Source: an uncultured Actinomycetes bacterium
Lineage (GTDB): Bacteria; Actinomycetota; Thermoleophilia; RBG-16-64-13
Length of the DNA: 64,000 nt
Assembly (NCBI GenBank): GCA_963706025.1
Contig: CAVPLM010000005.1
Location: forward strand, 928,001-992,000
Reading direction: 5' to 3'
Part shown: positions 1 through 64,000 of the stretch, piece by piece
Numbering within the stretch: the stretch's first letter is position 1
Layout: every line of letters starts with the position of its first letter
The notes under the pieces: generated by a model
Databases searched by the model: none
What the model was told of the DNA's origin: nothing
The model's input: only the letters and a program-made list of their open reading frames with translations
Program-made: the position numbers and the translations under genes

Positions 1-664
1 GTCTACCACCTGGCGAATCCGCTTCGCGTGGCCGTGGGGATTCCTGGGCGTGCTCCACACCCCTATCTGGCACAGCCCAACGCCTGAGCGACCGCAACAG
101 TACAACCGTCCCCACAGGTGCGTGTGACCGAACGCACGTACTACGACCTATCCGCGTTCCTCGGCGTACCTGATCGCATCCTCGACCTCCTTAGCCGGGT
201 GCCTCTCGCTCATGACGGCCGCCTGACTGCTGGTGTTGTTATTATACCAACAGTTCTGTGTGACGCAAGAGACGCCCTGGGATTCGGACGTTCTGCCGCA
301 TCGACTGCTGGTGAGTATCGATCAAGGAAGTAACCCCCGTCGACGAGGATGGTCGCCGGCACTGTTCACCCCCGAAGAGACAAACACTCGGGCTCAGCGA
401 CGCCAGATCACGCGGGACGTCTGCTACCAAGGGGCCAGATAACGTGACTGGCTTGACGTGGCTCGAGCGATGGTCGCGGACTCAGAAGAAAGCCACATCG
501 GACCAAAGGTCGAGATCGGCGAATTGGCCGGCACCGTGTGAGAGACGCCCGGGTCGATGGCCGGCGGCATCAAGGCTGACCCGACGGCGCCGACGCGCGC
601 CGAACAGGCGCCGGTAGCAGAATCAGCGCTGTGAAACCAGGAGGTTCCGGAAGGCAGTAGTCAG

Positions 665-973
665 GTGGCCAAAGAGATCATCCTCTACAACCTGGCGCCG
701 CACGTGACCGACGAGGAATTCAAGGAGTACGTCGACACGGAGAAGGGCCCGTATATCGACGGTCTCCCCTCGGTGGAGAAATATGAGCTGGTCAGGATCG
801 ATGACAGCCGCTCGGGCGTGATCCCCTTCAGGTACGTCGGGATCGTGCACCTCAAGAGCTTGGAGGATTTCAAGAACAAGGACACTCAGACCGAGGAATA
901 CAGGGCCTTAACAGCCAAGATGGCTGGCTTGACCTCAGAGATCCACGTGACTTTCGGGGAGGAGATTCACTAG
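665..973 (+). CDS. EthD/HapK(REDY-like) dimeric alpha-beta barrel protein
   Basis: 102 aa; IILYNL..V..EEF.EYV.....P....LPSV..YEL pattern and YVGIVHLKSLEDF, typical of EthD/HapK-like proteins. Confidence 0.55.
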   Translation: MAKEIILYNLAPHVTDEEFKEYVDTEKGPYIDGLPSVEKYELVRIDDSRSGVIPFRYVGIVHLKSLEDFKNKDTQTEEYRALTAKMAGLTSEIHVTFGEEIH

Positions 974-1069
974 GGAGGCCGGAAGGCGAGGCCGGGCGAC
1001 ACGGGGACGGCCGACCGAACCTCATCGGACTCAACCGAGCGGCGTTTCTACGGCGCCCACGGGGGCCGA

Positions 1070-1237
1070 CTACTCCCTCGCTGCGTGGCGGTCGCAGATG
1101 AGCTCCCCTCCGCTTGCCACGCACTCGGGGCTGGTCTCGAGGATGACGACGATCGTCTCCTTGGGAAGCCCGAAGGCTTCCGACGCTGCCTCTGTGAAGT
1201 CCCGGGCCGGCTTGCGCTTTGTGGCCAAGTCGACCGG
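1070..1237 (-). pseudogene. 4-oxalocrotonate tautomerase (DmpI-like) remnant lacking its N-terminus
   Basis: Manual translation PVDLATKRKPARDFTEAASEAFGLPKETIVVILETSPECVASGGELICDRHAARE*; tautomerase pattern (FTEAA..G.PKE.I.V...GGE) but no Met-Pro1 start. Confidence 0.6.
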
Positions 1238-1846
1238 CTACCGAGCCTCGCTCCCCAGGATACTCTCGAGCAGGCGGCGGAAATGGTCCAGCGGTTGGGC
1301 GCCCACCACTCTGGTCCCTCCGGTGAAGATATAGGTGGGAACGCCGGTGATGCCGAGTCCGCGAGCTTCCTCGTAGGCAGCCTCGCGCACGCCCGCGTAC
1401 CGGCCGGCGGCCAGCTCCTTCCGGAGGGCGACGGGGTCGAGACCCAGCTCCACAGCCAGATTGGCCAGCACCTCTGGATCACCGATGTCCTGGGAGCGGG
1501 CGAAGTAGGCGACGAGCGCCGCCCGGTGGAACTCCGGATGCTTGCCTGCATCGCGCGCGAACTCGGCCGCCTCTACCACCAGCCGCGAGTTGGAGAGGAG
1601 CCGGGGCGCTTCGAAGGGAAGGCCGAGTTCGGCGCAGCGCCGGCGCTGGCCCTCCTGGCTCTGCCCGATACCCGGGCCAAACAGGCGTTCGAGCAGCACG
1701 CCCTCGGGCGGCGTCTCGGGGTGGATCTCGTAGCTGACCCACGTGTCTTCCAGGGGGAATTCCTTCTTCAGCGTATCGACAATGCCCGTGCCGATGTAGC
1801 AGTAGGGTCAGATGTAGTCGGAGAAGATGCGCACCGCGATGGCCAC
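1238..1846 (-). CDS. DsbA/FrnE-family thiol-disulfide oxidoreductase, selenoprotein (Sec at codon 13, UPYC motif)
   Basis: GTG at 1846 after a GGGGG purine run; MAIAVRIFSDYI(TGA 1810-1808)PYCYIG...EIHPETP is in frame with ORF 1238-1699 (GITGVPTYIF, GAQP). Confidence 0.9.
1775..1795 (-). promoter_or_regulatory. Candidate bacterial SECIS hairpin
   Basis: ATCGGCA-CGGGCAT-TGTCGAT: 7-bp stem with one G-U pair and a G-containing loop, starting 12 nt after the in-frame UGA. Confidence 0.65.
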
Positions 1847-1903
1847 GTCTCTCACCCCCTTGCGGATAGTCCGTTTCGTCGGTCCTCGCTCAAAGTAGCA
1901 CCT

Positions 1904-1979
1904 AGAACTCATTTCAGAATGAAGTCTCGGCCGCGCCGATCGCACCCTGTCGGCAAAGCGTCATTCTGAAACGAACTCT
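1904..1979. repeat. 76-bp element with 19-bp imperfect terminal inverted repeats (MITE/IS-end-like)
   Basis: AGAACTCATTTCAGAATGA (1904-1922) vs reverse complement of 1961-1979, AGAGTTCGTTTCAGAATGA: 16/19 match. Confidence 0.6.
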
Positions 1980-2758
1980 TGCTCCTCCATAGGGGGCCGG
2001 GGCGAAGTCTTCGCCTCGAGCGGACCGACGCTATCCAGAAGCGAGCCCTCCTCCACGCGGACCCGGCCGGCTTCGACGACCGCGTAGCGGTACCATCCCG
2101 GGGCACCGGTCCACTCCCACTCCCACGCGCAGGGATCGACCATGTAGAAGCCGTCCTCCCGGAGGCGAGCTAGAGGCGGCGTGTGGCCCACCACCTGCGG
2201 GCAGCCGGGCAACGGCCCAAGATAGGAATAGGGCCGGGGCCGAAACCAGAAGAGGCCGTTGTCGGCCAGCATGTCGTGCTCGCGCCAGTCGCGGACCGGG
2301 GGCTCACGCTTTACCAATGCGAGGAAGATCGCGTTCAGGTGGTCCGCCAGGCGGGCCGGATCGGACCCGCATTCCTCCGCGAAGACCCGCTCGTACTCTT
2401 CGGAGACGCCGGCGTGGGTGATGAGCACCCCCTCGATACAGGTGGCCACCTTCCAAGCTCTCGACCATTCGGGGGTCAGCGCCTTCTCCCGGAAGAAGGA
2501 CCGAAAGCCCGGGCTTTCAGCATTCTGGGGATACACCTCGAGATCCAAGAGCGCCGCCACGTCGTGGTTCCCGAAAAGCACCTCGGTGGCGTACGCCTCC
2601 ACCAAGGCGATGCAGCCGGTGGCATCCGGGCCCCGATCGACGAGGTCCCCGGCGTAGACGAAGGCGTCCCGCCCGGGCTCGAAGCCTCCATGGCGAAGGG
2701 CGTTCTGGATGAGCTCCGGGTATCCGTGAGCATCCGCTATGACGAAGGTGCGCATCAC
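1961..2758 (-). CDS. Calcineurin-like metallophosphoesterase
   Basis: DAHG, GDLVDRG, GNHD, THAG and GHT motifs. Confidence 0.9.
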   Translation of the reverse strand: MMRTFVIADAHGYPELIQNALRHGGFEPGRDAFVYAGDLVDRGPDATGCIALVEAYATEVLFGNHDVAALLDLEVYPQNAESPGFRSFFREKALTPEWSRAWKVATCIEGVLITHAGVSEEYERVFAEECGSDPARLADHLNAIFLALVKREPPVRDWREHDMLADNGLFWFRPRPYSYLGPLPGCPQVVGHTPPLARLREDGFYMVDPCAWEWEWTGAPGWYRYAVVEAGRVRVEEGSLLDSVGPLEAKTSPRPPMEEQEFVSE

Positions 2759-2769
2759 TTGACTCTACT

Positions 2770-3063
2770 TCAAGCCGCCTTCCTCGGGAAGACCGATAGC
2801 TGGATGAGTTCCTGCTGCCAGGCGAGACCTGCGCCGGAAACCCGTTCGGTCTCCAGGCGGAGGTCCTGCCCCAGGTCGACACCCGCCTGCTCGTGGACCT
2901 CGGCCTCGAGGATCTCGGCCAGGAGGCGCAGGCTAGCGGCCTCGGGATCGAGCTGCTTGGGCGCGGCTTTGGGTCTGCCGCCCAGCTTGGCGTGCATCAA
3001 AGCCTCGAAGGCGTAGCCCAGGAGCAGCTAGTCCTGGATCTTGGCGAAAGCACCCACCGGCAT
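2770..3063 (-). pseudogene. ARPP-1/DUF6569-like C-terminal fragment with in-frame TAG
   Basis: MPVGAFAKIQD*(TAG 3030-3028)LLLGYAFEAL...GVDLGQDLRL...SGAGL...LIQLSVF resembles the ARPP-1 C-terminus from memory; no N-terminal part upstream. Confidence 0.5.
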
Positions 3064-3174
3064 ACGGTATGCGGTGCCGATCTCACGCAGTCCCAGAGAC
3101 CATTGCGCCCGAGCCCCGCGCGACGGAGAATGGGCCAGTCCTGAACACCGCGACGAAAGCACCTTGAGACGACG

Positions 3175-4707
3175 TTGACCGCTCCAGACGAACTCACCGC
3201 AGCCCGGCAGCGGATCGCAGCGGCTTATGATCCGCGTCTGCTGGAGGATGCCGGCCACCGGCTGGCCGGACTGCTGGCCGAGCACCTAGCTCGGGTCGAG
3301 CGCTCGGAGGGTCCCGTGTTGCCCTGGGCGGAGCCGCCCGAGGGTATCCGAGGGGCGGCGGCGCTCCTGCAGACAGCTGCTCCCCGGGGGCCGGGTGGCG
3401 ACACGGGCCCCACCATCACGGAGGTGGCCGATCACTTCGCTCGCCTCGTGAAGATCATGCTCGAACGGGGGCTGAACCTGCACAACCCCCGATACATCGG
3501 TCACCAAGTCCCTGCGTCCGTGCCGATAGCCGGGTTGTTCGACGCGGTCGGTTCGGTCACCAATCAGTCGACGGCGATCTACGAGATGGGTCCCTGGTCG
3601 ACGGCAGTCGAGCAGGCCATGATCGGGGAACTGGGTGCAGCCATCGGCTGGGCTCCCGGCACCTTCGCCGGGGCCGTCACGCACGGCGGATCCCTCGCCA
3701 ACCTGACGGCCCTGCTGACCGCCCGGAATGTGGCTCTGGGCGACGTGTGGGAACGAGGATTGGCGCGCGAGGGACCGCTGCCGATCCTGCTGGCTCATGC
3801 CGACGCCCACTACAGTGTCGCTCGAGCCGCGGGCATTCTGGGACTGGGCAGCCGGCAGATCGTGCGCGTCGGACTGGACGAGCTGGGGCGCATGGATCCG
3901 CGCCGGTTGGACGAGGAATTGGCTCGCCTGCGCGCGCAGGCCCAGCCGATCGTGGCGGTCGTGGCGTGCGCCTGCGCCACGCCCACCGGGGCTTTCGACC
4001 CGCTGGAAGACATCGCCGACGTCTGCCACCAGCACGGAGTCTGGCTGCACGTCGATGCCGCCCACGGCGGCGCGGCTGTATTGAGCGACCGGCACCGGCA
4101 CCTGGTGGCCGGTTTGGAGCGGGCCGACAGCGTCGTCTTGGACGCCCACAAGATGCTCTTCATGCCCGCCCTCTGCGCGTTCGTGTTCTACCGCGACAAG
4201 AACCACCGTTTCGAGGCGTTCAGTCAGGACGCCCCCTATCTGTTCGACCCGGCCGCGCCCGGCTTGGCCGAATACGACAGCAGCATGAAGACGGTCGAGT
4301 GCACCAAGCGGGCGGCGGCGTTCGGGCTGTGGGGTGTGTGGTCGTTGTTCGGCCGGCAACTGTTCGCCGATATGGTCGACGTGACCTTCGCGCTGGGCCG
4401 CACCCTGTACGAGAAGCTATCTCCGGCGGAGGACTTCGTACCGTTGCACGAGCCGCAATGCAACATCGTGGCCTTCCGGCACATCCCGGCCGAACTGCGC
4501 GACGCCCCCAGCGACCGCTTGGGTGACTTCCAGCTCGAGCTCCGCCGCCGCCTCATCGAGTCGGGCGAGTTCTACATCGTGCCTTTCAAGCGCGACGGTG
4601 TTGGCGCGCTGCGCGTCACGATCATCAACCCGCTCACCACCTCCGCCCACCTCGACCAATTGATGGACGCCCTCCGGCGGCAGGGACGCCAGCTGCTGAA
4701 GAGTTGA
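3175..4707 (+). CDS. Group II PLP-dependent decarboxylase (DABA/aromatic amino acid decarboxylase family)
   Basis: HNPRYIGHQ, GGSLANLTAL, AHYS, WLHVDAAHGG and DAHK (PLP lysine). Confidence 0.92.
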   Translation: MTAPDELTAARQRIAAAYDPRLLEDAGHRLAGLLAEHLARVERSEGPVLPWAEPPEGIRGAAALLQTAAPRGPGGDTGPTITEVADHFARLVKIMLERGLNLHNPRYIGHQVPASVPIAGLFDAVGSVTNQSTAIYEMGPWSTAVEQAMIGELGAAIGWAPGTFAGAVTHGGSLANLTALLTARNVALGDVWERGLAREGPLPILLAHADAHYSVARAAGILGLGSRQIVRVGLDELGRMDPRRLDEELARLRAQAQPIVAVVACACATPTGAFDPLEDIADVCHQHGVWLHVDAAHGGAAVLSDRHRHLVAGLERADSVVLDAHKMLFMPALCAFVFYRDKNHRFEAFSQDAPYLFDPAAPGLAEYDSSMKTVECTKRAAAFGLWGVWSLFGRQLFADMVDVTFALGRTLYEKLSPAEDFVPLHEPQCNIVAFRHIPAELRDAPSDRLGDFQLELRRRLIESGEFYIVPFKRDGVGALRVTIINPLTTSAHLDQLMDALRRQGRQLLKS

Positions 4708-4759
4708 CGGCCCAAGGTCGCCGGGCCTCGGGCTCGCGATCACCGGAACTCGGGTCTGA

Positions 4760-5395
4760 CTAGCGCCTCAGCAGGGCGAAGGCGAAGTCGGGGCCGAGGC
4801 CGCGCACCCGAGCCGCAACGATCCACAGCATCGCCAGTGGCTCGAGATAGCGGGCGCCGGCCAGAGGACCCCAGTCCCACGATTCAAACCCAAGATCCTC
4901 GGCCAACCCGCACACCGCCTGGTTCGCCTCGGGATCGTCACCGCAGACCGGCATCACAGGGCGGAGGTCGCCGTAGCCGGGATAGGCGGAGTCCGTCATG
5001 TTCTCCCAGCCGGTGGAGTTGAAGGCTTTGACCACCCGGGCGCCGGGCAAGGCCTTGGCGATCTCTTCGGCGCCGGACGTGTCGTGACCCACGGTCAGCG
5101 TGAGACCGGGTCCGATAGGATTGGTGCAGTCGACGATGATCTTGCCGTTCAGATCACCGGCCGTCTTCCCAAACTCGAGCGCAGCAGCGTACGGTACCGC
5201 GAGGCAGATCACCTCCGCTCCCGCGACCGCTTGGGGAAGCCCCTGAACCTTCGCTGCAGGATAAGAGAGCCGAAACTCCTGTACCTCGCTCTTGCCCGGG
5301 TCGCGGACACCGAACACCACCTCGTGCCCCCGATCGGCCCAGACCAGCCCCAAGGTGCGCCCGACGGTGCCATACCCTACGACCGCGATTTTCAC
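4760..5395 (-). CDS. NADPH-dependent F420 reductase / F420_oxidored family
   Basis: GYGTVG Rossmann motif, LAVP, DCTNP, VVKAFN, CGDD. Confidence 0.88.
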   Translation of the reverse strand: MKIAVVGYGTVGRTLGLVWADRGHEVVFGVRDPGKSEVQEFRLSYPAAKVQGLPQAVAGAEVICLAVPYAAALEFGKTAGDLNGKIIVDCTNPIGPGLTLTVGHDTSGAEEIAKALPGARVVKAFNSTGWENMTDSAYPGYGDLRPVMPVCGDDPEANQAVCGLAEDLGFESWDWGPLAGARYLEPLAMLWIVAARVRGLGPDFAFALLRR

Positions 5396-5516
5396 TTCTC
5401 GCCTCCTTCTTCAACGTGTTCGAGGTGTTCACCACGCCCCGAGGAATACCGGTGCGCGGACCCCGGACGCGTCCGGTCAGAGGATGATGCTCCCGAACCG
5501 AGAGGACGCCCCCGGC

Positions 5517-6404
5517 CTACCCCACGAGCAGCATCGGCGTCTTCTTGACCAGGTGTATGACGTTCTCCGTCACGCTGCCGAAGACCATTCTGCTGAGACC
5601 GGTGCGCCCCCGAGTCGCCATGGCGATCAACTGGGCCGGGTTGTCTTTGAGGAATGTGATGATCGTTTCGGCAGGATCCCCGGTCAGAATCTCGCTTCGG
5701 GCCTCGAGCCCGGCCTCCCTTATGGATTCCGCGACCCCATCCAGGTAGGCCTTCATTCTGGCCCGGTGCTCTTCTCTCTCCTGCAACGCCGACCGGCTCA
5801 CTGTTATGTAGTCCACGTCTTCAACGTGCAGCAGGACCAACTCTGATTCCTCACCCCTTTGCTTGGCGACTGCGATGGCATGAGGGATCACCGCTTCTGA
5901 CTGCTTGGAACCGCTCAAGGGAATGACCAGGGTCCTCCTGGGTAGCGTATCCAGTATGACTTCTTCACGCAGTTGGGACGGTACCAGCCAGATAGGAGCG
6001 TTCGAAGCATGGATGACTTTGGTGGCGACGCTGCCGAGGTCCCACGATCCGATCCCGGAACTACCATGCGTAGACATCATCACCAGATCTATGTCGTTTT
6101 CATCAACGTATTTGAGTATCTCTTCGGCCGGATGACCTACCACAACGTTACCCTGGGCGCGGATGCACTGCTCTAGAGTTTCATCGCCAGATCTATGTCT
6201 TATTTCCTCTGCTCCAGCGCACATGACTTCGGCCATGTGCTCCATATAGGCTTTCCGCATGGGCAGCTGTTCGGCTTCGTGCGGATCACAGACATGCAGC
6301 AGTTCCAGATCTATGTGCAACCGTCCAGAGAGCTCCTGAGCGTACTTGAGGACCACCTCGGCCAGCTCTGAGCCATCCAGCAAGACCAGCATTGTCTTAT
6401 ACAC
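5517..6404 (-). CDS. Universal stress protein (two tandem USP domains)
   Basis: LVLLDGSELAE...DLVMMSTHG...GSVA; second domain with AMATRGRTG...GSVTE. Confidence 0.92.
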   Translation of the reverse strand: MYKTMLVLLDGSELAEVVLKYAQELSGRLHIDLELLHVCDPHEAEQLPMRKAYMEHMAEVMCAGAEEIRHRSGDETLEQCIRAQGNVVVGHPAEEILKYVDENDIDLVMMSTHGSSGIGSWDLGSVATKVIHASNAPIWLVPSQLREEVILDTLPRRTLVIPLSGSKQSEAVIPHAIAVAKQRGEESELVLLHVEDVDYITVSRSALQEREEHRARMKAYLDGVAESIREAGLEARSEILTGDPAETIITFLKDNPAQLIAMATRGRTGLSRMVFGSVTENVIHLVKKTPMLLVG

Positions 6405-6578
6405 GGCAAGACCTCCCGAGAGTTCTCCTGCTGCAAGCGACGTGAAGCCAGGTACATCGTACAGCTTCTGCCGTCTTGGCAGCAGGCGGTGGATGGACTA
6501 TCGTCGATACGTTGGAGCGCAGCCCGGTGTGGGACCGGCAAAGCCTTGGGAAAGGAGCCCATCGTGGAGCGGAGAGCC

Positions 6579-6959
6579 ATGAACCCGTGGACCTGGCAGG
6601 ACGAGTTCGATTTCTCGCAGGCCATCGAGGTGTCGGAGGGCCGAAGGGTCGTCTACTGCGCGGGCCAGACCTCGGTCGACGCGGACGGGAGACCCCTTCA
6701 TGCGGGAGATATGGAGGCCCAGTTCCACTGCGCGCTCGACAACCTCGAGCGGGTCCTGGGCGAAGCGGGCCTGACCCTGGGCGATCTGGTGCGCCTGAAC
6801 TACTTCGTGACCGACGTCCCCGCCTTCCTCGCGGTTGTGCCCAAAGTCGGGGTCCGTCTGAAGGCGGCCGGCTGCAAACCCGCGTCCATGCTTATCGGGG
6901 TGGCCTGCCTTGCCTGGCCGGAGCTGGTGGTCGAGTTGGAAGCTACGGCGGCGGCTTAG
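6579..6959 (+). CDS. RidA/YjgF family protein
   Basis: FSQA, YCAGQ, ALDNL, PASMLIGV.LA.PEL.VELEA; ATG after GGAGAG. Confidence 0.88.
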   Translation: MNPWTWQDEFDFSQAIEVSEGRRVVYCAGQTSVDADGRPLHAGDMEAQFHCALDNLERVLGEAGLTLGDLVRLNYFVTDVPAFLAVVPKVGVRLKAAGCKPASMLIGVACLAWPELVVELEATAAA

Positions 6960-6984
6960 CTCCGCGGCGCCGGCGGCCGAGCCC

Positions 6985-8289
6985 TCACTCTCCGCCCCTG
7001 CAATCATGGAGCAGCTGGAGGCACACTTTGCTGAGCAGACTCACCCCTATCGCAAGCGATCTCTCGTCGATATCAAACGAAGAGGTGTGATGGCCTCCCG
7101 CCATGTCACTACCGATGATAATGAACGCACCATGGCCACCCGTCTTGGCCACTTCTGCCAGGAACACGTTTCCGTCCTCGGCCACCCTGGACTCTACCCA
7201 GTCTCGTGCCTCTGTCAGTTCCGGTATCCCTTCCGCGCAATCCTTTATGACCTTCGCCAGGGTCTCCGACTGGGATGAGATCGGAGCTCTACCTATCAAT
7301 CGCTGCTCGGCCACGACACCCCATGTTTCCGCAGAGCCTTTGATGACCTGTCGCACTCGGTCGGTGGCATAGTCGTGGATCTCATTCCTGTCGGCCCAAT
7401 ATCCTAGTTCGATGGTCGCCTTGCCGGGAACGATCACCTGGGATTCCCCGGCCTTGAGAACCCCGACATTCAGACTGAACCAACCGTCGCTATGTGCACC
7501 GATACCATGCAGTGCAAGGGAGGCCGAAGCAGCCGCGAGAAGAGCATTCTTTCCACTCTGCGGTTCGTTGCTCGCATGAGATTCGGTTCCAAGGAAATCC
7601 ACTGCATACTTCGAGGTTGCCAAGAAGCCAGAGCGACAAGCAATAGTGCCCGTGGGTAACCCGAGCCCCAGGTGACAGCACACCATGTATCGGACGTCAG
7701 TCATCGCGCCGCGGTCTACGATCGCCTCGGCTCCCCCCATCGTCCCTTCCTCGGCCGGCTGAAAGATCAAGCGGACGGTCGCCTTCAGAGAGTCTCCAAG
7801 ACTCGCAAGAACCGCTGCCAGACCGAGACCGATGGCCAAATGACCGTCGTGCCCGCAGGCATGCATCAGCCCCCTGTTCGCGGAGGCAAAGCCTTGGGCA
7901 GCCGGCAGGTGAGACTGATCGTTCGACTCCTGGATCGGGAGGGCGTCCATGTCGAATCGGAACGCGACAACGGGTCCCGAGAGGGGGCCGATGTCGGCAA
8001 CAACAGCAGTCCCGCCGCTCAGCATGAGTTCCACGAGCCCCTTGTCCATGCCGCCAGCCATGGCCCTCTCGGCCGATTCAGCCACTTTGCTTTCGTCGCG
8101 GTAGTGGATGGCGGCCATGTTCATCGCTTCATCAGCAATCTTGACTCTGAAGCCGCGGCGACGCAGGAAATCAGAGACAATGCCGGCGGTTCTGAACTCA
8201 CCGAACCCGGGCTCGGGAAACCTGTGGAAATCCCTCCGGAGGCTAACGAGGTCCTGAGTGATAAACCCCGCGTTCCCGGCTTGTTCCAT
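6985..8289 (-). CDS. M20 amidohydrolase (AbgA/aminobenzoyl-glutamate hydrolase-like)
   Basis: RRDFHRFPE.GF.E, RFDMDAL, MHACGHDGH, FQPAEEG, HHT..FDIDE; start trimmed to MEQAG after a GGGAGGGG SD. Confidence 0.9.
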   Translation of the reverse strand: MEQAGNAGFITQDLVSLRRDFHRFPEPGFGEFRTAGIVSDFLRRRGFRVKIADEAMNMAAIHYRDESKVAESAERAMAGGMDKGLVELMLSGGTAVVADIGPLSGPVVAFRFDMDALPIQESNDQSHLPAAQGFASANRGLMHACGHDGHLAIGLGLAAVLASLGDSLKATVRLIFQPAEEGTMGGAEAIVDRGAMTDVRYMVCCHLGLGLPTGTIACRSGFLATSKYAVDFLGTESHASNEPQSGKNALLAAASASLALHGIGAHSDGWFSLNVGVLKAGESQVIVPGKATIELGYWADRNEIHDYATDRVRQVIKGSAETWGVVAEQRLIGRAPISSQSETLAKVIKDCAEGIPELTEARDWVESRVAEDGNVFLAEVAKTGGHGAFIIIGSDMAGGHHTSSFDIDERSLAIGVSLLSKVCLQLLHDCRGGE

Positions 8290-8403
8290 GCTGTCCCCTC
8301 CCCTTCTTCTTCGGATCACAGTCGAGCTGCCTTCGTGTCCGAGATGGCTCAAAGAGCAGGCCCTGGACGGCGAGACGTCCATCCAGGCTGCCGATCCGCT
8401 CCG

Positions 8404-8436
8404 CCTACAACTCGTTTCAGAATGAAGCCGCGGCCG
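8404..8436. repeat. Second, one-ended copy of the 1901-1933 element
   Basis: CCTACAACTCGTTTCAGAATGAAGCCGCGGCCG vs CCTAGAACTCATTTCAGAATGAAGTCTCGGCCG: 29/33 identical. Confidence 0.7.
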
Positions 8437-8447
8437 TCTAGAGCCGT

Positions 8448-10163
8448 CTAGGCCACCAGACCTTTGTCGTACACCAGCCTCCCGCCGACCACGGTAGCCA
8501 GGTTGGTGATGGTGTGGATCTCTTCCGGCGGGACCGACAGGATGTCGCGGTCGAGGACGCAGAAGTCCGCCAGCTTGCCCGGCTCCAGCGAACCTTTTCG
8601 CTCTTCCATGTGGTCCTGCCAGGCACCGCCCATGGTGTACAGCCGGATGGCTTCCTGGACGGTGATCGCCTGCTTGGGCCCGCGGACCGTCCCCGAGGCC
8701 TTGGACTTCCTGAGAACGGCCGCCTCCACTCCCTGCAGCCAATCAGGGCTGGTGACCGGCGCGTCCGACGACAAGCTCACGTGCACCCCTGCGTCCAGAA
8801 GTGTCCGCAGCGGGAACTGCCACTCCGAGCGCTTGAGACCGAGGGCCTTGTCCATGTCGTCGGAGAACACCCATTTCAGGATCGTCTGAGCGCCCACACC
8901 GATGTTGTTCGCGGCCACGCGCTGGATGTCTTTCTCGGTGATGAGGTCGCAATGGAGCAGGTAGTGCCGTAGCTCTTGGGAGTCCTGCTCCTGAGCCCCC
9001 AGGAAGGCGTCGATGCAGGCCTCGATCGCTTTGTCTCCCACAGCGTGGATGGCGCACTGGAAGCCGTTCTTGTGGGCGTAGGCCACCATCTTGAGGAGCT
9101 CGTCGTAGCGCTCCTTTTCGGTCGCCCCGGGCATCACCAGGCCACCGTTGCCGCCGTCCGGATAGTCCTCGTGCAGCCAGGCCGTCTTGGTCTGGGGGAC
9201 GCCGTCGGCGAACAGCTTGATCCCGCCGATCTTGAGCCACTCGTCGCCGAAGCCGCTGTGGATACCCACCACCGGTATGCTCTTCTCGAAGTCCGCGAGG
9301 GATATGGCCCCATACGTCCCGAAGAGGTAGAGGATGTTCATCCGCACCGACAACGCGCCCTCATTGTGAAGGTCGTTGTAGACGCTGATGCACTCGTTGT
9401 CCAGAAGCCCGCCCTGGAAGCCGCTACCGCCGGGCCCCAAGGCCGCGTCGGTGGTGCTGGTGATACCTCGGGAGTTCAGGTCCTCCATCATGGCCAGGAT
9501 GGCGTTCCGCTTGTCCTGCCTGGTCCATTGCGGTACCACCCGCATGACCAGGCCTTCGGCCGGAAGTTCGAGCAGCATGCCGGTGGGCTCTCCGGTGGCG
9601 GGGTCCTTGACTACCTCGGAACCCGGCTCGGTCTGTGTGCGCCGGTCGATGCCGGCCAATTCCAGGGCGCGGGTGTTGGCGACCAGCTCGTGCTGGGTGA
9701 ACGAGACCAGGTACACCGGGTTATGGGGAGCGACCTCGTCCAGGTCCCAGCGGGTCAGATGGCGGGAGGAATCGGCCAGACACTCGGCGAGATAGCCCTG
9801 GTCCCATCCGGCGCCCCTTATCCACTCGCCCGGCTTCAGAGTCGCCGCCTTGGCCTTGACCGCCGCTTTGATGTCTTCTATCGACTTGACCGCAGGGTAG
9901 CCGCAGTCCACGGTCAACGGAGGCCGAATCCCCCCAAACAAGGCGGCGTGCATATGGCAGTCATTGATCCCCGGAAGGACGGTCTTCCCCCCTAGGTCGA
10001 CCTTCTGGGTCGCGGGGCCTGCCAGCACCTCGATCTCGGCATCGGAGCCGACCGCAAGGATCTTGCCGTCCTTGACCGCCATAGCAGAGACGGTCGAATC
10101 CTTGGCGTCGACGGTGACTATCTTCCCGTTAACGTAGATAGAATCTGCGGCACAAACGGTCAT
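8448..10163 (-). CDS. Amidohydrolase_3 (YtcJ-like metallo-amidohydrolase)
   Basis: PGINDCHMH, KLFADG, HAVGD, SSDAP, GSLEPGKLADF. Confidence 0.92.
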   Translation of the reverse strand: MTVCAADSIYVNGKIVTVDAKDSTVSAMAVKDGKILAVGSDAEIEVLAGPATQKVDLGGKTVLPGINDCHMHAALFGGIRPPLTVDCGYPAVKSIEDIKAAVKAKAATLKPGEWIRGAGWDQGYLAECLADSSRHLTRWDLDEVAPHNPVYLVSFTQHELVANTRALELAGIDRRTQTEPGSEVVKDPATGEPTGMLLELPAEGLVMRVVPQWTRQDKRNAILAMMEDLNSRGITSTTDAALGPGGSGFQGGLLDNECISVYNDLHNEGALSVRMNILYLFGTYGAISLADFEKSIPVVGIHSGFGDEWLKIGGIKLFADGVPQTKTAWLHEDYPDGGNGGLVMPGATEKERYDELLKMVAYAHKNGFQCAIHAVGDKAIEACIDAFLGAQEQDSQELRHYLLHCDLITEKDIQRVAANNIGVGAQTILKWVFSDDMDKALGLKRSEWQFPLRTLLDAGVHVSLSSDAPVTSPDWLQGVEAAVLRKSKASGTVRGPKQAITVQEAIRLYTMGGAWQDHMEERKGSLEPGKLADFCVLDRDILSVPPEEIHTITNLATVVGGRLVYDKGLVA

Positions 10164-10178
10164 CTCAATGTCTTCCTT

Positions 10179-10973
10179 TCAGGCAAGGTATCCGCCATCT
10201 TCGATAAGGATCTGGCCCGTGACAAAGCTCGAGGCGTCCGAGGCCAACCACACCGCGAGCCCTTTCATCTCTTCCGGCATGCCACACCGCCCGAGAGGCA
10301 GCAGCCGCGCGATGGTCCTTTCCACCTCTTCCACTTCGTCGGCCGGTGTCAGCGGAGTCCGGTGATAGCCCGGACAGATAGTGTTCACCCGTATTCCATA
10401 GGAACCATACTGCCTGGCGGCCGCCTTGGTCAGCATGATCAGCCCGGCCTTGGCCACCGCGTAGGCGGTCTGCGTGTAGACCCACTTGTCCTGCGCGAGT
10501 GGCCACATCCCGCCCACCGACGACATGGTGATGAAGTTTCCCCGGCCCCCCTCGATCATGACCGGGAACACCGCCTTCATCTGCAGGAACACCGCCCTCA
10601 GGTCCGCGTCCATCACCTCGTCCCAGTCTTCGACGGGCTTCTCGTGGATGAGCACGAAGCTCTTCTCCCGGATCCCGGCGTTGGCGAAGAACACGTCGAT
10701 GCGGCCGAACTCGCAGGTCACCTTCTCCACCATCGCCTGTATGTCGTCCCACTGCGTCACGTCGGCCGTTACCGCGAGATTGCGCCGGCCGTAGGCGGAG
10801 AGTGCTCCCAGCGTGTCCTCGAGCTTCTCTGCCGATCGCCCGACGCACACCACGTCCGCGCCATACTGGGCCACGGCTTCGCAGATGGTACGGCCCAGGC
10901 CCGAACCGCCTCCCGTCACCACCGCCACCCTGTCGGTCAGATCGAAAATGGGCCTATCGCCGGCCGCGTCCAC
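10179..10973 (-). CDS. Short-chain dehydrogenase/reductase
   Basis: TGGGSGLG, NAG, YAVAK, IRVNTICPG. Confidence 0.93.
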   Translation of the reverse strand: MDAAGDRPIFDLTDRVAVVTGGGSGLGRTICEAVAQYGADVVCVGRSAEKLEDTLGALSAYGRRNLAVTADVTQWDDIQAMVEKVTCEFGRIDVFFANAGIREKSFVLIHEKPVEDWDEVMDADLRAVFLQMKAVFPVMIEGGRGNFITMSSVGGMWPLAQDKWVYTQTAYAVAKAGLIMLTKAAARQYGSYGIRVNTICPGYHRTPLTPADEVEEVERTIARLLPLGRCGMPEEMKGLAVWLASDASSFVTGQILIEDGGYLA

Positions 10974-11032
10974 GCTCCGATCCCCCCCCTGTAGATTTGC
11001 TGCCCGGTGTCCTCGCCGCGCCCTTTTCGAGG

Positions 11033-11740
11033 CTAGACGCCCAGATAGGCCTTGCGCACGTGCTCGCTGTGCATGAGCTCTTCGGCCGATCCTTCCACCT
11101 CGATGTTGCCGGTCTCGAGCACGTAGGCCCTCTTCGCCAGCTTGAGCGCCAGTCGCGAGTTCTGCTCCACCAGCAGTACGGTCGTTCCCGTCTCGTTTAT
11201 CTCCCGGACGATCTTCGCGATCTCGGTCACCATGAGCGGCGACAGACCCATGGAGGGCTCATCCAAGAGCAGAAGGCGAGGCCCGCACATGACAGCCGTG
11301 GCTATCGCAAGCATCTGCTGCTCCCCTCCGCTCAGGGTGGACGCCTGCTGCCGCGCACGCTCCCTGAGCCGAGGAAAGTGGCCCAGTATCTCCTCCAGGT
11401 CTTTGGCGGTGGCCTTGCGATCCTTCCGCAGGTAGGCGCCTATCTTGAGGTTCTCCGCCACCGACATGTACGGGAACAGACCTCTGTCCTGTGGGACCTG
11501 CACGATGCCCATCTTGACGATGCTCTGCGGCTTCTGCCCGTCGACCCGCGCGCCGTCGAACCAGATCTCCCCTCGAGCCGGAGCCTTGAGCCCGGATATG
11601 GCCCGCAGGATGGTGGACTTGCCCGCCCCGTTGCGGCCGATCAAGGTCACAATCTCGCCTTCCTCGAGATACATGGAGACACCCTTGACCACCTCCGCCC
11701 CCTCGTAGCGGACGGCCAGATCCCGCATTTCAAACCACAT
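11033..11740 (-). CDS. livF: Branched-chain amino acid-type ABC ATPase (LivF family)
   Basis: GRNGAGKS, LSGGEQQM, LDEPSMGL; start trimmed to MWFEM. Confidence 0.92.
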   Translation of the reverse strand: MWFEMRDLAVRYEGAEVVKGVSMYLEEGEIVTLIGRNGAGKSTILRAISGLKAPARGEIWFDGARVDGQKPQSIVKMGIVQVPQDRGLFPYMSVAENLKIGAYLRKDRKATAKDLEEILGHFPRLRERARQQASTLSGGEQQMLAIATAVMCGPRLLLLDEPSMGLSPLMVTEIAKIVREINETGTTVLLVEQNSRLALKLAKRAYVLETGNIEVEGSAEELMHSEHVRKAYLGV

Positions 11741-12512
11741 CGGAATCGGCCCCCAGATAGGCTTCGATGACCGCGGGATCGGCCACACAGGCATGCGGCG
11801 TCCCCTCGACCAGCTTCTGGCCGTAGTTGAGCACGATGCTCGTGGCGCACAGACCCAGAACGGCCCGAACGTTATGCTCGACGACGATGACGGTGGTCCC
11901 CCTCAGACTGTTGAGTTTCTTGATGATGTCGATCATCGAGGTGGTCTCCTCCGCGTTCATGCCGGTGAGCGGCTCGTCCAGCAGCAAGAGGGTGGGGTCG
12001 GAAGCGAGAGCGACAGCCACGCACAACTCCCGCTGACTGCCATGAGGCAGATTCGTGCACAGCTCGTCCGCCTGGTCTGCCAGACCGACGAATCCCAGCA
12101 GCTCCATGCTGCGGTCGATGAGGTCCTGCCGCTTCCGGACACGCTGGTAGCTTCTTCCGATCACGGCCCAGGGCCCGTGCTCGGTATGCAGGTACGATCC
12201 GGCCAAAACGTTCTCGAGCGCGGTCATGCTCTTGAACAGCGCGTTCTTCTGGAACACCCGCCCTATGCCCAGGTGAGCCCGGCGGTGGGGTGGGTAACGG
12301 GTGATATCGTGGCCCCGGAACATGATCTTCCCTGCCGAGACGCGCAGGGTCCCGTCGATGAGGTTGAGCAGAGTGCTCTTGCCCGCGCCGTTAGGGCCGA
12401 TGAGGCCGAGGATCTCTCCCTCTTCCACAGCCAGGTCGACCTGGTCGACGGCGGCCAATCCCCCGAAATGCCGGCTCACATTCTGGGCCTCGAGCAGTGG
12501 CATCGCCATCAC
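11730..12512 (-). CDS. livG: ABC ATPase (LivG family)
   Basis: FGGLAAV, GPNGAGKS, LDEP, VEHN, VIEAYLG. Confidence 0.92.
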   Translation of the reverse strand: MMAMPLLEAQNVSRHFGGLAAVDQVDLAVEEGEILGLIGPNGAGKSTLLNLIDGTLRVSAGKIMFRGHDITRYPPHRRAHLGIGRVFQKNALFKSMTALENVLAGSYLHTEHGPWAVIGRSYQRVRKRQDLIDRSMELLGFVGLADQADELCTNLPHGSQRELCVAVALASDPTLLLLDEPLTGMNAEETTSMIDIIKKLNSLRGTTVIVVEHNVRAVLGLCATSIVLNYGQKLVEGTPHACVADPAVIEAYLGADSDVV

Positions 12513-13588
12513 CCGTTGGCCTGCTCGTCGTGAGCGAGCGCGACCGCCTCATCCGAAGCCGACCCGGCGACCACCACTCCCGAACCAGAGACCGGCGCGG
12601 CCGGTCCCGAGCGTCCTCGCCGCCTCCACTTCTGGATCTGGGCGGGGATCCCGACGAGACCCGCCGGCATGAAGAGCATGACGACGATCGCGATGGCCCC
12701 GGTGATCATCGGCTGATACTCCTGCATCGAGCGAGTGTTCTCGGCCAGCAGGGTGAGTACCGTCGTGCCCACGAGCGGACCGACGAAGTAGCTCTTGCCC
12801 CCCACCACCATGTACACGAGGAGATAGATCGACATGGTCACGCCGAAGCGCGACGTGGCGTCCGCGCTCAGGTTGTGTTGGTAGCCGGCGAACAGCGCGC
12901 CCGAGATGCCCGCCATGAAGGCTGCGAGCACGAAATTCACCATCTTGTAGCCGATGACGTTGATGCCTACCGCTCCCGCCAGAGTGTTGTCGTCCCTGAT
13001 GGCTCTCCACTGGAAACTGATGTAGGCGCGCTCAACGTAGTAGAGGATGAGCAGGGCGACCAGAACCACGGCCACGGCGATGTAGTAGAAGTTGTACGGC
13101 CTGTCCAGGTCGATCTCCCCTAGTATCGGGAGGTTCTGCGTCCCAGGGCCCGGCACTCCGGTGAGCCCCAGCGGGCCGCCGGTGAGAGAGTTCCAATAGA
13201 AAGCGACCAAGCGGAACGTCTCGGCAACTAGGAGAGTGAGGATTGAGAAGTAGATCCCTTTGACTTTCAAAAAGGGGTACGCCAGCAACAGGGCTACGAA
13301 AGCCGAGAACAACCCGCTGACGATCACGGCCGGCCAGAACGAGAAGCCTCCCTTCATCGTGAGGGTGGCATAGGTGAAGGCTCCTATGATGGCGAAGCCC
13401 ACCTGGCCGAGCGAGATCTCGTTGATGAGGGTCACGCTGCGAAGGCTGCTCACCAGCAGCACGTTGATGGCAAGCAGACACAGGACGGTCAGCCAGTACT
13501 GGTTGCCCGAGAGGATTTGGGGCATCAGGAACGCAACCACCGCTATCGCGACCCACAGGACGATCTTGCCCACGCCGCTCTTAGTCAT
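12509..13588 (-). CDS. livM: ABC permease (LivM family)
   Basis: Hydrophobic; SLGQ.GF..IGA, GIYF, TGG..G, AIRD...A...GIN. Confidence 0.9.
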   Translation of the reverse strand: MTKSGVGKIVLWVAIAVVAFLMPQILSGNQYWLTVLCLLAINVLLVSSLRSVTLINEISLGQVGFAIIGAFTYATLTMKGGFSFWPAVIVSGLFSAFVALLLAYPFLKVKGIYFSILTLLVAETFRLVAFYWNSLTGGPLGLTGVPGPGTQNLPILGEIDLDRPYNFYYIAVAVVLVALLILYYVERAYISFQWRAIRDDNTLAGAVGINVIGYKMVNFVLAAFMAGISGALFAGYQHNLSADATSRFGVTMSIYLLVYMVVGGKSYFVGPLVGTTVLTLLAENTRSMQEYQPMITGAIAIVVMLFMPAGLVGIPAQIQKWRRRGRSGPAAPVSGSGVVVAGSASDEAVALAHDEQANG

Positions 13589-14447
13589 GGCCGAGCAGTC
13601 CCTTGGGTCTGAAGAGCAACACCAGAATGACGATAACAAGCGGAGCCACCGACGCCACTGCCGGGCTAAAGAACACGGGTACGATGCCGTCGATGAGACC
13701 GAGTATTAGACCTCCGATCACCGCTCCGGGGATGCTACCCAAGCCACCCAGGACGATGATCACCAAGCCTTTGATCATGGGTAGTCCGCCCATGTAGGGC
13801 TGCAACTGAAGGATGGATCCGGCCAAGGCGCCGGCTAGTGCGGCGAGGGCACACCCGATCGCCATGGCCGACATGGACATCCTGTTGGGATTGATCCCTT
13901 TGAGGAAGGAGCCTTCGCGGTTCTGGGCGCTCGCCACCATCGCCAGACCCAGCCGGGTCCGTTTCAAGAAGAGGTAGAGTACCACCAGCGCGAGCACCGA
14001 GAAGGCGATGGCCAGGATCCGGTCTTTGGGGACCTCGGCTCCAAACAGGCTGAAGGAGCCGGAGATGAGGAAGGGAAGACTCTTGGTGTAGAGCCCGAAC
14101 GCGACGACCATCGCAGCCGACAGTATCAGGGTCAACCCCGTAGATATGACGATGGAACTGAGAACCACGTCGCGCCCGGGTTGGGGTCGGAACAGCCCTC
14201 GTTCCAACGCGACCCCGAAAGCCGCCATCATGACCATGGAGACGGCGATGGCCGGGTAGAGACCCAGCCCGCGGCCGACAAGGAAATACACACCGAATGC
14301 CCCGAGCATGTAGATCTCGCCGTGGGCGAGTTGGAGGATGCCCATGATGCTCAGGATCAACGTGAGGCCCAAGGCCATCAATACGTAGAGCCAGCCGAGG
14401 GCTATCCCGTTGACCGTTGCCTGCAACCAAAGATCGAGAGAGTCCAA
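13581..14447 (-). CDS. livH: ABC permease (LivH family)
   Basis: ALGLTLI, AHGE.YMLGA, GGLGSIPGA, RPKGLLG. Confidence 0.92.
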   Translation of the reverse strand: MDSLDLWLQATVNGIALGWLYVLMALGLTLILSIMGILQLAHGEIYMLGAFGVYFLVGRGLGLYPAIAVSMVMMAAFGVALERGLFRPQPGRDVVLSSIVISTGLTLILSAAMVVAFGLYTKSLPFLISGSFSLFGAEVPKDRILAIAFSVLALVVLYLFLKRTRLGLAMVASAQNREGSFLKGINPNRMSMSAMAIGCALAALAGALAGSILQLQPYMGGLPMIKGLVIIVLGGLGSIPGAVIGGLILGLIDGIVPVFFSPAVASVAPLVIVILVLLFRPKGLLGHD

Positions 14448-14468
14448 CCAGGCTCCTTTGGTGGAATC

Positions 14469-14538
14469 AAGGGAAGGCCGGTCATCCAGTTGCCCGCGCG
14501 GTCACAGCCGCCCGGGCCGTCTGAACCGGCCTTCCCTT
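14469..14538. terminator. Inverted repeat between livK and livH (terminator or RNA-stability hairpin)
   Basis: AAGGGAAGGCCGGT ... ACCGGCCTTCCCTT, perfect 14-bp arms. Confidence 0.55.
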
Positions 14539-14601
14539 ACTCTAGTGCTCCCTAACGAAGCTCGGCATGAGTACGCGTGATACCGCGCGATACCCGGCCT
14601 A

Positions 14602-15915
14602 CTACTTAGCAAGCTCCAGGAACCCGACGAACTCAGCCACACCGTTCATGATGCGGGTAAGCGGGATGGGCCTGTAAAGCACCCGGTTCACACCGAACCG
14701 GTCGAGACCACCGATGTAGCCCGGCCCCTCCAGAGTCTGGAGGTCGCCGGCGTTGGTCATGCCCTCCATGGTCTTGACAACCGTCGCCGCATCCGTCGTC
14801 CCTGCCTTCTGCATGACCTGGATCATCACCCAGGGCATGTCATAGGCGTGAACGGCATCGGAGATGAAGGGGTCGTTCGGCCACTTGGCCGCCCAGGCGT
14901 CCATGAGCTTCTTGACCTCTGGGGTCGGGTTGGTGACGTCGATGCTGTTGCACATCACGTCGGTGAGCATGGCCGGGTCTTTGACGGTCACGACGACGAC
15001 GTCAGCACCTAGGGGCGAGTTCGATACGAACGGGCCCTTGAAGCCCAACTGACGCGCCGCCTTCAACTGGTCGTTCGCCTGCCCGCTGACCATGGCCCAG
15101 ATAACATCGGGCTTCGCCGCGTTGAGCTTGGTCATCACGGGGACGAAGTCCGTGGTGCCCCAGGGCCACTTCTCCACCGCGACTATTTCCATCCCACGCT
15201 CGGTCGCGTCGGCCGTCAGCATCTCGATCATCCCCTCATAGCCGATGTCGGGGGCGGAGATGGCTATCTTCTTGGCCTGCGGATACGTCTCGGCAAGGTA
15301 GTCGAGATCGGGGGGTCCAGTGTCGTCGTGGTTATAGAACGGACGGACCTGGAGCGGTTTGTCGGGCCCGACATCCTGCGGCGCACCCGGGATGTTCGCG
15401 TTCGCCTGCGCATACAACACGCCGGCCGCTTCGGTCACCTCGTTGATGGGCGCCATTTCCATCTCCAGAATGGCGCCGAGGACCATATCCACCTTGTCCT
15501 GGGTAACCAGCTTGCTCGCCGCGGTACTGGCGCCTTCCGCTGAGCCTTTGCTGTCTTCCAGGATGAGCTCGATCGTGTAGGTGTCGTTGCCGATCTTGAC
15601 ACCGCCCGCGTTGTTCACGTCATCGGCATACAGCTCCCAGCCGCGGGTGAACGCAAGGGCCACCACGGAGAGAGGACCGGACAAAGGCATGATCGTCCCG
15701 ATCTTGAGGGTCTTCATCTCTCCGGATGGGGCGGTGGTGGTCTCGCTGGTCGCCGGCGCCGTGGTGGCCGTAGTCTCGCTGCTCGTCGGGGCGGTGGTTT
15801 CCGGCGCGGCGCTGGTCGTCGTCTCTTCTTCGCCTCCGCAGGCGGCTACGCCGAACACCAGAGCAACCAAGGCAACAACGCACAATAATACGAGGATCTT
15901 CCTTCTTGGCATCAT
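14602..15915 (-). CDS. livK: Liv-type ABC substrate-binding lipoprotein
   Basis: Lipobox VAAC, Thr-rich linker, KIG..MPLSGP, N..GG, GTTDF. Confidence 0.9.
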   Translation of the reverse strand: MMPRRKILVLLCVVALVALVFGVAACGGEEETTTSAAPETTAPTSSETTATTAPATSETTTAPSGEMKTLKIGTIMPLSGPLSVVALAFTRGWELYADDVNNAGGVKIGNDTYTIELILEDSKGSAEGASTAASKLVTQDKVDMVLGAILEMEMAPINEVTEAAGVLYAQANANIPGAPQDVGPDKPLQVRPFYNHDDTGPPDLDYLAETYPQAKKIAISAPDIGYEGMIEMLTADATERGMEIVAVEKWPWGTTDFVPVMTKLNAAKPDVIWAMVSGQANDQLKAARQLGFKGPFVSNSPLGADVVVVTVKDPAMLTDVMCNSIDVTNPTPEVKKLMDAWAAKWPNDPFISDAVHAYDMPWVMIQVMQKAGTTDAATVVKTMEGMTNAGDLQTLEGPGYIGGLDRFGVNRVLYRPIPLTRIMNGVAEFVGFLELAK

Positions 15916-15984
15916 GCTTCCCCCCTGTGATTCCATGCTGTGCAGGACGTGTTTTCCCAGCAAACCTGTCGAGTCTTCGTCGGT

Positions 15985-16030
15985 CTACCTCCTTGAGCCG
16001 ACAACAGCTCCATCGTTACCAGGCATTGTA
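15985..16030 (-). promoter_or_regulatory. livK leader: -10 TACAAT, hairpin and upstream AAGGAGGTAG
   Basis: TACAAT at 16030-16025; GAGCTG-TTGT-CGGCTC hairpin directly followed by AAGGAGGTAG (15994-15985). Confidence 0.45.
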
Positions 16031-16246
16031 CCCGGGACCGAAACCAAGCTAACCGTGCGCGACCGTCATCGGGTTGTTGATGCCGGTGATCCCGCGCAGG
16101 AGCACAGACCGCCCCTTAGGCGCATCGAACACCCTCGACTCGCATTTCACCACAAGCGCGAGCCCTGGAAAAGTATCCGAAAGTATGATTGTGCGCTCTC
16201 TCGCCCTAGCCGGCTCAAACGGCCCAACCTGCGAACCGAACGCTCC

Positions 16247-17488
16247 TCAGGGAGCGAGACCGACCTCCTGGCGCACGGTGTGGGTTATGGCCGTGCGAGA
16301 GCGCGCCCCGACCTTGGCCGCGATGCTGTGCATGTGTTTCTTAACCGTACACTCGGCGATAAACAGCGCCTGGGCGATCTCCTTGTTGGTCCCACCGGCC
16401 ATCACCCTGTCGAGTACCTCAATTTCCCGATCGGTGAGGGCAAAACGCTCCTTCAGCGGCTCGTTCCAGCGTCGCGCGACCCGGTCGCGGGGTTCGAGAG
16501 TGATGAGCAGACCCGGGTTCCCCTGATCGAGGGTGACCGCACGAGAGCTGACACCCACGTTGCAGCTTTCGGCGAGCGCATCGGGGTTGCTCAGGGCATG
16601 TCCGACGAACGAAGCCGCCCCCATCTCCGGCGAAGAGCCCGAGGGGCGACTCGCCCCCTGGGACGGCGACCATGCCCGGTCGCCCATCCCCTCGACCAGG
16701 CTGGGAATACCGTCGACCTGCCCTAGAGGCGAGCAGAGGTCCCGGGCGATCTCGTTGCAGTAGAGAACCCGTCCGCGTGTGTCGCACACGATCACACCTT
16801 TGTCTTCGGCAGTCTGCAGCACGGAAGCGACGCTCGCGGAGACGATCTTCTCCAGATGATTGCCCACGAAGGGCGCGATCATCTCCATGATGGCTGCTTC
16901 CTCTGCGGAGAAAGGATCCCGCTGCCGCGCGCGGTGGAGACAGAGCGCCCCGCGCGCTAACGGAGTGGACGACATGAACGCGACAAGGTCGTAATAGATC
17001 CCGCCGCTCTTCCAGAAATCGTTGTAGAACTCGGTGGAGAGCCAACTACTGTAGTCCACGACCTCCCTGAGGTCGAACACGGAGGGAATAGGAGAATGAC
17101 CCCGTGGCAGGCTGTTGCCTTTGATGAAGTCGGCCAACCTCGTCGGGTCAAGGTCGCAATAGTAGTCGGCATAGAGCTTCGGGAACGCCGGATCCTGGTT
17201 GTGGACGACGAACTCCAACTCTCTGGTGAGCGGGTTGCACAGGATGAGAGCGGCCTGCTCGGCCTGAAGCTCGCCGGAGATGCACTCGAGGAGCCGGCCG
17301 CAGCCTTCCATGTCGGCGGTGGCTGTGCTGATCTCCTGGAGGGTGCTGAGGATGCCCGCGCAACGCTCGGGGCTTACCGCGGTCGATCGTGCCGTCTTCG
17401 GCTGAGCGAGCGGCGAAGGCCCACGCGAAATCGGTCGCTTGCCCGGATGGGTGATCCCATCCAGCCCCGTCGTCGGCACTTTGGCCAT
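16247..17488 (-). CDS. LuxR-family regulator (GAF-like sensor plus C-terminal HTH); start uncertain
   Basis: LTDREIEVL...GGTNKEIAQALFIAECTVKKH; N-terminal sensor region with TEFYNDF and LHR...PFS.EE. Confidence 0.85.
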   Translation of the reverse strand: MAKVPTTGLDGITHPGKRPISRGPSPLAQPKTARSTAVSPERCAGILSTLQEISTATADMEGCGRLLECISGELQAEQAALILCNPLTRELEFVVHNQDPAFPKLYADYYCDLDPTRLADFIKGNSLPRGHSPIPSVFDLREVVDYSSWLSTEFYNDFWKSGGIYYDLVAFMSSTPLARGALCLHRARQRDPFSAEEAAIMEMIAPFVGNHLEKIVSASVASVLQTAEDKGVIVCDTRGRVLYCNEIARDLCSPLGQVDGIPSLVEGMGDRAWSPSQGASRPSGSSPEMGAASFVGHALSNPDALAESCNVGVSSRAVTLDQGNPGLLITLEPRDRVARRWNEPLKERFALTDREIEVLDRVMAGGTNKEIAQALFIAECTVKKHMHSIAAKVGARSRTAITHTVRQEVGLAP

Positions 17489-17855
17489 CACACCCCACAA
17501 CCTGCTGGGAGCCTTAGCTGAGGAAATGACCCACAAGGCGCCTGGCGATCTAGCCCCCACTCGACCGCTGGGGCCACAATCGTTGCAGACGCCGCACAAA
17601 TAATCAAGGACATCCCGGCCCTGGATGGGGGCAGCCGATGGAATTGACGCTGCCCGGTATGGAATCGGTGAAAGGGACTGAGTAGAATGGATCTACGAGA
17701 GGCACGGGGGCACCCCGGCAGGTATCTCGGGTGATAGCCCTAGGCGCCGAGTCCACAGTCCGGGGTCCGCTACCTAGTGTCCTACCGCCCGGTCTTCCCA
17801 GGAGGGAGGCTCGGCGGGCAAGGAACCCGAACCGAGGTCGTGAAAGGAGCCGAGC

Positions 17856-18265
17856 TTGAAAAAGAAGACATATCCCCTCTTCTACGCGGGTCAGAAGGCC
17901 AAGTATGCCCGGTCGGTCGTGGTAGGCGACCTGGTCTTCGTGTCCGGCGCGACCGGCCGCTCTCTGAAGACCGGGGATTTCACATCCGACGAGATCAAGG
18001 GGCAGATGATGGTCGCTCTGGACAATATCCGGGGCGCCCTTGAAGAATGCGGCAGCTCCATGGACAACATAGTCAAGACGGTGATGTACCTCAAACGCCT
18101 GGAGGACTACGGCGTCATGCGGGCAACGGAAGAGGAATACTATCGGCAGTACGCCCCAGTCTGATCGACGAGCCTCCGGCCAGCACTTTCGTGCAGCCGA
18201 TGTCGCTGGCGCGCCCCAACATGCTCGTGGAGATCGACGTGGTGGCCTGCCTGAATGAGGAGTGA
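17856..18265 (+). CDS. RidA family protein, one frameshift near 18155 (probably a C missing from a C-run)
   Basis: YARSV..GDLVFVSGATG...ALDNI joins PPASTFVQPMSLARPNMLVEIDVVA in the next frame; GAAAGGAG SD. Confidence 0.85.
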
Positions 18266-18281
18266 GCAGGATGGAGTGTCA

Positions 18282-20532
18282 ATGATCAGAGAAGAGGGTG
18301 TGCAGGTGCACCGGATGGGCGCCTGGTCTCCGGGGCCTGGCTGTCATGGCGGATGCGGACTCGAGTTCCACGTAAAAGATGGAAAGGTCATCAAGGTGGA
18401 AGGTGACCCCGAGCATCCCTGGTACCAAGGAAGGGTTTGCCCCAGGGCCCTGGCCATGACCCAGTTCATCTACCACCCCGACCGCCTGCGGCATCCACTC
18501 AAGAGGATGGGGGAGCGAGGAGAAGGCAAGTGGCAGGAGATCTCCTGGGAGGAGGCCTTCGACACGTGTGAGAAGCGTCTGCAGAGAGATCGCCGAGAAG
18601 TGGGGTCCCGAGTCGGTGATCTTCTCCCAGGGGACCGGCAGGGATGTCGGGGGACCGATCGTGATGCTGGCCTATGCATACGGTAGCCCTAACTGGACGA
18701 TGTGGGGCCTGTCGGGGCACTCGTGCTTCACCCTCGACTGGCTGCCGGCTATGTGATCCAGGGAGACTTCACCTTCCCGGACTACGCGCAGTTCTTCCCC
18801 GAACGCTACGAGAACTCGGAATACGTGCCTCCCAAGTGCCTCGTACTATGGGGTCGCTCGATCGGTCGCGGCTGTTCCGACCACTACACGGCGGATCACT
18901 GGGTGATCGACGTGATGCGACGCGGAGCCAAGGTGATCGTCGTCGACCCGCGGGAAACCTGGATGGCGACTCGTGCCGACCTGTTCTTGAGGATAAGACC
19001 GGGAACCGACAACGCCCTGGCCCTCGCTCTTATGAATGTCATGGTCACCGAGGATCTGGTCGACAGGGCCTTCATCGATGAATGGTGCCTAGGGCTACGA
19101 CGAGATGGCCGAGAGAGTGCGGGAGTTCACGCCCTGAGTGGGCGGAGCCTATCACCTGGATACCTGCGGAGAAGATCCGCGAGGCGGCGCGGATGTACGC
19201 GACAAACCGCCCCGCGGGTATCGAGATGGGGCGTCCGGTAGAGGGTGTTCCAGAGGGCACCCAGGCGACCATGAACATCCACAGGCTCATTGCCATCTCC
19301 GGAAACCTAGATGTGCCCGGTGGGAATGTCATTTGCCGCCCCGCCTATGGTGTGGCCACCTATCCGTTCTCCACTGAGGAAGTCATACGGCTTTACGGAC
19401 CCGACCTTCACTCGAAACTGAGCCAGAAGCGGATCGGCGCAGACAAATACCCCCTGGTCAAGAACTTCCGGGCCTGGGCCCAGGAGGACAGCCTTATCGA
19501 GCAGATGGAGACCGGCGAACCGTACGAGATCCACGGCTTGTGGATACAGGCCAACAACCCGCTGGCCAACCAAGCCCAAGATGTGAGACGCCACTACGAA
19601 GCTGCGAAGAAGCTCGATTTCAACGTGGTAGTCGACCTGTTCATGACCCCGACGGCCCAATTGATCGCTGATGTAGTTCTACCTGCCGCCACCCTCCCCG
19701 AAAAGGATTCGGTCTACTGCATCGGAGCCCCGCTCAATACCATCCACAAGATCATCGACGTTCCGGAGTGCAAGTCCGACTGGGAGATCGTCTTCACTTT
19801 GGCCAAACGCCTGAATCCTGAGGCGGTTCCCTGGGGGAACGTGAGGGAGATGCTGACGGACAGGATGAAGGCCTCCGGTTACTCCTTCGAGCAGTTGATC
19901 GAGAAAGTCTGGGATTTCGCTCCCAAAGGTCATAGGTGTGGCAGCCGCCCCTACCGAAGATACGAAGCCGGGCTGTTGCGCCCGGACGAGAAGCCGGGTT
20001 TTCGCACACCCACCGGCAAAGTAGAGCTCTACTGCTCCAGTTACGATGAATGGGGCTACGACCCTCTACCCTACTTCAAGAAGCTCGAACCCAGAGCGAA
20101 GAAGACACACCCGACGTCTTCAACGAGTTCCCGCTGATGATGATGACCGGACGGCGATCGCCCGTCCTGTTCCATAGCGAACACCGACAGATCCCCTGGC
20201 TGCGCGGATGTGACCCGGATCCGTTGGTGGAGATCAGCCTCAGACCGCAGCGGAGAAGGGGATCAAGACGGGAGACTGGGTGCTCATCGAAGGAACGATG
20301 GGAGAGTTCAAGAGGAAAGCCAAGGTCACTCCTATGATCGATCCTCGGACTGTGATGGTTCCTCATGCCTGGTGGTTGCCGGAAGAAGAGGATAGTAGCT
20401 CGAACCCATACAAGAGTATGGGACCTCAACTGCAATCAGCTGATCCCCATGGGCTACAACGATTCGTCCGGCTTTGGCGGTGGTCCTCTTTCCTATATGT
20501 TGGTAAGAGTCTCCAAGGCCGACGACATGTGA
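18282..20532 (+). CDS. Mo/W-bisPGD oxidoreductase, acetylene-hydratase/catechol-dehydroxylase-like clade; about 7 frameshifts
   Basis: WSPGPGCHGGCG...CPR, HPDRL, SGHSCF.PR, RPGTD.AL, DLFMTPTA, TPTGKVEL, FHSEHRQ, PHAWWLPE; indels near 18582, 18731, 19092, 19133, 20085, 20238 and 20413. Confidence 0.85.
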
Positions 20533-20775
20533 GGACACCAGATCTGACTGAAGTGGTCAAAGAGGACGACCTAGAGGGGTATCCACAATGCCGCGCAGAG
20601 GACGATCATCCAGCCCCTTCCCAGTAGCCGGTCGACCCCACCGTCACCGAGGCGCTGTGCGCAGGTCGGAGGCCACCGGACCCAGTCCTCCTGTACACTG
20701 TGCCTCGCGCATTTTCTGCCCGGCGGCGGCGCCCGGGTTCGCCTTGTCACTCAAGCGCGATAGGAGGTTGACTTC

Positions 20776-21933
20776 GTGCGGACATTACGGAATGTCTTTC
20801 GACGCAAGCTGAGGGTCATGCTCACCATCTTCGGGATCACCATCGGCGTGCTGGCACTGGTGGTCATGGGCAGCATGGCCGAGAAGATCAACCTGCTCGT
20901 TTCCGGCGGCACCAAGTACTACTCCGACAAGGTGATCGTGGCGGCTGAGGGCTCCAACATGATGTCCAGCGGGCCGCTTTCTCTCGGCAAGTACGATGAG
21001 ATCAAGGCCGTTCCCGGGGTGGCCGAAGTCTCGGCGGAGATCGGCGCCCTGCTCGAGACCGACGCCTCTATCTCGTTCGGTATGCCCTCCATCCTTACGG
21101 GCAGCGACCAGCGCGGCCAGGAGCTGGAGAGCTTCGAGATCTCCTACGCGGAGGGCCGGGCTGTGCGTCCGGACGAGACCGGCGCCGTCGTCGTGGGCTC
21201 CGATCTGGTGAACAAACTCGGCGCCCGGGTGGGCGAATACGTCACCATACGGGGAGAGCAGTTCCTGGTGGTGGGGATACTCGACAAGACCCTGACCGCC
21301 CCGGACAGCTCGGTGTGGATGTCCCTCCCCGACGCCCAGCGGCTCTTCGTTCAGGACCTGCCGGAGATGATCAGGAGCCAGGTCGATCCGGCGGACCTCG
21401 TCACCTCGTTCGTCGTCTATCCCACCCCGGGCACCGACCCGGAGGAACTTGCCGTTGCCATCAACGAGGCCGTGCCCGGAGTCGAAGCTTCCGGCCCGAG
21501 CTTCTTCCAGGACCAGATCGCGAGCGCTACCCAGATCTTCAACGCCATCCTCTACGGCATCGCCATCATCGCCCTCTTCGTGGGTGGACTCTCGGTCATC
21601 AACACCATGACCATGTCGGTGAACGAGCGCACCCGCGAGATCGGGGTGCGCAAGGCCATCGGAGCCTCCGACGGCCAGATCGTGCGGCAGTTCCTGACGG
21701 AGGCCGGGGTCATCGGCCTGATCGGCGGGGTCTCCGGCCTGTTCTTGGGTTGGATCGCGGCCATCGTGGCCAACGCGCTGCTCGAGTCTTCCAACCTCAA
21801 CCTCTTCCAGGTCACTCCAAGGCTTGCCATCGGGGCGGTCGTGTTCGCCGTCGTCCTGGGCCTGGTGAGCGGGCTCTATCCCTCCCTGCACGCCGCCCGG
21901 CTGGAGCCGGTCGTCGCCCTCCGGTACGAATAG
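20776..21933 (+). CDS. ABC exporter permease (MacB/FtsX family)
   Basis: LT..GITIGV, NTMTMSVNERTREIGVRKAIGA, YP...AARL.PV.ALRYE. Confidence 0.92.
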   Translation: MRTLRNVFRRKLRVMLTIFGITIGVLALVVMGSMAEKINLLVSGGTKYYSDKVIVAAEGSNMMSSGPLSLGKYDEIKAVPGVAEVSAEIGALLETDASISFGMPSILTGSDQRGQELESFEISYAEGRAVRPDETGAVVVGSDLVNKLGARVGEYVTIRGEQFLVVGILDKTLTAPDSSVWMSLPDAQRLFVQDLPEMIRSQVDPADLVTSFVVYPTPGTDPEELAVAINEAVPGVEASGPSFFQDQIASATQIFNAILYGIAIIALFVGGLSVINTMTMSVNERTREIGVRKAIGASDGQIVRQFLTEAGVIGLIGGVSGLFLGWIAAIVANALLESSNLNLFQVTPRLAIGAVVFAVVLGLVSGLYPSLHAARLEPVVALRYE

Positions 21934-21939
21934 GAGCTC

Positions 21940-22626
21940 GTGATGCCAAGCGTCATCAAGGGAATAGACATCCATAAGCGCTACGTCATGGGCAAGGACA
22001 ACTTCGTCGATGCCCTTCGGGGAGCGTCGCTCGAGGTCGAAGAGGGCGAGATGATGGGGATCATGGGTCCCTCGGGCTCCGGGAAGTCCACGCTGCTCCA
22101 CATCCTCGGCTGCCTCGATACTTTGGACTCAGGGGAGGTGTGGCTGGCCGGGCGCCGGGTGGACCAGCTCGGCCGGCGCGATCTTGCCCTGCTGAGGCGG
22201 AACGAGGTGGGATTCATCTTCCAGACCTACAACCTGGTGCCCAGCCTGACGGCCATCGAGAACGTCATGTTGGCCGCGGAATACGCCGGGAAAGGGAGGC
22301 GCGAAGCCCGCGAAGCGGCGCAGAGCGCCCTCGCCCACGTGGGGCTCGCCGATCGGGAGCGGCACCGGCCCACCGAGCTTTCCGGAGGTCAGCAGCAGCG
22401 GGTGGCCATCGCCCGAGCCCTGGTCAACGGGCCCAAGGTCATCTTCGGGGACGAGCCCACCGGCAACCTGGATTCGGCCAGCTCTGCCGAGGTCGTCACT
22501 ATGTTGCACGGCATCAACCGCGACACCGGCACGACCTTTGTCATGGTCACGCACGACCCGGGAGTGGCGGAGACCTGCGACCGCGTGTTCCACATGCTGG
22601 ACGGGCTGATCACGAACTCCCACTGA
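21940..22626 (+). CDS. ABC ATPase (LolD/MacB family)
   Basis: GPSGSGKST, GFIFQ, LSGGQQQRVAIARAL, DEPTGNLD, VTHD. Confidence 0.94.
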   Translation: MMPSVIKGIDIHKRYVMGKDNFVDALRGASLEVEEGEMMGIMGPSGSGKSTLLHILGCLDTLDSGEVWLAGRRVDQLGRRDLALLRRNEVGFIFQTYNLVPSLTAIENVMLAAEYAGKGRREAREAAQSALAHVGLADRERHRPTELSGGQQQRVAIARALVNGPKVIFGDEPTGNLDSASSAEVVTMLHGINRDTGTTFVMVTHDPGVAETCDRVFHMLDGLITNSH

Positions 22627-22713
22627 GGGGCGGAAACGGCGCCCCGGTGGCGGTCCCGGCTCTGCCGGCGGTGCCGGACTACTCTTGGGCGCTCACTCGG
22701 CGAGGCGCGGAGC

Positions 22714-23571
22714 CTACGAGGTCCAGGTGTAGGCGACGATCGGGTTGTCCTCCACCCACGCCTCCATGGACCCATCGTAGATCTTGACGTTCGTGTATCC
22801 CAGCATCTGCGTGAGCAAGAACCACCAGGTGCTCGCGTAGCCACCGACACCGCAGTAGGTGATGACCTCCTGGTCCTTGTCCGAGCCTATGACGCCGGTC
22901 GCCATCTGCTCCAAGAGCTCGACCGGCCTGTACGTACTGTCCTTTTCCCACACCCAGATCAGAGGCAGGTTCCGAGCCGTCGGTATGTGTCCCCTCATGT
23001 CGGCAAAGGGGTCGACAGCCACCCCGAAATACTGGTCGGGGTCCCTCGCGTCGAGGATCACCGACCTGCCGATATGGTCCTTCACGTATTCGGTCGACAC
23101 GAACATGTCGCCATCGACGGCGCTGCTGTAGGGTATCGGAGTGACCTCGGGGGCTTCGGTCGTCGTTTCCCTGCCCTCTCTGTCCCACTTCGGATGCCCA
23201 CCGGCCAGGACGGCGACATTCCTGACTCCGGCATAGATGAGGGTGGCGGCGACTCTGACGGCATCCGCCAACGGATACGGCGGAGCCGGTGGCTCTTCCA
23301 CCCTGCCGACTATGACCACTTTGGACTCCGCCGTCAGTCCGCAGTCCCCTATCAGCTTGAGTAGATCCGCCTCGGGGGGTAACTCGAGGAGCAGCTTGTC
23401 GTCGGAATCCGCCCAGGCCGAGATCAGCCCGAAGGGGATCGAGATCGCACCCGGGATGTGGCCGGCTTCGTACTCCTCTTCCCACCTGATGTCGATGATA
23501 ACCAACCCCCCGCCGGGCAGTTGGGCTTCCAGCCATTCGGTGGAGACGATCGGGTCGATAGATCGTGCCAT
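22714..23571 (-). CDS. Tandem-domain rhodanese / sulfurtransferase
   Basis: VSTEWL, GHIPGA, GHIPTA, active-site YCGVGGY, YDGSM.AW. Confidence 0.92.
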   Translation of the reverse strand: MARSIDPIVSTEWLEAQLPGGGLVIIDIRWEEEYEAGHIPGAISIPFGLISAWADSDDKLLLELPPEADLLKLIGDCGLTAESKVVIVGRVEEPPAPPYPLADAVRVAATLIYAGVRNVAVLAGGHPKWDREGRETTTEAPEVTPIPYSSAVDGDMFVSTEYVKDHIGRSVILDARDPDQYFGVAVDPFADMRGHIPTARNLPLIWVWEKDSTYRPVELLEQMATGVIGSDKDQEVITYCGVGGYASTWWFLLTQMLGYTNVKIYDGSMEAWVEDNPIVAYTWTS

Positions 23572-23700
23572 CCTCGTTAACCCCCTCGAGCGATCAGTGG
23601 CGCGTGACAACTGCAGATCTCAGACGCTTCAATCGTACCTCGCCAGGACCGCGGCGACCTCGTCCCCACAGACGCGCAGGACGACCGGCCAGAGAGGCTA

Positions 23701-23734
23701 TGTGTAGCAAGCTGTGTAGGTGTATACTATCTAT
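23701..23734 (+). promoter_or_regulatory. Probable leaderless TA promoter with operator-like repeats
   Basis: TATACT at 23723-23728, six nt before the GTG start; TGTGTAG repeated at 23701 and 23713. Confidence 0.45.
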
Positions 23735-24013
23735 GTGGCACTCTACAGAGCCCAGATACTCCTGGAGGATGACCAGCACGACCAGCTGGAGAGGCTGGCT
23801 CGCGACTCCGGCCGGAGCATGTCCGAACTGGTGCGCGAGATCATGGCTGAGTACTTCGCGCGCTCGTCAGAGGAAGAATCGGCGCGGCGATCTCTGGCGG
23901 CCGTGGACCAGCTCTCCGACCTGCGACGCGTCTTGGAGAGCAGGCACGGCCGGCTGCCTGCTTCGCTCCTGAACGAACTGAGAGAGGAGCGGGACGCGGA
24001 GCTGTCTCCGTGA
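23735..24013 (+). CDS. Ribbon-helix-helix (CopG-like) antitoxin
   Basis: RAQILLE..Q...L..LA...GRSMSELVRE; lies directly upstream of a PIN gene. Confidence 0.8.
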   Translation: MALYRAQILLEDDQHDQLERLARDSGRSMSELVREIMAEYFARSSEEESARRSLAAVDQLSDLRRVLESRHGRLPASLLNELREERDAELSP

Positions 24014-24053
24014 ACGCGGAGCTGTCTCCGTGAAAGCGGAGCTCTCCCCATGA
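23994..24053 (+). repeat. 20-bp tandem triplication spanning antitoxin stop and toxin start
   Basis: ACGCGGAGCTGTCTCCGTGA x2 followed by AAGCGGAGCTCTCCCCATGA. Confidence 0.9.
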
Positions 24054-24472
24054 TGGTGCTCGATGCCGGGGTTGTCCTAGCGCTGGTGCTGCCTCTCCCC
24101 TTCTCCGACCAGGCTGCCACCAGGATCCGCTCGGCACGCTTGGTCCAGGAGGAGCTCTACGCTCCGGCCTTGCTCGAATATGAGGTCTGCTCCGCGCTCC
24201 GGCGAGCCGTTGCGCGCAGAATCCTTACCGAGGACGAGGCTGCCACCGCTCTTGATCTGATCGGCGCCATCCGCGTCCGCCCGATCACGCCCGCCTCCTC
24301 GCTCCATGCCCGTGCGCTCTCGTGGGCGGCCCGACTCAAGCACACGAAGGCTTACGACGCCCAATACCTGGCCCTGGCGGAGGAGATGGGCTGTGTTCTC
24401 TTGACGACGGACGGTCGTCTCGCTCGCTCGGCCCGGGCGGTCGGCGCCACCTGGGTCGAAGCACTCGGCTGA
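24050..24472 (+). CDS. vapC: PIN-domain VapC toxin
   Basis: VLDAG, YEV, YDAQYLALA and LTTD acidic motifs. Confidence 0.88.
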   Translation: MMVLDAGVVLALVLPLPFSDQAATRIRSARLVQEELYAPALLEYEVCSALRRAVARRILTEDEAATALDLIGAIRVRPITPASSLHARALSWAARLKHTKAYDAQYLALAEEMGCVLLTTDGRLARSARAVGATWVEALG

Positions 24473-24586
24473 GATAGAGCTCTCTCGCTTCGTTGGCCCG
24501 CATTCCCAGGGCCGCCCGACCGTAGCCGCTTCCAGCTCCGCGGCTGCGGCTTCTACCGTCGAGTCGCGAGGTGGACGCCCGCCCCG

Positions 24587-25420
24587 TCAGTCGCCCGAGA
24601 ACATGTCGAGCCTGGTGACGTTCGGCAGTTCGGCCAGCTTGGTGTGGATGAGATATGTGTAGGCGCCGATAGTGCTGTGCACCCGCTCCCCCTCCACCCG
24701 GGCAAAGAGCTCAGCCACGCAGTTCCCTTGGAAGAAGTTGAAAAGGAACGTCATCTGCGCGGTCAGTACCCCTTCGTTCCAATACAGGAGATAGACGCCG
24801 TCGGCGATCTTGAAAGCACGGTACTCCTCGGTGTCGGCCTGACCGGCCTGGGGCCCTTTGACCCCCATCCAGGTCTCGTAGACCCCGGTGAGGTAGATGT
24901 GCTCGTAGGCCACGTTGTGGGCGTAGGTGTTCAGAAACCGAGTGCCACCCAGCGAGAAGGGCGGGTGATACTCCGCCGGCCCCTCCGGTGTGACTTCCTC
25001 GACACGCGCACTCTCCACCGTGGAGACGATCCCTTTGTCGCCCATCTCTCCCATGACGACCGTGGCCACTCCTTTGGCCAGGTCCAGGGCCATCGCGACA
25101 GAACCCGTCTCAGTTGCCAGGTAGGAGACGAAGAAGATCTCGGGCGCGAGCTCGAAGGCTTCGTACGGAACGGCCGGGTGCCGGGCCGTCCCGGTGCCGC
25201 CCAACACCTCCACCTCCACTTCTTTGTCGCCGAAAACATGCCGCAGCCGGTCCGGCTTGTCGCGAAGAGCGAAGGTCAGAGTCTTGCCCGAAAGCCTATA
25301 TGAGTGGGGCGGCCGATTCTGCGCGTAGTCGAACTCAGGCTTGTCGGAGATGTTTTGCTTCAGAAAGGCCGAGCCCTGGGCCTCGAAGCTCTGCCGATCG
25401 TGTGCGTTTTGCTCGGTCAT
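24587..25420 (-). CDS. MoaF-like protein (two beta-barrel domains)
   Basis: LSGKTLTF, Y.AFE....IFFV, YEHIYL, W..V.G...GQADTE...FKI.DGVYL..WNE. Confidence 0.7.
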   Translation of the reverse strand: MTEQNAHDRQSFEAQGSAFLKQNISDKPEFDYAQNRPPHSYRLSGKTLTFALRDKPDRLRHVFGDKEVEVEVLGGTGTARHPAVPYEAFELAPEIFFVSYLATETGSVAMALDLAKGVATVVMGEMGDKGIVSTVESARVEEVTPEGPAEYHPPFSLGGTRFLNTYAHNVAYEHIYLTGVYETWMGVKGPQAGQADTEEYRAFKIADGVYLLYWNEGVLTAQMTFLFNFFQGNCVAELFARVEGERVHSTIGAYTYLIHTKLAELPNVTRLDMFSGD

Positions 25421-25488
25421 GGCGGTGATCCCTTTCTCGCGTGGTCGCAGCTCTGCGTCTGGTCGTGACTGTACGTGCGGTCGCAGCT

Positions 25489-26283
25489 CTAGGCCAGGGG
25501 CAGGTCGAACAGTCTCTTGGGGTTCTCCCAGGTCACCCGCTCGATCTCGCTCACCGGCATGCCGTCCATCTTCATCGCCCAGGCGGCCTTCACCAGGGAG
25601 AGGTGACCGGCGCCTCCGTAGCCCAGCTCCGAACCGATGATGATCTTGTCCCGGTCGTCCGGGTACTCACGGACGATCTCGGACGCCTCCTCCGCGGTGA
25701 GCTTGTCGTAGCAGATGCTGAGGCCCGTGACGCATCCGGACTTCAAGCGGATGGGGATGGTGTTCTTGCCGCTGTGGTCGAGGACCGCCTTCCCCAGCGG
25801 GTAGCCCTCCTCCTTGAGCACGTCGATGATCTGCGGGGTGACCTCCGGGGTCTGCGGCTCGCGGGGAGTGGGACTGTGCACGATGATGGGCAGGTCGTGA
25901 TCTTTCGCGATGGCCAACTGAGCCCGCAGGAGGTACTGCTCGTGGGCGTTGCCGGTGTCGAGGCCGATCTCGCCGATGCCGACCACCCGGGACTCCTTCA
26001 GGTATTCGGGCAGCTTCTCGAGACACTCGTCGTAACCTTCGCTGGTGATCCCGTAGAACGGCACGGCCAGGGCGACGTAGACATCGATCCCCATCGAGGC
26101 CGCGTACTTGACCATGTAGTCGAGCGTCTTCTCCCACAGCTCAAAGATGGTCTTGGGATAGAAAACGCCGCTCATCAGGTGGGGCGACGGAACGATGGCC
26201 GCCTCCACCCCACCCCAGGCCATCCGGAGGATGTCTTCCCCGGCCATCCGGTCCAGGTGCACGTGCGAGTCGAGCAGTCTCAT
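25489..26283 (-). CDS. TatD-family metallohydrolase
   Basis: DSHVH, GIGEIGLD, PIIVHSP, LDH. Confidence 0.85.
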   Translation of the reverse strand: MRLLDSHVHLDRMAGEDILRMAWGGVEAAIVPSPHLMSGVFYPKTIFELWEKTLDYMVKYAASMGIDVYVALAVPFYGITSEGYDECLEKLPEYLKESRVVGIGEIGLDTGNAHEQYLLRAQLAIAKDHDLPIIVHSPTPREPQTPEVTPQIIDVLKEEGYPLGKAVLDHSGKNTIPIRLKSGCVTGLSICYDKLTAEEASEIVREYPDDRDKIIIGSELGYGGAGHLSLVKAAWAMKMDGMPVSEIERVTWENPKRLFDLPLA

Positions 26284-26293
26284 CGTCTCCCTC

Positions 26294-28806
26294 CTATCCT
26301 TCCCACTTGGCGACTTCGATCAGTATCGAGTTAGGGGCGAAGCCCGCGACGTCTTTGGACAAGAACCTGTCCGAGGCCAACATGTTGACGCAACCGGCCC
26401 GGTCCACACTGCCGGGGACACCCGGTTGAATGGGGTCGTACTTGGCCGACGCTTCGTAGGCGTGGAGGGTGCCCGGCCTCACCCGGTGAGTCACGTGGGC
26501 CGCGCACAGGACCTGGGCCCGGTCGTTGTAGAGACGGATGACGTCGCCCTCCCTGATGCCTCTGAGCGGCGGCGTCATCGGGATGGATGCGGGCGGTCAG
26601 GTAGTAGTAGCCGTCGACCAGCATGCGGTGCCCGGGGATATCCCAGATCCACTCGGTATGGTCGTACATGGTGTGAAAGGAGAAACGGGGATGGGGCGTG
26701 ATGAGCTGGAGCGGATACTTCTTGGTCAGCTCCGCGCTCTCGTGTCCTTCCCAGCTCGGGATGTACCTCGGGACCAGAGGTCGTTCCGGATTGTCGGGAT
26801 CGAACTCCTTGAGACTCTGGGATTCGAACTCGATCTTACCGCTGAAGGTGGCAAGTTCTTTCCCTTTTTCCGTGTTGCGCTTGGGATTGCCGAGATCAGG
26901 GGTGTCACAGTCCCGGCCTTCATAGAACCAGCGTAACGCTGGAGTGGAGGTATAGGGTTCGGGCATGGGCACCAGATGATAGCCTTTGGCCTCGAACTCC
27001 TCCCACGAGACCAGGGAGGGCAGATCGGACCAGTCGAAGTACTTCTTGATCCACTCCTCCTCGCTGCGACCCTCGGTGTACTCCTGCTCCACCCCCAAGC
27101 GGGCGGCGATCTGAGAATAGATCCAGTAGTCGGACTTCGATTCCCACAGTGGCTCGATGCATTTCTGCATGTAGACGATCACCCGGCGGAAGTTGCTGCT
27201 GAAAGTGTCGGGGCTCATCCAGCCGCAGTTGCCGAACTCGGCGATGTCGTTCCTCTCCAGGTTGGTGCACGCCGGCAGGACGATGTCGGCGTACTGCGTC
27301 TCTCCGCACCACCAGCAATCCTGGTTGACCAGGAACTCCAGCTTCGGGCTCTGGTAGGCCCGCACCCATTTGTTCCCCTCCGCGAGGGTGCCGATGAACG
27401 AGCCCCCGTGCCGGTAGAACATCTTGATCTCGGAGTGGCCGGGCAGCGGGTACTCGTACGGGATGAACTGCTGCTCGAGCGATTTGGTGTTGAAACCCTC
27501 CCCCAGCCACTTGACCGGCGGATCGAGGATGCCGTCCGGGAAGAGGGTGCGGTAGATCCGCTGCTTCACCGGGTTGACGTGGATCGCGTCGCCCACCTGC
27601 TGCATGCCACCGTTCTCGAAGCCGGGGAAGCGGAAAGCGGAGTTGGAAGGCGAGCCCATAACCGCGCCCCAGATGTTCACTCCGGGCTTGCCCAGGCCCT
27701 GCATGGCCTGCAGCAGGACCATCAGCCGGGCCCACTCGTGGCCGTAGGCCTCGCGGCAGGCTCCCCCCATGCCGCCGCGCATGCCGGTGGAGAGGGTGGT
27801 GCGTTTGGAGGCCCATTCCCGGGCGAGCGCCCAGATGACCCGGGCCGGGATGTCGCACTTCTCCGCGGCCCACTCCGGGGTGCGGGCGACGCCGTCGACT
27901 TCACCGAGGACGCTCTTCTTGAACTCCTCGAAGCCGACGCTGTGGGTCGCCAGGTATTCCTTGTCGTACGTCCCGTCCCGCAGCCAGACGTAGGCGATGG
28001 CTTCGGCCAGGGCCGCGTCGGTGCCGGGTCGGGGAGCGATCCATTTGTCGGCCTGGATGCCGGCGGTGTAGTTGCAGTGAGGGTCGATGAAGATCATCTT
28101 CTTCCCGAGCTCCTTCAGCCACACCCGCCAGATGGCCGAATCCTGGCCGTTGTAGGCGCCCCGGTTGGTGTCGGGGTCGTTCGACCAGAAGACGATCAGG
28201 TCGGTGTTCTTCATCACGTCTTCGAGGAGGTCGAACTGCTCGGGTGGTCCCATCCTCCAGTAGAAGCCCCACACGTGGGCGGAGCCCCATAGCCAGCCCT
28301 CCCAGCTGTCGGGATTGTCGAAGTAGTCCGTGGCCCCGATCATCCTGAAGAAACGGTTGAGGGTGCTGCGGTGGGTGCCCATGCTCCCGGCGTTGTGGTG
28401 AGAGGAGCTCATGAAGGCTACCGCCTCCGGGCCGTAGTCCGGCGCGGATGCGCTTGAGCTCGTTGCCGACGATGTCGAGGGCTTCGTCCCAGCCGATGCG
28501 CACGTAGCCGGACTTGCCCCGGTTCTCGGGGTGGCGCTCGCCGTTGGGATCGAAGTCCGCCCTCCGCATGGGGTACTTGATGCGGTCGTCGCAGTAGACG
28601 CGGGCCTTCTCCGTCATGCCGTAGGGGGCGACGGTCTCCTTGCGCGGGGGGCTGAACTTCCTCCCCCCGGTCTCAATAGTCCAGGTGGGAACCTCTTCCT
28701 GCTCCCCGAAGACCAGCGGCCGGACGCGGATGATCTTGTCGTCTTCCACGTGGACGAGGATGGGGCCCCCGCCGTGGCCCAGGTTCGTGCAGACCCTCTC
28801 AGCCAT
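26294..28806 (-). CDS. Pyrogallol:phloroglucinol transhydroxylase-like Mo subunit (AthL-like); frameshifts near 28440 and 26567
   Basis: GGP..VHV, FSPPRK, YPMRR.DFDPNGER, SSHH, NPDSWEGW.WG, PEQFDLLED, GGACR, PHPRFSFHT. Confidence 0.88.
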
Positions 28807-29740
28807 CAGCGGCCTCCCGCCCTGCCGGCGTTGCTGCGTTCGCCTCGGGCGCCGCCTCCGCCGCGCCCGCCGAGCCCTCCGAACCCTCGGGGTGGCTGTC
28901 GAGAGCGCCCTTCTTGCCCAGGACTATCTCCCCCAGGTACACGTCGATATTGGTCCTGACCGCGAACTCGCGGCTCTCGTACCCGTCGGCCTCGATCGTT
29001 ACGGTGAAGGTCTCGTCGGGCTCGAGCCCCTCGAACTCGAAATCGCCGTAGTTGTCGGCGAACACGGTCAGCGAGACCCCCGGGGCTTCCAGCGTGACTT
29101 CGGCTCCCTCGCCGCATCTGTCGCTGTCCCCGTAGACCACGGCTCCGGCGACGAACCGCTTGGGCAGGCCGATGTAGGTCACCTTGTCTCCCAGCCCATA
29201 CTCCGGATGCAAGGCCTCGGTCCGGCCCGACGCCACCAGCTTTGCCACCTCGCTCTCGGGGTCGTCGAGGTCACCGAAGATCAGGGCTCCAGTCGGGCAC
29301 GCTTCCACGCACCTCGGCTCTTTCCAGCCCCGATCCAGCAAGTGAGCGCAGAAGGTGCATTTTTGCGGGATCCGTCTTGCTTCGTTCCAGTAGATGACCC
29401 GGTAGGGACAACTGTTAACCAGTTGCTTCTGGCCCACGGCTTTTTCCGGATCGATAAGGATGATGCCGTCACCTCGCCGGTAGATGGCTCCGTCCTGGGC
29501 CGACTCGAGACAGGTCGCCTTCTCGCACTGGAGGCAGGGGATGGCCGTGTACGCCACCTTCACCTTGGGGTATTGGCCCCTTTCCTTCTCCACCAAGCGC
29601 ATCCAGTAATGGCCGGTCTGAGGCTGGGAAGCGGAATAGGGGAGGAAGTCATTGCCGCAGTGCTCGTCGCGGCAGGCCAGGAAACAGTTGTAACAGCCGT
29701 TGCATCTGGTGACGTCTACCACCATTCCGTATTTCTTCAT
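28799..29740 (-). CDS. Transhydroxylase-like Fe-S subunit (AthH-like, with C-terminal beta-sandwich)
   Basis: CNGCYNCFLACRDEH, CLQC...C, CPY, CTFCAH...CVEACPT, DNYGDFEFEGL. Confidence 0.88.
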   Translation of the reverse strand: MKKYGMVVDVTRCNGCYNCFLACRDEHCGNDFLPYSASQPQTGHYWMRLVEKERGQYPKVKVAYTAIPCLQCEKATCLESAQDGAIYRRGDGIILIDPEKAVGQKQLVNSCPYRVIYWNEARRIPQKCTFCAHLLDRGWKEPRCVEACPTGALIFGDLDDPESEVAKLVASGRTEALHPEYGLGDKVTYIGLPKRFVAGAVVYGDSDRCGEGAEVTLEAPGVSLTVFADNYGDFEFEGLEPDETFTVTIEADGYESREFAVRTNIDVYLGEIVLGKKGALDSHPEGSEGSAGAAEAAPEANAATPAGREAADG

Positions 29741-29945
29741 GAGCAACTCTTACCCATTCGACCACCCGTCTCGAACACCCTAGCCGCGGATCCGCAGCCA
29801 GCCTATCAGAACGGCTTCCTCGTCGTACCCAGCATGGTGGACCCAACGTCCGGCCGGCGACCGCGCGGACGGCTCGTCGGGATCTTCACGTGCCTGAGGC
29901 ACTCACCGTCCGTATATCCCCGCTTCCTGAAAACCAGACTGGTGG

Positions 29946-31761
29946 CTATTCTCCGATCTTGCCGAGGAGATTCCAGAGCATCTGAGCAACCTCGCCCCGG
30001 CTCGCGTTCTGGCTTTCGCTCCATCCGGACCCAAACCCCGTCAGTCCCGCCATCAGGCCGTTGTACTCAGCGATACGCAGGTTCGCTCCGTGCGGTTCGG
30101 GAACGCCCGCGAAGTAGCTCGGATGGCCCGGGGGCGGGTTCTGAAGCACGCCGGGCGCTTCGCTCACGGCCGCCCTCACGATCATACTCACGACCTGGTC
30201 TCGCCGGATGTAGTTCCAGGGAGCGAAAAGGCTCTGAGCCGGGTTGGTCCCGTTGGTAATGCCGTGGTCATAGGCCACCTGGACGTAGATGTGCGGATAT
30301 CCGAAGGCGTCGGGTGATCCGAGATCGAGAAAGCGCGTCTGGGTGGTTCCGGCCGGAGGAAGTCCCAAGGTGCCAACGATCATCTTGGCGAACTGTGCCC
30401 GCCTCACGGGATTCTGGGGGTCGAAGTACCGCTCGTCGCCGATCACGCGGGATCCGCTCACCACGCCGCCCCGATAGAGACCTTCTATAGCCTCCCGGTA
30501 GGGATGGAGCCAGGGCACGTCCACGAAGATGGGCTTTTCGGCGGTCGCTTTGAGGGCTACCCACAACTGATAGCCCTCCATCCCCCCCAGCCGGTTCCAG
30601 GCGACGCCGTCCGGACCGGCGAGGACGAACTCCTCATCGAACTCGTCGTCCGTCAGACGGACGGTGCTCCCGTCGATGATGTCGTGCGCCCAAACGTCAG
30701 CGACTCCCCCGTCGTCCTGGATCCAGGCGACGATGCCGTCGGAGACCTGAGCCCAATCGATCCGTCCTGGGCCCGCAAGCGTCTGGTCCGAGTCGGTCGA
30801 TAACCGGTGAAGCACGAGGGTGCTCAGTGAGCCCTGCTCAACAGACCACACCACATAGTCGTCATCGACCACCCTCACCATGTAGGGCAAGGGGAAGGAA
30901 CAGTTCTGCCCCGGTGGGGAGATGGCATAGACGGTGGTGGACTGCTCGTACATATCGTGGTAGTACACAGTCGTGGTGCCGTCGGCCGCCGAATGGAGCC
31001 AGACCCAATGACCGTCGCCAACCTGGCACCAGCCGTCGTCCTTGCCCCCATAGTAGTGGTAGGTGACCTCGTCCACCGTGTCGTAGAGATAGACCCAGCG
31101 CCCCTGGTCTCCCTGAGGAGCGTCATGCCAGCAGACGAATCTTCCGTCCGTGCTCACCCAGTCGAAGTCACCGTCGTCCCACGTGTTGCTGGTGAGCTGC
31201 CTGATCTCTTGGCTATCGATCAGGTAGAGGAATACCTCGAGGTCGTTCCCGTCACCTCCAGTCCAAGCTACGCAGTTGCCGGCGATCCGGGGACGTCCCT
31301 CGTCTTCGAGAGTTGTTGGTGAGGCGGGTAGTCTGGTCGGTGGCAAGGTTACGGAGGAAGATCTCGTAGTCACCGTCGGCTTTCGCACTCCAGACGGCGT
31401 ATGAGCCGTCCATGTCGGCCAAGCCGTCCTCGTACTCGTTGAAGGTAAGCTGGTCGACCGAGTCGGCCCCGATGTCGTACACATACAGCTCGGCCTGGGA
31501 ATCTTCGCCCGCGCTGAAAAGCAGGTAGTTTTCAGTCAACTTGTAGGGGAGGATGTAGGACGATTCGAACGGTACCTGAATCACGTTCCAGTCGACGGCG
31601 AGAGCGGGCCGCGGACTCCACGATCCTCCCTGTCCCCCCCAGACGGCCAGCAAGACGCCCGCCAAGACCGCGGCCATCACTAGCACGAGCCGTGTACCGT
31701 GGACTGGACAGCGACCTCCGGTCGCATCCTGATGGTCGACCATATCTCGGGACGGAATCAT
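29946..31761 (-). CDS. Secreted TolB-like repeat protein with C-terminal SLH domains; frameshift near 31310; start uncertain
   Basis: Hydrophobic signal stretch; repeated DGD.EIFL...RLTNN units; FVDV...HPY, RAQFAKMI, RDQVVSMI, SRGEVAQML. Confidence 0.8.
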
Positions 31762-32006
31762 GGAGTGCCCCCTCTCCCCGCGTTCTTTGCGCCGCTCCAC
31801 AACAATAGCTCAAGATCGACTCGACAGCGACCATCGCCGCCTGTCTCCTAGCCAACTCCGGCCCTGTTGATCCCGACGGCTCCCATGTCTTACCCGGGCT
31901 GCTCCCCGGCATTGCGGGCACCGCACCCTTTGCGGTGATTCAGCAGGCACTTGTCCCCACCGTGCTACGCTTGCGCCGTCGACACCCGGCGGAGAGGAGT
32001 GGGTCA

Positions 32007-32402
32007 ATGCGTGTAGACGTCGGTTTCCCGGCCAGCGACGAGATTCAGGCCCGCTCGAAGGGACTGGTGGTAGAGATCGGCCTGCCGCCGGACCGCGGAG
32101 GAGATCCGGAAGCGCTCGGCCCGTTCGATCTTCTGCTCTGTTCTCTTGCTCTGTGCACCGGATACCACGTCCTCGCCTTCTTGGAGGAGCGCGGCATCTC
32201 TCTCGCCGAGGCGGGCCTATGCGTCGAGGCCGAGCGCAGTGCGGATTCCCACCTGCTGGACACGGTGTCCGTCCAGATCAAAGTGCCCGCCGACTTCCCC
32301 GAGAAATACGGCGACGCGATCATGCGGGCGGCAGGCCAGTGCCTCGTAAAGGCCCAGTTGGGACACCAACCCGACTTCAAGATGTCGGTCGTGCCCGCTT
32401 GA
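32007..32402 (+). CDS. OsmC family protein
   Basis: GG....GPFDLLL.SL..C, P.DFP.KY...RAA.QC.VK; GAGGAG SD. Confidence 0.85.
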   Translation: MRVDVGFPASDEIQARSKGLVVEIGLPPDRGGDPEALGPFDLLLCSLALCTGYHVLAFLEERGISLAEAGLCVEAERSADSHLLDTVSVQIKVPADFPEKYGDAIMRAAGQCLVKAQLGHQPDFKMSVVPA

Positions 32403-32574
32403 CGGGATTTCGCAGGGAGACCGACACACACGGTCGCCGCATCAGTCCGGAGCAGTCCACGTGGGATCGGGGCAGGACAGCGGAAGCGGCGGCGTGTGAT
32501 AGGGTTGATCGAGCGAGCTGCATATGCTTCCGCGATTCATCACGCCAGTACGTCCTCCCGGAAAGGAGCATCTG

Positions 32575-33384
32575 ATGGGTGAGCTGAACTACGAGACCAG
32601 ACACAAGTTGAAGCCCCACGATTTCGCCATTCTCGACAAGTTCGACTTCAAGTATGCCCCGGTCGGCTTCAAGTTCTTCAACGTGGAGGCAGATCTGGAG
32701 GGCCTGGATCTGGAACCACTGTCCGGGACCGGGAAGTACGGCGGTGATTCGAAGATGGCGTGGTGCGAGATGCTGCTCGAGGCTCAGATGGGAAAGGCCT
32801 TCTATGCCACGGCGGAACACCAATACTGCGAACCCGGCATCTTCCTGTCGGGCCATGGCGAGTTGGACCCCCTGGCCGCCGGCGGGCGGATCGGCCCTCC
32901 CTTCGACATCTACGCCGACGAGCGTCCGAACAGACGCATCTACAACCACATCACCGTGCTCGCCCCGGGGTCGACGTACGCCACCGGGTTTGCCCCGGTC
33001 GACAAGTTGACCTTCGATCCGGACCTCCTGATCATCACCTGCGACAACATGGATCAGGGCGAACGCGTGCTGCGGGCGACGCAGTGGGACACGGGCGACA
33101 TGATCGAGAGCCACATGACCTATGTGATGGGCTGCAACTGGATGTACACGTATCCGTTCGTGACCGGCAAGATAAACACCGTATGGACGGGCGTCTGCTA
33201 CGGCATGAAGATGTACAAGCTCTATCCGCCGGGACTGCCGATCGTCGTGATCCCCTGGCACCACATCGATAGGATCCTCAGAAACATGAACGAGATGCCC
33301 TGGAGCCTTCCCGGACACACCGACCAGAAAGACGAGGCCTACCAGAAGGGCTACGAACGCCTGGGCGTCAAAGACATCATCTAA
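32575..33384 (+). CDS. DUF169 family protein
   Basis: PVGFKF, WCEM..EA..G..FYA....C..G, FAP......PDL, C.G; AAAGGAG SD. Confidence 0.8.
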   Translation: MGELNYETRHKLKPHDFAILDKFDFKYAPVGFKFFNVEADLEGLDLEPLSGTGKYGGDSKMAWCEMLLEAQMGKAFYATAEHQYCEPGIFLSGHGELDPLAAGGRIGPPFDIYADERPNRRIYNHITVLAPGSTYATGFAPVDKLTFDPDLLIITCDNMDQGERVLRATQWDTGDMIESHMTYVMGCNWMYTYPFVTGKINTVWTGVCYGMKMYKLYPPGLPIVVIPWHHIDRILRNMNEMPWSLPGHTDQKDEAYQKGYERLGVKDII

Positions 33385-33417
33385 AGCGCTGCCACCGGCT
33401 TTCACCCCGATTTGGGC

Positions 33418-34608
33418 CTAGACCACGAACGCCTCCACGGCCTCGTCAATCAACCTCTGCACGTGCCCGTCATCGTCTTCGCGAGTGCGGCCGAGCAGAC
33501 CCTCGCGCCAGCGGGCGGGGAGCGACGCTTCACCGTGGAGCGCCCCCACGGCCGCGCCCACGATTGCGGCCACGGTGTCGTTGTCCCGGGTGTCGTTGAC
33601 GGCACGCACGATCGCTTCCTGCGGATCCCCGCCATGACAGGCCAGGATGTGTAAGACACAGGGCACGGTCTCCAGCAGATAGGCCCCCGAATACCAGCGC
33701 TCGGCTGCAGCCGGGACGCTCTCACCCGCTTCGACGGCCCGGAACACCTGCTGCTCGACCCGGTCGCAGAGGCCGCCTTGGAAAGGATCTCCCGGTACCC
33801 GGGAGCGATAGGGGGCGCCGTCCGCGGGCGATTCCACCGGTCGTGCGTAGCGGAGGAAGGTCTCGGGCCACCACCGGGCGGGGGGATCCTCACCTTCCGG
33901 CCGGGCCATGCACTCCGCCAGCAGTCCCACGAAGCCCACGCTCGCCGCCACGGCGGCCTCGTCTCGGTGGGTCAGGACCGTGGCCGCTACCACGTCCGCC
34001 CACAAAGCCTCGGTCATGCTCCGCAGGTGGGGCAGAAGGACGGGGGCGATGCGCATGAGGGCACCGTTGCCCGCACTGGGCTGTCCGGCCTCGAACCACT
34101 CCTTCCCGCCGAACCGGTAGGCGAAGAGGAAAGCGGTCATGGTGCTCCCGATTCCGAAGATCCGGTGCTGCCGGGTGAAAGTATCGGCGAGATCGGCGGG
34201 GTCGAGGTATCCGCGGCGGAGCAATGACTCCAGCGTCCAGAAGGCGAGTTGGGTGTCGTCGGAAGGGAGTCCGATCGGAAGCATCTCCTCCCGGCGATTG
34301 GGGAGATAGTCACGGACCTCCCCGTGGGCTCGGCGCCTTTCCTCCGGGCTCACGCCCTCGCTGGTGTTGCCAAGGGAATCTCCTACGGCCAGGCCGAGCA
34401 GCATACCCCGGACGCGGTTGCTCAACAGTCCCGCAGGCGATCCTACGCTCGCGGGCGCCGGGCGCGCGGGCGCCCTTTGCCCGGACGCCGGCCCAGCCTG
34501 CCCCGGCGTCGGCCCGGCCCGAGTCGGCGCCGGCGGGACCGGGATCGACCGGCCTACCCAAGGCAGAAGCGCCTGCCACTCTCGATCCGAGTAGTGATAC
34601 GCGGTCAT
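33418..34608 (-). CDS. ADP-ribosylglycohydrolase (DraG/ARH family)
   Basis: GMLLGLAVGDSLG, SDDTQ, GNGALMRIAP, DNDTVAAIVGA. Confidence 0.92.
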   Translation of the reverse strand: MTAYHYSDREWQALLPWVGRSIPVPPAPTRAGPTPGQAGPASGQRAPARPAPASVGSPAGLLSNRVRGMLLGLAVGDSLGNTSEGVSPEERRRAHGEVRDYLPNRREEMLPIGLPSDDTQLAFWTLESLLRRGYLDPADLADTFTRQHRIFGIGSTMTAFLFAYRFGGKEWFEAGQPSAGNGALMRIAPVLLPHLRSMTEALWADVVAATVLTHRDEAAVAASVGFVGLLAECMARPEGEDPPARWWPETFLRYARPVESPADGAPYRSRVPGDPFQGGLCDRVEQQVFRAVEAGESVPAAAERWYSGAYLLETVPCVLHILACHGGDPQEAIVRAVNDTRDNDTVAAIVGAAVGALHGEASLPARWREGLLGRTREDDDGHVQRLIDEAVEAFVV

Positions 34609-34634
34609 GGCGCGCTCGCTATCCATTGGAAGAC

Positions 34635-36269
34635 CTACCCGCCGCGCAGCACCGACCGCGCGCTTCTCGTCCCCGACTCCGCCAGCACCCTCTCCACCTG
34701 CTCCCGATTCTTCCAGAGCGCGCACCCGCCCCCGACATATTGCGACAGCTCCGGCAGGGCGCGCAGACCGGCCAGGAAGGGCGACCGCAGGGCCTCCAAC
34801 AGAGACGTGTCGTTGAGGTTGACGTCGGAGTAAGGAGCGAACGGGCACGGTTCCAGGTCGCCCGAGGCGTTGATGTGGACGAACCCCCTGCCCGAGGAGA
34901 GGCAGCCGCCGACCGCTTGTTCGTCCCAGGGGACGGCGGTGAACAGGGCGGCGTGGCGTTTCCGCAGGGCTTGGATCCGGGACATGACCTGCTGTCGCTG
35001 AGACTCGGTGAGGACCCAGTCGGCGGTGGTCTCGTCTGTGGGCGTGTAGTCCAAGAAGAGGAAGAACCGGCAGCCCTCGCCGACCAGTCCCCGGATATAG
35101 TGCTCGTCCAACACCTGGGAGAAGTTCCGGCTGGTCAGGGTGAGCGAGCACCCGAAGAAGAGTGACTCGTCCTTCAGAGTCCCCATGACCTGCATCAGCC
35201 GGCGGTACGTGCCCGGGCCCCGGCGTTCGTCGGTCTGGCCGGCGGTGCCCTCCAGACTCAACATGGGGACGACGTTCTTGAGTCCCGTCAGTCGATCCAC
35301 CATCCCTTTGTCGACCAGCACCCCGTTCGTCAGTAGGAGGAACAGGACGCGAGGGAACCGAGCCGCGATATCGAGGAACTCGGGCCGCATGAGCGGCTCG
35401 CCGCCTGCCACGACGAAGAACGAGACCCCCAGTTGGTCGGCTTCGGCCACGATCCCGCGGAGACGAGATTCGCTGAGCTCGCCGGGTAGCGCGGCGGCAT
35501 CCAAGCCGGCCGCTCGGTCGGCGGCCGGCGCCTCCGCCCGGTTCTCGAAAGAACGCGCGTAGCACCCCGCACACTCGAGATTGCACTGGTGAGTGATGCT
35601 GAAGATGATGATCGGCGGCACCGGTATGCCCCGCTTCCGCCACTCTTCCCGGGTCTTTGCAGCAGCGGCCTGCCAGCGGACGACGCGCGAGAACTGCCAT
35701 GCCTGCCCCGGCCGGCGGAGCGTGACCCGCATCCCGTTCCAGAAGAAAGCAAGGAGCGTGCGGTCCAGCACCTTCGCGAGACCCGGGCGGCCCCCAAGAC
35801 TCCGCTGGCTCCCAAGGCCCGGTTGGCCCCCAAGACCCGGGCCGGCTTCCGGCACGCGGCCCTCCCCTCCCTCCGTGTGCGCGGTGATGTCCCACTCGCC
35901 CCACCGGCGTACGATCCGCCCGTCCCGGACGTCGATGATCTCGATGCCGGTGATCGGCGTCTTCTTTCCCGTAGGGCCCCGACCCAGGAAGGTCGCGCGA
36001 TTCGTACCTTCGGCGGACCAGCGCACCGCTACCCGCCCTGTGGCCTCGTCGACGACCAGGTCGTCGACCGTGGTCTTCAGATCCGGGAAGACGCGCACCA
36101 GTTCGGCGAGGGCGGCGGCAAAGGCTTCCTTGGTGCTAGGGCGGCCCGCGGCCGAGTGGTCCTCGAAGTCCGGGGAATGAAGCCGGTCGAAGAGGTCCCA
36201 ATCCACAGGCGTGCACCAGAGCGAGATCCACCGCCTGGCCGTACTCTCGAGTTCAGTTCGAAGGGACAA
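34635..36269 (-). CDS. SnoaL-like ester cyclase domain fused in frame to a radical SAM/SPASM domain
   Basis: N-terminal FPDL...VAVRW..GT...F.G..PTGK...DGRIV.RW; then CNLECAGC, GGEPL, TNG and GC...G.LEPCPF. Confidence 0.8.
   Translation of the reverse strand: MSLRTELESTARRWISLWCTPVDWDLFDRLHSPDFEDHSAAGRPSTKEAFAAALAELVRVFPDLKTTVDDLVVDEATGRVAVRWSAEGTNRATFLGRGPTGKKTPITGIEIIDVRDGRIVRRWGEWDITAHTEGGEGRVPEAGPGLGGQPGLGSQRSLGGRPGLAKVLDRTLLAFFWNGMRVTLRRPGQAWQFSRVVRWQAAAAKTREEWRKRGIPVPPIIIFSITHQCNLECAGCYARSFENRAEAPAADRAAGLDAAALPGELSESRLRGIVAEADQLGVSFFVVAGGEPLMRPEFLDIAARFPRVLFLLLTNGVLVDKGMVDRLTGLKNVVPMLSLEGTAGQTDERRGPGTYRRLMQVMGTLKDESLFFGCSLTLTSRNFSQVLDEHYIRGLVGEGCRFFLFLDYTPTDETTADWVLTESQRQQVMSRIQALRKRHAALFTAVPWDEQAVGGCLSSGRGFVHINASGDLEPCPFAPYSDVNLNDTSLLEALRSPFLAGLRALPELSQYVGGGCALWKNREQVERVLAESGTRSARSVLRGG
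35779..35841 (-). repeat. Degenerate 18-bp tandem repeat encoding the PGLGGQ-type linker
   Basis: PGLGGQ-PGLGSQ-RSLGGR-PGL; CCCAAG recurs with an 18-bp period. Confidence 0.7.
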
Positions 36270-36473
36270 GGCGCCTCCTGCGCGGCCGGTTTGGGTCTTC
36301 TCGTCATGCTACTCCCCTTTGGGCCGGCGCGCGGCCCAGGAACTTTGGGGGAGCCCCCGTGGTCGAGCGAAGAACTTCTGCTGAAGCAACTGCGTCAGAG
36401 AGCCGATACAATGGGCGTAGACAAGTCACTCCCAACGCCCAGGGGTGGAACCCGGGCCTACGAAGGAGTCATC

Positions 36474-37514
36474 ATGCGCAGGTTGTCACTGTTGCTTCTC
36501 ACTGTCGGCCTACTCGTCGCATTGGGGGCCGCCGGATGCGGCACGGCCGCCCAGACAGCCGGCGTCTCCCCCGAGGGCTCGTCCGACCTGTCCCCCGAGG
36601 CCATCCTCTCGGCGGCCGTCACAGCCGCTGAGGATATGAGCAGCGCTCAGGGGAGCTACGAGTTCGCGATGTCGTTCGACGTCGACACCAGTCAGTTGCC
36701 CGACGAGGCGCTGGGGATGGTCGGTCAGCCCATGACGGTGGCCGGCACTTTCGCCTACGGTGACGAACCGCAGGCGGTCGAGCTCACACTCTCCATGGAA
36801 CTGGCCGGGGAAGCCATGGATATGGGCATGAAGCTCGTCGACGACAAAGCCTGGCTCCACGTTCTCGACCAGTGGTACGAGGCACCCGCCGAGATGACGG
36901 CATTCATGGGTGACCCGGCCGCGCAGGAGACCCAAGCGGCCGAGGTCCGGCAGATGCTGACCGATGCGGGGATCGATCCGATGACCTGGATGAAGGACCT
37001 GCGTCTGGTCGGGGAGGAGACGCTCGACGGCGTCGCCGTCTACCACCTGGCAGCCTCGCCGGACATGGCCAAGATCATGACCGACCTCGTCACCTTGATG
37101 CAGAGCGAGCAGTTCACGAAACTGCTCGATCCGACCGGGTCTGCGGGTGGCATGACGGGCGCCGGGGAGTTCATGCCGGGGACCGAAGAGCTCGAGGAGA
37201 TGCAGACGCAGCTGGCCTCGATGTTCCAAAACCTGACGGCCGACCTCTGGATAGCCAAGGAAGACTCCATGCTCCGCAAGGCCGCCATCGCCGCGCGCAT
37301 GGTACCTCCGGCGGGCGAGGACGCTGAAGGTCTCAACGCGATCGACATCGGGGCGACTATCGTCCTGCAGACGGCGAACCAGCCTGTGACAGTGGAACCA
37401 CCCGCTTCCGCACTTCCCTGGTCTGAATTCGAGAAGGCCATGCAGGAGAACCCGGGTATGTTCATGGGCCCGTTCATGGGAGCGATGGGAGGCACCGCGA
37501 CCGGGACCTACTAA
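36474..37514 (+). CDS. Lipoprotein (LppX/LprAFG- or DUF6612-like, tentative)
   Basis: AAGGAG SD, lipobox AAGC; ETLDGV.VYHL, LWI.KE...RK, NQPVTVEPP. Confidence 0.65.
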   Translation: MRRLSLLLLTVGLLVALGAAGCGTAAQTAGVSPEGSSDLSPEAILSAAVTAAEDMSSAQGSYEFAMSFDVDTSQLPDEALGMVGQPMTVAGTFAYGDEPQAVELTLSMELAGEAMDMGMKLVDDKAWLHVLDQWYEAPAEMTAFMGDPAAQETQAAEVRQMLTDAGIDPMTWMKDLRLVGEETLDGVAVYHLAASPDMAKIMTDLVTLMQSEQFTKLLDPTGSAGGMTGAGEFMPGTEELEEMQTQLASMFQNLTADLWIAKEDSMLRKAAIAARMVPPAGEDAEGLNAIDIGATIVLQTANQPVTVEPPASALPWSEFEKAMQENPGMFMGPFMGAMGGTATGTY

Positions 37515-37544
37515 GGACGCACTTCGACTGAGCGCCGCGTTCTT

Positions 37545-37575
37545 AAGCGGCCACGGTCCCCGACCGTGGCCGCTT
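37545..37575. terminator. Intrinsic terminator between convergent genes
   Basis: AAGCGGCCACGGTC-CCC-GACCGTGGCCGCTT, 14-bp perfect stem. Confidence 0.75.
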
Positions 37576-37615
37576 CTTCGTGCGCCGCAGCCGCGGGAGT
37601 AGACGCAAGGGGCGC

Positions 37616-37660
37616 GGAGACTACCGGAGCGGGGAGACTACCTGAGCGGGGAGGCTACCG
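37616..37660. repeat. 17-bp tandem repeat (about 2.6 copies) covering a stop codon
   Basis: GGAGACTACCGGAGCGG / GGAGACTACCTGAGCGG / GGAGGCTACCG. Confidence 0.75.
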
Positions 37661-38497
37661 TAGGAGCCTCACGCCCTGCTCGATCAGCGCTCTCACGTCC
37701 TCCAAGCTCTGCTGGTTCACCCGTATGACGCCTCGGAAGGGTCTGTCGAAATCGAGGATGACGAACATCACCGCGGTTACAACGAAGGTGATCACCACCT
37801 CGGCAACCAGCGACCGCCCCCCGCTCAACCCGGAGGTATATCCCATGACCCCCAGCATCGCGAACGTGACCACGAAGATCACGTACAACACCGGCTCGGG
37901 CACGTGGTTGCGCAGCCCGGCTTCGCGCCGACCGGCCGAGTCGATCATCTCGTTGAGCGACTGCAGATAAAGACCGTAGGTCACGGCCCGCTGATCCAGT
38001 TCTGCCGCGGACACGCCCAGGGACCAGAGTTGCTGCTGCAGGCTTGTCGCCCTCTCCTGGAAGTTGGAAGCCTCGCTGAGATATCGCTCCGGACTGGCCA
38101 ACTGGAGGCGGACGTCGACGTATTCCGCGAAAGCTCGGACCGAAAGGGTCCGCTGCGGTTCCGGGAGCAGGTCCGTCCGTAGATAGGCGGTGCCGACGGC
38201 GTTGGCCTCATCGACCACAGCCAACTTCCTGGTTTCGAAACGGCTGACCGACATCGAGAGGGTAAAGGCGAGCAGAAGGCCGAGGAGGGCCGCGATCGCC
38301 GCCTGAGCCGCACCCAGGTGGTCCTTCTTGTACTTGGCCCGGGCGGCGCTTTCGCTGTCGCCCCTGGAGTCTCTCTTCGCGGCGGCGTGTCGCTTACCCA
38401 GTTGGTATCCGCCCTCGGCCACGAGGAAGCAGACCACGAAGATGACAACGGCGATGATCCAGCCCGGTACTCTGAAAAGGAAGGTGTAGCTCTCCAT
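37655..38497 (-). CDS. DUF4239 / bestrophin-like membrane protein
   Basis: LLGLLLAFT.S....RF..RK..V.DEANA.GTAYLR, ILDFDRPF.G.I.V. Confidence 0.8.
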   Translation of the reverse strand: MESYTFLFRVPGWIIAVVIFVVCFLVAEGGYQLGKRHAAAKRDSRGDSESAARAKYKKDHLGAAQAAIAALLGLLLAFTLSMSVSRFETRKLAVVDEANAVGTAYLRTDLLPEPQRTLSVRAFAEYVDVRLQLASPERYLSEASNFQERATSLQQQLWSLGVSAAELDQRAVTYGLYLQSLNEMIDSAGRREAGLRNHVPEPVLYVIFVVTFAMLGVMGYTSGLSGGRSLVAEVVITFVVTAVMFVILDFDRPFRGVIRVNQQSLEDVRALIEQGVRLLR

Positions 38498-38747
38498 CCC
38501 GGACAGTGTACTTGAGGACGGACGAAGCCCGCAACGGCCTGCGCTTTCCGCCAAGGAATCTCCGGCCGCGGCGGCCTTCGGTCAGCGGCATTTTGGGCCC
38601 CGAGGCCCCTCCGGCCGGGGGAGCCGGCGATCGCAGGCGTTTCTGCCGCGAAAACTGCCGATTGCGGGGGCCCTCCGCTCATGGGAACTCCCTGAGCGCC
38701 CGTGTTGTCCTAGGGACAGGACTTGGGTTCTCGGCTGGTGGGGGTGC

Positions 38748-40166
38748 ATGATGAGAGTGACGCCACGTTCTTTCGGAGCCGTTGCCCTGGCGGCTGTGTT
38801 CTTGATTATGGGGGTGATGTTCATGGTCACGGCCTGCGGGGATGCCGGTCCTGACGAGAACGGCAGCACCACGTCCACGTCGTCGAACGACTCGACCCCG
38901 ACGACCACGCCTACCGGAGATACGGAGACAGATGGCGTGGTCCTGGCCATGTCCGACCTCTCCCGGATCGCCCCCGCGGCTTCCCAGGACGATATCCTTT
39001 CCGCCGCCGCCAGCATGCGGGAGTTCGGTATCGACATGTACGAGATCCTCGCTCAAGATTCGGGCGATGGGAATCTCGTGTTCTCCCCGGCCAGCATCGT
39101 CACGGCCCTAGCCATGACCTACGCGGGCGCGCAGGGAGTCACCGCCGAAGAGATGGCGGCCACGCTCCACTTCACTCTTGAAGGCGACGCCCTACACCAA
39201 GCGTTCAACTCCCTCGACTCCGCTCTGGAATCCAGGAGCTGGGAAGGCAAAGACCCGGACGGCAAGGACCAGGGGGTGTTGGTGAAGACGGCCAACAGCC
39301 TGTGGGGACAGCAAGATACCGTATTCGAACAGATCTTCCTCGACACGCTGGCCGCCAACTACGGGGCCGGCATGCGGCTGGTCGACTACAAGACGGCGGC
39401 CGAGGAAGCTCGCCAGGCCATCAACGACTGGGTGGCGGGCGAGACCGAAGACAAGATCACCGACCTCATCCCGGAGGGGACGCTCGACGAGCTCACCCGC
39501 CTGGTGTTGGTCAACGCCGTCTATCTGGACGCCACCTGGGCGACGCAGTTCGATCCCGAGCTCACCGAGGACGGACAGTTCACCACGCTGACCGGCGACC
39601 CGGTCACGGCCAGTATGATGTTCCAGTCCCTGTCGTTCCCGTATGCGAGCGGTGAGGGCTGGCAGGCGGTGGAGCTCCCCTACCTGCGCGATGACCCTTC
39701 CCGGGGCGAGCTGTCCATGCTCCTCATAGTGCCCGAAGCCGGACGCTTCGCCGAGGTCGAGAGCCGCCTCGGCGCCGGACTGATCGACGAGGCGGTCGGG
39801 CAACTGGCCACAGGCCCAGAGGTGATTCTGAGGATGCCCAAGTTCGAGTTTCGCACCCAGGCCGGCCTCAACGACGCTTTGACCGCGCTCGGCATGCCGA
39901 GCGCCTTCGACCCCAACACCGCCGATTTCTCCGGCATGACCACTCAGGAAGCACTGTACATCAGCGACGTCATCCACGAAGCCTACATAGCGGTAGATGA
40001 GGAAGGCACGGAAGCCGCTGCCGCCACCGCCGTCGTGATGCGGGCCACCGCGGCGCCCATGGAGATGGTGGAGCTGACCATCGACCGGCCCTTCATGTTC
40101 GCGCTGCGCGACCGGGAGACGGGCGCGATCTTGTTCCTGGGTCGGGTCACCGATCCGACGAGGTGA
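38748..40166 (+). CDS. Serpin, lipoprotein-anchored
   Basis: NLVFSP.SI..ALAM, INDWV, LVNAVY, MPKF, hinge EEGTEAAAAT, DRPFMF...ILFLGRV.DP; lipobox VTAC. Confidence 0.95.
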   Translation: MMRVTPRSFGAVALAAVFLIMGVMFMVTACGDAGPDENGSTTSTSSNDSTPTTTPTGDTETDGVVLAMSDLSRIAPAASQDDILSAAASMREFGIDMYEILAQDSGDGNLVFSPASIVTALAMTYAGAQGVTAEEMAATLHFTLEGDALHQAFNSLDSALESRSWEGKDPDGKDQGVLVKTANSLWGQQDTVFEQIFLDTLAANYGAGMRLVDYKTAAEEARQAINDWVAGETEDKITDLIPEGTLDELTRLVLVNAVYLDATWATQFDPELTEDGQFTTLTGDPVTASMMFQSLSFPYASGEGWQAVELPYLRDDPSRGELSMLLIVPEAGRFAEVESRLGAGLIDEAVGQLATGPEVILRMPKFEFRTQAGLNDALTALGMPSAFDPNTADFSGMTTQEALYISDVIHEAYIAVDEEGTEAAAATAVVMRATAAPMEMVELTIDRPFMFALRDRETGAILFLGRVTDPTR

Positions 40167-40200
40167 CCGTCCGGTCATCCCCGGTCTCAGACGCAAGAAA

Positions 40201-40232
40201 CCCTGGATGGGGCCCGGAGGCCCCGCCCAGGG
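40201..40232. terminator. Hairpin between convergent serpin and CocE genes
   Basis: CCCTGG..GGGGCC-CGGA-GGCCCC..CCAGGG. Confidence 0.6.
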
Positions 40233-40299
40233 CACATTGCTGAAGGAGCGGGTCGGGCCAGGCTCCCTCAGCCGGCCCGCAAGCCTCTACCCCGCGGCT

Positions 40300-42064
40300 C
40301 TACGCCGGCGGGATCACCGGCAGTAGCAGGTGCGACGGGTATTCGGCGTTGTGGTAAACGCTGTGGGTGACGGTCTTGCTGCTGCAGACGTGGTTGCCGA
40401 TGTACTCGATGTTGCTCAGCCCGGCAGTGCCTGTGGGGACGTCCAGGCTCATGATGTCCACGCAGATGCGGTGACCACGCAGGAACAGGTTGGATGTAGA
40501 CAGAAGCTCGATCTGATACTCGTTGATCTCCCCCGGGACCACGGGCTGCTGCGCCTCCCGGGTCAGCTTGTGGAAGGGAGCCCAGGGCTTGGTCCGCTTG
40601 GGATCGAGCGCCCGCAGAGAGGCCTTCAGCCAGCCCCGGGTCAGTTCCCGCTCGGGTAGATCGTCGGGCACGAAGCGCTCCCCTTCGCGCTGGGTACGCA
40701 CCGAGACGTCCGGGCCCACATCCGACAGGGCAATGATCCAGTTGGTGTCGTCCTGGTCGAGCGCCGCGTGAATGGTTAGCGAGCACGGGCCGACCACCAG
40801 CAGGTCGTCCGGCAGGGGCTCGGTCATGTAGCGGAGCCGCTCCACCTTCATGGTCTTCTTGAGCGGCATCTGGGTGAAGACGTCCGGGTCCGGGTTGTAG
40901 CTCTGAGTCTTGTCCGGAGGCAGGGCTGCCTCAGTGGTAAGCCGCTCCCAGCTGTCCAGGTAGAACTTGGTCCACTGGGTCTCGGGCACCGGCCAATCGC
41001 TGAAGGTGCGCCACTTGTTCTCGCCCATGACCCAGGTCTTGACCGGCGGATCGTTCGGCACTCCGTTGTCGATGCCTTTGAGCCAGTAGTCGTACCAGCG
41101 GATGATGTCGTCGTGCAGGGTATGGAAAGGCCGCTCGGCGTGTGCGGGCCCGGTGAACAGCAGCCGCTTCTTGGGCGCGTTCTTGGCGTTCATGAACCAG
41201 TGCTGGGCGCCCTGCCAGTGCATCTTGTAGGTGTAGGCGTAGGCGCCTGAGCCGCACACGAAGGGGATCTTCACTTTCTCAAAGTCTTGCTCGCTCTTTT
41301 CCAGAAGCTCCGGGTAGTCGTAGGGATCGACAAGGGTCCAGAAGGTCATGCCGCTGCGCTGGCCCTTCTGGGTGAGGATGTTGTACAGATGGGCGTACAT
41401 CATGTAGTCGGGGTTGTTCATTGCCCATTCCCACTTCTTCTCCGCTTCGGGAGGAAGGGGGCCCGGCTGCTCCGCAAGGCTCATGCACGCAACTGAACAT
41501 GCCCAGCAGGTAAGGCATCATCTGGAAGACGCCGCCGGGATGGAACTCGCGCGCGCTCCACATGCCGCTGTAGGCGCCCATGGAGTCATACGGGAAGATG
41601 GCCTTGAGGGCCGGGTGTCCCTGCACCGCGGCCCGGAACTGCTCGCCGCCGTAGGCTGAGATGCCGATCATGCCCACGTTCCCGTCGCACCAGGGCTGGG
41701 AGGCGATCCACTCGATCATGTCGTAGTGGTCCCAGACGTCCTCGCCGTAGTTGCCCTCGGACTTGCCCACCCCGCGGAGCTCGGTGATCACGTGGGCGTA
41801 CCCGTTGGCGACCAGGCGTTTGGTGTCGCCCCCTTCGATGACCCCGTACCAGAGGCTGGCATATGCCGGCTGAGGCGGCAGGGCCTCCGCGATCTCGGGC
41901 CGCTGCAGGTCCTTGTTGTGCACGGCGCACGTGTAGAGGACCGGGTACTTGCCCGGGGCCTTGGGCCGGTACACATCCACCGCCAGGTGGACCCCGTCGC
42001 GCATCTTCACCATCACGTCGCGCTCTTGGATGATGTTGTCGTAGACCGGTTCGTTCACAGCCAT
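40300..42064 (-). CDS. CocE/NonD family hydrolase; frameshift near 41477
   Basis: MRDGVHLAVDVYRP, RG.GKSEG, WCDGNVGM.GIS, LTRGWLKAS, YPSHLLLPVIP. Confidence 0.9.
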
Positions 42065-42322
42065 GTCGTCTCTCCTCGCTAGAATCCCGCAGTTCTGCTC
42101 ACAGCTTAATGACGATCCGGCCGCCTGGCAAACCGTTTCGGAACTCGCCGCGCGAGCGACGCCACCGGTGGGGCGACGCCGGTGGCGACGACGCCGATAG
42201 GACGACGCCGCTGGGCGACACCGGCGGGGCCGGTGAGAACGGCCTGCGATGGACGGACGGGTGGGTTTCGGAGTACTGTTCACGCGGCAACCAGAGGACC
42301 CAAGGGGTCCAGAGGTGGAAGA

Positions 42323-42409
42323 ATGAACCTCGAAACGGAGACGCCGGAGGAGATCGCCATCAGCATCGCCGCCGAGCTCGTCCGGGTGAGGGCGGGCAAG
42401 AGCAGATGA
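42323..42409 (+). pseudogene. XdhC C-terminal tail (28 aa), coupled to the next gene by ATGA
   Basis: MNLETETPEEIAISIAAELVRVRAGKSR matches the XdhC terminal motif aetPeEIAvSI.AE; GAGGTGG upstream. Confidence 0.7.
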
Positions 42410-43086
42410 GCCCGGCCGGCGGGATAGCCGTCATCGTGCTCGCGGCGGGCAAGTCCTCGCGCATGGGCACGAGCAAGCTCCTGCTACCTCTCGGCGCCGT
42501 GCGCGCGATCGAACGGCTGATCGGTTCTGTCTCCCGGGCAAACGTCGACGATATCGTCGTCGTGACCGGACACGATGCAGACAGGATCACGCCCGTCCTG
42601 GACAAGCTCGCAGTGCGTCGAGTCCATAACGCCCGGTACGAGTCGGGGATGTTCTCCTCCGTTCGCACCGGAGTGAAGGCCTTGGCCGACGGCGTGGAAG
42701 CGTTCCTGGTCCTGCCGGCGGACTTAGCCTTGGTCAGGACGGAGGTCCTGGACCGGCTGATCGACGGCTTCCGCGAAAGCGGGCGCGAGATACTGCACCC
42801 GTCTTGCTGCGGGCTTCGGGGCCATCCCCCGCTTGTTGCCGGCCGCTACATAGATCCCCTGCTGCAGGCGGATGGCTGGTGCAGCCTGCAGGACTTCTTT
42901 CGCGTGTACCCTGAAGCTGAAGTCGAGATAGAGGTGGATGATCTCAGCATCCTCATGGACATGGACGACGAGGAGGACTACCGTAGGATGAGCCGGTTCG
43001 CAGGGTTCCTCGACGCGACGGCCAACACCGCGGCCGAAGCTGGAACTGGCTCTCCGGACGCAGGGAGATGGTGCGGTGTCGCCTGA
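42406..43086 (+). CDS. MocA-like nucleotidyltransferase domain (probably the N-terminal part of a fusion)
   Basis: VLAAGKSSRMG..KLLL, GMFSSV, LPAD, GHPP, DMD..EDY. Confidence 0.88.
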   Translation: MSPAGGIAVIVLAAGKSSRMGTSKLLLPLGAVRAIERLIGSVSRANVDDIVVVTGHDADRITPVLDKLAVRRVHNARYESGMFSSVRTGVKALADGVEAFLVLPADLALVRTEVLDRLIDGFRESGREILHPSCCGLRGHPPLVAGRYIDPLLQADGWCSLQDFFRVYPEAEVEIEVDDLSILMDMDDEEDYRRMSRFAGFLDATANTAAEAGTGSPDAGRWCGVA

Positions 43087-43609
43087 AGACGCCCTCTACC
43101 TCCTATCGGTGCTCGAAGTCCCCGACCTGGTCGTACGGCATTGTCAGACGGTTGCGACCGCGGGTGAAGCGCTGGCGGAGGCGATCAAGCCGCATGTTCC
43201 GAGCCTCGACGTCGGCCTGGTCCGCGCGGCCGGCCTGCTCCACGACATGGCCAGACCCAAGCCTAGGCACGCGCTCGTCGCTCAGAACATGCTTGCCAAC
43301 CTCGGCTTGAGCCGGCTGGGCGCGATAGTGGGTGCGCACATGGTCCTGCCGGCCGAGCAGTTGGACACTCCCCTGGTGACCGAAGAGCAACTGGTCTACT
43401 TGGCCGACAAGCTGGTGATAGAGGACAGGATCGCCGGACTCGAGCAAAGAGCGGCCCGCGCTCTATCCAGACGAGGCCAGGACCCCACCGCGGTGGAGGG
43501 AGTCAGAAGGAAGATGCGGGCTGCTCAGATCATCCAGGAGAGGGTGGAGACCATCCTCCAACGTCCGCTGGACGAGGTGCTGCTACGAGAGATACGGCCG
43601 TCTATCTGA
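43076..43609 (+). CDS. HD-domain protein (probably frameshifted from the upstream NTP transferase)
   Basis: VRHC..VA, AGLLHD.AR...HA, H, VYLADK. Confidence 0.82.
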   Translation: MSPEDALYLLSVLEVPDLVVRHCQTVATAGEALAEAIKPHVPSLDVGLVRAAGLLHDMARPKPRHALVAQNMLANLGLSRLGAIVGAHMVLPAEQLDTPLVTEEQLVYLADKLVIEDRIAGLEQRAARALSRRGQDPTAVEGVRRKMRAAQIIQERVETILQRPLDEVLLREIRPSI

Positions 43610-44205
43610 TCCGACATACCGAGTTCGTCGTGTTCGATGACCAACAGCGTTTCAGCGGCCAAGCGGACCCGCCGCTCAGCTCCTCCGGCATCGAGCACGC
43701 GCACCGCCTGGCGGACCGTCTAGGGCAGGTCCACTTCGACTCCGTGCACAGCAGCGACCTGCAGAGATGCCTGTTGACGGCCGAGGTCATCGCGAGAGCG
43801 AGCGGTGTGCCGGTCCGGCCGGATATCCGGCTCCGGGAGATCGATACCGGCCTCTGGGAAGGGCTTACTTTCGAGGAGGCAAGGACGCAGTATCCGTTCG
43901 AGTACGCCGAGCGCGAGCGCGACCTCGTAGGCTATCGCTTTCCGGGCGGAGAGAGCTTCCGCGACCTGCACGAGAGGGTCGTTCCGGCCTTCGCTCAGAT
44001 CGTCGATGAAGGTGGAGAGAGCATCCTCGTCGTGGGGCACCGGGGAGTCAACCGAGTGTTGCTATGCGACTTCCTTGGTCTGCCGCTGGAGAGTCTTTTC
44101 TCGATCGAGCAGGACTACGGCTGTGTCAACCTCGTCAGGGCTTCGCGGCTACCGAATGGCGCCCGCCGCTTCGAGGTGACCGCGCTGCCTACCCTGGAGT
44201 CCTGA
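43597..44205 (+). CDS. Histidine phosphatase (CobC/GpmB-like); no own start, probably frameshift-fused to the HD domain
   Basis: AVYLIRHT upstream of the 43630 ORF; SSDL.R...TA, LREI..G.WEG, PGGES, VVGH. Confidence 0.85.
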   Translation, partial: AVYLIRHTEFVVFDDQQRFSGQADPPLSSSGIEHAHRLADRLGQVHFDSVHSSDLQRCLLTAEVIARASGVPVRPDIRLREIDTGLWEGLTFEEARTQYPFEYAERERDLVGYRFPGGESFRDLHERVVPAFAQIVDEGGESILVVGHRGVNRVLLCDFLGLPLESLFSIEQDYGCVNLVRASRLPNGARRFEVTALPTLES

Positions 44206-44210
44206 AACGC

Positions 44211-44975
44211 CTAGCGGACGATCACGGCGAGACGCTCGCCGGTGGCGGCCTGCTTGCAGGCCTCGCAGAGGTCGTAGTAGTCCTCCGGCAGGTCGCCCCG
44301 AGCCGCGACCGCGGCCCGGTGGGCCTCGGTCATGAACGGAGTGTGGCAACTCCGGCAGGCGGAGAGCTCGAAGGTACGACCCCAGATGGTGCGCGTGGTC
44401 GCGGTGTCCTCCATGGGGATGCAGTGCGTCGGGCACGCCAAGTGGCAGGCGCCGCAGCCCACGCAGGCGTCGGCGGCGGCCTGGTCGAACGGCGGGCCCA
44501 CGCTCTTGTGATCGCCGCGGCCCAGCGTGGACAGCGCGTGGTAACCAAGGGCAGCGCACACCCGCACACAGAGCTCACACAGGATGCAGCCCGGAAGCGG
44601 TGCGTCCGCGACCGGGGGGAACAACGAATGGGTCACGCCCAGCCGGGCGGCCAGCTCCTGGAGCACCGGCGCGGCCGGGGCGTAGGGCATTAGGAGCTGC
44701 AGGTTCATGGCCCGGTGCTTGCGGATGCGCGGTGAGTCCGTCACCACTTCGAGGCCCGCCGATACCGGGTAGTCGCAGGATGTGGTCAGCGCCGCCTCGG
44801 TGCGGCCGGGACGGCGCACCTCCACCAGGCAGAGACGGCAGGCGGCGATGGCGGGCACGGCTTCGTGGTGACACAGCGCCGGAATGTCGTAGCCGGCGCG
44901 CCGGGCCACGTCGAGGAGGCTCGCGCCCGCCGGCGCCGTCACCTCGACATCGTCGATCCTCAGCCTGACGTCCAT
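44211..44975 (-). CDS. NuoG/HydA N-terminal-type Fe-S subunit without catalytic domain
   Basis: IPALC...ACRLCLVE...SC (2Fe-2S), CILCELCVRVC, CVGCGACHLACP, C-terminal CxxC...CxxC. Confidence 0.88.
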   Translation of the reverse strand: MDVRLRIDDVEVTAPAGASLLDVARRAGYDIPALCHHEAVPAIAACRLCLVEVRRPGRTEAALTTSCDYPVSAGLEVVTDSPRIRKHRAMNLQLLMPYAPAAPVLQELAARLGVTHSLFPPVADAPLPGCILCELCVRVCAALGYHALSTLGRGDHKSVGPPFDQAAADACVGCGACHLACPTHCIPMEDTATTRTIWGRTFELSACRSCHTPFMTEAHRAAVAARGDLPEDYYDLCEACKQAATGERLAVIVR

Positions 44976-44985
44976 CTATGACCTC

Positions 44986-46839
44986 CTACCGGACGAGGAC
45001 GGCGTCGTACCGGCACACGTCCCTGCAGATGCCGCACTTGATGCACAGCTCCTGCTCGATGGTATGGGGTTGCTTCTTCTCACCGGCCACAGCCTGCTGC
45101 GGGCAGCGCCGGGCGCAGAGCATGCAGCCGGTGCAGTTCACAGGGTCGATGGTGAAGGTGATGAGCGCCTTGCACACCCGGGCCGGGCAGCACTTCTCAT
45201 CGACGTGGGCAAGGTACTCGTCGCGGAAGTAGCGCAGCGTCGAGAGCACCGGGTTGACCGCGGTCGTCCCCAGGGCGCACAGAGAGCTGGCTTGGACGGT
45301 CTCGGCCAACTCCTCCACGAGGGCGATGGTGTCACGAGTACCGCGGCCTTCCGTGATGTCTCCGAGCAACTGGTGCAGGCGCAGGAGCCCCTCGCGGCAC
45401 GACGTGCAGTTGCCGCAGGATTCGGAGGCGAGGAATTTCAGGAAGTATTTCGCCACGTCCACCATGCAGGTGTCTTCGTCCATGACGATCATGCCCCCGG
45501 ACCCCATCATCGCGCCCTCGGAGACCAGGGTGTCGAAGTCCACGGGCAGGTCCAGCTTGTCCGCCGGCAGGCAGCCCCCTGACGGGCCGCCGGTCTGGAC
45601 GGCCTTGAAGGCCTTGCCGCCGGGGATGCCGCCGCCGATGTCGAAGATGATCCGGCGCAGGCTTATGCCCATCGGCACCTCGACCAGGCCGGTGTTGTTC
45701 ACCTTGCCCACGAGGGAGAAGATCTTCGTTCCCTTGGAGCCCTCGGTACCGATGGAACGGAACCACTCGGCGCCTCTCAGCACGATGTGAGGCACGTTGG
45801 CCCAGGTCTCGACGTTGTTGACGTTGGTGGGCTTACCCCAGAGGCCTTTCTCGGACAGGTGGATAAGCCGGCGGTGCGGCACGCCGCGGCGCCCCTCGAG
45901 CGACGCCATCATGGCGCTCGCCTCGCCGCACACGAATGCACCGCCGCCGCGGCTGATCTGGATGTCGAACGCCAGGTCGCTGCCCAGGATCGCCTCGCCC
46001 AGCAGGCCGAGCTCACGCGACTGCTCGATCGCAGTGATCAGGCGTTGCACGGCCAGCGGGTACTCCTGACGCACGTAGATGTACCCCTCGCGGGCGCCCA
46101 TGGCCAGGGCGCCGATGGTCATGCCCTCAAGGACGCTGTGCGGGTTCCCCTCGAGCACCGAGCGGTCCATGAAGGCGCCGGGATCGCCCTCGTCCGCGTT
46201 GCAGACCACGTAGCGCAGATCGCCGGGGGACTTGCTGCACGCCTCCCACTTCCGGCCCGCCGGGAACCCGGCGCCGCCCCGGCCGCGCAGGTCGGCGCGC
46301 TTGACCTCCTCGAGGATCGCTTCCGGTCCCATCTCCAGGGCCCGCACCAGCGCCGAGTAACCTCCGAGCGCGATGTAGTCGTCTATGGACGTCGGGTCGA
46401 GGTGACCGTTGTCGCGCAGCACCAGCCGCTGCTGGTTGCGGTAGAAGGGGATGTCCTCCTCCTTGCGGTGCTGCACGCCGGTCGTGGGATCCACGTAGAA
46501 CAGCCGCTCCACCATTTCGCCGCCGAGCACCGTCTTCTCGACGATCTCGGCGACGTCCTCAGCGCGCACGTGCTGGTAGAGGACGCCCTCCGGGAAGAGA
46601 AGCACGAGCGGCCCGCGCTCGCAGAACCCATGGCACCCGGTCGCGCGCAGCTCGACCTTGCGGTCGGCGCCGCGCGCCCCCAACTCGGCGCGCAAGGCCT
46701 CGAACACCTCCATGGCTCCCTGCGCCCGGCAGCCGGTGCCGCCGCACACGGCGATGACCGCCCTGCCCGGGTCCCGGGCCGCGACCAGGACGGCGCGATG
46801 GCGCTCAAGAGCATCCGGGTCGGCCAGTCTGACGGTCAT
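44986..46839 (-). CDS. nuoF: NuoF/HydB-type FMN/NADH-binding subunit (bifurcating-type architecture)
   Basis: CGGTGC...[47 protein letters not shown], two C-terminal 4Fe-4S motifs. Confidence 0.93.
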
Positions 46840-46852
46840 GTCGGCTTCCGCT

Positions 46853-47344
46853 TCACGCGTGCTCCTCATGCTTCAGGAGCTTCTTGACCAGCCGAGAGAG
46901 GTGGTCCGCAGTCATGTGTCCGTGATAGGCGCCGTCGATGAGGACCAGGGGGCCGAGGGCGCACGCGCCCACGCAGTTGACCTCCTCGACGGTCAGCGAC
47001 AGATCGGCCGTGGTGCCGCCCGCGGCAACGCCCGTGTCCCGCTCGAGCTGCTCGAGCAGCCGGCGGGCGCCGCGCACGTGGCAGGCGGTGCCCATGCACA
47101 CCGTGCACGTGTGCTCGCCGCGCGGCGAGGTGTGGAAGCCCTCGTAGAAGGTCGCCACCCCGAACACCTGGGCCGGCGGCAGGCCGAGGTGGGCCGCGGC
47201 CTGCCGCAGCGCCTCCTCGGGTAGATAGCGTAACTCGCCCTGTAGATCGTGAAGAACGTTGACGAGGCTGCCCGGGTCGCCCTGTGGATAGCGGGCCAGC
47301 ACCGCTTCAACGCGGCGTGGGTCGATGGTGGGTGCGACGCTCAT
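46853..47344 (-). CDS. nuoE: NuoE/HydC-type 2Fe-2S subunit
   Basis: VATFY..F...PRG.H...[20 protein letters not shown]. Confidence 0.93.
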
Positions 47345-47488
47345 GGGCCGGCCCTTGCTGCGGCGGGCCGATCGCGGCCCCGGGCATGAGTGGCGCTCAC
47401 GCCACTGCCGGCAGCGTCCACCGCGCGGAGCCCGGTGGCGCCGTTGCCCGGTATGACCAGCTTCTGGCCCACCATTCTGACTATGTGC

Positions 47489-49366
47489 TTAGGCTTGCTT
47501 GAGGCTGGCCGGCAATCTGTCGGCCAAACCTAGCTCCTGAGCTCTTTCCGGGGTAAGGTTACCCTTCTTGTCCCAACCTCTCAGCTTGTAGTACTCGGGC
47601 AACATCTCGCTCAGTTTGACCACGTGGCCCTTGGCCGGGCCGTCGGGCATGGGCTCTTCCAGCATGCGCTTGGGCAGGGTGTCGTCGGCGCCGGTGAGGC
47701 CGGCCCGGCGGTTGAAGAGCGTCTCCAGGTTGAAGATGCGCTCGCCCGTGCGCATGAAGCCCTCGTATCCACCCATGTCGATCCCGGTAGCCGCCTCGAT
47801 GAGCTCCCGAGTCTGGTCTTCGTCCACATGGAGGAAGAACGCGAAGTTGCACATCCCGCAGGCGTCGATCATGCAGAACCAGTCCTGGACCTCTTTGCCC
47901 AGAAGCGGCTTGTCGTCACAGCGCAGCGGGTCCACCTGCGTGATGCCCCGGTCACTGGTCAGCTTCCATACACATACGCCGTAGAGATCGAGGTCCTGAA
48001 CCTCACCACGAATGTGGCAGGCGCCGCGCGGCTGGGTGGCATATCCCAAGCCCATGCCTTGCAGGGCTCGTCCGTCGTAGCTGGCGAAATCCTGCTTCTT
48101 CACACCCATGAAGCATTCGGGGTGGCCGTATTTCTCGGCCAGACGGTAGGAGCCCTCGGCCAGCACGTCGCCGAAGCCCTCGCGATTGGCCATCATCTCG
48201 GTCAGCTTGACGATGGCCGTGGCATCTCCGAACCGGAGCGGGAAGCCGATGTCTTCCGCGGGGATGTAACCCCGCTCGGACATCTCCATAGCGCAGGCGA
48301 TGGTACCGCCGGCGGAGATGGTGTCCATACCCATCTCGTTGCAGATGAAGTTCGCCTTGGAGATGGCGTTGAAGTCGCTGACTCCGCAGTTGGAGCCGAA
48401 CATGCCGATGGTCTCGTATTCCGGTCCCCCGCCCACGCCGGCGAATTCAGGGTCGGTCACCCTGGTGACGCGGCCGCAGGCGACCGGGCAGGCCGGGCAG
48501 GCCGTCCCCATGAACTTCCTGACCGAGATGGTGCTGGCCAGAGCGTCGCCATCTATCTTCTGCCAATCCTCATAGACCCCCTCCTGGAAGTTGCGGGTCG
48601 GAAGCGCCCCGAACGACTGGACCAAGCCGAGCACACCCGGAGTGCCCACTCCGTGGAACCACGTGACCTCGTCGCTGTTCAAGGTGTCAAAGGCGCTTTC
48701 CGCCGCCTGGTAGAAGGCCTTGCGATCCGCGACCTTGACGCCCTTGCTACCCTTGACGGCAATGGCTTTCAAGTTTTTGGAGCCCATCACCGTGCCCACG
48801 CCGGACCGGCCGGCGGCCCGGTCGTCGTCGTTCATGACGCAGGCGAAGCGCACGAGCTTTTCTCCTGCCGGGCCGATGCTGGCCACCTTCGCCCGCGGTG
48901 ACGTGGCGGCCACGACCGCGTCTCGGGTCTGCTGGGAGTTGAGTCCCCACAGCGACTGAGCATCGCGGATCTCGACGCTGTCGTCATCTATCCACAGGTA
49001 GACGGGCTTCTTGGCCTTGCCTTCGACAATGATCATGTCGAAGCCGGCGTACTTGATTTGCATGGCGAACTCGCCCGCGGCGCTCGCGTTGGCGATGGCC
49101 CCCGTCAACGGCGACTTGGTCACCAACATGTAACGGTTGGCACACGGGGCCCCGGTGCCGGTGAGAGGCCCGGTGGCGAAGATGAGCTTGTTCTGCGGGC
49201 TGAGCGGGTCGACCGCGGGGTCGATCTCATCGTAGAGATACACCGTACCCAGGCCAATGCCACCGATGTAGTCTTTGGCCCTCTGCATGTCCAGGTCTTC
49301 GACTGAGACCTCGGACTTGGTGAGGTTGACGCGGAGGATCTTGCCTTGCCAGCCGTACATGGTCAT
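47489..49366 (-). CDS. aor: Tungsten aldehyde:ferredoxin oxidoreductase (AOR/WOR large subunit)
   Basis: KSPLTG, IGPAGE, RAAGR.G.G.VMGSKNLKAI, CPACPVAC, PEYET, DTIS, RGACH, YY.LRGWD. Confidence 0.95.
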   Translation of the reverse strand: MTMYGWQGKILRVNLTKSEVSVEDLDMQRAKDYIGGIGLGTVYLYDEIDPAVDPLSPQNKLIFATGPLTGTGAPCANRYMLVTKSPLTGAIANASAAGEFAMQIKYAGFDMIIVEGKAKKPVYLWIDDDSVEIRDAQSLWGLNSQQTRDAVVAATSPRAKVASIGPAGEKLVRFACVMNDDDRAAGRSGVGTVMGSKNLKAIAVKGSKGVKVADRKAFYQAAESAFDTLNSDEVTWFHGVGTPGVLGLVQSFGALPTRNFQEGVYEDWQKIDGDALASTISVRKFMGTACPACPVACGRVTRVTDPEFAGVGGGPEYETIGMFGSNCGVSDFNAISKANFICNEMGMDTISAGGTIACAMEMSERGYIPAEDIGFPLRFGDATAIVKLTEMMANREGFGDVLAEGSYRLAEKYGHPECFMGVKKQDFASYDGRALQGMGLGYATQPRGACHIRGEVQDLDLYGVCVWKLTSDRGITQVDPLRCDDKPLLGKEVQDWFCMIDACGMCNFAFFLHVDEDQTRELIEAATGIDMGGYEGFMRTGERIFNLETLFNRRAGLTGADDTLPKRMLEEPMPDGPAKGHVVKLSEMLPEYYKLRGWDKKGNLTPERAQELGLADRLPASLKQA

Positions 49367-49851
49367 TCAGCCTCCTGGTAGGCGGTGAGAAGGGTGGCGG
49401 CCACCTTGGCTTTGCGGTCAAGGATGCCCTCGTCGCTGTCCGCGAAAGTAAGTGCGCCCGCGGCGCAGAACTTGACGCACTGCGGCACTCCGTCGCAGAG
49501 GTCGCACTTCTCGGCATAGCCCTCGTCCATGACCGTGATGCAACCATACGGGCAGGCCAGCGCGCACATCCTGCAACCCACGCAGCGGTCCTTGTTCACG
49601 GTCACCACCGTGGCTCCGGTGAGGGCGTTGATTCCCTTGCTTATGGCCCCCGAGGGGCAGATACGCGCGCACCAAGCATCCTCGCATTGGCGGCACAGCA
49701 CCGGGATAGAGACCTCCTGCTCCAAGAAGATGGTCTTGTGGATCCGAGCCTTGGAGGGGTTGAACTCACCCTTGTGCTTGAAGGAGCACCACAGCTCACA
49801 GCTACCGCACCCGGTGCACTTCTCGATGTTTACATTGATCATCTTGGTCAT
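49363..49851 (-). CDS. 4Fe-4S dicluster subunit (AOR small subunit)
   Basis: CTGCGSCELWC, CRQC...C..ICP, CVGCRMCALACP, KCDLC...PQCV.FC; overlaps the aor start. Confidence 0.92.
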   Translation of the reverse strand: MTKMINVNIEKCTGCGSCELWCSFKHKGEFNPSKARIHKTIFLEQEVSIPVLCRQCEDAWCARICPSGAISKGINALTGATVVTVNKDRCVGCRMCALACPYGCITVMDEGYAEKCDLCDGVPQCVKFCAAGALTFADSDEGILDRKAKVAATLLTAYQEAE

Positions 49852-49897
49852 GCCTCAACCTCCTGCGAAGACTTGCACGACATGGCCGGCCCCAACC

Positions 49898-50191
49898 TCA
49901 ACCCCCGGCCGTGGGAAGAAACACCGTGACCAGATCGCCGTCGTGAAGCGACGTGTCCAAACGCTCCGCGAAAGCGATGTTCCTACCATTCACCAGCACA
50001 TTGACCCCGGGCCTGACGGAACCCGGCTGCGCGTATATGGTCTGCGTCTGCTCGGGCGTGGTGCATATGAAGCCCAAGAGATCGCCGGCGGTGCGCGCCC
50101 GGGCAAGATCGAGGCTCATCTCCGTCTGCCGAAAGACGTCCTTCAAGCTGCCAAGAAACCTCACCGTCACTTTGCCGTTGGCGGCTTCCAT
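49898..50191 (-). CDS. moaD: MoaD/ThiS sulfur carrier
   Basis: VLVNGRNI, L.DGD.V...P..GG C-terminus. Confidence 0.88.
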   Translation of the reverse strand: MEAANGKVTVRFLGSLKDVFRQTEMSLDLARARTAGDLLGFICTTPEQTQTIYAQPGSVRPGVNVLVNGRNIAFAERLDTSLHDGDLVTVFLPTAGG

Positions 50192-50208
50192 CGATACGCT
50201 GATCGCTC

Positions 50209-51027
50209 CTAATCGCTTCGGGATCCGGCATCAGGTGGGGTCATCGTAGTAGCGCCGTCCGAACCAGGATACCACCCGTGAGCCGGGGTATGCGCCGGGC
50301 TGGCCGTATCGTCCTCGGTCGTGGCCAGCCCCAGATATGCCCTCCTGACGTGCTCGTTGTCTTGCAGGTGCTTGGCGTCGTCCGCCAGAGTGATGACGCC
50401 CGTCTCCATGACGTAGCCCTTGTCGGCGATCTTGAGAGCCATGCTGGCGTTCTGCTCTATGAGAAGGATCGAGACACCCTCAGTGGCGATGCGGGCGATG
50501 ATCTCCCCCACTTCCTGCGTGACCAGGGGCGACAGACCAAGAGAGGGTTCGTCCAGCAGTAGGAGTTTGGGGGCGCACATCAACCCTCTGCCGATGGCGA
50601 GCATCTGCTGCTCCCCACCGCTCAAGGCCGAGGCGAGCCGGCGCGCTGCCTTTTTCAACACGGGAAAGTACTCGTAGATCTTCTCCAGATCGCTGGCTAT
50701 ACCGGCCTTGTCCCTTCTGAGATAGGCGCCGGTGAAGAGGTTGTCGTAGACACTCATTTCCAGAAACAGCCTCTTGCCTTCTGGAACGTGACCGATGCCC
50801 AACCCCACCACTTTGTCCGGTTTCATCCCATCGATTCTCTTATCCTCATACCAGATCTCCCCCGCCGAAAGCCGTACCAGACCCGAGATCGCCTTCAAGC
50901 AGGTGCTCTTGCCCGCGCCGTTGGACCCGATAAGAGTGGTGATGCTCCCGGCGGCGACTTCCAGAGAGATCCCCTTGAGCGCCCTGACCCCGCCGTAGCG
51001 CACCTCTACGTTCTTCAAGCTGAGCAT
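50209..51027 (-). CDS. livF: ABC ATPase (LivF family)
   Basis: GSNGAGKS, VPEG.RLF, LSGGEQQM, DEPSLGL. Confidence 0.93.
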   Translation of the reverse strand: MLSLKNVEVRYGGVRALKGISLEVAAGSITTLIGSNGAGKSTCLKAISGLVRLSAGEIWYEDKRIDGMKPDKVVGLGIGHVPEGKRLFLEMSVYDNLFTGAYLRRDKAGIASDLEKIYEYFPVLKKAARRLASALSGGEQQMLAIGRGLMCAPKLLLLDEPSLGLSPLVTQEVGEIIARIATEGVSILLIEQNASMALKIADKGYVMETGVITLADDAKHLQDNEHVRRAYLGLATTEDDTASPAHTPAHGWYPGSDGATTMTPPDAGSRSD

Positions 51028-51030
51028 GCC

Positions 51031-51789
51031 TTAGCTCCTACCCAGGTAGGCTTCTATTACTTCTTGATGGGAGCAGACATGATCGGGGCTGCCCTGGCAG
51101 ATCTTCCGGCCGAAGTTGATCACCGTGATCTCCTCGCAGGTGCTCATGACCGCCTTCATGTCGTGCTCCACCAACAAGATGGTTATACCGGTGTCGCGCA
51201 GATGCTTGATGCGTTCCATCATGTCTTTGGTCTCGCTCGGGTTCATACCGGTGACCGGCTCGTCGAGCAGCAGCATCTTCGGTTCGGTAGCCAGGGCCAT
51301 GGCCACCCCCAGAGCTTCCTGGTGACCATGCGGCAAAGACCCAGAGATCTCGTCCTTCACATGGGCTATCCCCATGGCTTCCAGTATGGCGACGGATTTC
51401 TCCTCGATCTCCCTGTCTCGCCGCTTTGTACCTCGGGTCATGAGGTACTGCTTGACGAGCCCCATCCCCGTGTGGAGATGACAGGCCATGACCACATTCT
51501 GGAGGGCAGTCATATCCCGAAAGAGGTTGGTAAGTTGAAAGGTGCGGGCCATCCCTCTGCTGGCCACCATGTGTGGCGGTTGCCCGGTTATGTCCTCTCC
51601 CTGCCAGATCACCTTGCCTCTGGTGGGGTGGAGAAAACCGGTTATGCAATTGAACACGGTGGTCTTGCCGGAGCCGTTGGGGCCGATCAGACCCCGGATC
51701 TCGCCCTCCTCGATGCTCATGTCGAGATCGTCGACCGCCACCAGTTCTCCGAACTGCTTCCTCAGACCTTGTAGCTCGAGAATGGCCAT
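51031..51789 (-). CDS. livG: ABC ATPase (LivG family)
   Basis: GPNGSGKTT, ARTFQ, LDEP, VEHDM, VIEAYLG. Confidence 0.93.
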   Translation of the reverse strand: MAILELQGLRKQFGELVAVDDLDMSIEEGEIRGLIGPNGSGKTTVFNCITGFLHPTRGKVIWQGEDITGQPPHMVASRGMARTFQLTNLFRDMTALQNVVMACHLHTGMGLVKQYLMTRGTKRRDREIEEKSVAILEAMGIAHVKDEISGSLPHGHQEALGVAMALATEPKMLLLDEPVTGMNPSETKDMMERIKHLRDTGITILLVEHDMKAVMSTCEEITVINFGRKICQGSPDHVCSHQEVIEAYLGRS

Positions 51790-52805
51790 CAGTCCTGCTC
51801 CTCCGTCGTCACATTCTCGGGCGTCGTCGAATCCTCAGACGCCTTGCCCCCATCCTGTCTTCGCCGGTACCAGGACTGTAGCCGCTTGGGCACGCCCTCG
51901 AGGCCCTCCGGCAAGAAGAGCAGAGTCAATATCAGGATGGCGCCGTAGAACATGGGCAGCCATTCCGCCAGAGGGTCGAGGAGTTGATCTATCAGCGTAA
52001 GCACGGATACCCCTATGATGGGACCGGCGAAGGTGCCCGTACCCCCGAACACCACCCACACCAGGAGATACAGGGTGGGGGTGAAGCCGAACTGGTTGGG
52101 TGAGATGGCCCACATGCGATGGACCAGGATGACCCCCGCAACCCCGGCGAAGAAACCACCGATCACGAAGACCAGCATCTTGTACTTGACCACGTTTATG
52201 CCTAGGGCCCTGGCCAGACTCTTCTGAGAATGGATGGCATGGAAGGTGGCTCCTATGCGGGATCGGCACACGCGGTACATGAGCCACAGGCAGACTGCCG
52301 TTATCAACAGCGCCAAGAAGTAGTACGGGATGGGCCGGCTGAAATCGACCGCTCCGATGGACCCCGGATCGGGGATGTTCGCCAAGCCCGTGTGGCCCCC
52401 GAAAGGCTGCCTGAACCTGGTCCAGCACAGCCGCATTGCTTCCCCGGCGGCATAGGAGGCTATGAAGAAGGAGAAACCCGTTGTACGGGAGAGGGGAACG
52501 CTCATGATCAACGCGATGACTCCCGCGATGATCGCCGACAGCAGCAGGCTGGGCCAGAATGGCCAGCCCAGGGTCCCCGTGATCAGGGCGCTCGCGTAGG
52601 CGCCTGCGCCCATCAGGGGCAGGTGGGCCAGCGACCAGTCGCCGATTATGGTGATGAGGCGGAAGCTCGACACCAGAATGATGTTGACGAACAGCATGGT
52701 CAGCAGGTCGACGTAGTAGTGACTTAGTAGGAAGGGCAGCACCGCGCCAACGACCGCGAGGACGACCAGAATAAGTGTGGTAGTTAGTGTTTTGCTATTC
52801 CGCAT
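51789..52805 (-). CDS. livM: ABC permease (LivM family)
   Basis: Hydrophobic; SLAH...MGAGAY, GG..G, SRIG, GG.GT..GP..G, LPEGL. Confidence 0.9.
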   Translation of the reverse strand: MRNSKTLTTTLILVVLAVVGAVLPFLLSHYYVDLLTMLFVNIILVSSFRLITIIGDWSLAHLPLMGAGAYASALITGTLGWPFWPSLLLSAIIAGVIALIMSVPLSRTTGFSFFIASYAAGEAMRLCWTRFRQPFGGHTGLANIPDPGSIGAVDFSRPIPYYFLALLITAVCLWLMYRVCRSRIGATFHAIHSQKSLARALGINVVKYKMLVFVIGGFFAGVAGVILVHRMWAISPNQFGFTPTLYLLVWVVFGGTGTFAGPIIGVSVLTLIDQLLDPLAEWLPMFYGAILILTLLFLPEGLEGVPKRLQSWYRRRQDGGKASEDSTTPENVTTEEQD

Positions 52806-53652
52806 GGCCCAACAACCCTTGAGGTCTGACGGCCAGGAATACCAGCAGGAAGACCGTGATCAACAAGTTGGAGATGGTGGAATCGAACACCGTCGTCAAG
52901 ATGGTGTCGAGAAAACCGAACAAGGCGGAGGCCAAAATGGCCCCCTTCAGGTTGCCCTGTCCGCCTATGATCACGATGACGAAGGCCATCCAGATGACCA
53001 TCCCGCCCATGTAGGGATAGACGGACATGACAGGAGCCATCAGGGCGCCGGCCGCCCCTGCCATAGCGCATCCGATCAGCATGGCGATGGCCGAGGCCCG
53101 GTTGACGCTTATGCCCTGGAGTGCGGCCGCCGTTGCGTCCTGGGCGGACGCCCGGAGGGCCCGGCCTATCCGGGTCCGATTGAGGAAGAGTATGAGAATG
53201 GCGATAAGGACGATCGCTCCAACGAATACCATGATCCTCTGAACGTCGACGCTCACACCACCGACGCGGACGACCTCGCCCTTGTACGGAGCCGGGACCC
53301 TCTTCATCTTGCCGACGCCCCACAACCGCCCCACGGCGACCTGCAGGATGAACACGAGCCCTATGGAAGCGATGAAGCCGGGGATCAACTGACCGCGCAG
53401 CGGCCTGAAGATGATTCTCTCGGTGACTGCGCCCAGGATCCCTACGAGGACGATGCCCATCACGAGCGCCGCGAAATACGGCCAGGAGTTGCGGGCATAG
53501 AGGACATAGATCGCGTAGGCTCCCAGCATGTAGAACTCGCCGTGGGCGAAGTTCACGATCTTCATGACGCCGAACACCAGCGTAAGTCCCACGGCCACGA
53601 GAGCGTAGAAGGCGCTGGTTATGAGGGCATTGGCTATTGTCTGACCAATCAT
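52795..53652 (-). CDS. livH: ABC permease (LivH family)
   Basis: YALVAVGLTLVFGVM.IVNFAHGE, GRALRA, RPQGLLG. Confidence 0.93.
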   Translation of the reverse strand: MIGQTIANALITSAFYALVAVGLTLVFGVMKIVNFAHGEFYMLGAYAIYVLYARNSWPYFAALVMGIVLVGILGAVTERIIFRPLRGQLIPGFIASIGLVFILQVAVGRLWGVGKMKRVPAPYKGEVVRVGGVSVDVQRIMVFVGAIVLIAILILFLNRTRIGRALRASAQDATAAALQGISVNRASAIAMLIGCAMAGAAGALMAPVMSVYPYMGGMVIWMAFVIVIIGGQGNLKGAILASALFGFLDTILTTVFDSTISNLLITVFLLVFLAVRPQGLLGHAE

Positions 53653-53736
53653 GTTTCTTCTCGATCTTATTACGTCTTGGCAAGAATCAAGCTGTCACGC
53701 GCCTTTCTGCTACCGGCAGGAGCAGAACACCAGATT

Positions 53737-53768
53737 GGTGGCTGGACCGCTGTCGCGACCCAGCCACC
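53737..53768. terminator. Hairpin between livK and livH (second cluster)
   Basis: GGTGGCTGG ... CCAGCCACC, 9-bp arms. Confidence 0.5.
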
Positions 53769-53803
53769 CATATTCTTCTTCCGAGGCCGTTGCTCCGCCG
53801 CTA

Positions 53804-55188
53804 CTACTGGACCGACAGATTCCATTTCACGAGGTATTTCTCAAGAATCGCCGCGTTGTCGCCCTCTGCCATCCACTCGTTGATGTTTTTCCAGCCCTCG
53901 ATGGCCGGTTTCCCATCGCGGATCACGGTCATGGGCACCGTGGGGGCGAGGAGTTGGTCGATGCCGAAGTACGCCATGCCTGTCCAGTTCCCGGTCCCGA
54001 ACGACCGCGGAACATCCTTTCCGGCCCGCAGCGCCTGGCTGACCGCTTCCCCGTCGATGCTGCCCGCCTGCTGCGCGGCCCACACCCAGACGTCAAGCGC
54101 CGAGGCGTATTCCCAGGTGATCTCCGAGTACGAGCTGTCGGGGTACTCCGCTTTCCATACATCCCAGAATTCCTGGTAGGTCTTGCCGGCGGCAAAAACG
54201 CCTTTTCCAGCTTCGGATCGTCGAAGTCCGGGAAGTTGGACACCGAGCCTTCCATGAACTCCTTCGGGACTTTGGCCAGGATGGCGCCGAAGTCCCAACA
54301 GGCGGAGGTTATGATGCCTTCCCACCCCTGCAGGTAGGCCTGCTCGCAGATCAGTGCTTGATACTCGGGGTAGCAGGCTCCCAGGTTGATGATGTCGGGT
54401 TCACTGGCCAGCACCTTGGTCACGATCTGGGCGAAGTCGGTGGTATCCAGCGAGAAGGGTTCGTCGTACACCACTTCAAGGCCGTCAACTTCGGCCCCGG
54501 CCTCAGACCAAGCGACGGCGGCGATGCCGATCTCATCGTCCTGAGAGAGGATGGCCATCTTCTTCGCGTCCGGATACGTCTCCTTGATATAGCGCACGTT
54601 AAGTGCATGATAGGTGGGGAAGTTGTCCGTCACGGCGAACAGATAAGGCCTGTCCGCTTTCAAGTCCTGTGCGATGAGCGTGAACGAGGGGATCTTCTGC
54701 TCGGTCAGGAACGGTGCCATGGAGGCGCTGGTGGCTCCCCCTAGGTCGAGGATCAACGAACACCCGTCCTCCAACACCAGTTTCCGGGCACCGAGCAGAG
54801 CCTCGTCGGGGATGGCCTGGTTGTCATACTCGACGATCTCGAACGTATAGGTCGTGTCGCCGATCTTCACCCCGCCGGCTTCGTTGTACCAGTTGGTCAC
54901 GATCGTCAGACCTTCCATGCCGGGCAGGCCCCACGCCGCAGCCCCTCCGGTCAGGGGGGCGTTCATGCCGACCTTCACGACTCCGGTCGCACCTGCTGCC
55001 GTTGTCTCGGTCGGCGCTGCGGTCGTCTCGGTCGGCGCTGCGGTCGTCTCGGTCGGCGCCGCGGTCGTCTCGGTCGGCGCTGCGGTCGTCTCGGTTTCCT
55101 CTTCTCCACAAGCGGCCAACATTAGCCCAAGCACCAGCATCAGGCCAAGAGCTATCACGATGAGTTTGTAGCTGCTTACCTTGCGCAT
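53804..55188 (-). CDS. livK: Liv-type substrate-binding lipoprotein; frameshift near 54205 (A-run on the coding strand)
   Basis: Lipobox LAAC, KVG..APLTG, N..GG, DTTDF; C-terminus continues in ORF 53804-54325. Confidence 0.88.
54995..55095 (-). repeat. 21-bp tandem repeat encoding the (TETTAAP)4-TETTAAG linker
   Basis: GTCTCGGTCGGCGCTGCGGTC units on the + strand. Confidence 0.9.
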
Positions 55189-55256
55189 CTTCCCTCCCTA
55201 ATACGTCACTCCGTTACGGACTGAGTACCCCTGCGCCAAGCACTGTTTCCAGATGA

Positions 55257-55282
55257 CTACCTCCTTCTGACCTCCCAGGTCT
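55257..55282 (-). promoter_or_regulatory. Second livK leader: hairpin plus AAGGAGGTAG
   Basis: GACCT-GGG-AGGTC followed by AAGGAGGTAG (55266-55257), 69 nt upstream of the ATG. Confidence 0.45.
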
Positions 55283-55607
55283 GTTATCGCGCGCTTGCCC
55301 ATGAGCGTCCAACCAGGCCGAGCAGATCGAATCGGCTGAGACACGTCATAACTGGGAAGAGGAGGATCGAAAATGGTGCGCGCGCACGGCAGTGACGCGA
55401 GTCGGAGCAGTTGCTGCCTGTCTGCGACGACGATCATCGCCCCTCCCCCTCAGACGCTCCTGCGACATGAATCACCTGACGGCAGTCCCACAATAGTCCT
55501 TCTCGTTGTGTTTTGTCTACCCCCCGGGAGAGGAACTCCTAGCCGCCCGCGGCGCCGCGTTCCAGAGTCCCGGACACTTGGTGAGAGAACCGGAGGTGCA
55601 GTACCGT

Positions 55608-56016
55608 ATGCCCATGTGGACAGGCCGGCAGCTCCTGACCTCGTACAACAATGGAAAGGGCGGCGTTGTCTCTGTGCTCGCCGAGACCTCGATCGGCGTC
55701 ACGTTCGACGAACGCGGCGACCTGGGCGGCCTTGCGGGCTGCAACTCGTTCTGGGGAGCCTACACCACGGACGGCGACACGCTCTCGATCAGCTCCCTCG
55801 ATTCCACCAACCTGTCCTGCACGGAGCCGGCAGGCATAATGGAGCAGGAGGCGGCGTACCTGAGCGCGTTGCGCGACGCCGCCACGTTCAGATACCAGGG
55901 GGGACGCGCTCGAGCTGAGAGCGGCGGACGGGGCTCTCGTCGCCTCGTACGAAGCCTGGAAAGCACCTCCCGGCGGGCTGTTTCATGGTGGTTCCCCGCA
56001 ACCGACCTCGCCGTAG
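55608..56016 (+). pseudogene. Degenerate META-domain paralog without signal peptide, frameshift near 55900
   Basis: LTSY..G.GG.VSVL...GLAGCNSFWG.Y...T.LSCTEPAGIMEQE, close copy of 56115-56594; tail GDALELR...SYEAW.PPGG lies in another frame. Confidence 0.7.
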
Positions 56017-56114
56017 GTGGGTTGGGCCGGGTGAAGTGCTGTAATCTATGAAGTCACTTTTGGCCGTCGAAGGCGATGGGGGTAGACGGCCGATGAACGA
56101 TTGGGGGATCATCC

Positions 56115-56594
56115 ATGAACGGCAAACAGCTGTTGGCACTGCTCAGAGCAGCCGTCGTGCTGGGTGCTCTGTTCGCGGTCGTCTTCTCCTTGGGTTGTGC
56201 CTCCACTGAGCCGGAGTCCGGCGCCGCGCTGCCCGGCACTTCCTGGGTGCTGAGCTCCTACGGAGACGGGAACGGTGGGCTGGTCTCAGTGCTCGAGGAC
56301 ACCCGTGTCAGCATCGCCTTCTCCGATAACGGGGACCTGGCCGGCTTGGCCGGCTGCAACTCGTATTGGGGCACTTACGCCACCGAGGACGACGAGCTGT
56401 CGATCGAATCGCTTGATTCCACTTCCTTGTCCTGCACAGAGCCGGCGGGCGTCATGGAGCAGGAGAAGGCTTGCCTGCAGGCCTTGCGAGATGCCGCCAC
56501 TTTCGAGATCGAGGGGGACACGCTCGAGCTGCGATCGGACGACGGAAGCCTCCTTGCCTCGTACGACGCCTGGAACCTGCCGCCGGGTGGCTGA
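56115..56594 (+). CDS. META-domain (HslJ-like) lipoprotein
   Basis: Lipobox SLGC, GTSWVL, G.AGCN.Y.G.Y, C..P.GVMEQE, GDTLEL. Confidence 0.88.
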   Translation: MNGKQLLALLRAAVVLGALFAVVFSLGCASTEPESGAALPGTSWVLSSYGDGNGGLVSVLEDTRVSIAFSDNGDLAGLAGCNSYWGTYATEDDELSIESLDSTSLSCTEPAGVMEQEKACLQALRDAATFEIEGDTLELRSDDGSLLASYDAWNLPPGG

Positions 56595-56810
56595 TTCCGG
56601 TGCCTTGCCGAGTAGGTCCTACTCGCAACTCATAGTAAGCAGCGCCCCGGCGGCGCGGCAGGCATCCCTGCAGGCCGGCCCGGAGCGGTCTCCAACCAGC
56701 AGCCGGATTGCGCCGCGAATCGTAGACGGGGTACGATAGCCTCATCGGCCACGGCCTTGCCGCCCCGGCACCCGGCCCGATCCCTAGCCCCCGAGCCCCC
56801 GACCTGGGCC

Positions 56811-57122
56811 CTAGCCCCCCGCGATCGGCGGGAATATCGCGACCTCGTCTCCGTCGTGGAGCGTGGCGCCGGCGCCACCCAAGAACGCGATGTTGTGACC
56901 GTTGAGCAAGACGAGGAACCCTTCCCTGATGCCTCCGGACTCGTCAAGGAGCCCATGTCTTTGCTCCGGAGTGGTGCAGAGTGCCTCGAGGAGCCGCCCT
57001 ATGTCCGCCGCTTGCCCAATGGCAACGCGGGACTCCTTCTGCCCGAAGAGGTACCTGAGCCCGGCGAACAGCCTGACCGTGACGCCGGTGTCGTGACTGT
57101 TCTCGCCCGCCTGCATGGTCAT
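56811..57122 (-). CDS. moaD: MoaD/ThiS sulfur carrier
   Basis: VRLFAGLR, LLNG.NI, L.DGDEVAIFPPIAGG. Confidence 0.9.
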   Translation of the reverse strand: MTMQAGENSHDTGVTVRLFAGLRYLFGQKESRVAIGQAADIGRLLEALCTTPEQRHGLLDESGGIREGFLVLLNGHNIAFLGGAGATLHDGDEVAIFPPIAGG

Positions 57123-58981
57123 TCTCTACGGCTCAGAGCCGTCGAGGGCAGGCCATCGATCGCCACCACGGTGGGCTCGTCGAGGGGCGCCGCGATCCCC
57201 AGTTCGCCGAGCTTCTCTGAAGTCGGTCTGCCGTCAGAGTCCCAACCGCGAAGCCCGTAGTACTCATCGAGCATCGGCAGCAGATCGACCACGCGGCCTT
57301 TCGAGGGACCTTCGGCGACCGGCTCGAAGAGCAGGCGCGGCGGCAAGGTATCGTCCGCACGGGTGAAACCGGCGCGGAGATTGAAAAGCCGCTCTAGGTT
57401 CCAGATACGCTCACCCGTCTCCAGGAGCTCGCGCGTTTCTACAGTCTCGCCCGTGACCGCGGAGAGCAGCCGAGCGAAGTGGTCTTCCTTCATGACATAG
57501 GCGGCGAACTTACACTCCAGAAGTGAGTCGAGCACGGCGTTGAGGTTCTGCAGGTGTATGAGCAGGGCGGCCTTACCGTGGACGGCGAAGCGGTCCACCA
57601 GCTCGGGCACACCGAAGATCTCCGGCCCCAGCATGTTGGCCCGCGCGTGACACGCGCCCCGGTTAGAGGTGGCGAAGGCTAGGCCTTGGCCGCTCATCCC
57701 ACGAGGATCGAAGGCCGGGATCTCGAGTCCCTTCACCTGCATTGCCAGCTCGGGACGCCCATAGCGGACGGCCAGGCGGCGACTGCCCTCGGCGAGCTCA
57801 TCGCCCAGGTCGCGCCGGTAGGCGGTGGCAGAGATGAGTTCGCGTAGCGCTGCCGCATCCCCGAAGCGCGGTCCGCCCCTCAGCACGCCCTCTTCGGCAA
57901 GCTCCATCGCACAGGCGATGGTGGCTCCCATAGTCATGGTATCGAGGCCCAAGCGGTTGCAGGCATGGTTGGCCTCCACGACGGCGCCGAGGTCGCCGAC
58001 ACCGCAGTCGGGACCCAACGCCCAAAGGCTTTCGTACTCGGGACCCTGAGTCGCGCCGCTCGCCGAGCGCGTGCGCCGGGCGCAGCCGATGAAGCAGCCG
58101 GTGCAGGCGGCGCGTTTCCTCACGAAGTCGGTGCGGAGCGCCTCGCCGCTGACGAGCTCGGCCGACTCGAACCGCGAGGCGCGGAAGTTGCGGGTCGGCA
58201 GAGCTCCCACTTGATCGAGAACGTTCAGAAGCACCGAGGTGCCGAACTCGGGTAGAGCCTGGCTGGTGATGGGGTTCGTCCTCAGCAAGGCGCGGGCCTC
58301 GGACACCACGAGGTCGAAGCTCCGTCTGTCTGCCGGCCCGGGCGACAAGCCGCTGCCCTCACCTAGTACCACGGCCTTGAGGAGCTTGGCGCCCATCACG
58401 GCGCCCAGACCGCCGCGGCCGATCTGTCGACCGCGATTGTTGGCGACCGAGGCGAATAGGACCCCTCGCTCCCCGGCCGGGCCGATCACGGCCGCTTCTA
58501 CGCGGCCGTGAAGCTCCCGCAGCCGGGCGAGCGTGGCCGGCACGTCGAGACCCCACAACTCCTGGGCGGGAAGCACGCGTATGCCATCGTCACCGATGAA
58601 GAGGTAGGAGGGTTCGCCGCAGGCACCGGTGATGACAAGGTAGTCGAGCCCGAGGCGACGCAAAGCCATACCGAAGCCGCCACCTGAGTTCCCGTCGAAG
58701 ATCGTACCGGTGAGCGGGGAGCGGGAACTGAGGCTGTAGCGCGCGGCCGAGGGCGCGCCGCTACCGGTCAGTGGTCCGATGGCAAATACGAGCGGATTGC
58801 CGGGCGCGAGCGGCTCCACTTCGTACATGCCTTCGCTCAGCAGCAGGTACGCGCCCAATCCTCGACCGCCAACCACCGCGCGCCGAACGTGCGGAGGCAG
58901 CTCCTCGCGCGCCGCGCTGCCCGCCGACAAGTCCACGCGCAAGCCGCGGAGCGCATGGCGATCCGTCTCCGTCACAGTCAT
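57119..58981 (-). CDS. aor: Tungsten aldehyde:ferredoxin oxidoreductase (second copy)
   Basis: RSPLTG, IGPAGE, GRGGLGAVMG.K, CTGCFIGC, PEYES, RGACH, YY.LRGWD; start trimmed to MTVTE. Confidence 0.93.
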   Translation of the reverse strand: MTVTETDRHALRGLRVDLSAGSAAREELPPHVRRAVVGGRGLGAYLLLSEGMYEVEPLAPGNPLVFAIGPLTGSGAPSAARYSLSSRSPLTGTIFDGNSGGGFGMALRRLGLDYLVITGACGEPSYLFIGDDGIRVLPAQELWGLDVPATLARLRELHGRVEAAVIGPAGERGVLFASVANNRGRQIGRGGLGAVMGAKLLKAVVLGEGSGLSPGPADRRSFDLVVSEARALLRTNPITSQALPEFGTSVLLNVLDQVGALPTRNFRASRFESAELVSGEALRTDFVRKRAACTGCFIGCARRTRSASGATQGPEYESLWALGPDCGVGDLGAVVEANHACNRLGLDTMTMGATIACAMELAEEGVLRGGPRFGDAAALRELISATAYRRDLGDELAEGSRRLAVRYGRPELAMQVKGLEIPAFDPRGMSGQGLAFATSNRGACHARANMLGPEIFGVPELVDRFAVHGKAALLIHLQNLNAVLDSLLECKFAAYVMKEDHFARLLSAVTGETVETRELLETGERIWNLERLFNLRAGFTRADDTLPPRLLFEPVAEGPSKGRVVDLLPMLDEYYGLRGWDSDGRPTSEKLGELGIAAPLDEPTVVAIDGLPSTALSRRE

Positions 58982-59219
58982 GGTGTGAGTATAGCCGATA
59001 GGCTTGGTCGCTCCCGCCGGCAGTGGCCCCCCTCTGCCCACCCGGAGGCGAGGCAGGCACCGGCCCCCGGTCAGGCCGCGTCGGGGTGGACGGCACAAGA
59101 AACGCCCCGCGAGGGGCAGGATTCTTGCCCGGCCTTCCCGTAGCGTGATACGCTGAGATACACCCTTGCGAGCATGGCAAATCGATCCATGCCGCGCTAT
59201 TCGATGGGGGTATTATCCA

Positions 59220-61862
59220 ATGGCAAGAAAGAATCGAGCGGTCAGCGAGCAGCCCGTGACCGCCCAAGAAGATGTATGGATCCATACGTCTTGCGGAGGC
59301 TGCTACGCCCAGTGCGGGATCAAGGCTCACCGGGTCGACGGTTTGATCGTGGGCCTGGAAGGCAATCCCGAGACGCCCGCCGGCAGCGGCCGGATGTGCG
59401 CAAAAGGTACCGCCCAGCTGATGATGCTCTACGACCGGTATCGGGTGAATTATCCGGTCAAGAGGACCAACCCGGAAAAAGGGGTAGGGGTCGATCCCAA
59501 ATGGGAGCGCATCTCCTGGGACGAAGCCATGGAGACGATCATATCGAAGTTCAAGAACCAGAAGGACCCCAGGGGGACCTATTTCCAGGCCACCACGGTC
59601 CAGACCAGCGAGATCCGTTTTGCCGTTCCCGCCTTCATGCGCGCCTGGGGTTTCAAGAACTACTGGGTATCGGGGGGCGGCCTCTGGTGCGGCAACGGCG
59701 CTCACTTCATGAACGGGATCATGCACGCCGCCTGGTCGATCATCCCCGATTGGAACTACAACAAGTACACGATCTACTTCGGGTGCTCGAAGGGGCACGG
59801 AGCGGGGCATGCCGCCCTGCAGAGCGCCCAATGGGTGGCGGATGCGCGGGCCAGGGGGATGAAAGCGGTGGTGTTCGACCCCTTCCTCTCTACCCAGGCC
59901 TCGAAGGCGCACGAGTGGGTGCCCATCCGCGTCGGAACGGACGGGGCCGTTGCGCTGGGCATGATCAATGTCATCCTGAACGAGCTCGGCATCTGGGACG
60001 CCCACTACCTCAAGCTGAAGACGAACGCCCCCTACTTGATCCAGCCCGACCAGCACTACAAGAGAGATCCCGAGACCAACAAGCCGCTCATCTGGGATCC
60101 CACTGACGGCCGGGCGAAGACCTTCGACGATCCGTCGATCAAGGACTACGCCCTCGAGGGGACCTTCGAGGTCGAGGGCACGCCCTGCACGCCTGCGTTC
60201 CAGCTTCTGAAGGAGCACGTCAAGAAGAACTACCCCCTGGAAAAGGTGGAGAAGATCACCAGCGTACCGGTTTCCACCATCCGCCGGGTCGCCACCGAGT
60301 TCGCCGAGGCGGCCGAGATCGGCCGGACCATCACCATCGACGGCAAGGAGCTCCCGCTGAGGCCGGCGGCCGCCATCTTCTTCCGGGGAAGTCAGGGCCA
60401 CGTGAACTCGGGCTGGAACTGTCTGGAGATCGACCTGCTGAACCAGATCGTCGGAGCCGCCGACGTACCCGGAGGATCGATGGGCCACGGGCCGCCGGTC
60501 TCCTACGGTCATCCCGACACCGGCAAGCCTGAGACGATACCGTACCCCTGCCCTGACGGCCTCATGGTCGTCAAAGGTTGGGTCTACGATCACAAGCCGT
60601 ACCCGCTCAGGGAGCCGGCGCCTCCCAAGCGGCTCGACCTGCAGGACCTGTTCCCCTGCTCGGTCTACAACGCCTTCACCATCTGCTCACCAGAGTGGGA
60701 GAAGTACCGGAAGGACTTCAACATCGACTACGAGCCGGAGATCATGATCAACTTCGGTTCCAACTCGGTGATGACGATGGCCAACGCGCACGAGGTCACC
60801 GAGAACTTCCTCAAGAAGTTCGACTTCGTGCTGTCGTTCAACATCTTCCAGAACGAGTTCACCGAGGCCGTCGCCGACATCGTCCTTCCTGACGCCAGCT
60901 TCCTCGAACGGTACACACCATGCGTGACCTTCCCCTCGACGTTTTGCCATCCCACCGGGATGGACCACTGGGTGTGGCAGATCCGCCAGCCGGTCGTCGA
61001 GCCGCTCTACGAACGCCGCGACTTCAACGAGGTGATGCTGGAGATCGCCAAGCGGCTCGGTGTTCAGGAGAAGTACTTCCAGGCGATCAACGATCTCATC
61101 CCGGTGCGGTACGGCGGGGAGATGTCAGAAGAGTACAAGCTCGATCCAAGCAGCGACTACTCGTGGCAGGACATATCGGACCGGGTCCTCAAGGACAGGC
61201 TGGGACCGGAGAATGGGCTCGAAGCCCTCAAGAAGACCGGCCTCGTGAAATGGCCGACGAAGGTCGAGGAGATGTACTGGCGGTGGTTCACGCCCGTTCG
61301 AGTGCCCATCTACTTCGAGTTCTTCCTCGAAAGTGGGGAGAAGCTGGGGAATCTCCTGAAATCGTTCGGCCGGGAGGACATGGCCGACCTACGGTTCTAT
61401 ACGCCTTTGGCCGAGTGGTTCCCCTGCCCTTCGCACGAGGATGAGAACCCCGATTTCGACCTGTGGGCCTTCAGTTGGCGGCCTTCGTTCCACACTCAGT
61501 CCTCGACCCAGAACAACCCCTGGCTGGACGAGGTGTCGGTGAACGATCCCTTCGTCTACCTGATCCAGATCAACGCCGCGACAGGCAAGGAGAAGGGGCT
61601 CAAGGACGGGGACGTCGTATGGGTCGAGAACCCCGATGGAAAGCGGATCAAGGGTCCGGTGAAACTCGCCGAGGGAGTACACCCCGAGCAGTTGGGGATC
61701 GCCGGTTGCCACGGCCACTGGGCGCGAGGCACGCCCATCTCAAAGGGAAAAGGCCAGTTCTTCGACGATCTCATAAGCCCTGACGTCAAACACACCGACT
61801 CGCTCACCCAAGGGACGGACGCCTGCGTCAAGGTCAAGATCTACAAGGCCGAGGGGAGGTGA
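59220..61862 (+). CDS. Mo-bisPGD catalytic subunit (PadB/Psr/Arr-like clade), no Tat signal
   Basis: CGGCYAQC...C.KG, PVKRTNP.KG...DP.W.RISWDEA, GGGLWC, TNAPYL...RD..T.KPL.WD, ADIVLPDASFLER. Confidence 0.9.
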   Translation: MARKNRAVSEQPVTAQEDVWIHTSCGGCYAQCGIKAHRVDGLIVGLEGNPETPAGSGRMCAKGTAQLMMLYDRYRVNYPVKRTNPEKGVGVDPKWERISWDEAMETIISKFKNQKDPRGTYFQATTVQTSEIRFAVPAFMRAWGFKNYWVSGGGLWCGNGAHFMNGIMHAAWSIIPDWNYNKYTIYFGCSKGHGAGHAALQSAQWVADARARGMKAVVFDPFLSTQASKAHEWVPIRVGTDGAVALGMINVILNELGIWDAHYLKLKTNAPYLIQPDQHYKRDPETNKPLIWDPTDGRAKTFDDPSIKDYALEGTFEVEGTPCTPAFQLLKEHVKKNYPLEKVEKITSVPVSTIRRVATEFAEAAEIGRTITIDGKELPLRPAAAIFFRGSQGHVNSGWNCLEIDLLNQIVGAADVPGGSMGHGPPVSYGHPDTGKPETIPYPCPDGLMVVKGWVYDHKPYPLREPAPPKRLDLQDLFPCSVYNAFTICSPEWEKYRKDFNIDYEPEIMINFGSNSVMTMANAHEVTENFLKKFDFVLSFNIFQNEFTEAVADIVLPDASFLERYTPCVTFPSTFCHPTGMDHWVWQIRQPVVEPLYERRDFNEVMLEIAKRLGVQEKYFQAINDLIPVRYGGEMSEEYKLDPSSDYSWQDISDRVLKDRLGPENGLEALKKTGLVKWPTKVEEMYWRWFTPVRVPIYFEFFLESGEKLGNLLKSFGREDMADLRFYTPLAEWFPCPSHEDENPDFDLWAFSWRPSFHTQSSTQNNPWLDEVSVNDPFVYLIQINAATGKEKGLKDGDVVWVENPDGKRIKGPVKLAEGVHPEQLGIAGCHGHWARGTPISKGKGQFFDDLISPDVKHTDSLTQGTDACVKVKIYKAEGR

Positions 61863-61867
61863 GCTGT

Positions 61868-62497
61868 ATGACGCGCTACGGTTTTGTGATCGATCTGAAG
61901 CGCTGCTACGGGTGCTATTCGTGCCAGGTGGCATGCAAAGCCGCGAACCACACCCCGCGAGGCATCGACTGGGCCCGGTGCGTCCCTGCCGAGACGGGAA
62001 CGTACCCGACCTCTCTCCGCCAGATGCTGCCGCTCGTCTGCCAGCAGTGCAGAGAGCCGGCCTGCAAAGAGGTGTGTCCCACGGGGGCGACGACCCAAGA
62101 CGAGAACGGGATCGTCCACGTGGACCCGAAGCTCTGCATGGGCTGCAAAGCCTGCATCATGGCCTGCCCCTACGGGGCACGGCAGACGGTGAGCGGTTGG
62201 CAGACCTACTTCCCCGATGCCGAGGGTGAGCTCGACCCATACGAAGCTCATGCCAAGAAGGAATGGGAGAAGAAGTACGGCTACGGTATGGCCACCAAGT
62301 GCGACTACTGCATGGATCGTGTGAACGAGGGGCGTCAGCCCGCTTGTGTGGAAACCTGCCCGGCAAAGGCTCGCTACTTCGGTGATCTCGACGACCCCGA
62401 AAGCGAGGTCTCGATACTCATCAGACGTGAGTATGGATTCCAGCTCAACCCCGAGTTCGGAACCGATCCAGCCTGCTACTACCTACCACCGAGGTGA
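61868..62497 (+). CDS. 4Fe-4S dicluster electron-transfer subunit (PadC/PsrB/DmsB-like)
   Basis: CYGCYSCQVAC, CQQC..PAC..VCP, CMGCKACIMACP, KCDYC...PACVETCP. Confidence 0.93.
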   Translation: MTRYGFVIDLKRCYGCYSCQVACKAANHTPRGIDWARCVPAETGTYPTSLRQMLPLVCQQCREPACKEVCPTGATTQDENGIVHVDPKLCMGCKACIMACPYGARQTVSGWQTYFPDAEGELDPYEAHAKKEWEKKYGYGMATKCDYCMDRVNEGRQPACVETCPAKARYFGDLDDPESEVSILIRREYGFQLNPEFGTDPACYYLPPR

Positions 62498-62501
62498 CGA
62501 G

Positions 62502-63416
62502 ATGCAGCTGAAAGCTCAAACCAAGTGGGGTTGGATGATCGCCGCGTATCTCTTTCTCGCGGGACTCGGCGGTGGCGCATACGTGACCGGTGTCGTTACC
62601 GATTTCTTGGGCGAGGATTGGAGCTCCCTCTCCAAGATCGGTGTCACTCTCGGATTCCCCTGTGTTTTCGTGGGAACGATGTTCCTTATCACCGACCTGG
62701 GGACACCGGCCAACTTCTGGCGGGCCTTCATGCGGCCCCGCACCTCCTGGGTGGCCAGGGGGACGATCATCATCATGACCTTCATGGTCATCAGCATCAT
62801 CCACCTTGGCCTCTGGGTCTGGCCGTTCCATGTGCTGGAAGATGCCGAGACCGCGCGTTACGTTCTCGGAGTGGTGGGCGCCGTCTTCGCCTTCGGGACC
62901 ATGATCTACACCGGGCTCCTCCTGGGGGCCAACCGGCCGATCGCCTTCTGGAGCACCGCGTTGGTGCCGGTCATGTTCCTCGTCTCCGCTTTATCGACAG
63001 GAGCGATGGCCGTCATCCTGGCCGGGACCATCGGGGGATTGGAGCACGCCGGGCCAATATCGAGGCTGGCACGGTTCGACATTATCTTGCTGGCCCTCGA
63101 GGTAGTGGTGATCACCATGTACCTGCAGGCAACTCACCGGGTGCCCGAGTCGCGCGAATCGGCCAGACTGGTGCTGACCGGCAACGTCGCCCCGCTCTTC
63201 TGGCTCGGGGTGGTCCTCTGTGGGCTGATCATCCCGCTCGTCCTCGAACTGGTAGGCGTGTACGCCTTGGAGGGATCCGGCGCGACGGCCGTTACCGCCG
63301 TCGCCGCGGTCAGCGGATTGTTCGGCGGTCTGTGCCTGCGGCAAGTCGTGCTGTCCGGCGGCGTCCAGGCCCCGTTGCGAGCCAGCCGGTTCGAATTCGG
63401 CCTGCCGATCGTCTGA
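62502..63416 (+). CDS. nrfD: NrfD/PsrC polysulfide-reductase-type membrane anchor
   Basis: WGWMIA.YLFLAGLGGG, DLG.P..F, SWV.RG, YTG.LL, P.MFL.SA. Confidence 0.92.
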   Translation: MQLKAQTKWGWMIAAYLFLAGLGGGAYVTGVVTDFLGEDWSSLSKIGVTLGFPCVFVGTMFLITDLGTPANFWRAFMRPRTSWVARGTIIIMTFMVISIIHLGLWVWPFHVLEDAETARYVLGVVGAVFAFGTMIYTGLLLGANRPIAFWSTALVPVMFLVSALSTGAMAVILAGTIGGLEHAGPISRLARFDIILLALEVVVITMYLQATHRVPESRESARLVLTGNVAPLFWLGVVLCGLIIPLVLELVGVYALEGSGATAVTAVAAVSGLFGGLCLRQVVLSGGVQAPLRASRFEFGLPIV

Positions 63417-63447
63417 CCTTCGCCTCGGACCTTCGGGACTCGATCCA

Positions 63448-63481
63448 TCGGGGGGGCCCTCCGGCAGGAGGGCCCCCCCGA
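63448..63481. terminator. Intrinsic terminator between convergent genes
   Basis: TCGGGGGGGCCCTCC-GGCA-GGAGGGCCCCCCCGA followed by GTCTTTCTT. Confidence 0.8.
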
Positions 63482-63498
63482 GTCTTTCTTAGAGGAAA

Positions 63499-63963
63499 CT
63501 AGACCGGGATCTTGAGCAGTTCGACGTCTTTGATCCAGATCTTGCCTTGCCCCTCCACCGCCAGGTTCAGCTTGACCAGGTCGGGGCGCTCCCCTTTCTT
63601 CAGGCGGAAGGGGATCTCGTGCGACGTCCACTCGGTGGTGCCTTTGAGCGGCTGATTCAGGCCCCGGGAGAAGAACTCGCCCCGGCCCGGCAGGCGGCAC
63701 CACATCTCCAGGAACGCCCGGCCCTTGAGGCCCTCGGATTTCAGGGTCGCGCGATAGGTCAGAAGGCATTTTTCGACATCTGGATCGGCCACCTCGAAAA
63801 GACGGACCACCTGCTCCTCCTGGGCGTCGACCAGCCAACCTTTCTCCTCGACGGCGACGTTGTCGTGGCTCAAGGGGACGTCCGCTGTGCTGAACTGCCG
63901 AATCGCTATCGGGATAGCGGCGGGTGCCGGTCTCACGAAGAACGATTTGAGCCAATCGGCCAT
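63499..63963 (-). CDS. Hypothetical protein (beta-sandwich, carbohydrate-binding-like)
   Basis: GAGGAG SD; L.G.AFLEMWC..PG.GEFFSRG...GTTEW...E.PF...G.G.IW..DV.L; function unknown. Confidence 0.65.
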   Translation of the reverse strand: MADWLKSFFVRPAPAAIPIAIRQFSTADVPLSHDNVAVEEKGWLVDAQEEQVVRLFEVADPDVEKCLLTYRATLKSEGLKGRAFLEMWCRLPGRGEFFSRGLNQPLKGTTEWTSHEIPFRLKKGERPDLVKLNLAVEGQGKIWIKDVELLKIPV

Positions 63964-64000
63964 TCTACTGTCTCCTCTCAGGTGGATGTGGCCGTCACGC

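Follow-up and report, generated by a model that had tools for sequence, protein, structure and literature searches.

A 'DsbA-like protein' family (COG2761, UxxC) was introduced as a selenoprotein family in 2005 from nine sequences of the Sargasso Sea metagenome (PMC1088965), and the sequence-only reading of the DNA discussed here was thus correct in calling such selenoproteins a known class. Members were then described from Anaeromyxobacter dehalogenans, Desulfovibrio desulfuricans and Desulfotomaculum reducens, in a paper that also places the selenocysteine (Sec) trait in the phylum Actinobacteria (PMC1794560). The family is listed with the figures 41 and 45 in a survey of 5,200 genomes (PMC5029168), and the table of a 2026 review gives it as 'DsbA-like protein form 1, PF01323, UxxC' (PMC13188914). 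The published family lists drawn on here (Anaeromyxobacter, Desulfovibrio desulfuricans, Desulfotomaculum reducens, marine metagenomes and Asgard archaea) name no member from Thermoleophilia/Gaiellales, and our search of the literature on these taxa together with selenocysteine or selenoprotein, which covered titles and abstracts, returned unrelated ones only; such lineages may be listed in the supplements of the large surveys. The second point of reference is FrnE of Deinococcus radiodurans (DR_0659), a cytoplasmic disulfide reductase/isomerase of the DsbA family, for which the structures 5cnw, 5cp1, 5co3, 5coh, 5e59 and 5xwh are deposited in the PDB. The active-site motif of Deinococcus FrnE is CP(W/F)C, and many FrnE members carry in addition a C-terminal CxxxxC motif, which is absent from the FrnE proteins of S. 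roseofulvus and D. maricopensis (PMC8945050).

We conclude with high confidence that the 64-kb stretch of DNA analysed here (the window) carries a genuine Sec-encoding gene for a FrnE/DsbA-like oxidoreductase of 202 residues, predicted to be cytoplasmic (Table 1). Between its start and its terminal TAG the frame contains a single stop, the TGA of codon 13, in the context S-D-Y-I-TGA-P-Y-C, and when this TGA is read as U the product is a protein of 202 residues with one U, which begins VAIAVRIFSDYI-U-PYCYIGTGIVD and ends LESILGSEAR. At the aligned start codon, ATG or GTG is present in 47 of the 80 sequences of the codon alignment (the window and 79 loci). Under translation table 11 the frame yields only a shorter ORF that starts past the active site, and much the same is seen in the databases: a protein search returned 550 homologues, and in 104 of the best 120 the match extends over less than 95% of the query (59–87% in most), which is to say that they are N-terminally short. 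The gene and most of its relatives are consequently stored in public databases as truncated 'DsbA family proteins' without an active site, and with automated annotation of this kind selenoproteins will be under-counted in these lineages of metagenome-assembled genomes (MAGs). The sequence-only reading had placed the start at GTG 1846, the TGA at 1808–1810 and a hairpin 12 nt after it, all of which proved exact, and its two further statements, that the 153-aa ORF misses the active site and that gene callers truncate the gene, are borne out by the ORF and by the database homologues.

Table 1. Features of the DsbA/FrnE-like gene and its surroundings (window coordinates)
Feature	Position	Strand	Remarks
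Full DsbA/FrnE-like CDS, predicted selenoprotein	1238..1846	-	202 codons plus TAG (1240–1238); GTG start (1846–1844)
In-frame TGA, predicted Sec, first residue of the U-P-Y-C redox motif	1808..1810	-	codon 13
ORF of 153 aa under table 11, without active site	1238..1699	-	begins downstream of the active site
Shine–Dalgarno-like AGGGGGTGAG	1851..1860	-	about 8 nt 5' of GTG 1846; spotted by eye
Core SECIS-type hairpin, candidate: 7-bp stem AUCGGCA/UGUCGAU, 7-nt loop CGGGCAU	1775..1795	-	5' arm 1795–1789, loop 1788–1782, 3' arm 1781–1775; comparative pairing, codon freezing
Possible extended lower stem, weak	1762..1806	-	minimum free energy (MFE) structure

The read-through product contains a complete DSBA domain (PF01323; residues 5–193 of 202), with a score of 86.3 bits against a gathering score of 25.6 (E 3e-24), in keeping with the DsbA-type protein originally proposed. 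Among solved structures the nearest are those of FrnE, 5cp1 and 5cnw together with four more entries (E 4e-21, residues 3–187), and in the alignment with 5cnw/5cp1 the U position falls on the first Cys of the FrnE motif CPWC, the catalytic position that the sequence-only reading had assigned to the TGA. None of the NCBIfam models reached its cut-off, the best being the Rcas_1661 family thioredoxin-like (seleno)lipoprotein (NF041057) with 28.1 bits against 190. In the homologue alignment P170, the proline of the GITGVP loop, is invariant, and the position held by Y in the U-P-Y-C motif of the window protein is F in 74 of the 80 rows of the codon alignment.

A scan of species-representative genomes at the DNA level found 364 relatives, and the best 80 were kept for codon reading. 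Among these best 80 of 364 loci the codon homologous to codon 13 is TGA in 77, TGC in two and TGT in one, so that the pairing of Cys with TGA at this position, which had been suggested as a check on the Sec reading, is indeed found. The 80 loci span Actinomycetota, Syntrophales, other Thermodesulfobacteriota and one isolate; the TGA carriers comprise Actinomycetota MAGs, many Syntrophales/Smithella, other Thermodesulfobacteriota and the isolate Alicyclobacillus ferrooxydans TC-34, and the three Cys forms (L034 with TGT, L059 and L061 with TGC) are all from Smithella MAGs. At the protein level, 20 of the best 120 homologues were aligned, and in the 13 that are full-length the U position is occupied by W in six and by C in seven, the database proteins P0004 and P0017 being among those with C. 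A W at this position is what a gene caller using a code with TGA as Trp would write. In a quick maximum-likelihood (ML) tree of 80 rows, from which L024 was omitted because its gene is frameshifted, the three Cys forms group within Smithella and require two changes, and they look like derived Sec-to-Cys replacements. All three retain the hairpin almost unchanged, the sole arm change being a C-to-T in the 5' arm of L061, which fits a recent replacement of Sec by Cys. The copy of the gene in L024 has its frameshift in mid-gene, and its TGA and hairpin are intact.

The stem of the hairpin begins 12 nt after the TGA and its loop 19 nt after it. Folded as a single sequence of 66 nt, the region has an MFE of -10.4 kcal/mol (z +1.35), a stability that 185 of 200 dinucleotide shuffles equal or exceed; since shuffled sequences fold as well, the hairpin of the window is by itself no evidence, and it is only through the relatives that the feature exceeds chance. 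When the window and 80 loci are aligned without gaps over 66 nt, 91.6% of the cells of the 7-bp stem are paired, versus 14.8–49.5% when the partner is slid by one to three columns, and RNAalifold recovers the 6-bp core. Covariation is thin because the arms barely vary: double changes occur in two of the seven pairs (pair 16–36 with 29 AU and 10 GC rows, pair 22–30 with 75 AU and two GC rows), and the RNAalifold covariation term is 0. Codon usage is more informative. Of 126 columns in which a degenerate amino acid is conserved, the four with the lowest codon entropy are those of the two hairpin arms, namely Gly19 (GGC in 78 of 78), Val23 (GTC in 77 of 78), Ile22 (ATT in 58 of 62) and Ile18 (ATC in 59 of 64); the chance that the four lowest entropies would all lie within the seven columns of codons 18–24 is 3.5e-6. 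Both codon 21 in the loop (entropy 0.75) and codon 24 (0.99) are free to vary. For Ile22 the high-GC Actinomycetota clade (gene GC3 0.78) uses ATT in 19 of 23 rows, although in these rows ATT accounts for only 14 of the 180 other Ile codons of the gene, and in the four exceptions with ATC (L018, L028, L050 and L076) changes in the opposite arm preserve a hairpin. As judged from these comparisons, the hairpin is conserved and constrains synonymous sites, and the conservation together with the codon freezing supports a function.

The model used by bSECISearch for the bacterial SECIS (bSECIS) specifies a loop of 3–9 nt, a stem of 4–16 bp, a distance of 16–37 nt from UGA to loop, a G in the first two loop positions and a threshold of -7.5 kcal/mol (PMC13188914). 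The window hairpin resembles this model in its 7-nt loop, its 7-bp stem, its UGA-to-loop distance of 19 nt and the G at loop position 2, which is followed by another G; it differs in energy, the hairpin alone, at -5.7 kcal/mol, being weaker than the threshold, which a 45-nt fold passes at -8.3 kcal/mol. The same is seen more widely, as among 78 TGA sequences the stem and loop sizes agree with the model in 78, the loop G in 77 and the spacing in 78 (observed range 18–21 nt), and the energy threshold is reached by 32 of the 78 on the hairpin alone and by 76 on the 45-nt fold. The SECIS-like hairpin that the sequence-only reading had seen 3' of the TGA is therefore present, conserved in relatives and frozen in its arm codons; its likening to a bacterial SECIS holds for the three geometric features and not for the energy of the hairpin alone, which reaches the threshold only as part of the longer fold. 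A search of the whole window against Rfam gave no relevant match at gathering score, and relaxing E to 10 over 1600–2000 gave five chance-level matches, none of them a SECIS. We also considered an extension of the stem downwards as a conserved element and rejected it: some of its pairs are kept in 73–80 of 80 rows, but in columns that coding keeps fixed as well, pair 8–43 is broken in the sequence of the window, and the extension is only partly conserved.

The window has a GC content of 63.7% and shares five flanking genes with L013, an uncultured Gaiellales MAG, at 79–89% amino-acid identity. In the ML tree its protein lies within a clade of 23 rows (SH-aLRT 99), of which 21 are labelled Actinomycetota, one 'bacterium' and one, a 1.5-kb contig (L007), Spirochaetales; L007 nests among the Actinomycetota and is probably mis-binned. 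All 23 rows have TGA at codon 13. The organisms of this clade very probably decode Sec, a prediction from comparative data that bears on selenium use by uncultured Actinomycetota. The flanking DNA gave no sight of the decoding machinery: a profile scan of the 55 window ORFs at E 1e-5 found no selA, selB or selD, and the 64-kb window contains no tRNA gene and hence no tRNA-Sec gene (selC). In the 23 loci of the Actinomycetota clade, 110 flanking ORFs of at least 290 aa contained no sel gene at E 1e-60, a setting that may miss weak matches, and across 24 loci (these 23 and that of Alicyclobacillus) there was no tRNA-Sec among the tRNA genes found, which were those for Met, Gly, Cys and Val, all in L010.

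Two members of the clade carry a further gene with in-frame TGA codons. In L018 (9890–11770, minus strand) and L028 (10242–11918, minus strand), about 4 kb from the DsbA-like gene and adjoining ArsR-like and arsenite-methyltransferase-like ORFs, lies a gene with an MbdU-like N-terminal domain (291 bits against a cut-off of 600) and an AhpD-type C-terminal domain. The latter contains two conserved in-frame TGAs, in the contexts GCAPU (CxxU) and SEAGU, and shows matches at E 6e-29 and 8e-18 to the 'UU' modules in two curated models of double selenoproteins. Going by these scores, which fall below the curated cut-offs, the gene is related to the named double selenoproteins but does not belong to them, and its presence in two organisms of the same clade gives indirect support for a Sec trait. 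In L003 the MbdU-like gene lacks the two-TGA domain, and the window contains no MbdU homologue. A Sec trait in uncultured Thermoleophilia/Gaiellales-type Actinomycetota would, within the literature searched, be unreported, and the putative SECIS of the DsbA-like gene matches that of Syntrophales almost base for base. It is tempting to speculate, though we regard the idea as tentative and perhaps somewhat doubtful, that gene and SECIS moved between phyla as one unit, or that recognition by SelB is here unusually sequence-specific.

Readings of the TGA other than Sec decoding have to be weighed against this evidence. If the TGA were a Cys codon altered by nonsense mutation or by faulty base calling, the gene would be an ordinary Cys-type DsbA or a fresh pseudogene. 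Only one substitution separates TGC or TGT from TGA, several genes in the window are frameshifted, the base-level quality of the assembly is imperfect, and the same gene is frameshifted in the relative L024; however, the errors in the window are indels and not substitutions, the identical TGA recurs in the 77 loci counted above, which come from separate species-representative genomes, and the gene is otherwise intact, with a whole-gene dN/dS of 0.15–0.22 between the window and its six nearest relatives. Of all the readings considered, this is the least plausible. We regard it as extremely unlikely, too, that the UGA terminates translation, leaving a 12-residue leader followed by a truncated DsbA-like protein made from a downstream start such as GTG 1699, with the hairpin serving reinitiation or mRNA stability. 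Table 11 does yield an ORF of 153 aa from that GTG, and truncated proteins of this kind do stand in public annotations, but their downstream starts are not conserved among the database proteins, and a thioredoxin fold without strand 1 and helix 1 would have no redox centre. Moreover, the segment from the TGA to residue 50 aligns with the first helix of FrnE, and the 11 codons 5' of the TGA (codons 2–12) conserve their amino acids while synonymous change is free (pS 0.545 versus pN 0.215 over all pairs in the 23-row clade), F-S-D-Y being kept in 72–80 of 80 rows while the codons vary (codon entropies 0.46–1.0). As far as substitution patterns can tell, these values show purifying selection on both sides of the TGA. 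The coding pattern upstream, the low dN/dS and the use of TGA as a normal stop elsewhere in the window together argue very strongly against sequencing error, pseudogene and leader peptide alike.

The UGA might instead be read through without Sec in an organism that lacks the full Sec machinery, whether through loss or from the outset. It would then be decoded either as Cys, by Cys-tRNA(Sec) formed under selenium shortage, or as Trp, through near-cognate suppression. The lack of any sel gene within the 64-kb window would agree with this, as would the W found at the position in six of the 13 full-length aligned homologues, but these W forms come from short metagenome contigs in which the codon in the DNA is TGA. 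TGA is, furthermore, the commonest stop in the window, ending 18 of the 35 ORFs with family matches, and there is therefore no global reassignment of the code. The position is that of the catalytic Cys of a CxxC motif, the conserved hairpin fits bSECIS geometry, and two relatives from the clade possess a different gene whose CxxU module, of AhpD type, contains two in-frame TGAs. Taken together, these points make non-Sec read-through very unlikely. Within the window the DsbA-like gene stands alone in this respect. A scan for in-frame TGAs listed 35 candidates including the DsbA-like TGA itself, of which 33 (one of them shortened) were sent to Pfam and two were omitted, the TGA being plainly the stop of one annotated gene with the next gene in frame; among the 33 read-through candidates only the DsbA-like gene had a Pfam domain spanning the TGA, and no second selenoprotein gene was found. 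A GC3-based scan for further in-frame TGAs was discarded, as it gave off-frame noise only and missed the DsbA-like TGA.

The reading that we prefer is accordingly the one first proposed from the sequence, a 202-aa DsbA/FrnE selenoprotein with a U-x-x-C active site, which the frame, the domain, the Cys/TGA pairing and the conservation of the hairpin all support. Our working hypothesis is that Sec replaces the N-terminal, nucleophilic residue of the CxxC motif, giving U-P-Y-C, and that the hairpin at 1795–1775 acts as a bacterial SECIS inside the coding sequence, its loop 19 nt past the UGA. It would recruit SelB-GTP-Sec-tRNA(Sec), such that the UGA at 1810–1808 would be decoded as Sec and the chain would not end there. 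The enzyme would then cycle between a selenol/thiol and a selenenylsulfide form, probably reducing or isomerizing disulfides of partner proteins, a task for which FrnE uses two cysteines. Regeneration of the oxidized enzyme is a further presumed step; as the window protein has no C-terminal CxxxxC like that of D. radiodurans FrnE, it would have to be recycled in another way. None of this changes the understanding of Sec decoding or of FrnE-type enzymes.

Several neighbouring features were encountered in the course of the analysis. Upstream of the DsbA-like gene, at 1897–1986, an imperfect inverted repeat of 26 nt overlaps both the stop of the preceding metallophosphatase gene and the spacer that separates the two genes, and can form a long hairpin (-34.3 kcal/mol, z -3.3; one of 200 shuffles as stable). 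The window contains three copies of its core, GTTTCAGAATGA, where 0.06 would be expected, and L001 contains two in inverted orientation; about 45 nt of flanking sequence are common to the window repeat copy and one of the L001 copies. Judged by its sequence, the repeat has the look of a small palindromic element, REP- or MITE-like, that belongs to this lineage. The DsbA-like gene is directly followed, at 1070–1228 on the minus strand, by a 52-aa ORF with counterparts that are 86% identical in L013 and 62% identical in L018 and L028, where they sit just beyond the MbdU-like region; the ORF may represent only part of a longer gene. Two molybdopterin oxidoreductase genes, at about 18250–20600 (plus strand) and 26331–28806 (minus strand), each extend over two or three frames; they were dismissed as Sec carriers, being broken by frameshifts and not by a lone TGA, and are either pseudogenes or the result of assembly indel errors. 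Likely frameshifts are also seen in a CocE/NonD-family hydrolase (40300–42283, minus strand) and a DVU_1551-family NTP transferase (42109–43609, plus strand), for each of which two overlapping ORFs correspond to consecutive segments of a single profile. At 23720–24469 (plus strand) a ribbon-helix-helix ORF ends in TGA and a PIN-domain ORF comes next in that frame, an arrangement rejected as a selenoprotein because it is a VapBC-type toxin–antitoxin pair.

Comparison with FrnE reveals both likeness and difference. The motif SD-x-x-[C/U]-P-aromatic-C-Y-I-G matches the window protein, the cis-Pro loop GITGVP is common to both, and neither has an N-terminal signal sequence, the window protein starting four residues before the first strand and so leaving no place for a signal peptide, as in cytoplasmic FrnE. 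The window protein differs in having Sec for the first Cys, Y where Deinococcus FrnE has W or F (U-P-Y-C being a variant and no exact copy of CP(W/F)C), a length shorter by about 60 residues, and no counterpart of the C-terminal CxxxxC that regenerates the D. radiodurans enzyme. The last of these is not decisive for membership of the FrnE subfamily. With the DsbA-like selenoprotein family (form 1) the window gene shares the PF01323 domain, the UxxC motif with predicted Sec on the first Cys, widespread Cys homologues and a stem-loop with a G in its apical loop directly 3' of the UGA, the likeness of the stem-loops being one of published description and not of SECIS type matched by sequence. Orthologues with TGA in other organisms are present in 77 of the best 80 of 364 loci. 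On these sequence grounds the window gene is a further member of the DsbA-like UxxC selenoprotein family (COG2761/PF01323).

Follow-up and report, generated by a model that had tools for sequence, protein, structure and literature searches.

A candidate Class IV, WorABCSL-type tungsten aldehyde oxidoreductase gene cluster of apparently mixed ancestry in an uncultured Thermoleophilia-like actinobacterium

Introduction

Class IV tungsten aldehyde oxidoreductases (WOR) form an already described class with a cryo-EM structure and 102 members, in which the operon has the order SLCBA or CBASL and a ThiS-like worX is optional, according to the description in PMC13328260. AmWOR1 of Acetomicrobium mobile, a Synergistetes thermophile, has been solved as WorABC(SL)3 (PDB 9mqx), and its genes are reported in the order CBASL. 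ElWOR1 of Eubacterium limosum (Class IV, type-1 WorSLCBA) is from a gut Firmicute, where its proposed role is acetaldehyde detoxification; worSL is reported to be expressed approximately threefold above worABC in this organism, and the finger-plus-helix of WorA is regarded as the coupling element (Feng 2025). Class III or N-type WOR, such as AorABC of Aromatoleum aromaticum (PDB 8c0z), have instead a third, FAD-containing and NAD-reducing subunit (AorC/WorN), and the bifurcating (BF) and N types are described in the literature as phylogenetically distinct. The NuoE/NuoF/short-NuoG trio of bifurcating WOR is also common to HoxEFU, the diaphorase of bidirectional [NiFe] hydrogenases.

Results

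Gene content and order

The co-oriented run read in an earlier note on this DNA as livKHMGF-moaD-FeS-aor-nuoE-nuoF-nuoG(N-term) was recovered as eleven open reading frames, all of them minus-strand, at 44211-55188 of the window (the whole stretch of 64,000 nucleotides that was analysed), with unchanged coordinates in the ORF list and families assigned by Pfam and NCBIfam. The order on the minus strand is livKHMGF, worX, worS, worL, a gap of 144 bp, worC, worB and worA, i.e. an SLCBA-type operon with a ThiS-like worX at its start (worX-S-L-C-B-A on a single strand). This is the operon type of ElWOR1 in its published description, in which worX is variably placed and can also stand at the start, and differs from the order published for A. 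mobile. The expected families were found at strong scores (AFOR_C 448.9, AFOR_N 276.6, Complex1_51K 150.4 and 2Fe-2S_thioredx 152.5 bits). The resemblance to bifurcating modules and to a WorABCSL complex, proposed in the same note, extends to each subunit: all five Wor proteins match chains of 9mqx, which ranks best for WorA and WorL, and the diagnostic features of WorA and WorB are present. This chain-by-chain homology to the solved complex, together with gene content, gene order, ligand motifs and conserved synteny, suggests that the gene run 44211-50191 (minus strand) encodes a bifurcating, Class IV, WorABCSL-type tungsten-pterin aldehyde oxidoreductase, a reading to which we give a probability of about 0.72, the liv link being considered apart.

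The novelty suggested in the earlier note is smaller than it was put there. The kind of enzyme is already known, with this type of operon, and the lineage alone is new in relation to the main texts consulted. Here the cluster belongs to an uncultured actinobacterium, Thermoleophilia-like and from metagenomes of freshwater, sediment or wetland, unlike the thermophilic A. mobile and the gut-dwelling E. limosum.

The worX, worS and worL genes

The worX gene (49898-50191, minus strand) codes for a ThiS/MoaD-like protein of 97 amino acids (PF02597, 39 bits; TIGR01687, 46.4 bits) with a C-terminal GG. It is putatively a factor for maturation of the pterin cofactor rather than a subunit of the enzyme, a role matching that given to aorD/aorE and worX in the literature consulted; the operon of A. 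aromaticum likewise includes MoaD-like maturation genes.

The small subunit gene worS (49363-49851, minus strand) overlaps worL by 4 bp. Its product carries four [4Fe-4S] motifs and is extended at the C-terminus, as is WorS of AmWOR1, and in an alignment of 14 sequences 16 Cys are invariant in all (14/14) and the extension is conserved too. The nearest solved protein is AorA of A. aromaticum (8c0z_C, 126.3 bits), followed by WorS of A. mobile (9mqx_E, 117.2 bits over residues 1-152), the alignment to which reaches residue 147 of 152. A helix is predicted at residues 140-161, but only tentatively, since the model is poor (pLDDT 59.2).

The pyranopterin (tungsten-type) large subunit WorL (47489-49366, minus strand; 625 amino acids, AFOR_N and AFOR_C) has WorL of A. 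mobile as its best solved match (9mqx_D, 638 bits), ahead of 1aor_A (595 bits), and its score against AorB (533 bits) is below that against the bifurcating WorL. A CxxCxxxC motif (290/293/297) and a later Cys line up with 1aor, and we take these to be the [4Fe-4S] ligands, as in the P. furiosus structure. For tungstate uptake the genome has candidates in two TupA-like proteins and a WtpA-like gene, which bear indirectly on the metal of the cofactor; by homology this would be tungsten.

The worC, worB and worA genes

WorC (46853-47344, minus strand; 163 amino acids) is a BfuC/NuoE-like [2Fe-2S] protein (PF01257, 152.5 bits) with Cys at 80, 83, 88, 124 and 128, and its gene overlaps worB by 17 bp. 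Among solved proteins it matches 7t2r_C (140 bits) and 9mqx_C (114.7 bits).

The BfuB/NuoF-like WorB is encoded at 44986-46869 (minus strand). All the motifs listed for it previously were located: the N-terminal [2Fe-2S] domain (Cys42/47/79/83), GAFMD at 231 and GAFVCGE at 310, GGC (431-433), DTC (466-468), CxxCxxC (485-491) plus C531, the His/Cys B2 site (H555..C560 C561 P..C566) and two C-terminal [4Fe-4S] motifs of the form CxxCxxCxxxC (579-589 and 609-619). WorB holds every cluster motif of bifurcating BfuB (the B1-B5 clusters or sites and the FMN/NAD site), as does WorB of AmWOR1, and over nearly its full length it matches 7t2r_B, another bifurcating BfuB, with 807.7 bits and 9mqx_B with 802.4 bits.

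WorA (44211-44975, minus strand) is a short BfuA, similar to the N-terminal part of NuoG/HydA, with one [2Fe-2S] and two [4Fe-4S] clusters predicted from Fer2_4 and one di-cluster ferredoxin domain. It had been described as free of an H-cluster or Mo domain, and in its 254 amino acids Pfam indeed found no PF10588, Fe_hyd/H-cluster or molybdopterin domain, which leaves clusters A1, A2 and A4 without the His-ligated A3 or A5; WorA of A. mobile also lacks A3. Seventeen Cys are invariant in 24 sequences, including the cluster Cys 35/46/49/67, 130/133/136/140 and 171/174/177/181. A C-terminal CxxC...CxxC finger (C207/C210/C237/C240), invariant in 24/24, aligns with the four-Cys finger of 9mqx_A, which is likewise accompanied by a helix, predicted in the model of WorA at 238-253. 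The alignment with 9mqx_A covers query residues 5-246 on residues 7-239 of the 247 in the chain (E 7.6e-43). Foldseek with the WorA model also placed 9mqx_A first (36 % identity, E 7.3e-20, TM 0.68/0.70), with the next match eight orders of magnitude behind. By analogy with the solved complex, the finger, of putative zinc type, and the helix would form a plug that docks on WorS.

The junction, base composition and genomic island

The 144-bp gap between worL and worC, which had been taken as a sign of separate origins, is real (47345-47488, minus strand) and non-coding, with no ORF and no promoter-like or terminator-like site, no Rfam match and a fold z of -1.2. Contigs from two other DNA runs carry indels of 3-4 nt in it, and over 39 nt it shows 82 % identity with the matching gap of an independent metagenome contig, L108. 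None of the listed contigs from four runs spans 47101-47372. The higher GC noted for nuoEFG was borne out: worCBA has a GC of 0.68-0.72 and a GC3 of 0.87-0.91, above the 95th percentile of the genome (0.861; median 0.779 in 1208 coding-like long ORFs), while worL and worS have a GC of 0.61-0.63 and a GC3 of 0.83-0.85.

The cluster lies in an island of 19.3 kb (44206-63505) which is absent at this site from three genomes of the same genus (G001, G002 and G003). The flanks are contiguous in these genomes, synteny stopping at 44205 on the left and restarting at about 63505-63510 on the right. Contigs from two RNA libraries, a weak hint in support of the cluster, matched worL (2 differences each, over 178 and 226 letters), livF/G (0 in 141) and worB (8 in 278).

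Relatives of the cluster

The nearest WorSL orthologue (82-83 % identity, genome G015 of the same family) is followed not by worCBA, but by an AorC-type FAD/NAD subunit. This AorC-like protein, with Pyr_redox_2 and Rubredoxin_C, stands after worSL in the closest orthologous loci (G015, G008 and G621). It is encoded with orthologous WorSL in these and in four f3 genomes, and accompanies 7/12 of the WorSL orthologues at an identity of at least 63 %. Orthologues of WorA were found in none of the 60 other genomes of the host family and in 25 of 79 genomes of another family, the only family among the genomes searched with worCBA orthologues. In species-representative genomes the order WorS-WorL-WorC-WorB-WorA is found in 20 of the 32 loci with a WorA relative, and the order CBAS in two. 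The 15.9-kb contig L108 has worX, worS (66 %), worL (76 %), a gap of 314 bp, worC (85 %), worB (83 %) and worA (74 %), and a related WorL (63-64 %) is joined to worCBA in L088, L089 and L110. Partial arrangements also exist: in one relative (L015/L090) the order is worX-worS-worL-worA, worC and worB being absent from the interval.

A WOR phylogeny had been proposed as a check on the bifurcating reading. The WorL tree shows bifurcating and NAD-type contexts interleaved in one clade (25 rows, SH-aLRT 99), most members of which, unlike AmWOR1, have the AorC/WorN-type FAD subunit, and window WorSL belongs to this clade. Bifurcating contexts occupy at least three distinct places in the clade, namely those of the window, of the L108 group and of the L088/L089/L110 group, and a constraint placing the window together with one bifurcating group was rejected (p-AU 3.8e-54). 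The proposal that nuoEFG had a separate origin is supported and sharpened by the mosaic gene content and phyletic pattern, together with the GC3 and the location on an island, on which basis the cluster is apparently composed of two parts of different ancestry.

The livKHMGF genes

Upstream of worX, on the minus strand, are the genes of an ABC importer of branched-chain type, coding for a LivK-like binding protein (53929-55188; 419 amino acids, Peripla_BP_6, PF13458, 110.2 bits), the permeases LivH (52795-53652) and LivM (51789-52805; both PF02653) and the ATPases LivG (51031-51789) and LivF (50209-51027; both PF00005), LivG and LivF being the best NCBIfam matches for the latter two, below equivalog cut-offs. 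The livF stop and the worX start are separated by 17 bp. LivK has orthologues in G015 (78-79 %) and L035 (72 %); none was found in the three same-genus genomes, and one was found at high identity in only 1/40 relatives. The Liv orthologues (72-83 %) stay near orthologous wor genes despite rearrangement, with worSL at about 6 kb or less in G015 and worA at 2.2 kb in L035, a decayed or badly assembled locus. A second Liv-type cluster is present at 11033-15963 of the window, such importers therefore being common here.

Discussion

By homology to the solved complex, which underlies the proposals of a complex, of bifurcation, of tungsten as the metal and of the reaction direction, an aldehyde would be oxidized to the acid at the pyranopterin site of WorL, and the electrons would pass through the WorL [4Fe-4S] cluster into WorS with its four clusters. 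By way of its tentatively predicted C-terminal helix, WorS probably oligomerises to form an iron-sulfur wire, on which WorA would dock with its C-terminal zinc-finger and helix, relaying electrons by A4-A2-A1 to the WorBC core. At this core, FMN and the B and C clusters would split the electrons between NAD+ and ferredoxin. WorX would serve in cofactor maturation, outside the complex, and the Liv importer upstream may supply a precursor of the aldehyde. An intergenic junction such as that of the window could permit unequal expression of worSL and worCBA, as reported for E. limosum.

A Class III or N-type identity was rejected, there being no AorC/WorN gene with worSL: worCBA stands after worL in its place, and the best match in the genome to the G015 AorC is 28 % identical and lies on another contig (C10). 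The same result speaks against a reading of WorSL and WorCBA as two separate neighbours, in which WorSL would be a ferredoxin-linked two-subunit WOR or one that had lost AorC, and WorCBA a recent insert with another partner or not integrated. The mosaic origin on an island, the 144-bp gap with no listed contig across 47101-47372, the mostly NAD-type context of the nearest WorSL orthologues and the partial arrangement in L015/L090 all favour it, and a junction of recent date is not necessarily a functional one. Yet WorA carries the predicted WorS-docking finger and helix in every homologue aligned, and the junction recurs, with a window-type WorL in L108 and with related WorL in three further loci. 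A partner elsewhere, such as the hydrogenase or formate dehydrogenase that the earlier note had considered, is also unlikely, because the other three of the four NuoF-like genes in the genome each adjoin their own [FeFe]-hydrogenase (HydA) or FdhA-like catalytic gene. We therefore regard two unconnected neighbours as improbable. Less probable still is a non-bifurcating NAD+-linked aldehyde oxidoreductase with WorCBA as a plain HoxEFU-type diaphorase. NCBIfam does put WorC and WorA nearest to HoxE and HoxU, and JGI labels many WorA homologues as 'bidirectional [NiFe] hydrogenase diaphorase subunit'. These NCBIfam scores are, however, all below equivalog cut-offs, and WorB has extra N- and C-terminal cluster domains, which a HoxF would lack, non-bifurcating homologues being described as lacking B2-B5 (in the part of Schut 2022 consulted). 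The best solved relatives of WorB are all bifurcating BfuB (670-808 bits), with non-bifurcating ones at 384 bits or less. The island is free of hydrogenase genes, neither hoxY/hoxH nor any other hydrogenase gene was found within 38000-64000 of the window, and a HoxEFU(YH) identity was rejected on these grounds.

The earlier proposal of substrate import by the Liv system fared unevenly. The 17-bp spacing on one strand and the linkage in two other genomes argue for a link, and livKHMGF is probably co-transcribed with the wor genes. Aldehydes themselves are an unlikely cargo, and it is rather doubtful that the system takes up a precursor, for instance an amino acid, an amine or an organic acid, from which the aldehyde would arise by catabolism. 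Somewhat favoured is an amino-acid importer with no relation to the WOR cluster, next to it by chance: the second Liv-type cluster and the weak solved relatives of LivK (best E 1.1e-8) agree with this, as does the negative search for a LivK orthologue in the same-genus genomes, and, apart from L035, the 32 WorCBA loci gave weak ATPase matches (29-31 % to LivG/LivF) in two and a match to LivK, LivH or LivM in none. Against it stand the spacing and the conserved proximity in G015 and L035.

The WorL tree and the gene neighbourhoods raise the possibility, which we consider about evenly balanced, that the WorABC plug and the AorC/WorN FAD subunit can replace one another, as cassettes on a shared WorSL nanowire chassis, in the anaerobic actinobacteria concerned. 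Such a reading contradicts the published phylogenetic separation of BF and N types. If it is true, the window would record a change of recent date between the NAD and bifurcating types, brought about by a 19-kb island. WorS would then offer, at the free end of its wire, a generic socket through which aldehyde oxidoreductases could be re-wired between NAD-only and bifurcating outputs.

Organisation of the wor cluster and the island that carries it

Eleven co-oriented open frames, with families assigned by Pfam and NCBIfam, occupy positions 44211-55188 on the minus strand, and the livKHMGF-moaD-FeS-aor-nuoEFG run described in the earlier note is present in full. In the direction of transcription it consists of a Liv binding protein (53929-55188), two Liv permeases (51789-53652), two Liv ATPases (50209-51789) and the genes hereafter called wor: worX, coding for a ThiS/MoaD-like protein of 97 amino acids with a C-terminal Gly-Gly (49898-50191), worS, for 162 amino acids with four [4Fe-4S] motifs (49363-49851), worL, for an AOR family protein of 625 amino acids (47489-49366), worC (NuoE-like, 46853-47344), worB (NuoF-like, 627 amino acids, 44986-46869) and worA, for 254 amino acids corresponding to the iron-sulfur region at the N-terminus of NuoG/HydA (44211-44975). 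The livF-worX, worX-worS and worB-worA spacings are 17, 46 and 10 bp, worS and worL overlap by 4 bp and worC and worB by 17 bp, and this otherwise tight run contains two wide spacers, of 276 bp after livK and of 144 bp between worL and worC.

Three genomes of the same genus are syntenic with the window as far as 44205, where a histidine-phosphatase gene ends, and again from approximately 63505-63510. Since the flanks abut without the intervening DNA in these relatives (at C9:189279 and 189274 in one of them, G001), the region 44206-63505, about 19.3 kb, constitutes an accessory island. Its left border is bridged by contigs of two independent DNA sequencing runs, X2 (43904-45477) and X4 (43600-45484). 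No integrase was seen, and scans of each end by itself gave no repeat common to both. The island holds the wor and liv genes, two META-domain genes, a second AOR and a PsrABC-like set, and thus three pterin-enzyme systems and an ABC importer. The second AOR, a frame of 659 amino acids (57119-59098, minus strand), is 42 % identical to worL and is not accompanied by WorS; a ThiS-like gene lies downstream of it (approximately 56820-57083, minus strand), and it has an 85 % nucleotide match on the same contig as the worSL orthologue in G015, a genome of another genus in the same family. The PsrABC-like set (59166-63416, plus strand) comprises a molybdopterin oxidoreductase of 898 amino acids, a 4Fe-4S subunit and an NrfD membrane subunit, and at its end a perfect 15-bp inverted repeat is followed by a T-rich run (63448-63481).

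Genes related to pterin cofactors are plentiful outside the island as well, at 26331-29746 (minus), 24587-25420 (minus) and 42109-43086 (plus), and include a pyrogallol-hydroxytransferase-like molybdopterin enzyme with its FeS subunit, a MoaF-like protein and a MobA-like nucleotidyltransferase. Elsewhere in the window there are a PLP-dependent group II decarboxylase (3175-4707, plus), a second Liv-type ABC cluster (11033-15963, minus) and a serpin (38748-40166, plus).

Identity of the enzyme

All five redox proteins have a matching chain in the Acetomicrobium mobile WorABC(SL)3 complex, which was solved by cryo-EM (PDB 9mqx), in agreement with the proposal of a WorABCSL-type enzyme in the earlier note. 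The top PDB match of WorA is 9mqx_A (E 7.6e-43, residues 5-246 of 254 on 7-239 of 247), and the next one is 15 orders of magnitude weaker with partial cover. WorL scores 638 bits on 9mqx_D, its best match, 595 bits on the Pyrococcus furiosus AOR and 533 bits on the AorB of A. aromaticum. WorC has 114.7 bits on 9mqx_C, and WorS 126.3 bits on AorA and 117.2 bits on 9mqx_E. WorB scores 802.4 bits on 9mqx_B and 807.7 bits on the BfuB of a bifurcating NiFe hydrogenase, against at most 384 bits on non-bifurcating NuoF, FdsB and HoxF-type chains. The NuoF-like motifs listed in the earlier note were each located at defined positions in WorB. Clusters B2-B5 have been described as missing in non-bifurcating BfuB homologues (Schut et al. 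2022, PMC9304861), and in WorB the ligand motifs for all of B2-B5 are present.

According to Feng et al. (2025, PMC12318220), WorA has three hallmarks: it lacks the A3 cluster, it lacks the A5/H-cluster domain, and it ends in a four-Cys zinc finger and an alpha-helix, which docks on WorS. From its sequence, the WorA of the window shows all three. The domain PF10588 was not found in it by Pfam, which bears out the earlier description of a third subunit without an H-cluster. Seventeen Cys, including C207, C210, C237 and C240, are invariant in 24 homologues, and an AlphaFold2 model (pLDDT 76.3) contains a predicted helix at residues 238-253. When this model was compared with PDB structures, 9mqx_A came first (E 7.3e-20, TM 0.68/0.70), with the runner-up at 6.2e-12. 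WorS has 16 invariant Cys and a conserved C-terminal extension; its model (pLDDT 59.2) was too poor for confirming the C-terminal helix.

In a 2026 classification the bifurcating WORs form Class IV, with operon types SLCBA and CBASL (PMC13328260). By these definitions the cluster in the window is of Class IV and has the SLCBA order, preceded by worX. The counterparts of worX in A. aromaticum, MoaD-like aorD and aorE, are presumed to be cofactor-maturation factors, and both are missing from the purified enzyme (PMC6365974). Judged by its genes, the cluster is a real, well-formed Class IV (WorABCSL-type) cluster for a predicted bifurcating WOR.

Predicted electron path and metal

By homology with the solved complex, electrons from the aldehyde would enter at the W-pterin and [4Fe-4S] cluster of WorL and pass to the four clusters of WorS, which possibly form an oligomeric wire. 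From WorS they would proceed through clusters A4, A2 and A1 of WorA to cluster B1 and the FMN of WorB, where one branch would lead to NAD+ and the other, via C1 and B3/B4, to ferredoxin. Bifurcation is described as making very low aldehyde concentrations oxidisable in spite of much acid (Schut et al. 2022, PMC9304861; Feng et al. 2025, PMC12318220).

The use of tungsten by this enzyme is plausible, since the genome codes for two TupA-like proteins and has a WtpA-like tungstate/molybdate binding-protein gene. The TupA-like proteins, both partial sequences, score 223.8 and 166.9 bits with a cut-off of 400. The WtpA-like gene (G000:C20:21529-22390) is split into two adjacent frames covering profile positions 3-142 and 143-275, indicating either a frameshift or an assembly error.

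Other NuoF-like and AOR-family genes in the genome

The genome (3.66 Mb in 30 contigs, 92 % complete, 7.3 % contamination) contains four NuoF-like genes, and it could be argued that worCBA serves a hydrogenase or formate dehydrogenase encoded elsewhere, an outcome that would have contradicted the proposal in the earlier note. On the evidence of the NuoF-like genes this is unlikely, because the other three have clusters of their own, each with a HydA- or FdhA-like protein. On contig C5, NuoE and a NuoF of 629 amino acids accompany an FdhA-like molybdopterin protein; on contig C10, NuoE and a NuoF-GltD fusion of 1036 amino acids accompany HydA, and NuoE and a short NuoF of 396 amino acids accompany HydA.

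The fusion protein carries a GltD-type Pyr_redox_2/Fer4_20 domain and lies beside an [FeFe] hydrogenase (12040-15150, minus, in L014, which is G000:C10:76000-95900). At 7573-9792 (minus) of the same locus, a protein of 739 amino acids combines an Fe-hydrogenase domain with HisKA/HATPase domains, that is, a sensory hydrogenase-kinase. The genome also has 19 AFOR_C matches, corresponding to about 17 AOR-family genes in 3.66 Mb. Two AOR-family genes directly adjoin class-III aminotransferase genes (C5:1070051-1073081 and C3:647944-651248), which hints at routes from an amine or amino acid via the aldehyde to the acid.

Gene order in relatives

A WorA-based scan of species-representative genomes gave 32 loci. 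The titles of most of the source metagenome-assembled genomes (MAGs) name uncultured Thermoleophilia or Actinomycetes; Deltaproteobacteria appear in the titles of two, and three loci with about 40 % identity come from Anaerolineae/Chloroflexi. The order WorS-WorL-WorC-WorB-WorA was found in 20 of the 32, with one more cut at WorL by a contig end, and the order CBAS in two; the remainder are cut, frameshifted or without WorSL. In the majority type the identity to the window is 70-79 % for WorC, WorB and WorA but only 48-50 % for WorL and approximately 40 % for WorS, and a ThiS-like worX is located between worL and worC (by Pfam for L017, by tblastn in 18 of 20 such loci). In a minority type worX comes first and WorL has 63-64 % identity to that of the window (L026/L089, L088, L110 and L015/L090). 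At L015/L090 (G568:C5) the gene next after worX-worS-worL is a worA homologue (72 %), with neither worC nor worB between; the same genome holds a full SLCBA cluster elsewhere (L036). This worA may be a plug gene without a BC core of its own.

The closest whole cluster is on L108, an independent metagenome contig of 15.9 kb, in which worX is present and worS, worL, worC, worB and worA are 66, 76, 85, 83 and 74 % identical to the genes of the window. Because L108 carries the same cluster, the worL-worC junction is not an accident of assembly.

Origin of the output module

The earlier note had cautioned that nuoEFG could have a separate origin, and composition, phyletic pattern, the neighbour of worL in G015, the contexts of other WorL orthologues and the trees agree with this. 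GC3 is 0.87-0.91 in worC, worB and worA, 0.847 in worL, 0.828 in worS and 0.75-0.82 in the liv genes, the median of 1208 coding-like long ORFs of the genome being 0.779 and the 95th percentile 0.861. Among 401 genomes of the window's class, WorA orthologues (E ≤1e-60) were confined to another family, f3, with 25 positives in 79 genomes; the window's own family (60 other genomes) and the remaining families (261 genomes) had none. WorL orthologues (E ≤1e-200) were found in 6 of the 60 and 13 of the 79 genomes, respectively; a phylum-wide WorL search, with matches in 5 of 401 evenly sampled genomes, was uninformative.

The closest WorSL is that of G015, which has worX and in which worS and worL are 83 and 82 % identical to the window. 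Directly after worL, G015 encodes a Pyr_redox_2 and Rubredoxin_C protein of 434 amino acids, i.e. the AorC/WorN-type FAD/NAD subunit of the NAD-type (Class III) WORs, followed by a class-III aminotransferase, an FMN reductase, a META-domain protein and livKHMGF (73-83 % identity). No AorC orthologue was found in the genome of the window, where the best match is 28 % identical. A transaminase step at the locus was considered and is unsupported, the 87 % orthologue of the G015 aminotransferase being on another contig of the genome, beside carB. Among 12 WorL orthologues of at least 63 % identity, the following gene is AorC in seven, worC-worB in two and worA alone in one; one of the remaining two is at a contig end and the other has no recognised gene within 1.5 kb. 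Seven further WorL orthologues (53-54 %) all have a more distant AorC-like gene.

The WorL tree (35 rows, IQ-TREE quick search, SH-aLRT support) placed the window with the NAD-type G015 and two proteins of unknown context (98), the bifurcating L108 in another subclade (97), and L088, L089, L090 and L110 in a third subclade whose sister is an NAD-type sequence (100). These three subclades lie inside one clade of 25 rows (99), outside which the majority bifurcating type has a clade of its own (100). Forcing the window together with L088/L089/L090, a group chosen post hoc and evaluated by quick search, cost 301 log-likelihood units (p-AU 3.8e-54). In the WorB tree the window, L026 and 14 majority-type sequences share one clade (98) with an unresolved base, and the paralogues of the genome itself are far off (40-53 % identity). 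Bifurcating and NAD types are phylogenetically distinct as described by Feng et al. (2025, PMC12318220), whereas within the actinobacterial WorL clade here the two are interleaved. These data show that bifurcating and NAD-type output modules were swapped several times on this WorSL lineage. From these comparisons the cluster is probably best described as a natural chimera, an AorAB-like WorSL joined to a WorABC plug on a strain-specific island.

The worL-worC spacer

The spacer is 144 bp in the window and 314 bp in L108, and the two share a stretch of 39 nt with 82 % identity (47436-47474 and approximately 3845-3883, respectively). The possibility that it is a decayed worX, the gene found at this place in the majority type, was rejected: the tblastn match of the L017 WorX had an E value of 0.65, and an 18-sequence WorX profile gave -2.2 to -3.7 bits in the three frames of the spacer, below random genome windows (400 windows in three frames, best control 6.7 bits). 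A small ORF (47475-41, with an ATGA overlap on worC) was judged non-coding, because close strains have indels of 3-4 nt at 47424-47429 and this ATG is lacking in L108. An RNA element in the spacer or upstream of it was not supported either (fold z -1.2; no Rfam family at threshold anywhere in the window), and no promoter-like or terminator-like site was scored in it.

Among the contigs listed from runs X2, X4, X19 and X20 (32 of several thousand pieces), 47101-47372 was unspanned. Two RNA libraries yielded contigs with 97-100 % identity to worL, livF/G and worB; none of these bridges a junction, and they may stem from DNA carry-over. The solved complex has a 3:1 stoichiometry, and in E. limosum worSL is expressed approximately three times as strongly as worABC (Feng et al. 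2025, PMC12318220). Through the worL-worC junction the SL and ABC modules of the window may similarly be expressed at different levels.

The Liv importer

The earlier note also suggested that the substrate is imported by the Liv system. The common strand, the 17-bp distance from livF to worX and the proximity of the two sets in other genomes are in favour of a functional link: Liv orthologues lie approximately 5.6 kb from the wor genes, in another order, in G015, and 2.2 kb downstream of worA in L035 (G576). L035 is decayed or badly assembled, with frameshifts and internal deletions; its WorL stops at residue 544 and is joined to the middle of WorB (from 344), WorC is missing, and its liv genes are frameshifted, with LivM mostly and LivG entirely missing. 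At the WorA loci other than L035 there were no matches to LivK, LivH or LivM, and weak ATPase matches (29-31 % to LivG/LivF) in two. A LivK orthologue was not found in the three same-genus genomes, in which the whole island is missing, and a close one was found in one of 40 relatives. The best solved relatives of LivK are weak (E 1.1e-8 to 9.3e-6) and comprise both amino-acid and aromatic-acid binders. The aldehyde itself is unlikely as the cargo and a precursor is more plausible.

Lineage and significance

The genome's RpoB shares 82-89 % identity with proteins whose NCBI sources are titled Thermoleophilia or Actinobacteria MAGs, and approximately 72 % with those of Gaiellaceae and Miltoncostaeaceae. 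Near-identical DNA occurs in at least 20 public runs from 12 studies that are labelled as freshwater, sediment or wetland metagenomes. Bifurcating WORs have been given as less than 1 % of WORs, with 102 members (PMC13328260); the taxa given for Wor-Bfu in the main text of Schut et al. (2022, PMC9304861) are Synergistetes and Firmicutes. The words Actinomycetota, Actinobacteria and Thermoleophil do not occur in the main text of PMC13328260, although the supplementary lists of both papers may already contain such sequences, and a full-text search combining 'Thermoleophilia' with 'aldehyde ferredoxin oxidoreductase' found no paper. The earlier remark that no description was known for the lineage holds for these main texts. 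The cluster adds a member to a known class, in a lineage unnamed in the main texts of Schut et al. (2022) and PMC13328260.

There is no new kind of enzyme here, and the evolutionary side is the more interesting point. Bifurcating WORs have so far been studied in gut and thermophilic Firmicutes and in Synergistetes; with the present cluster the class reaches an uncultured, Thermoleophilia-like group of actinobacteria in freshwater sediments and wetlands, where the enzyme is common, as seen from the 25 of 79 genomes of one family with WorA orthologues. The window and G015 form a natural pair of near-identical WorSL (82-83 %), combined in G015 with an FAD/NAD subunit and in the window with a bifurcating module. 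Such a pair would be useful for studying the physiological effect of the electron-output module, and for asking whether the WorA helix can dock on any AorA/WorS wire.
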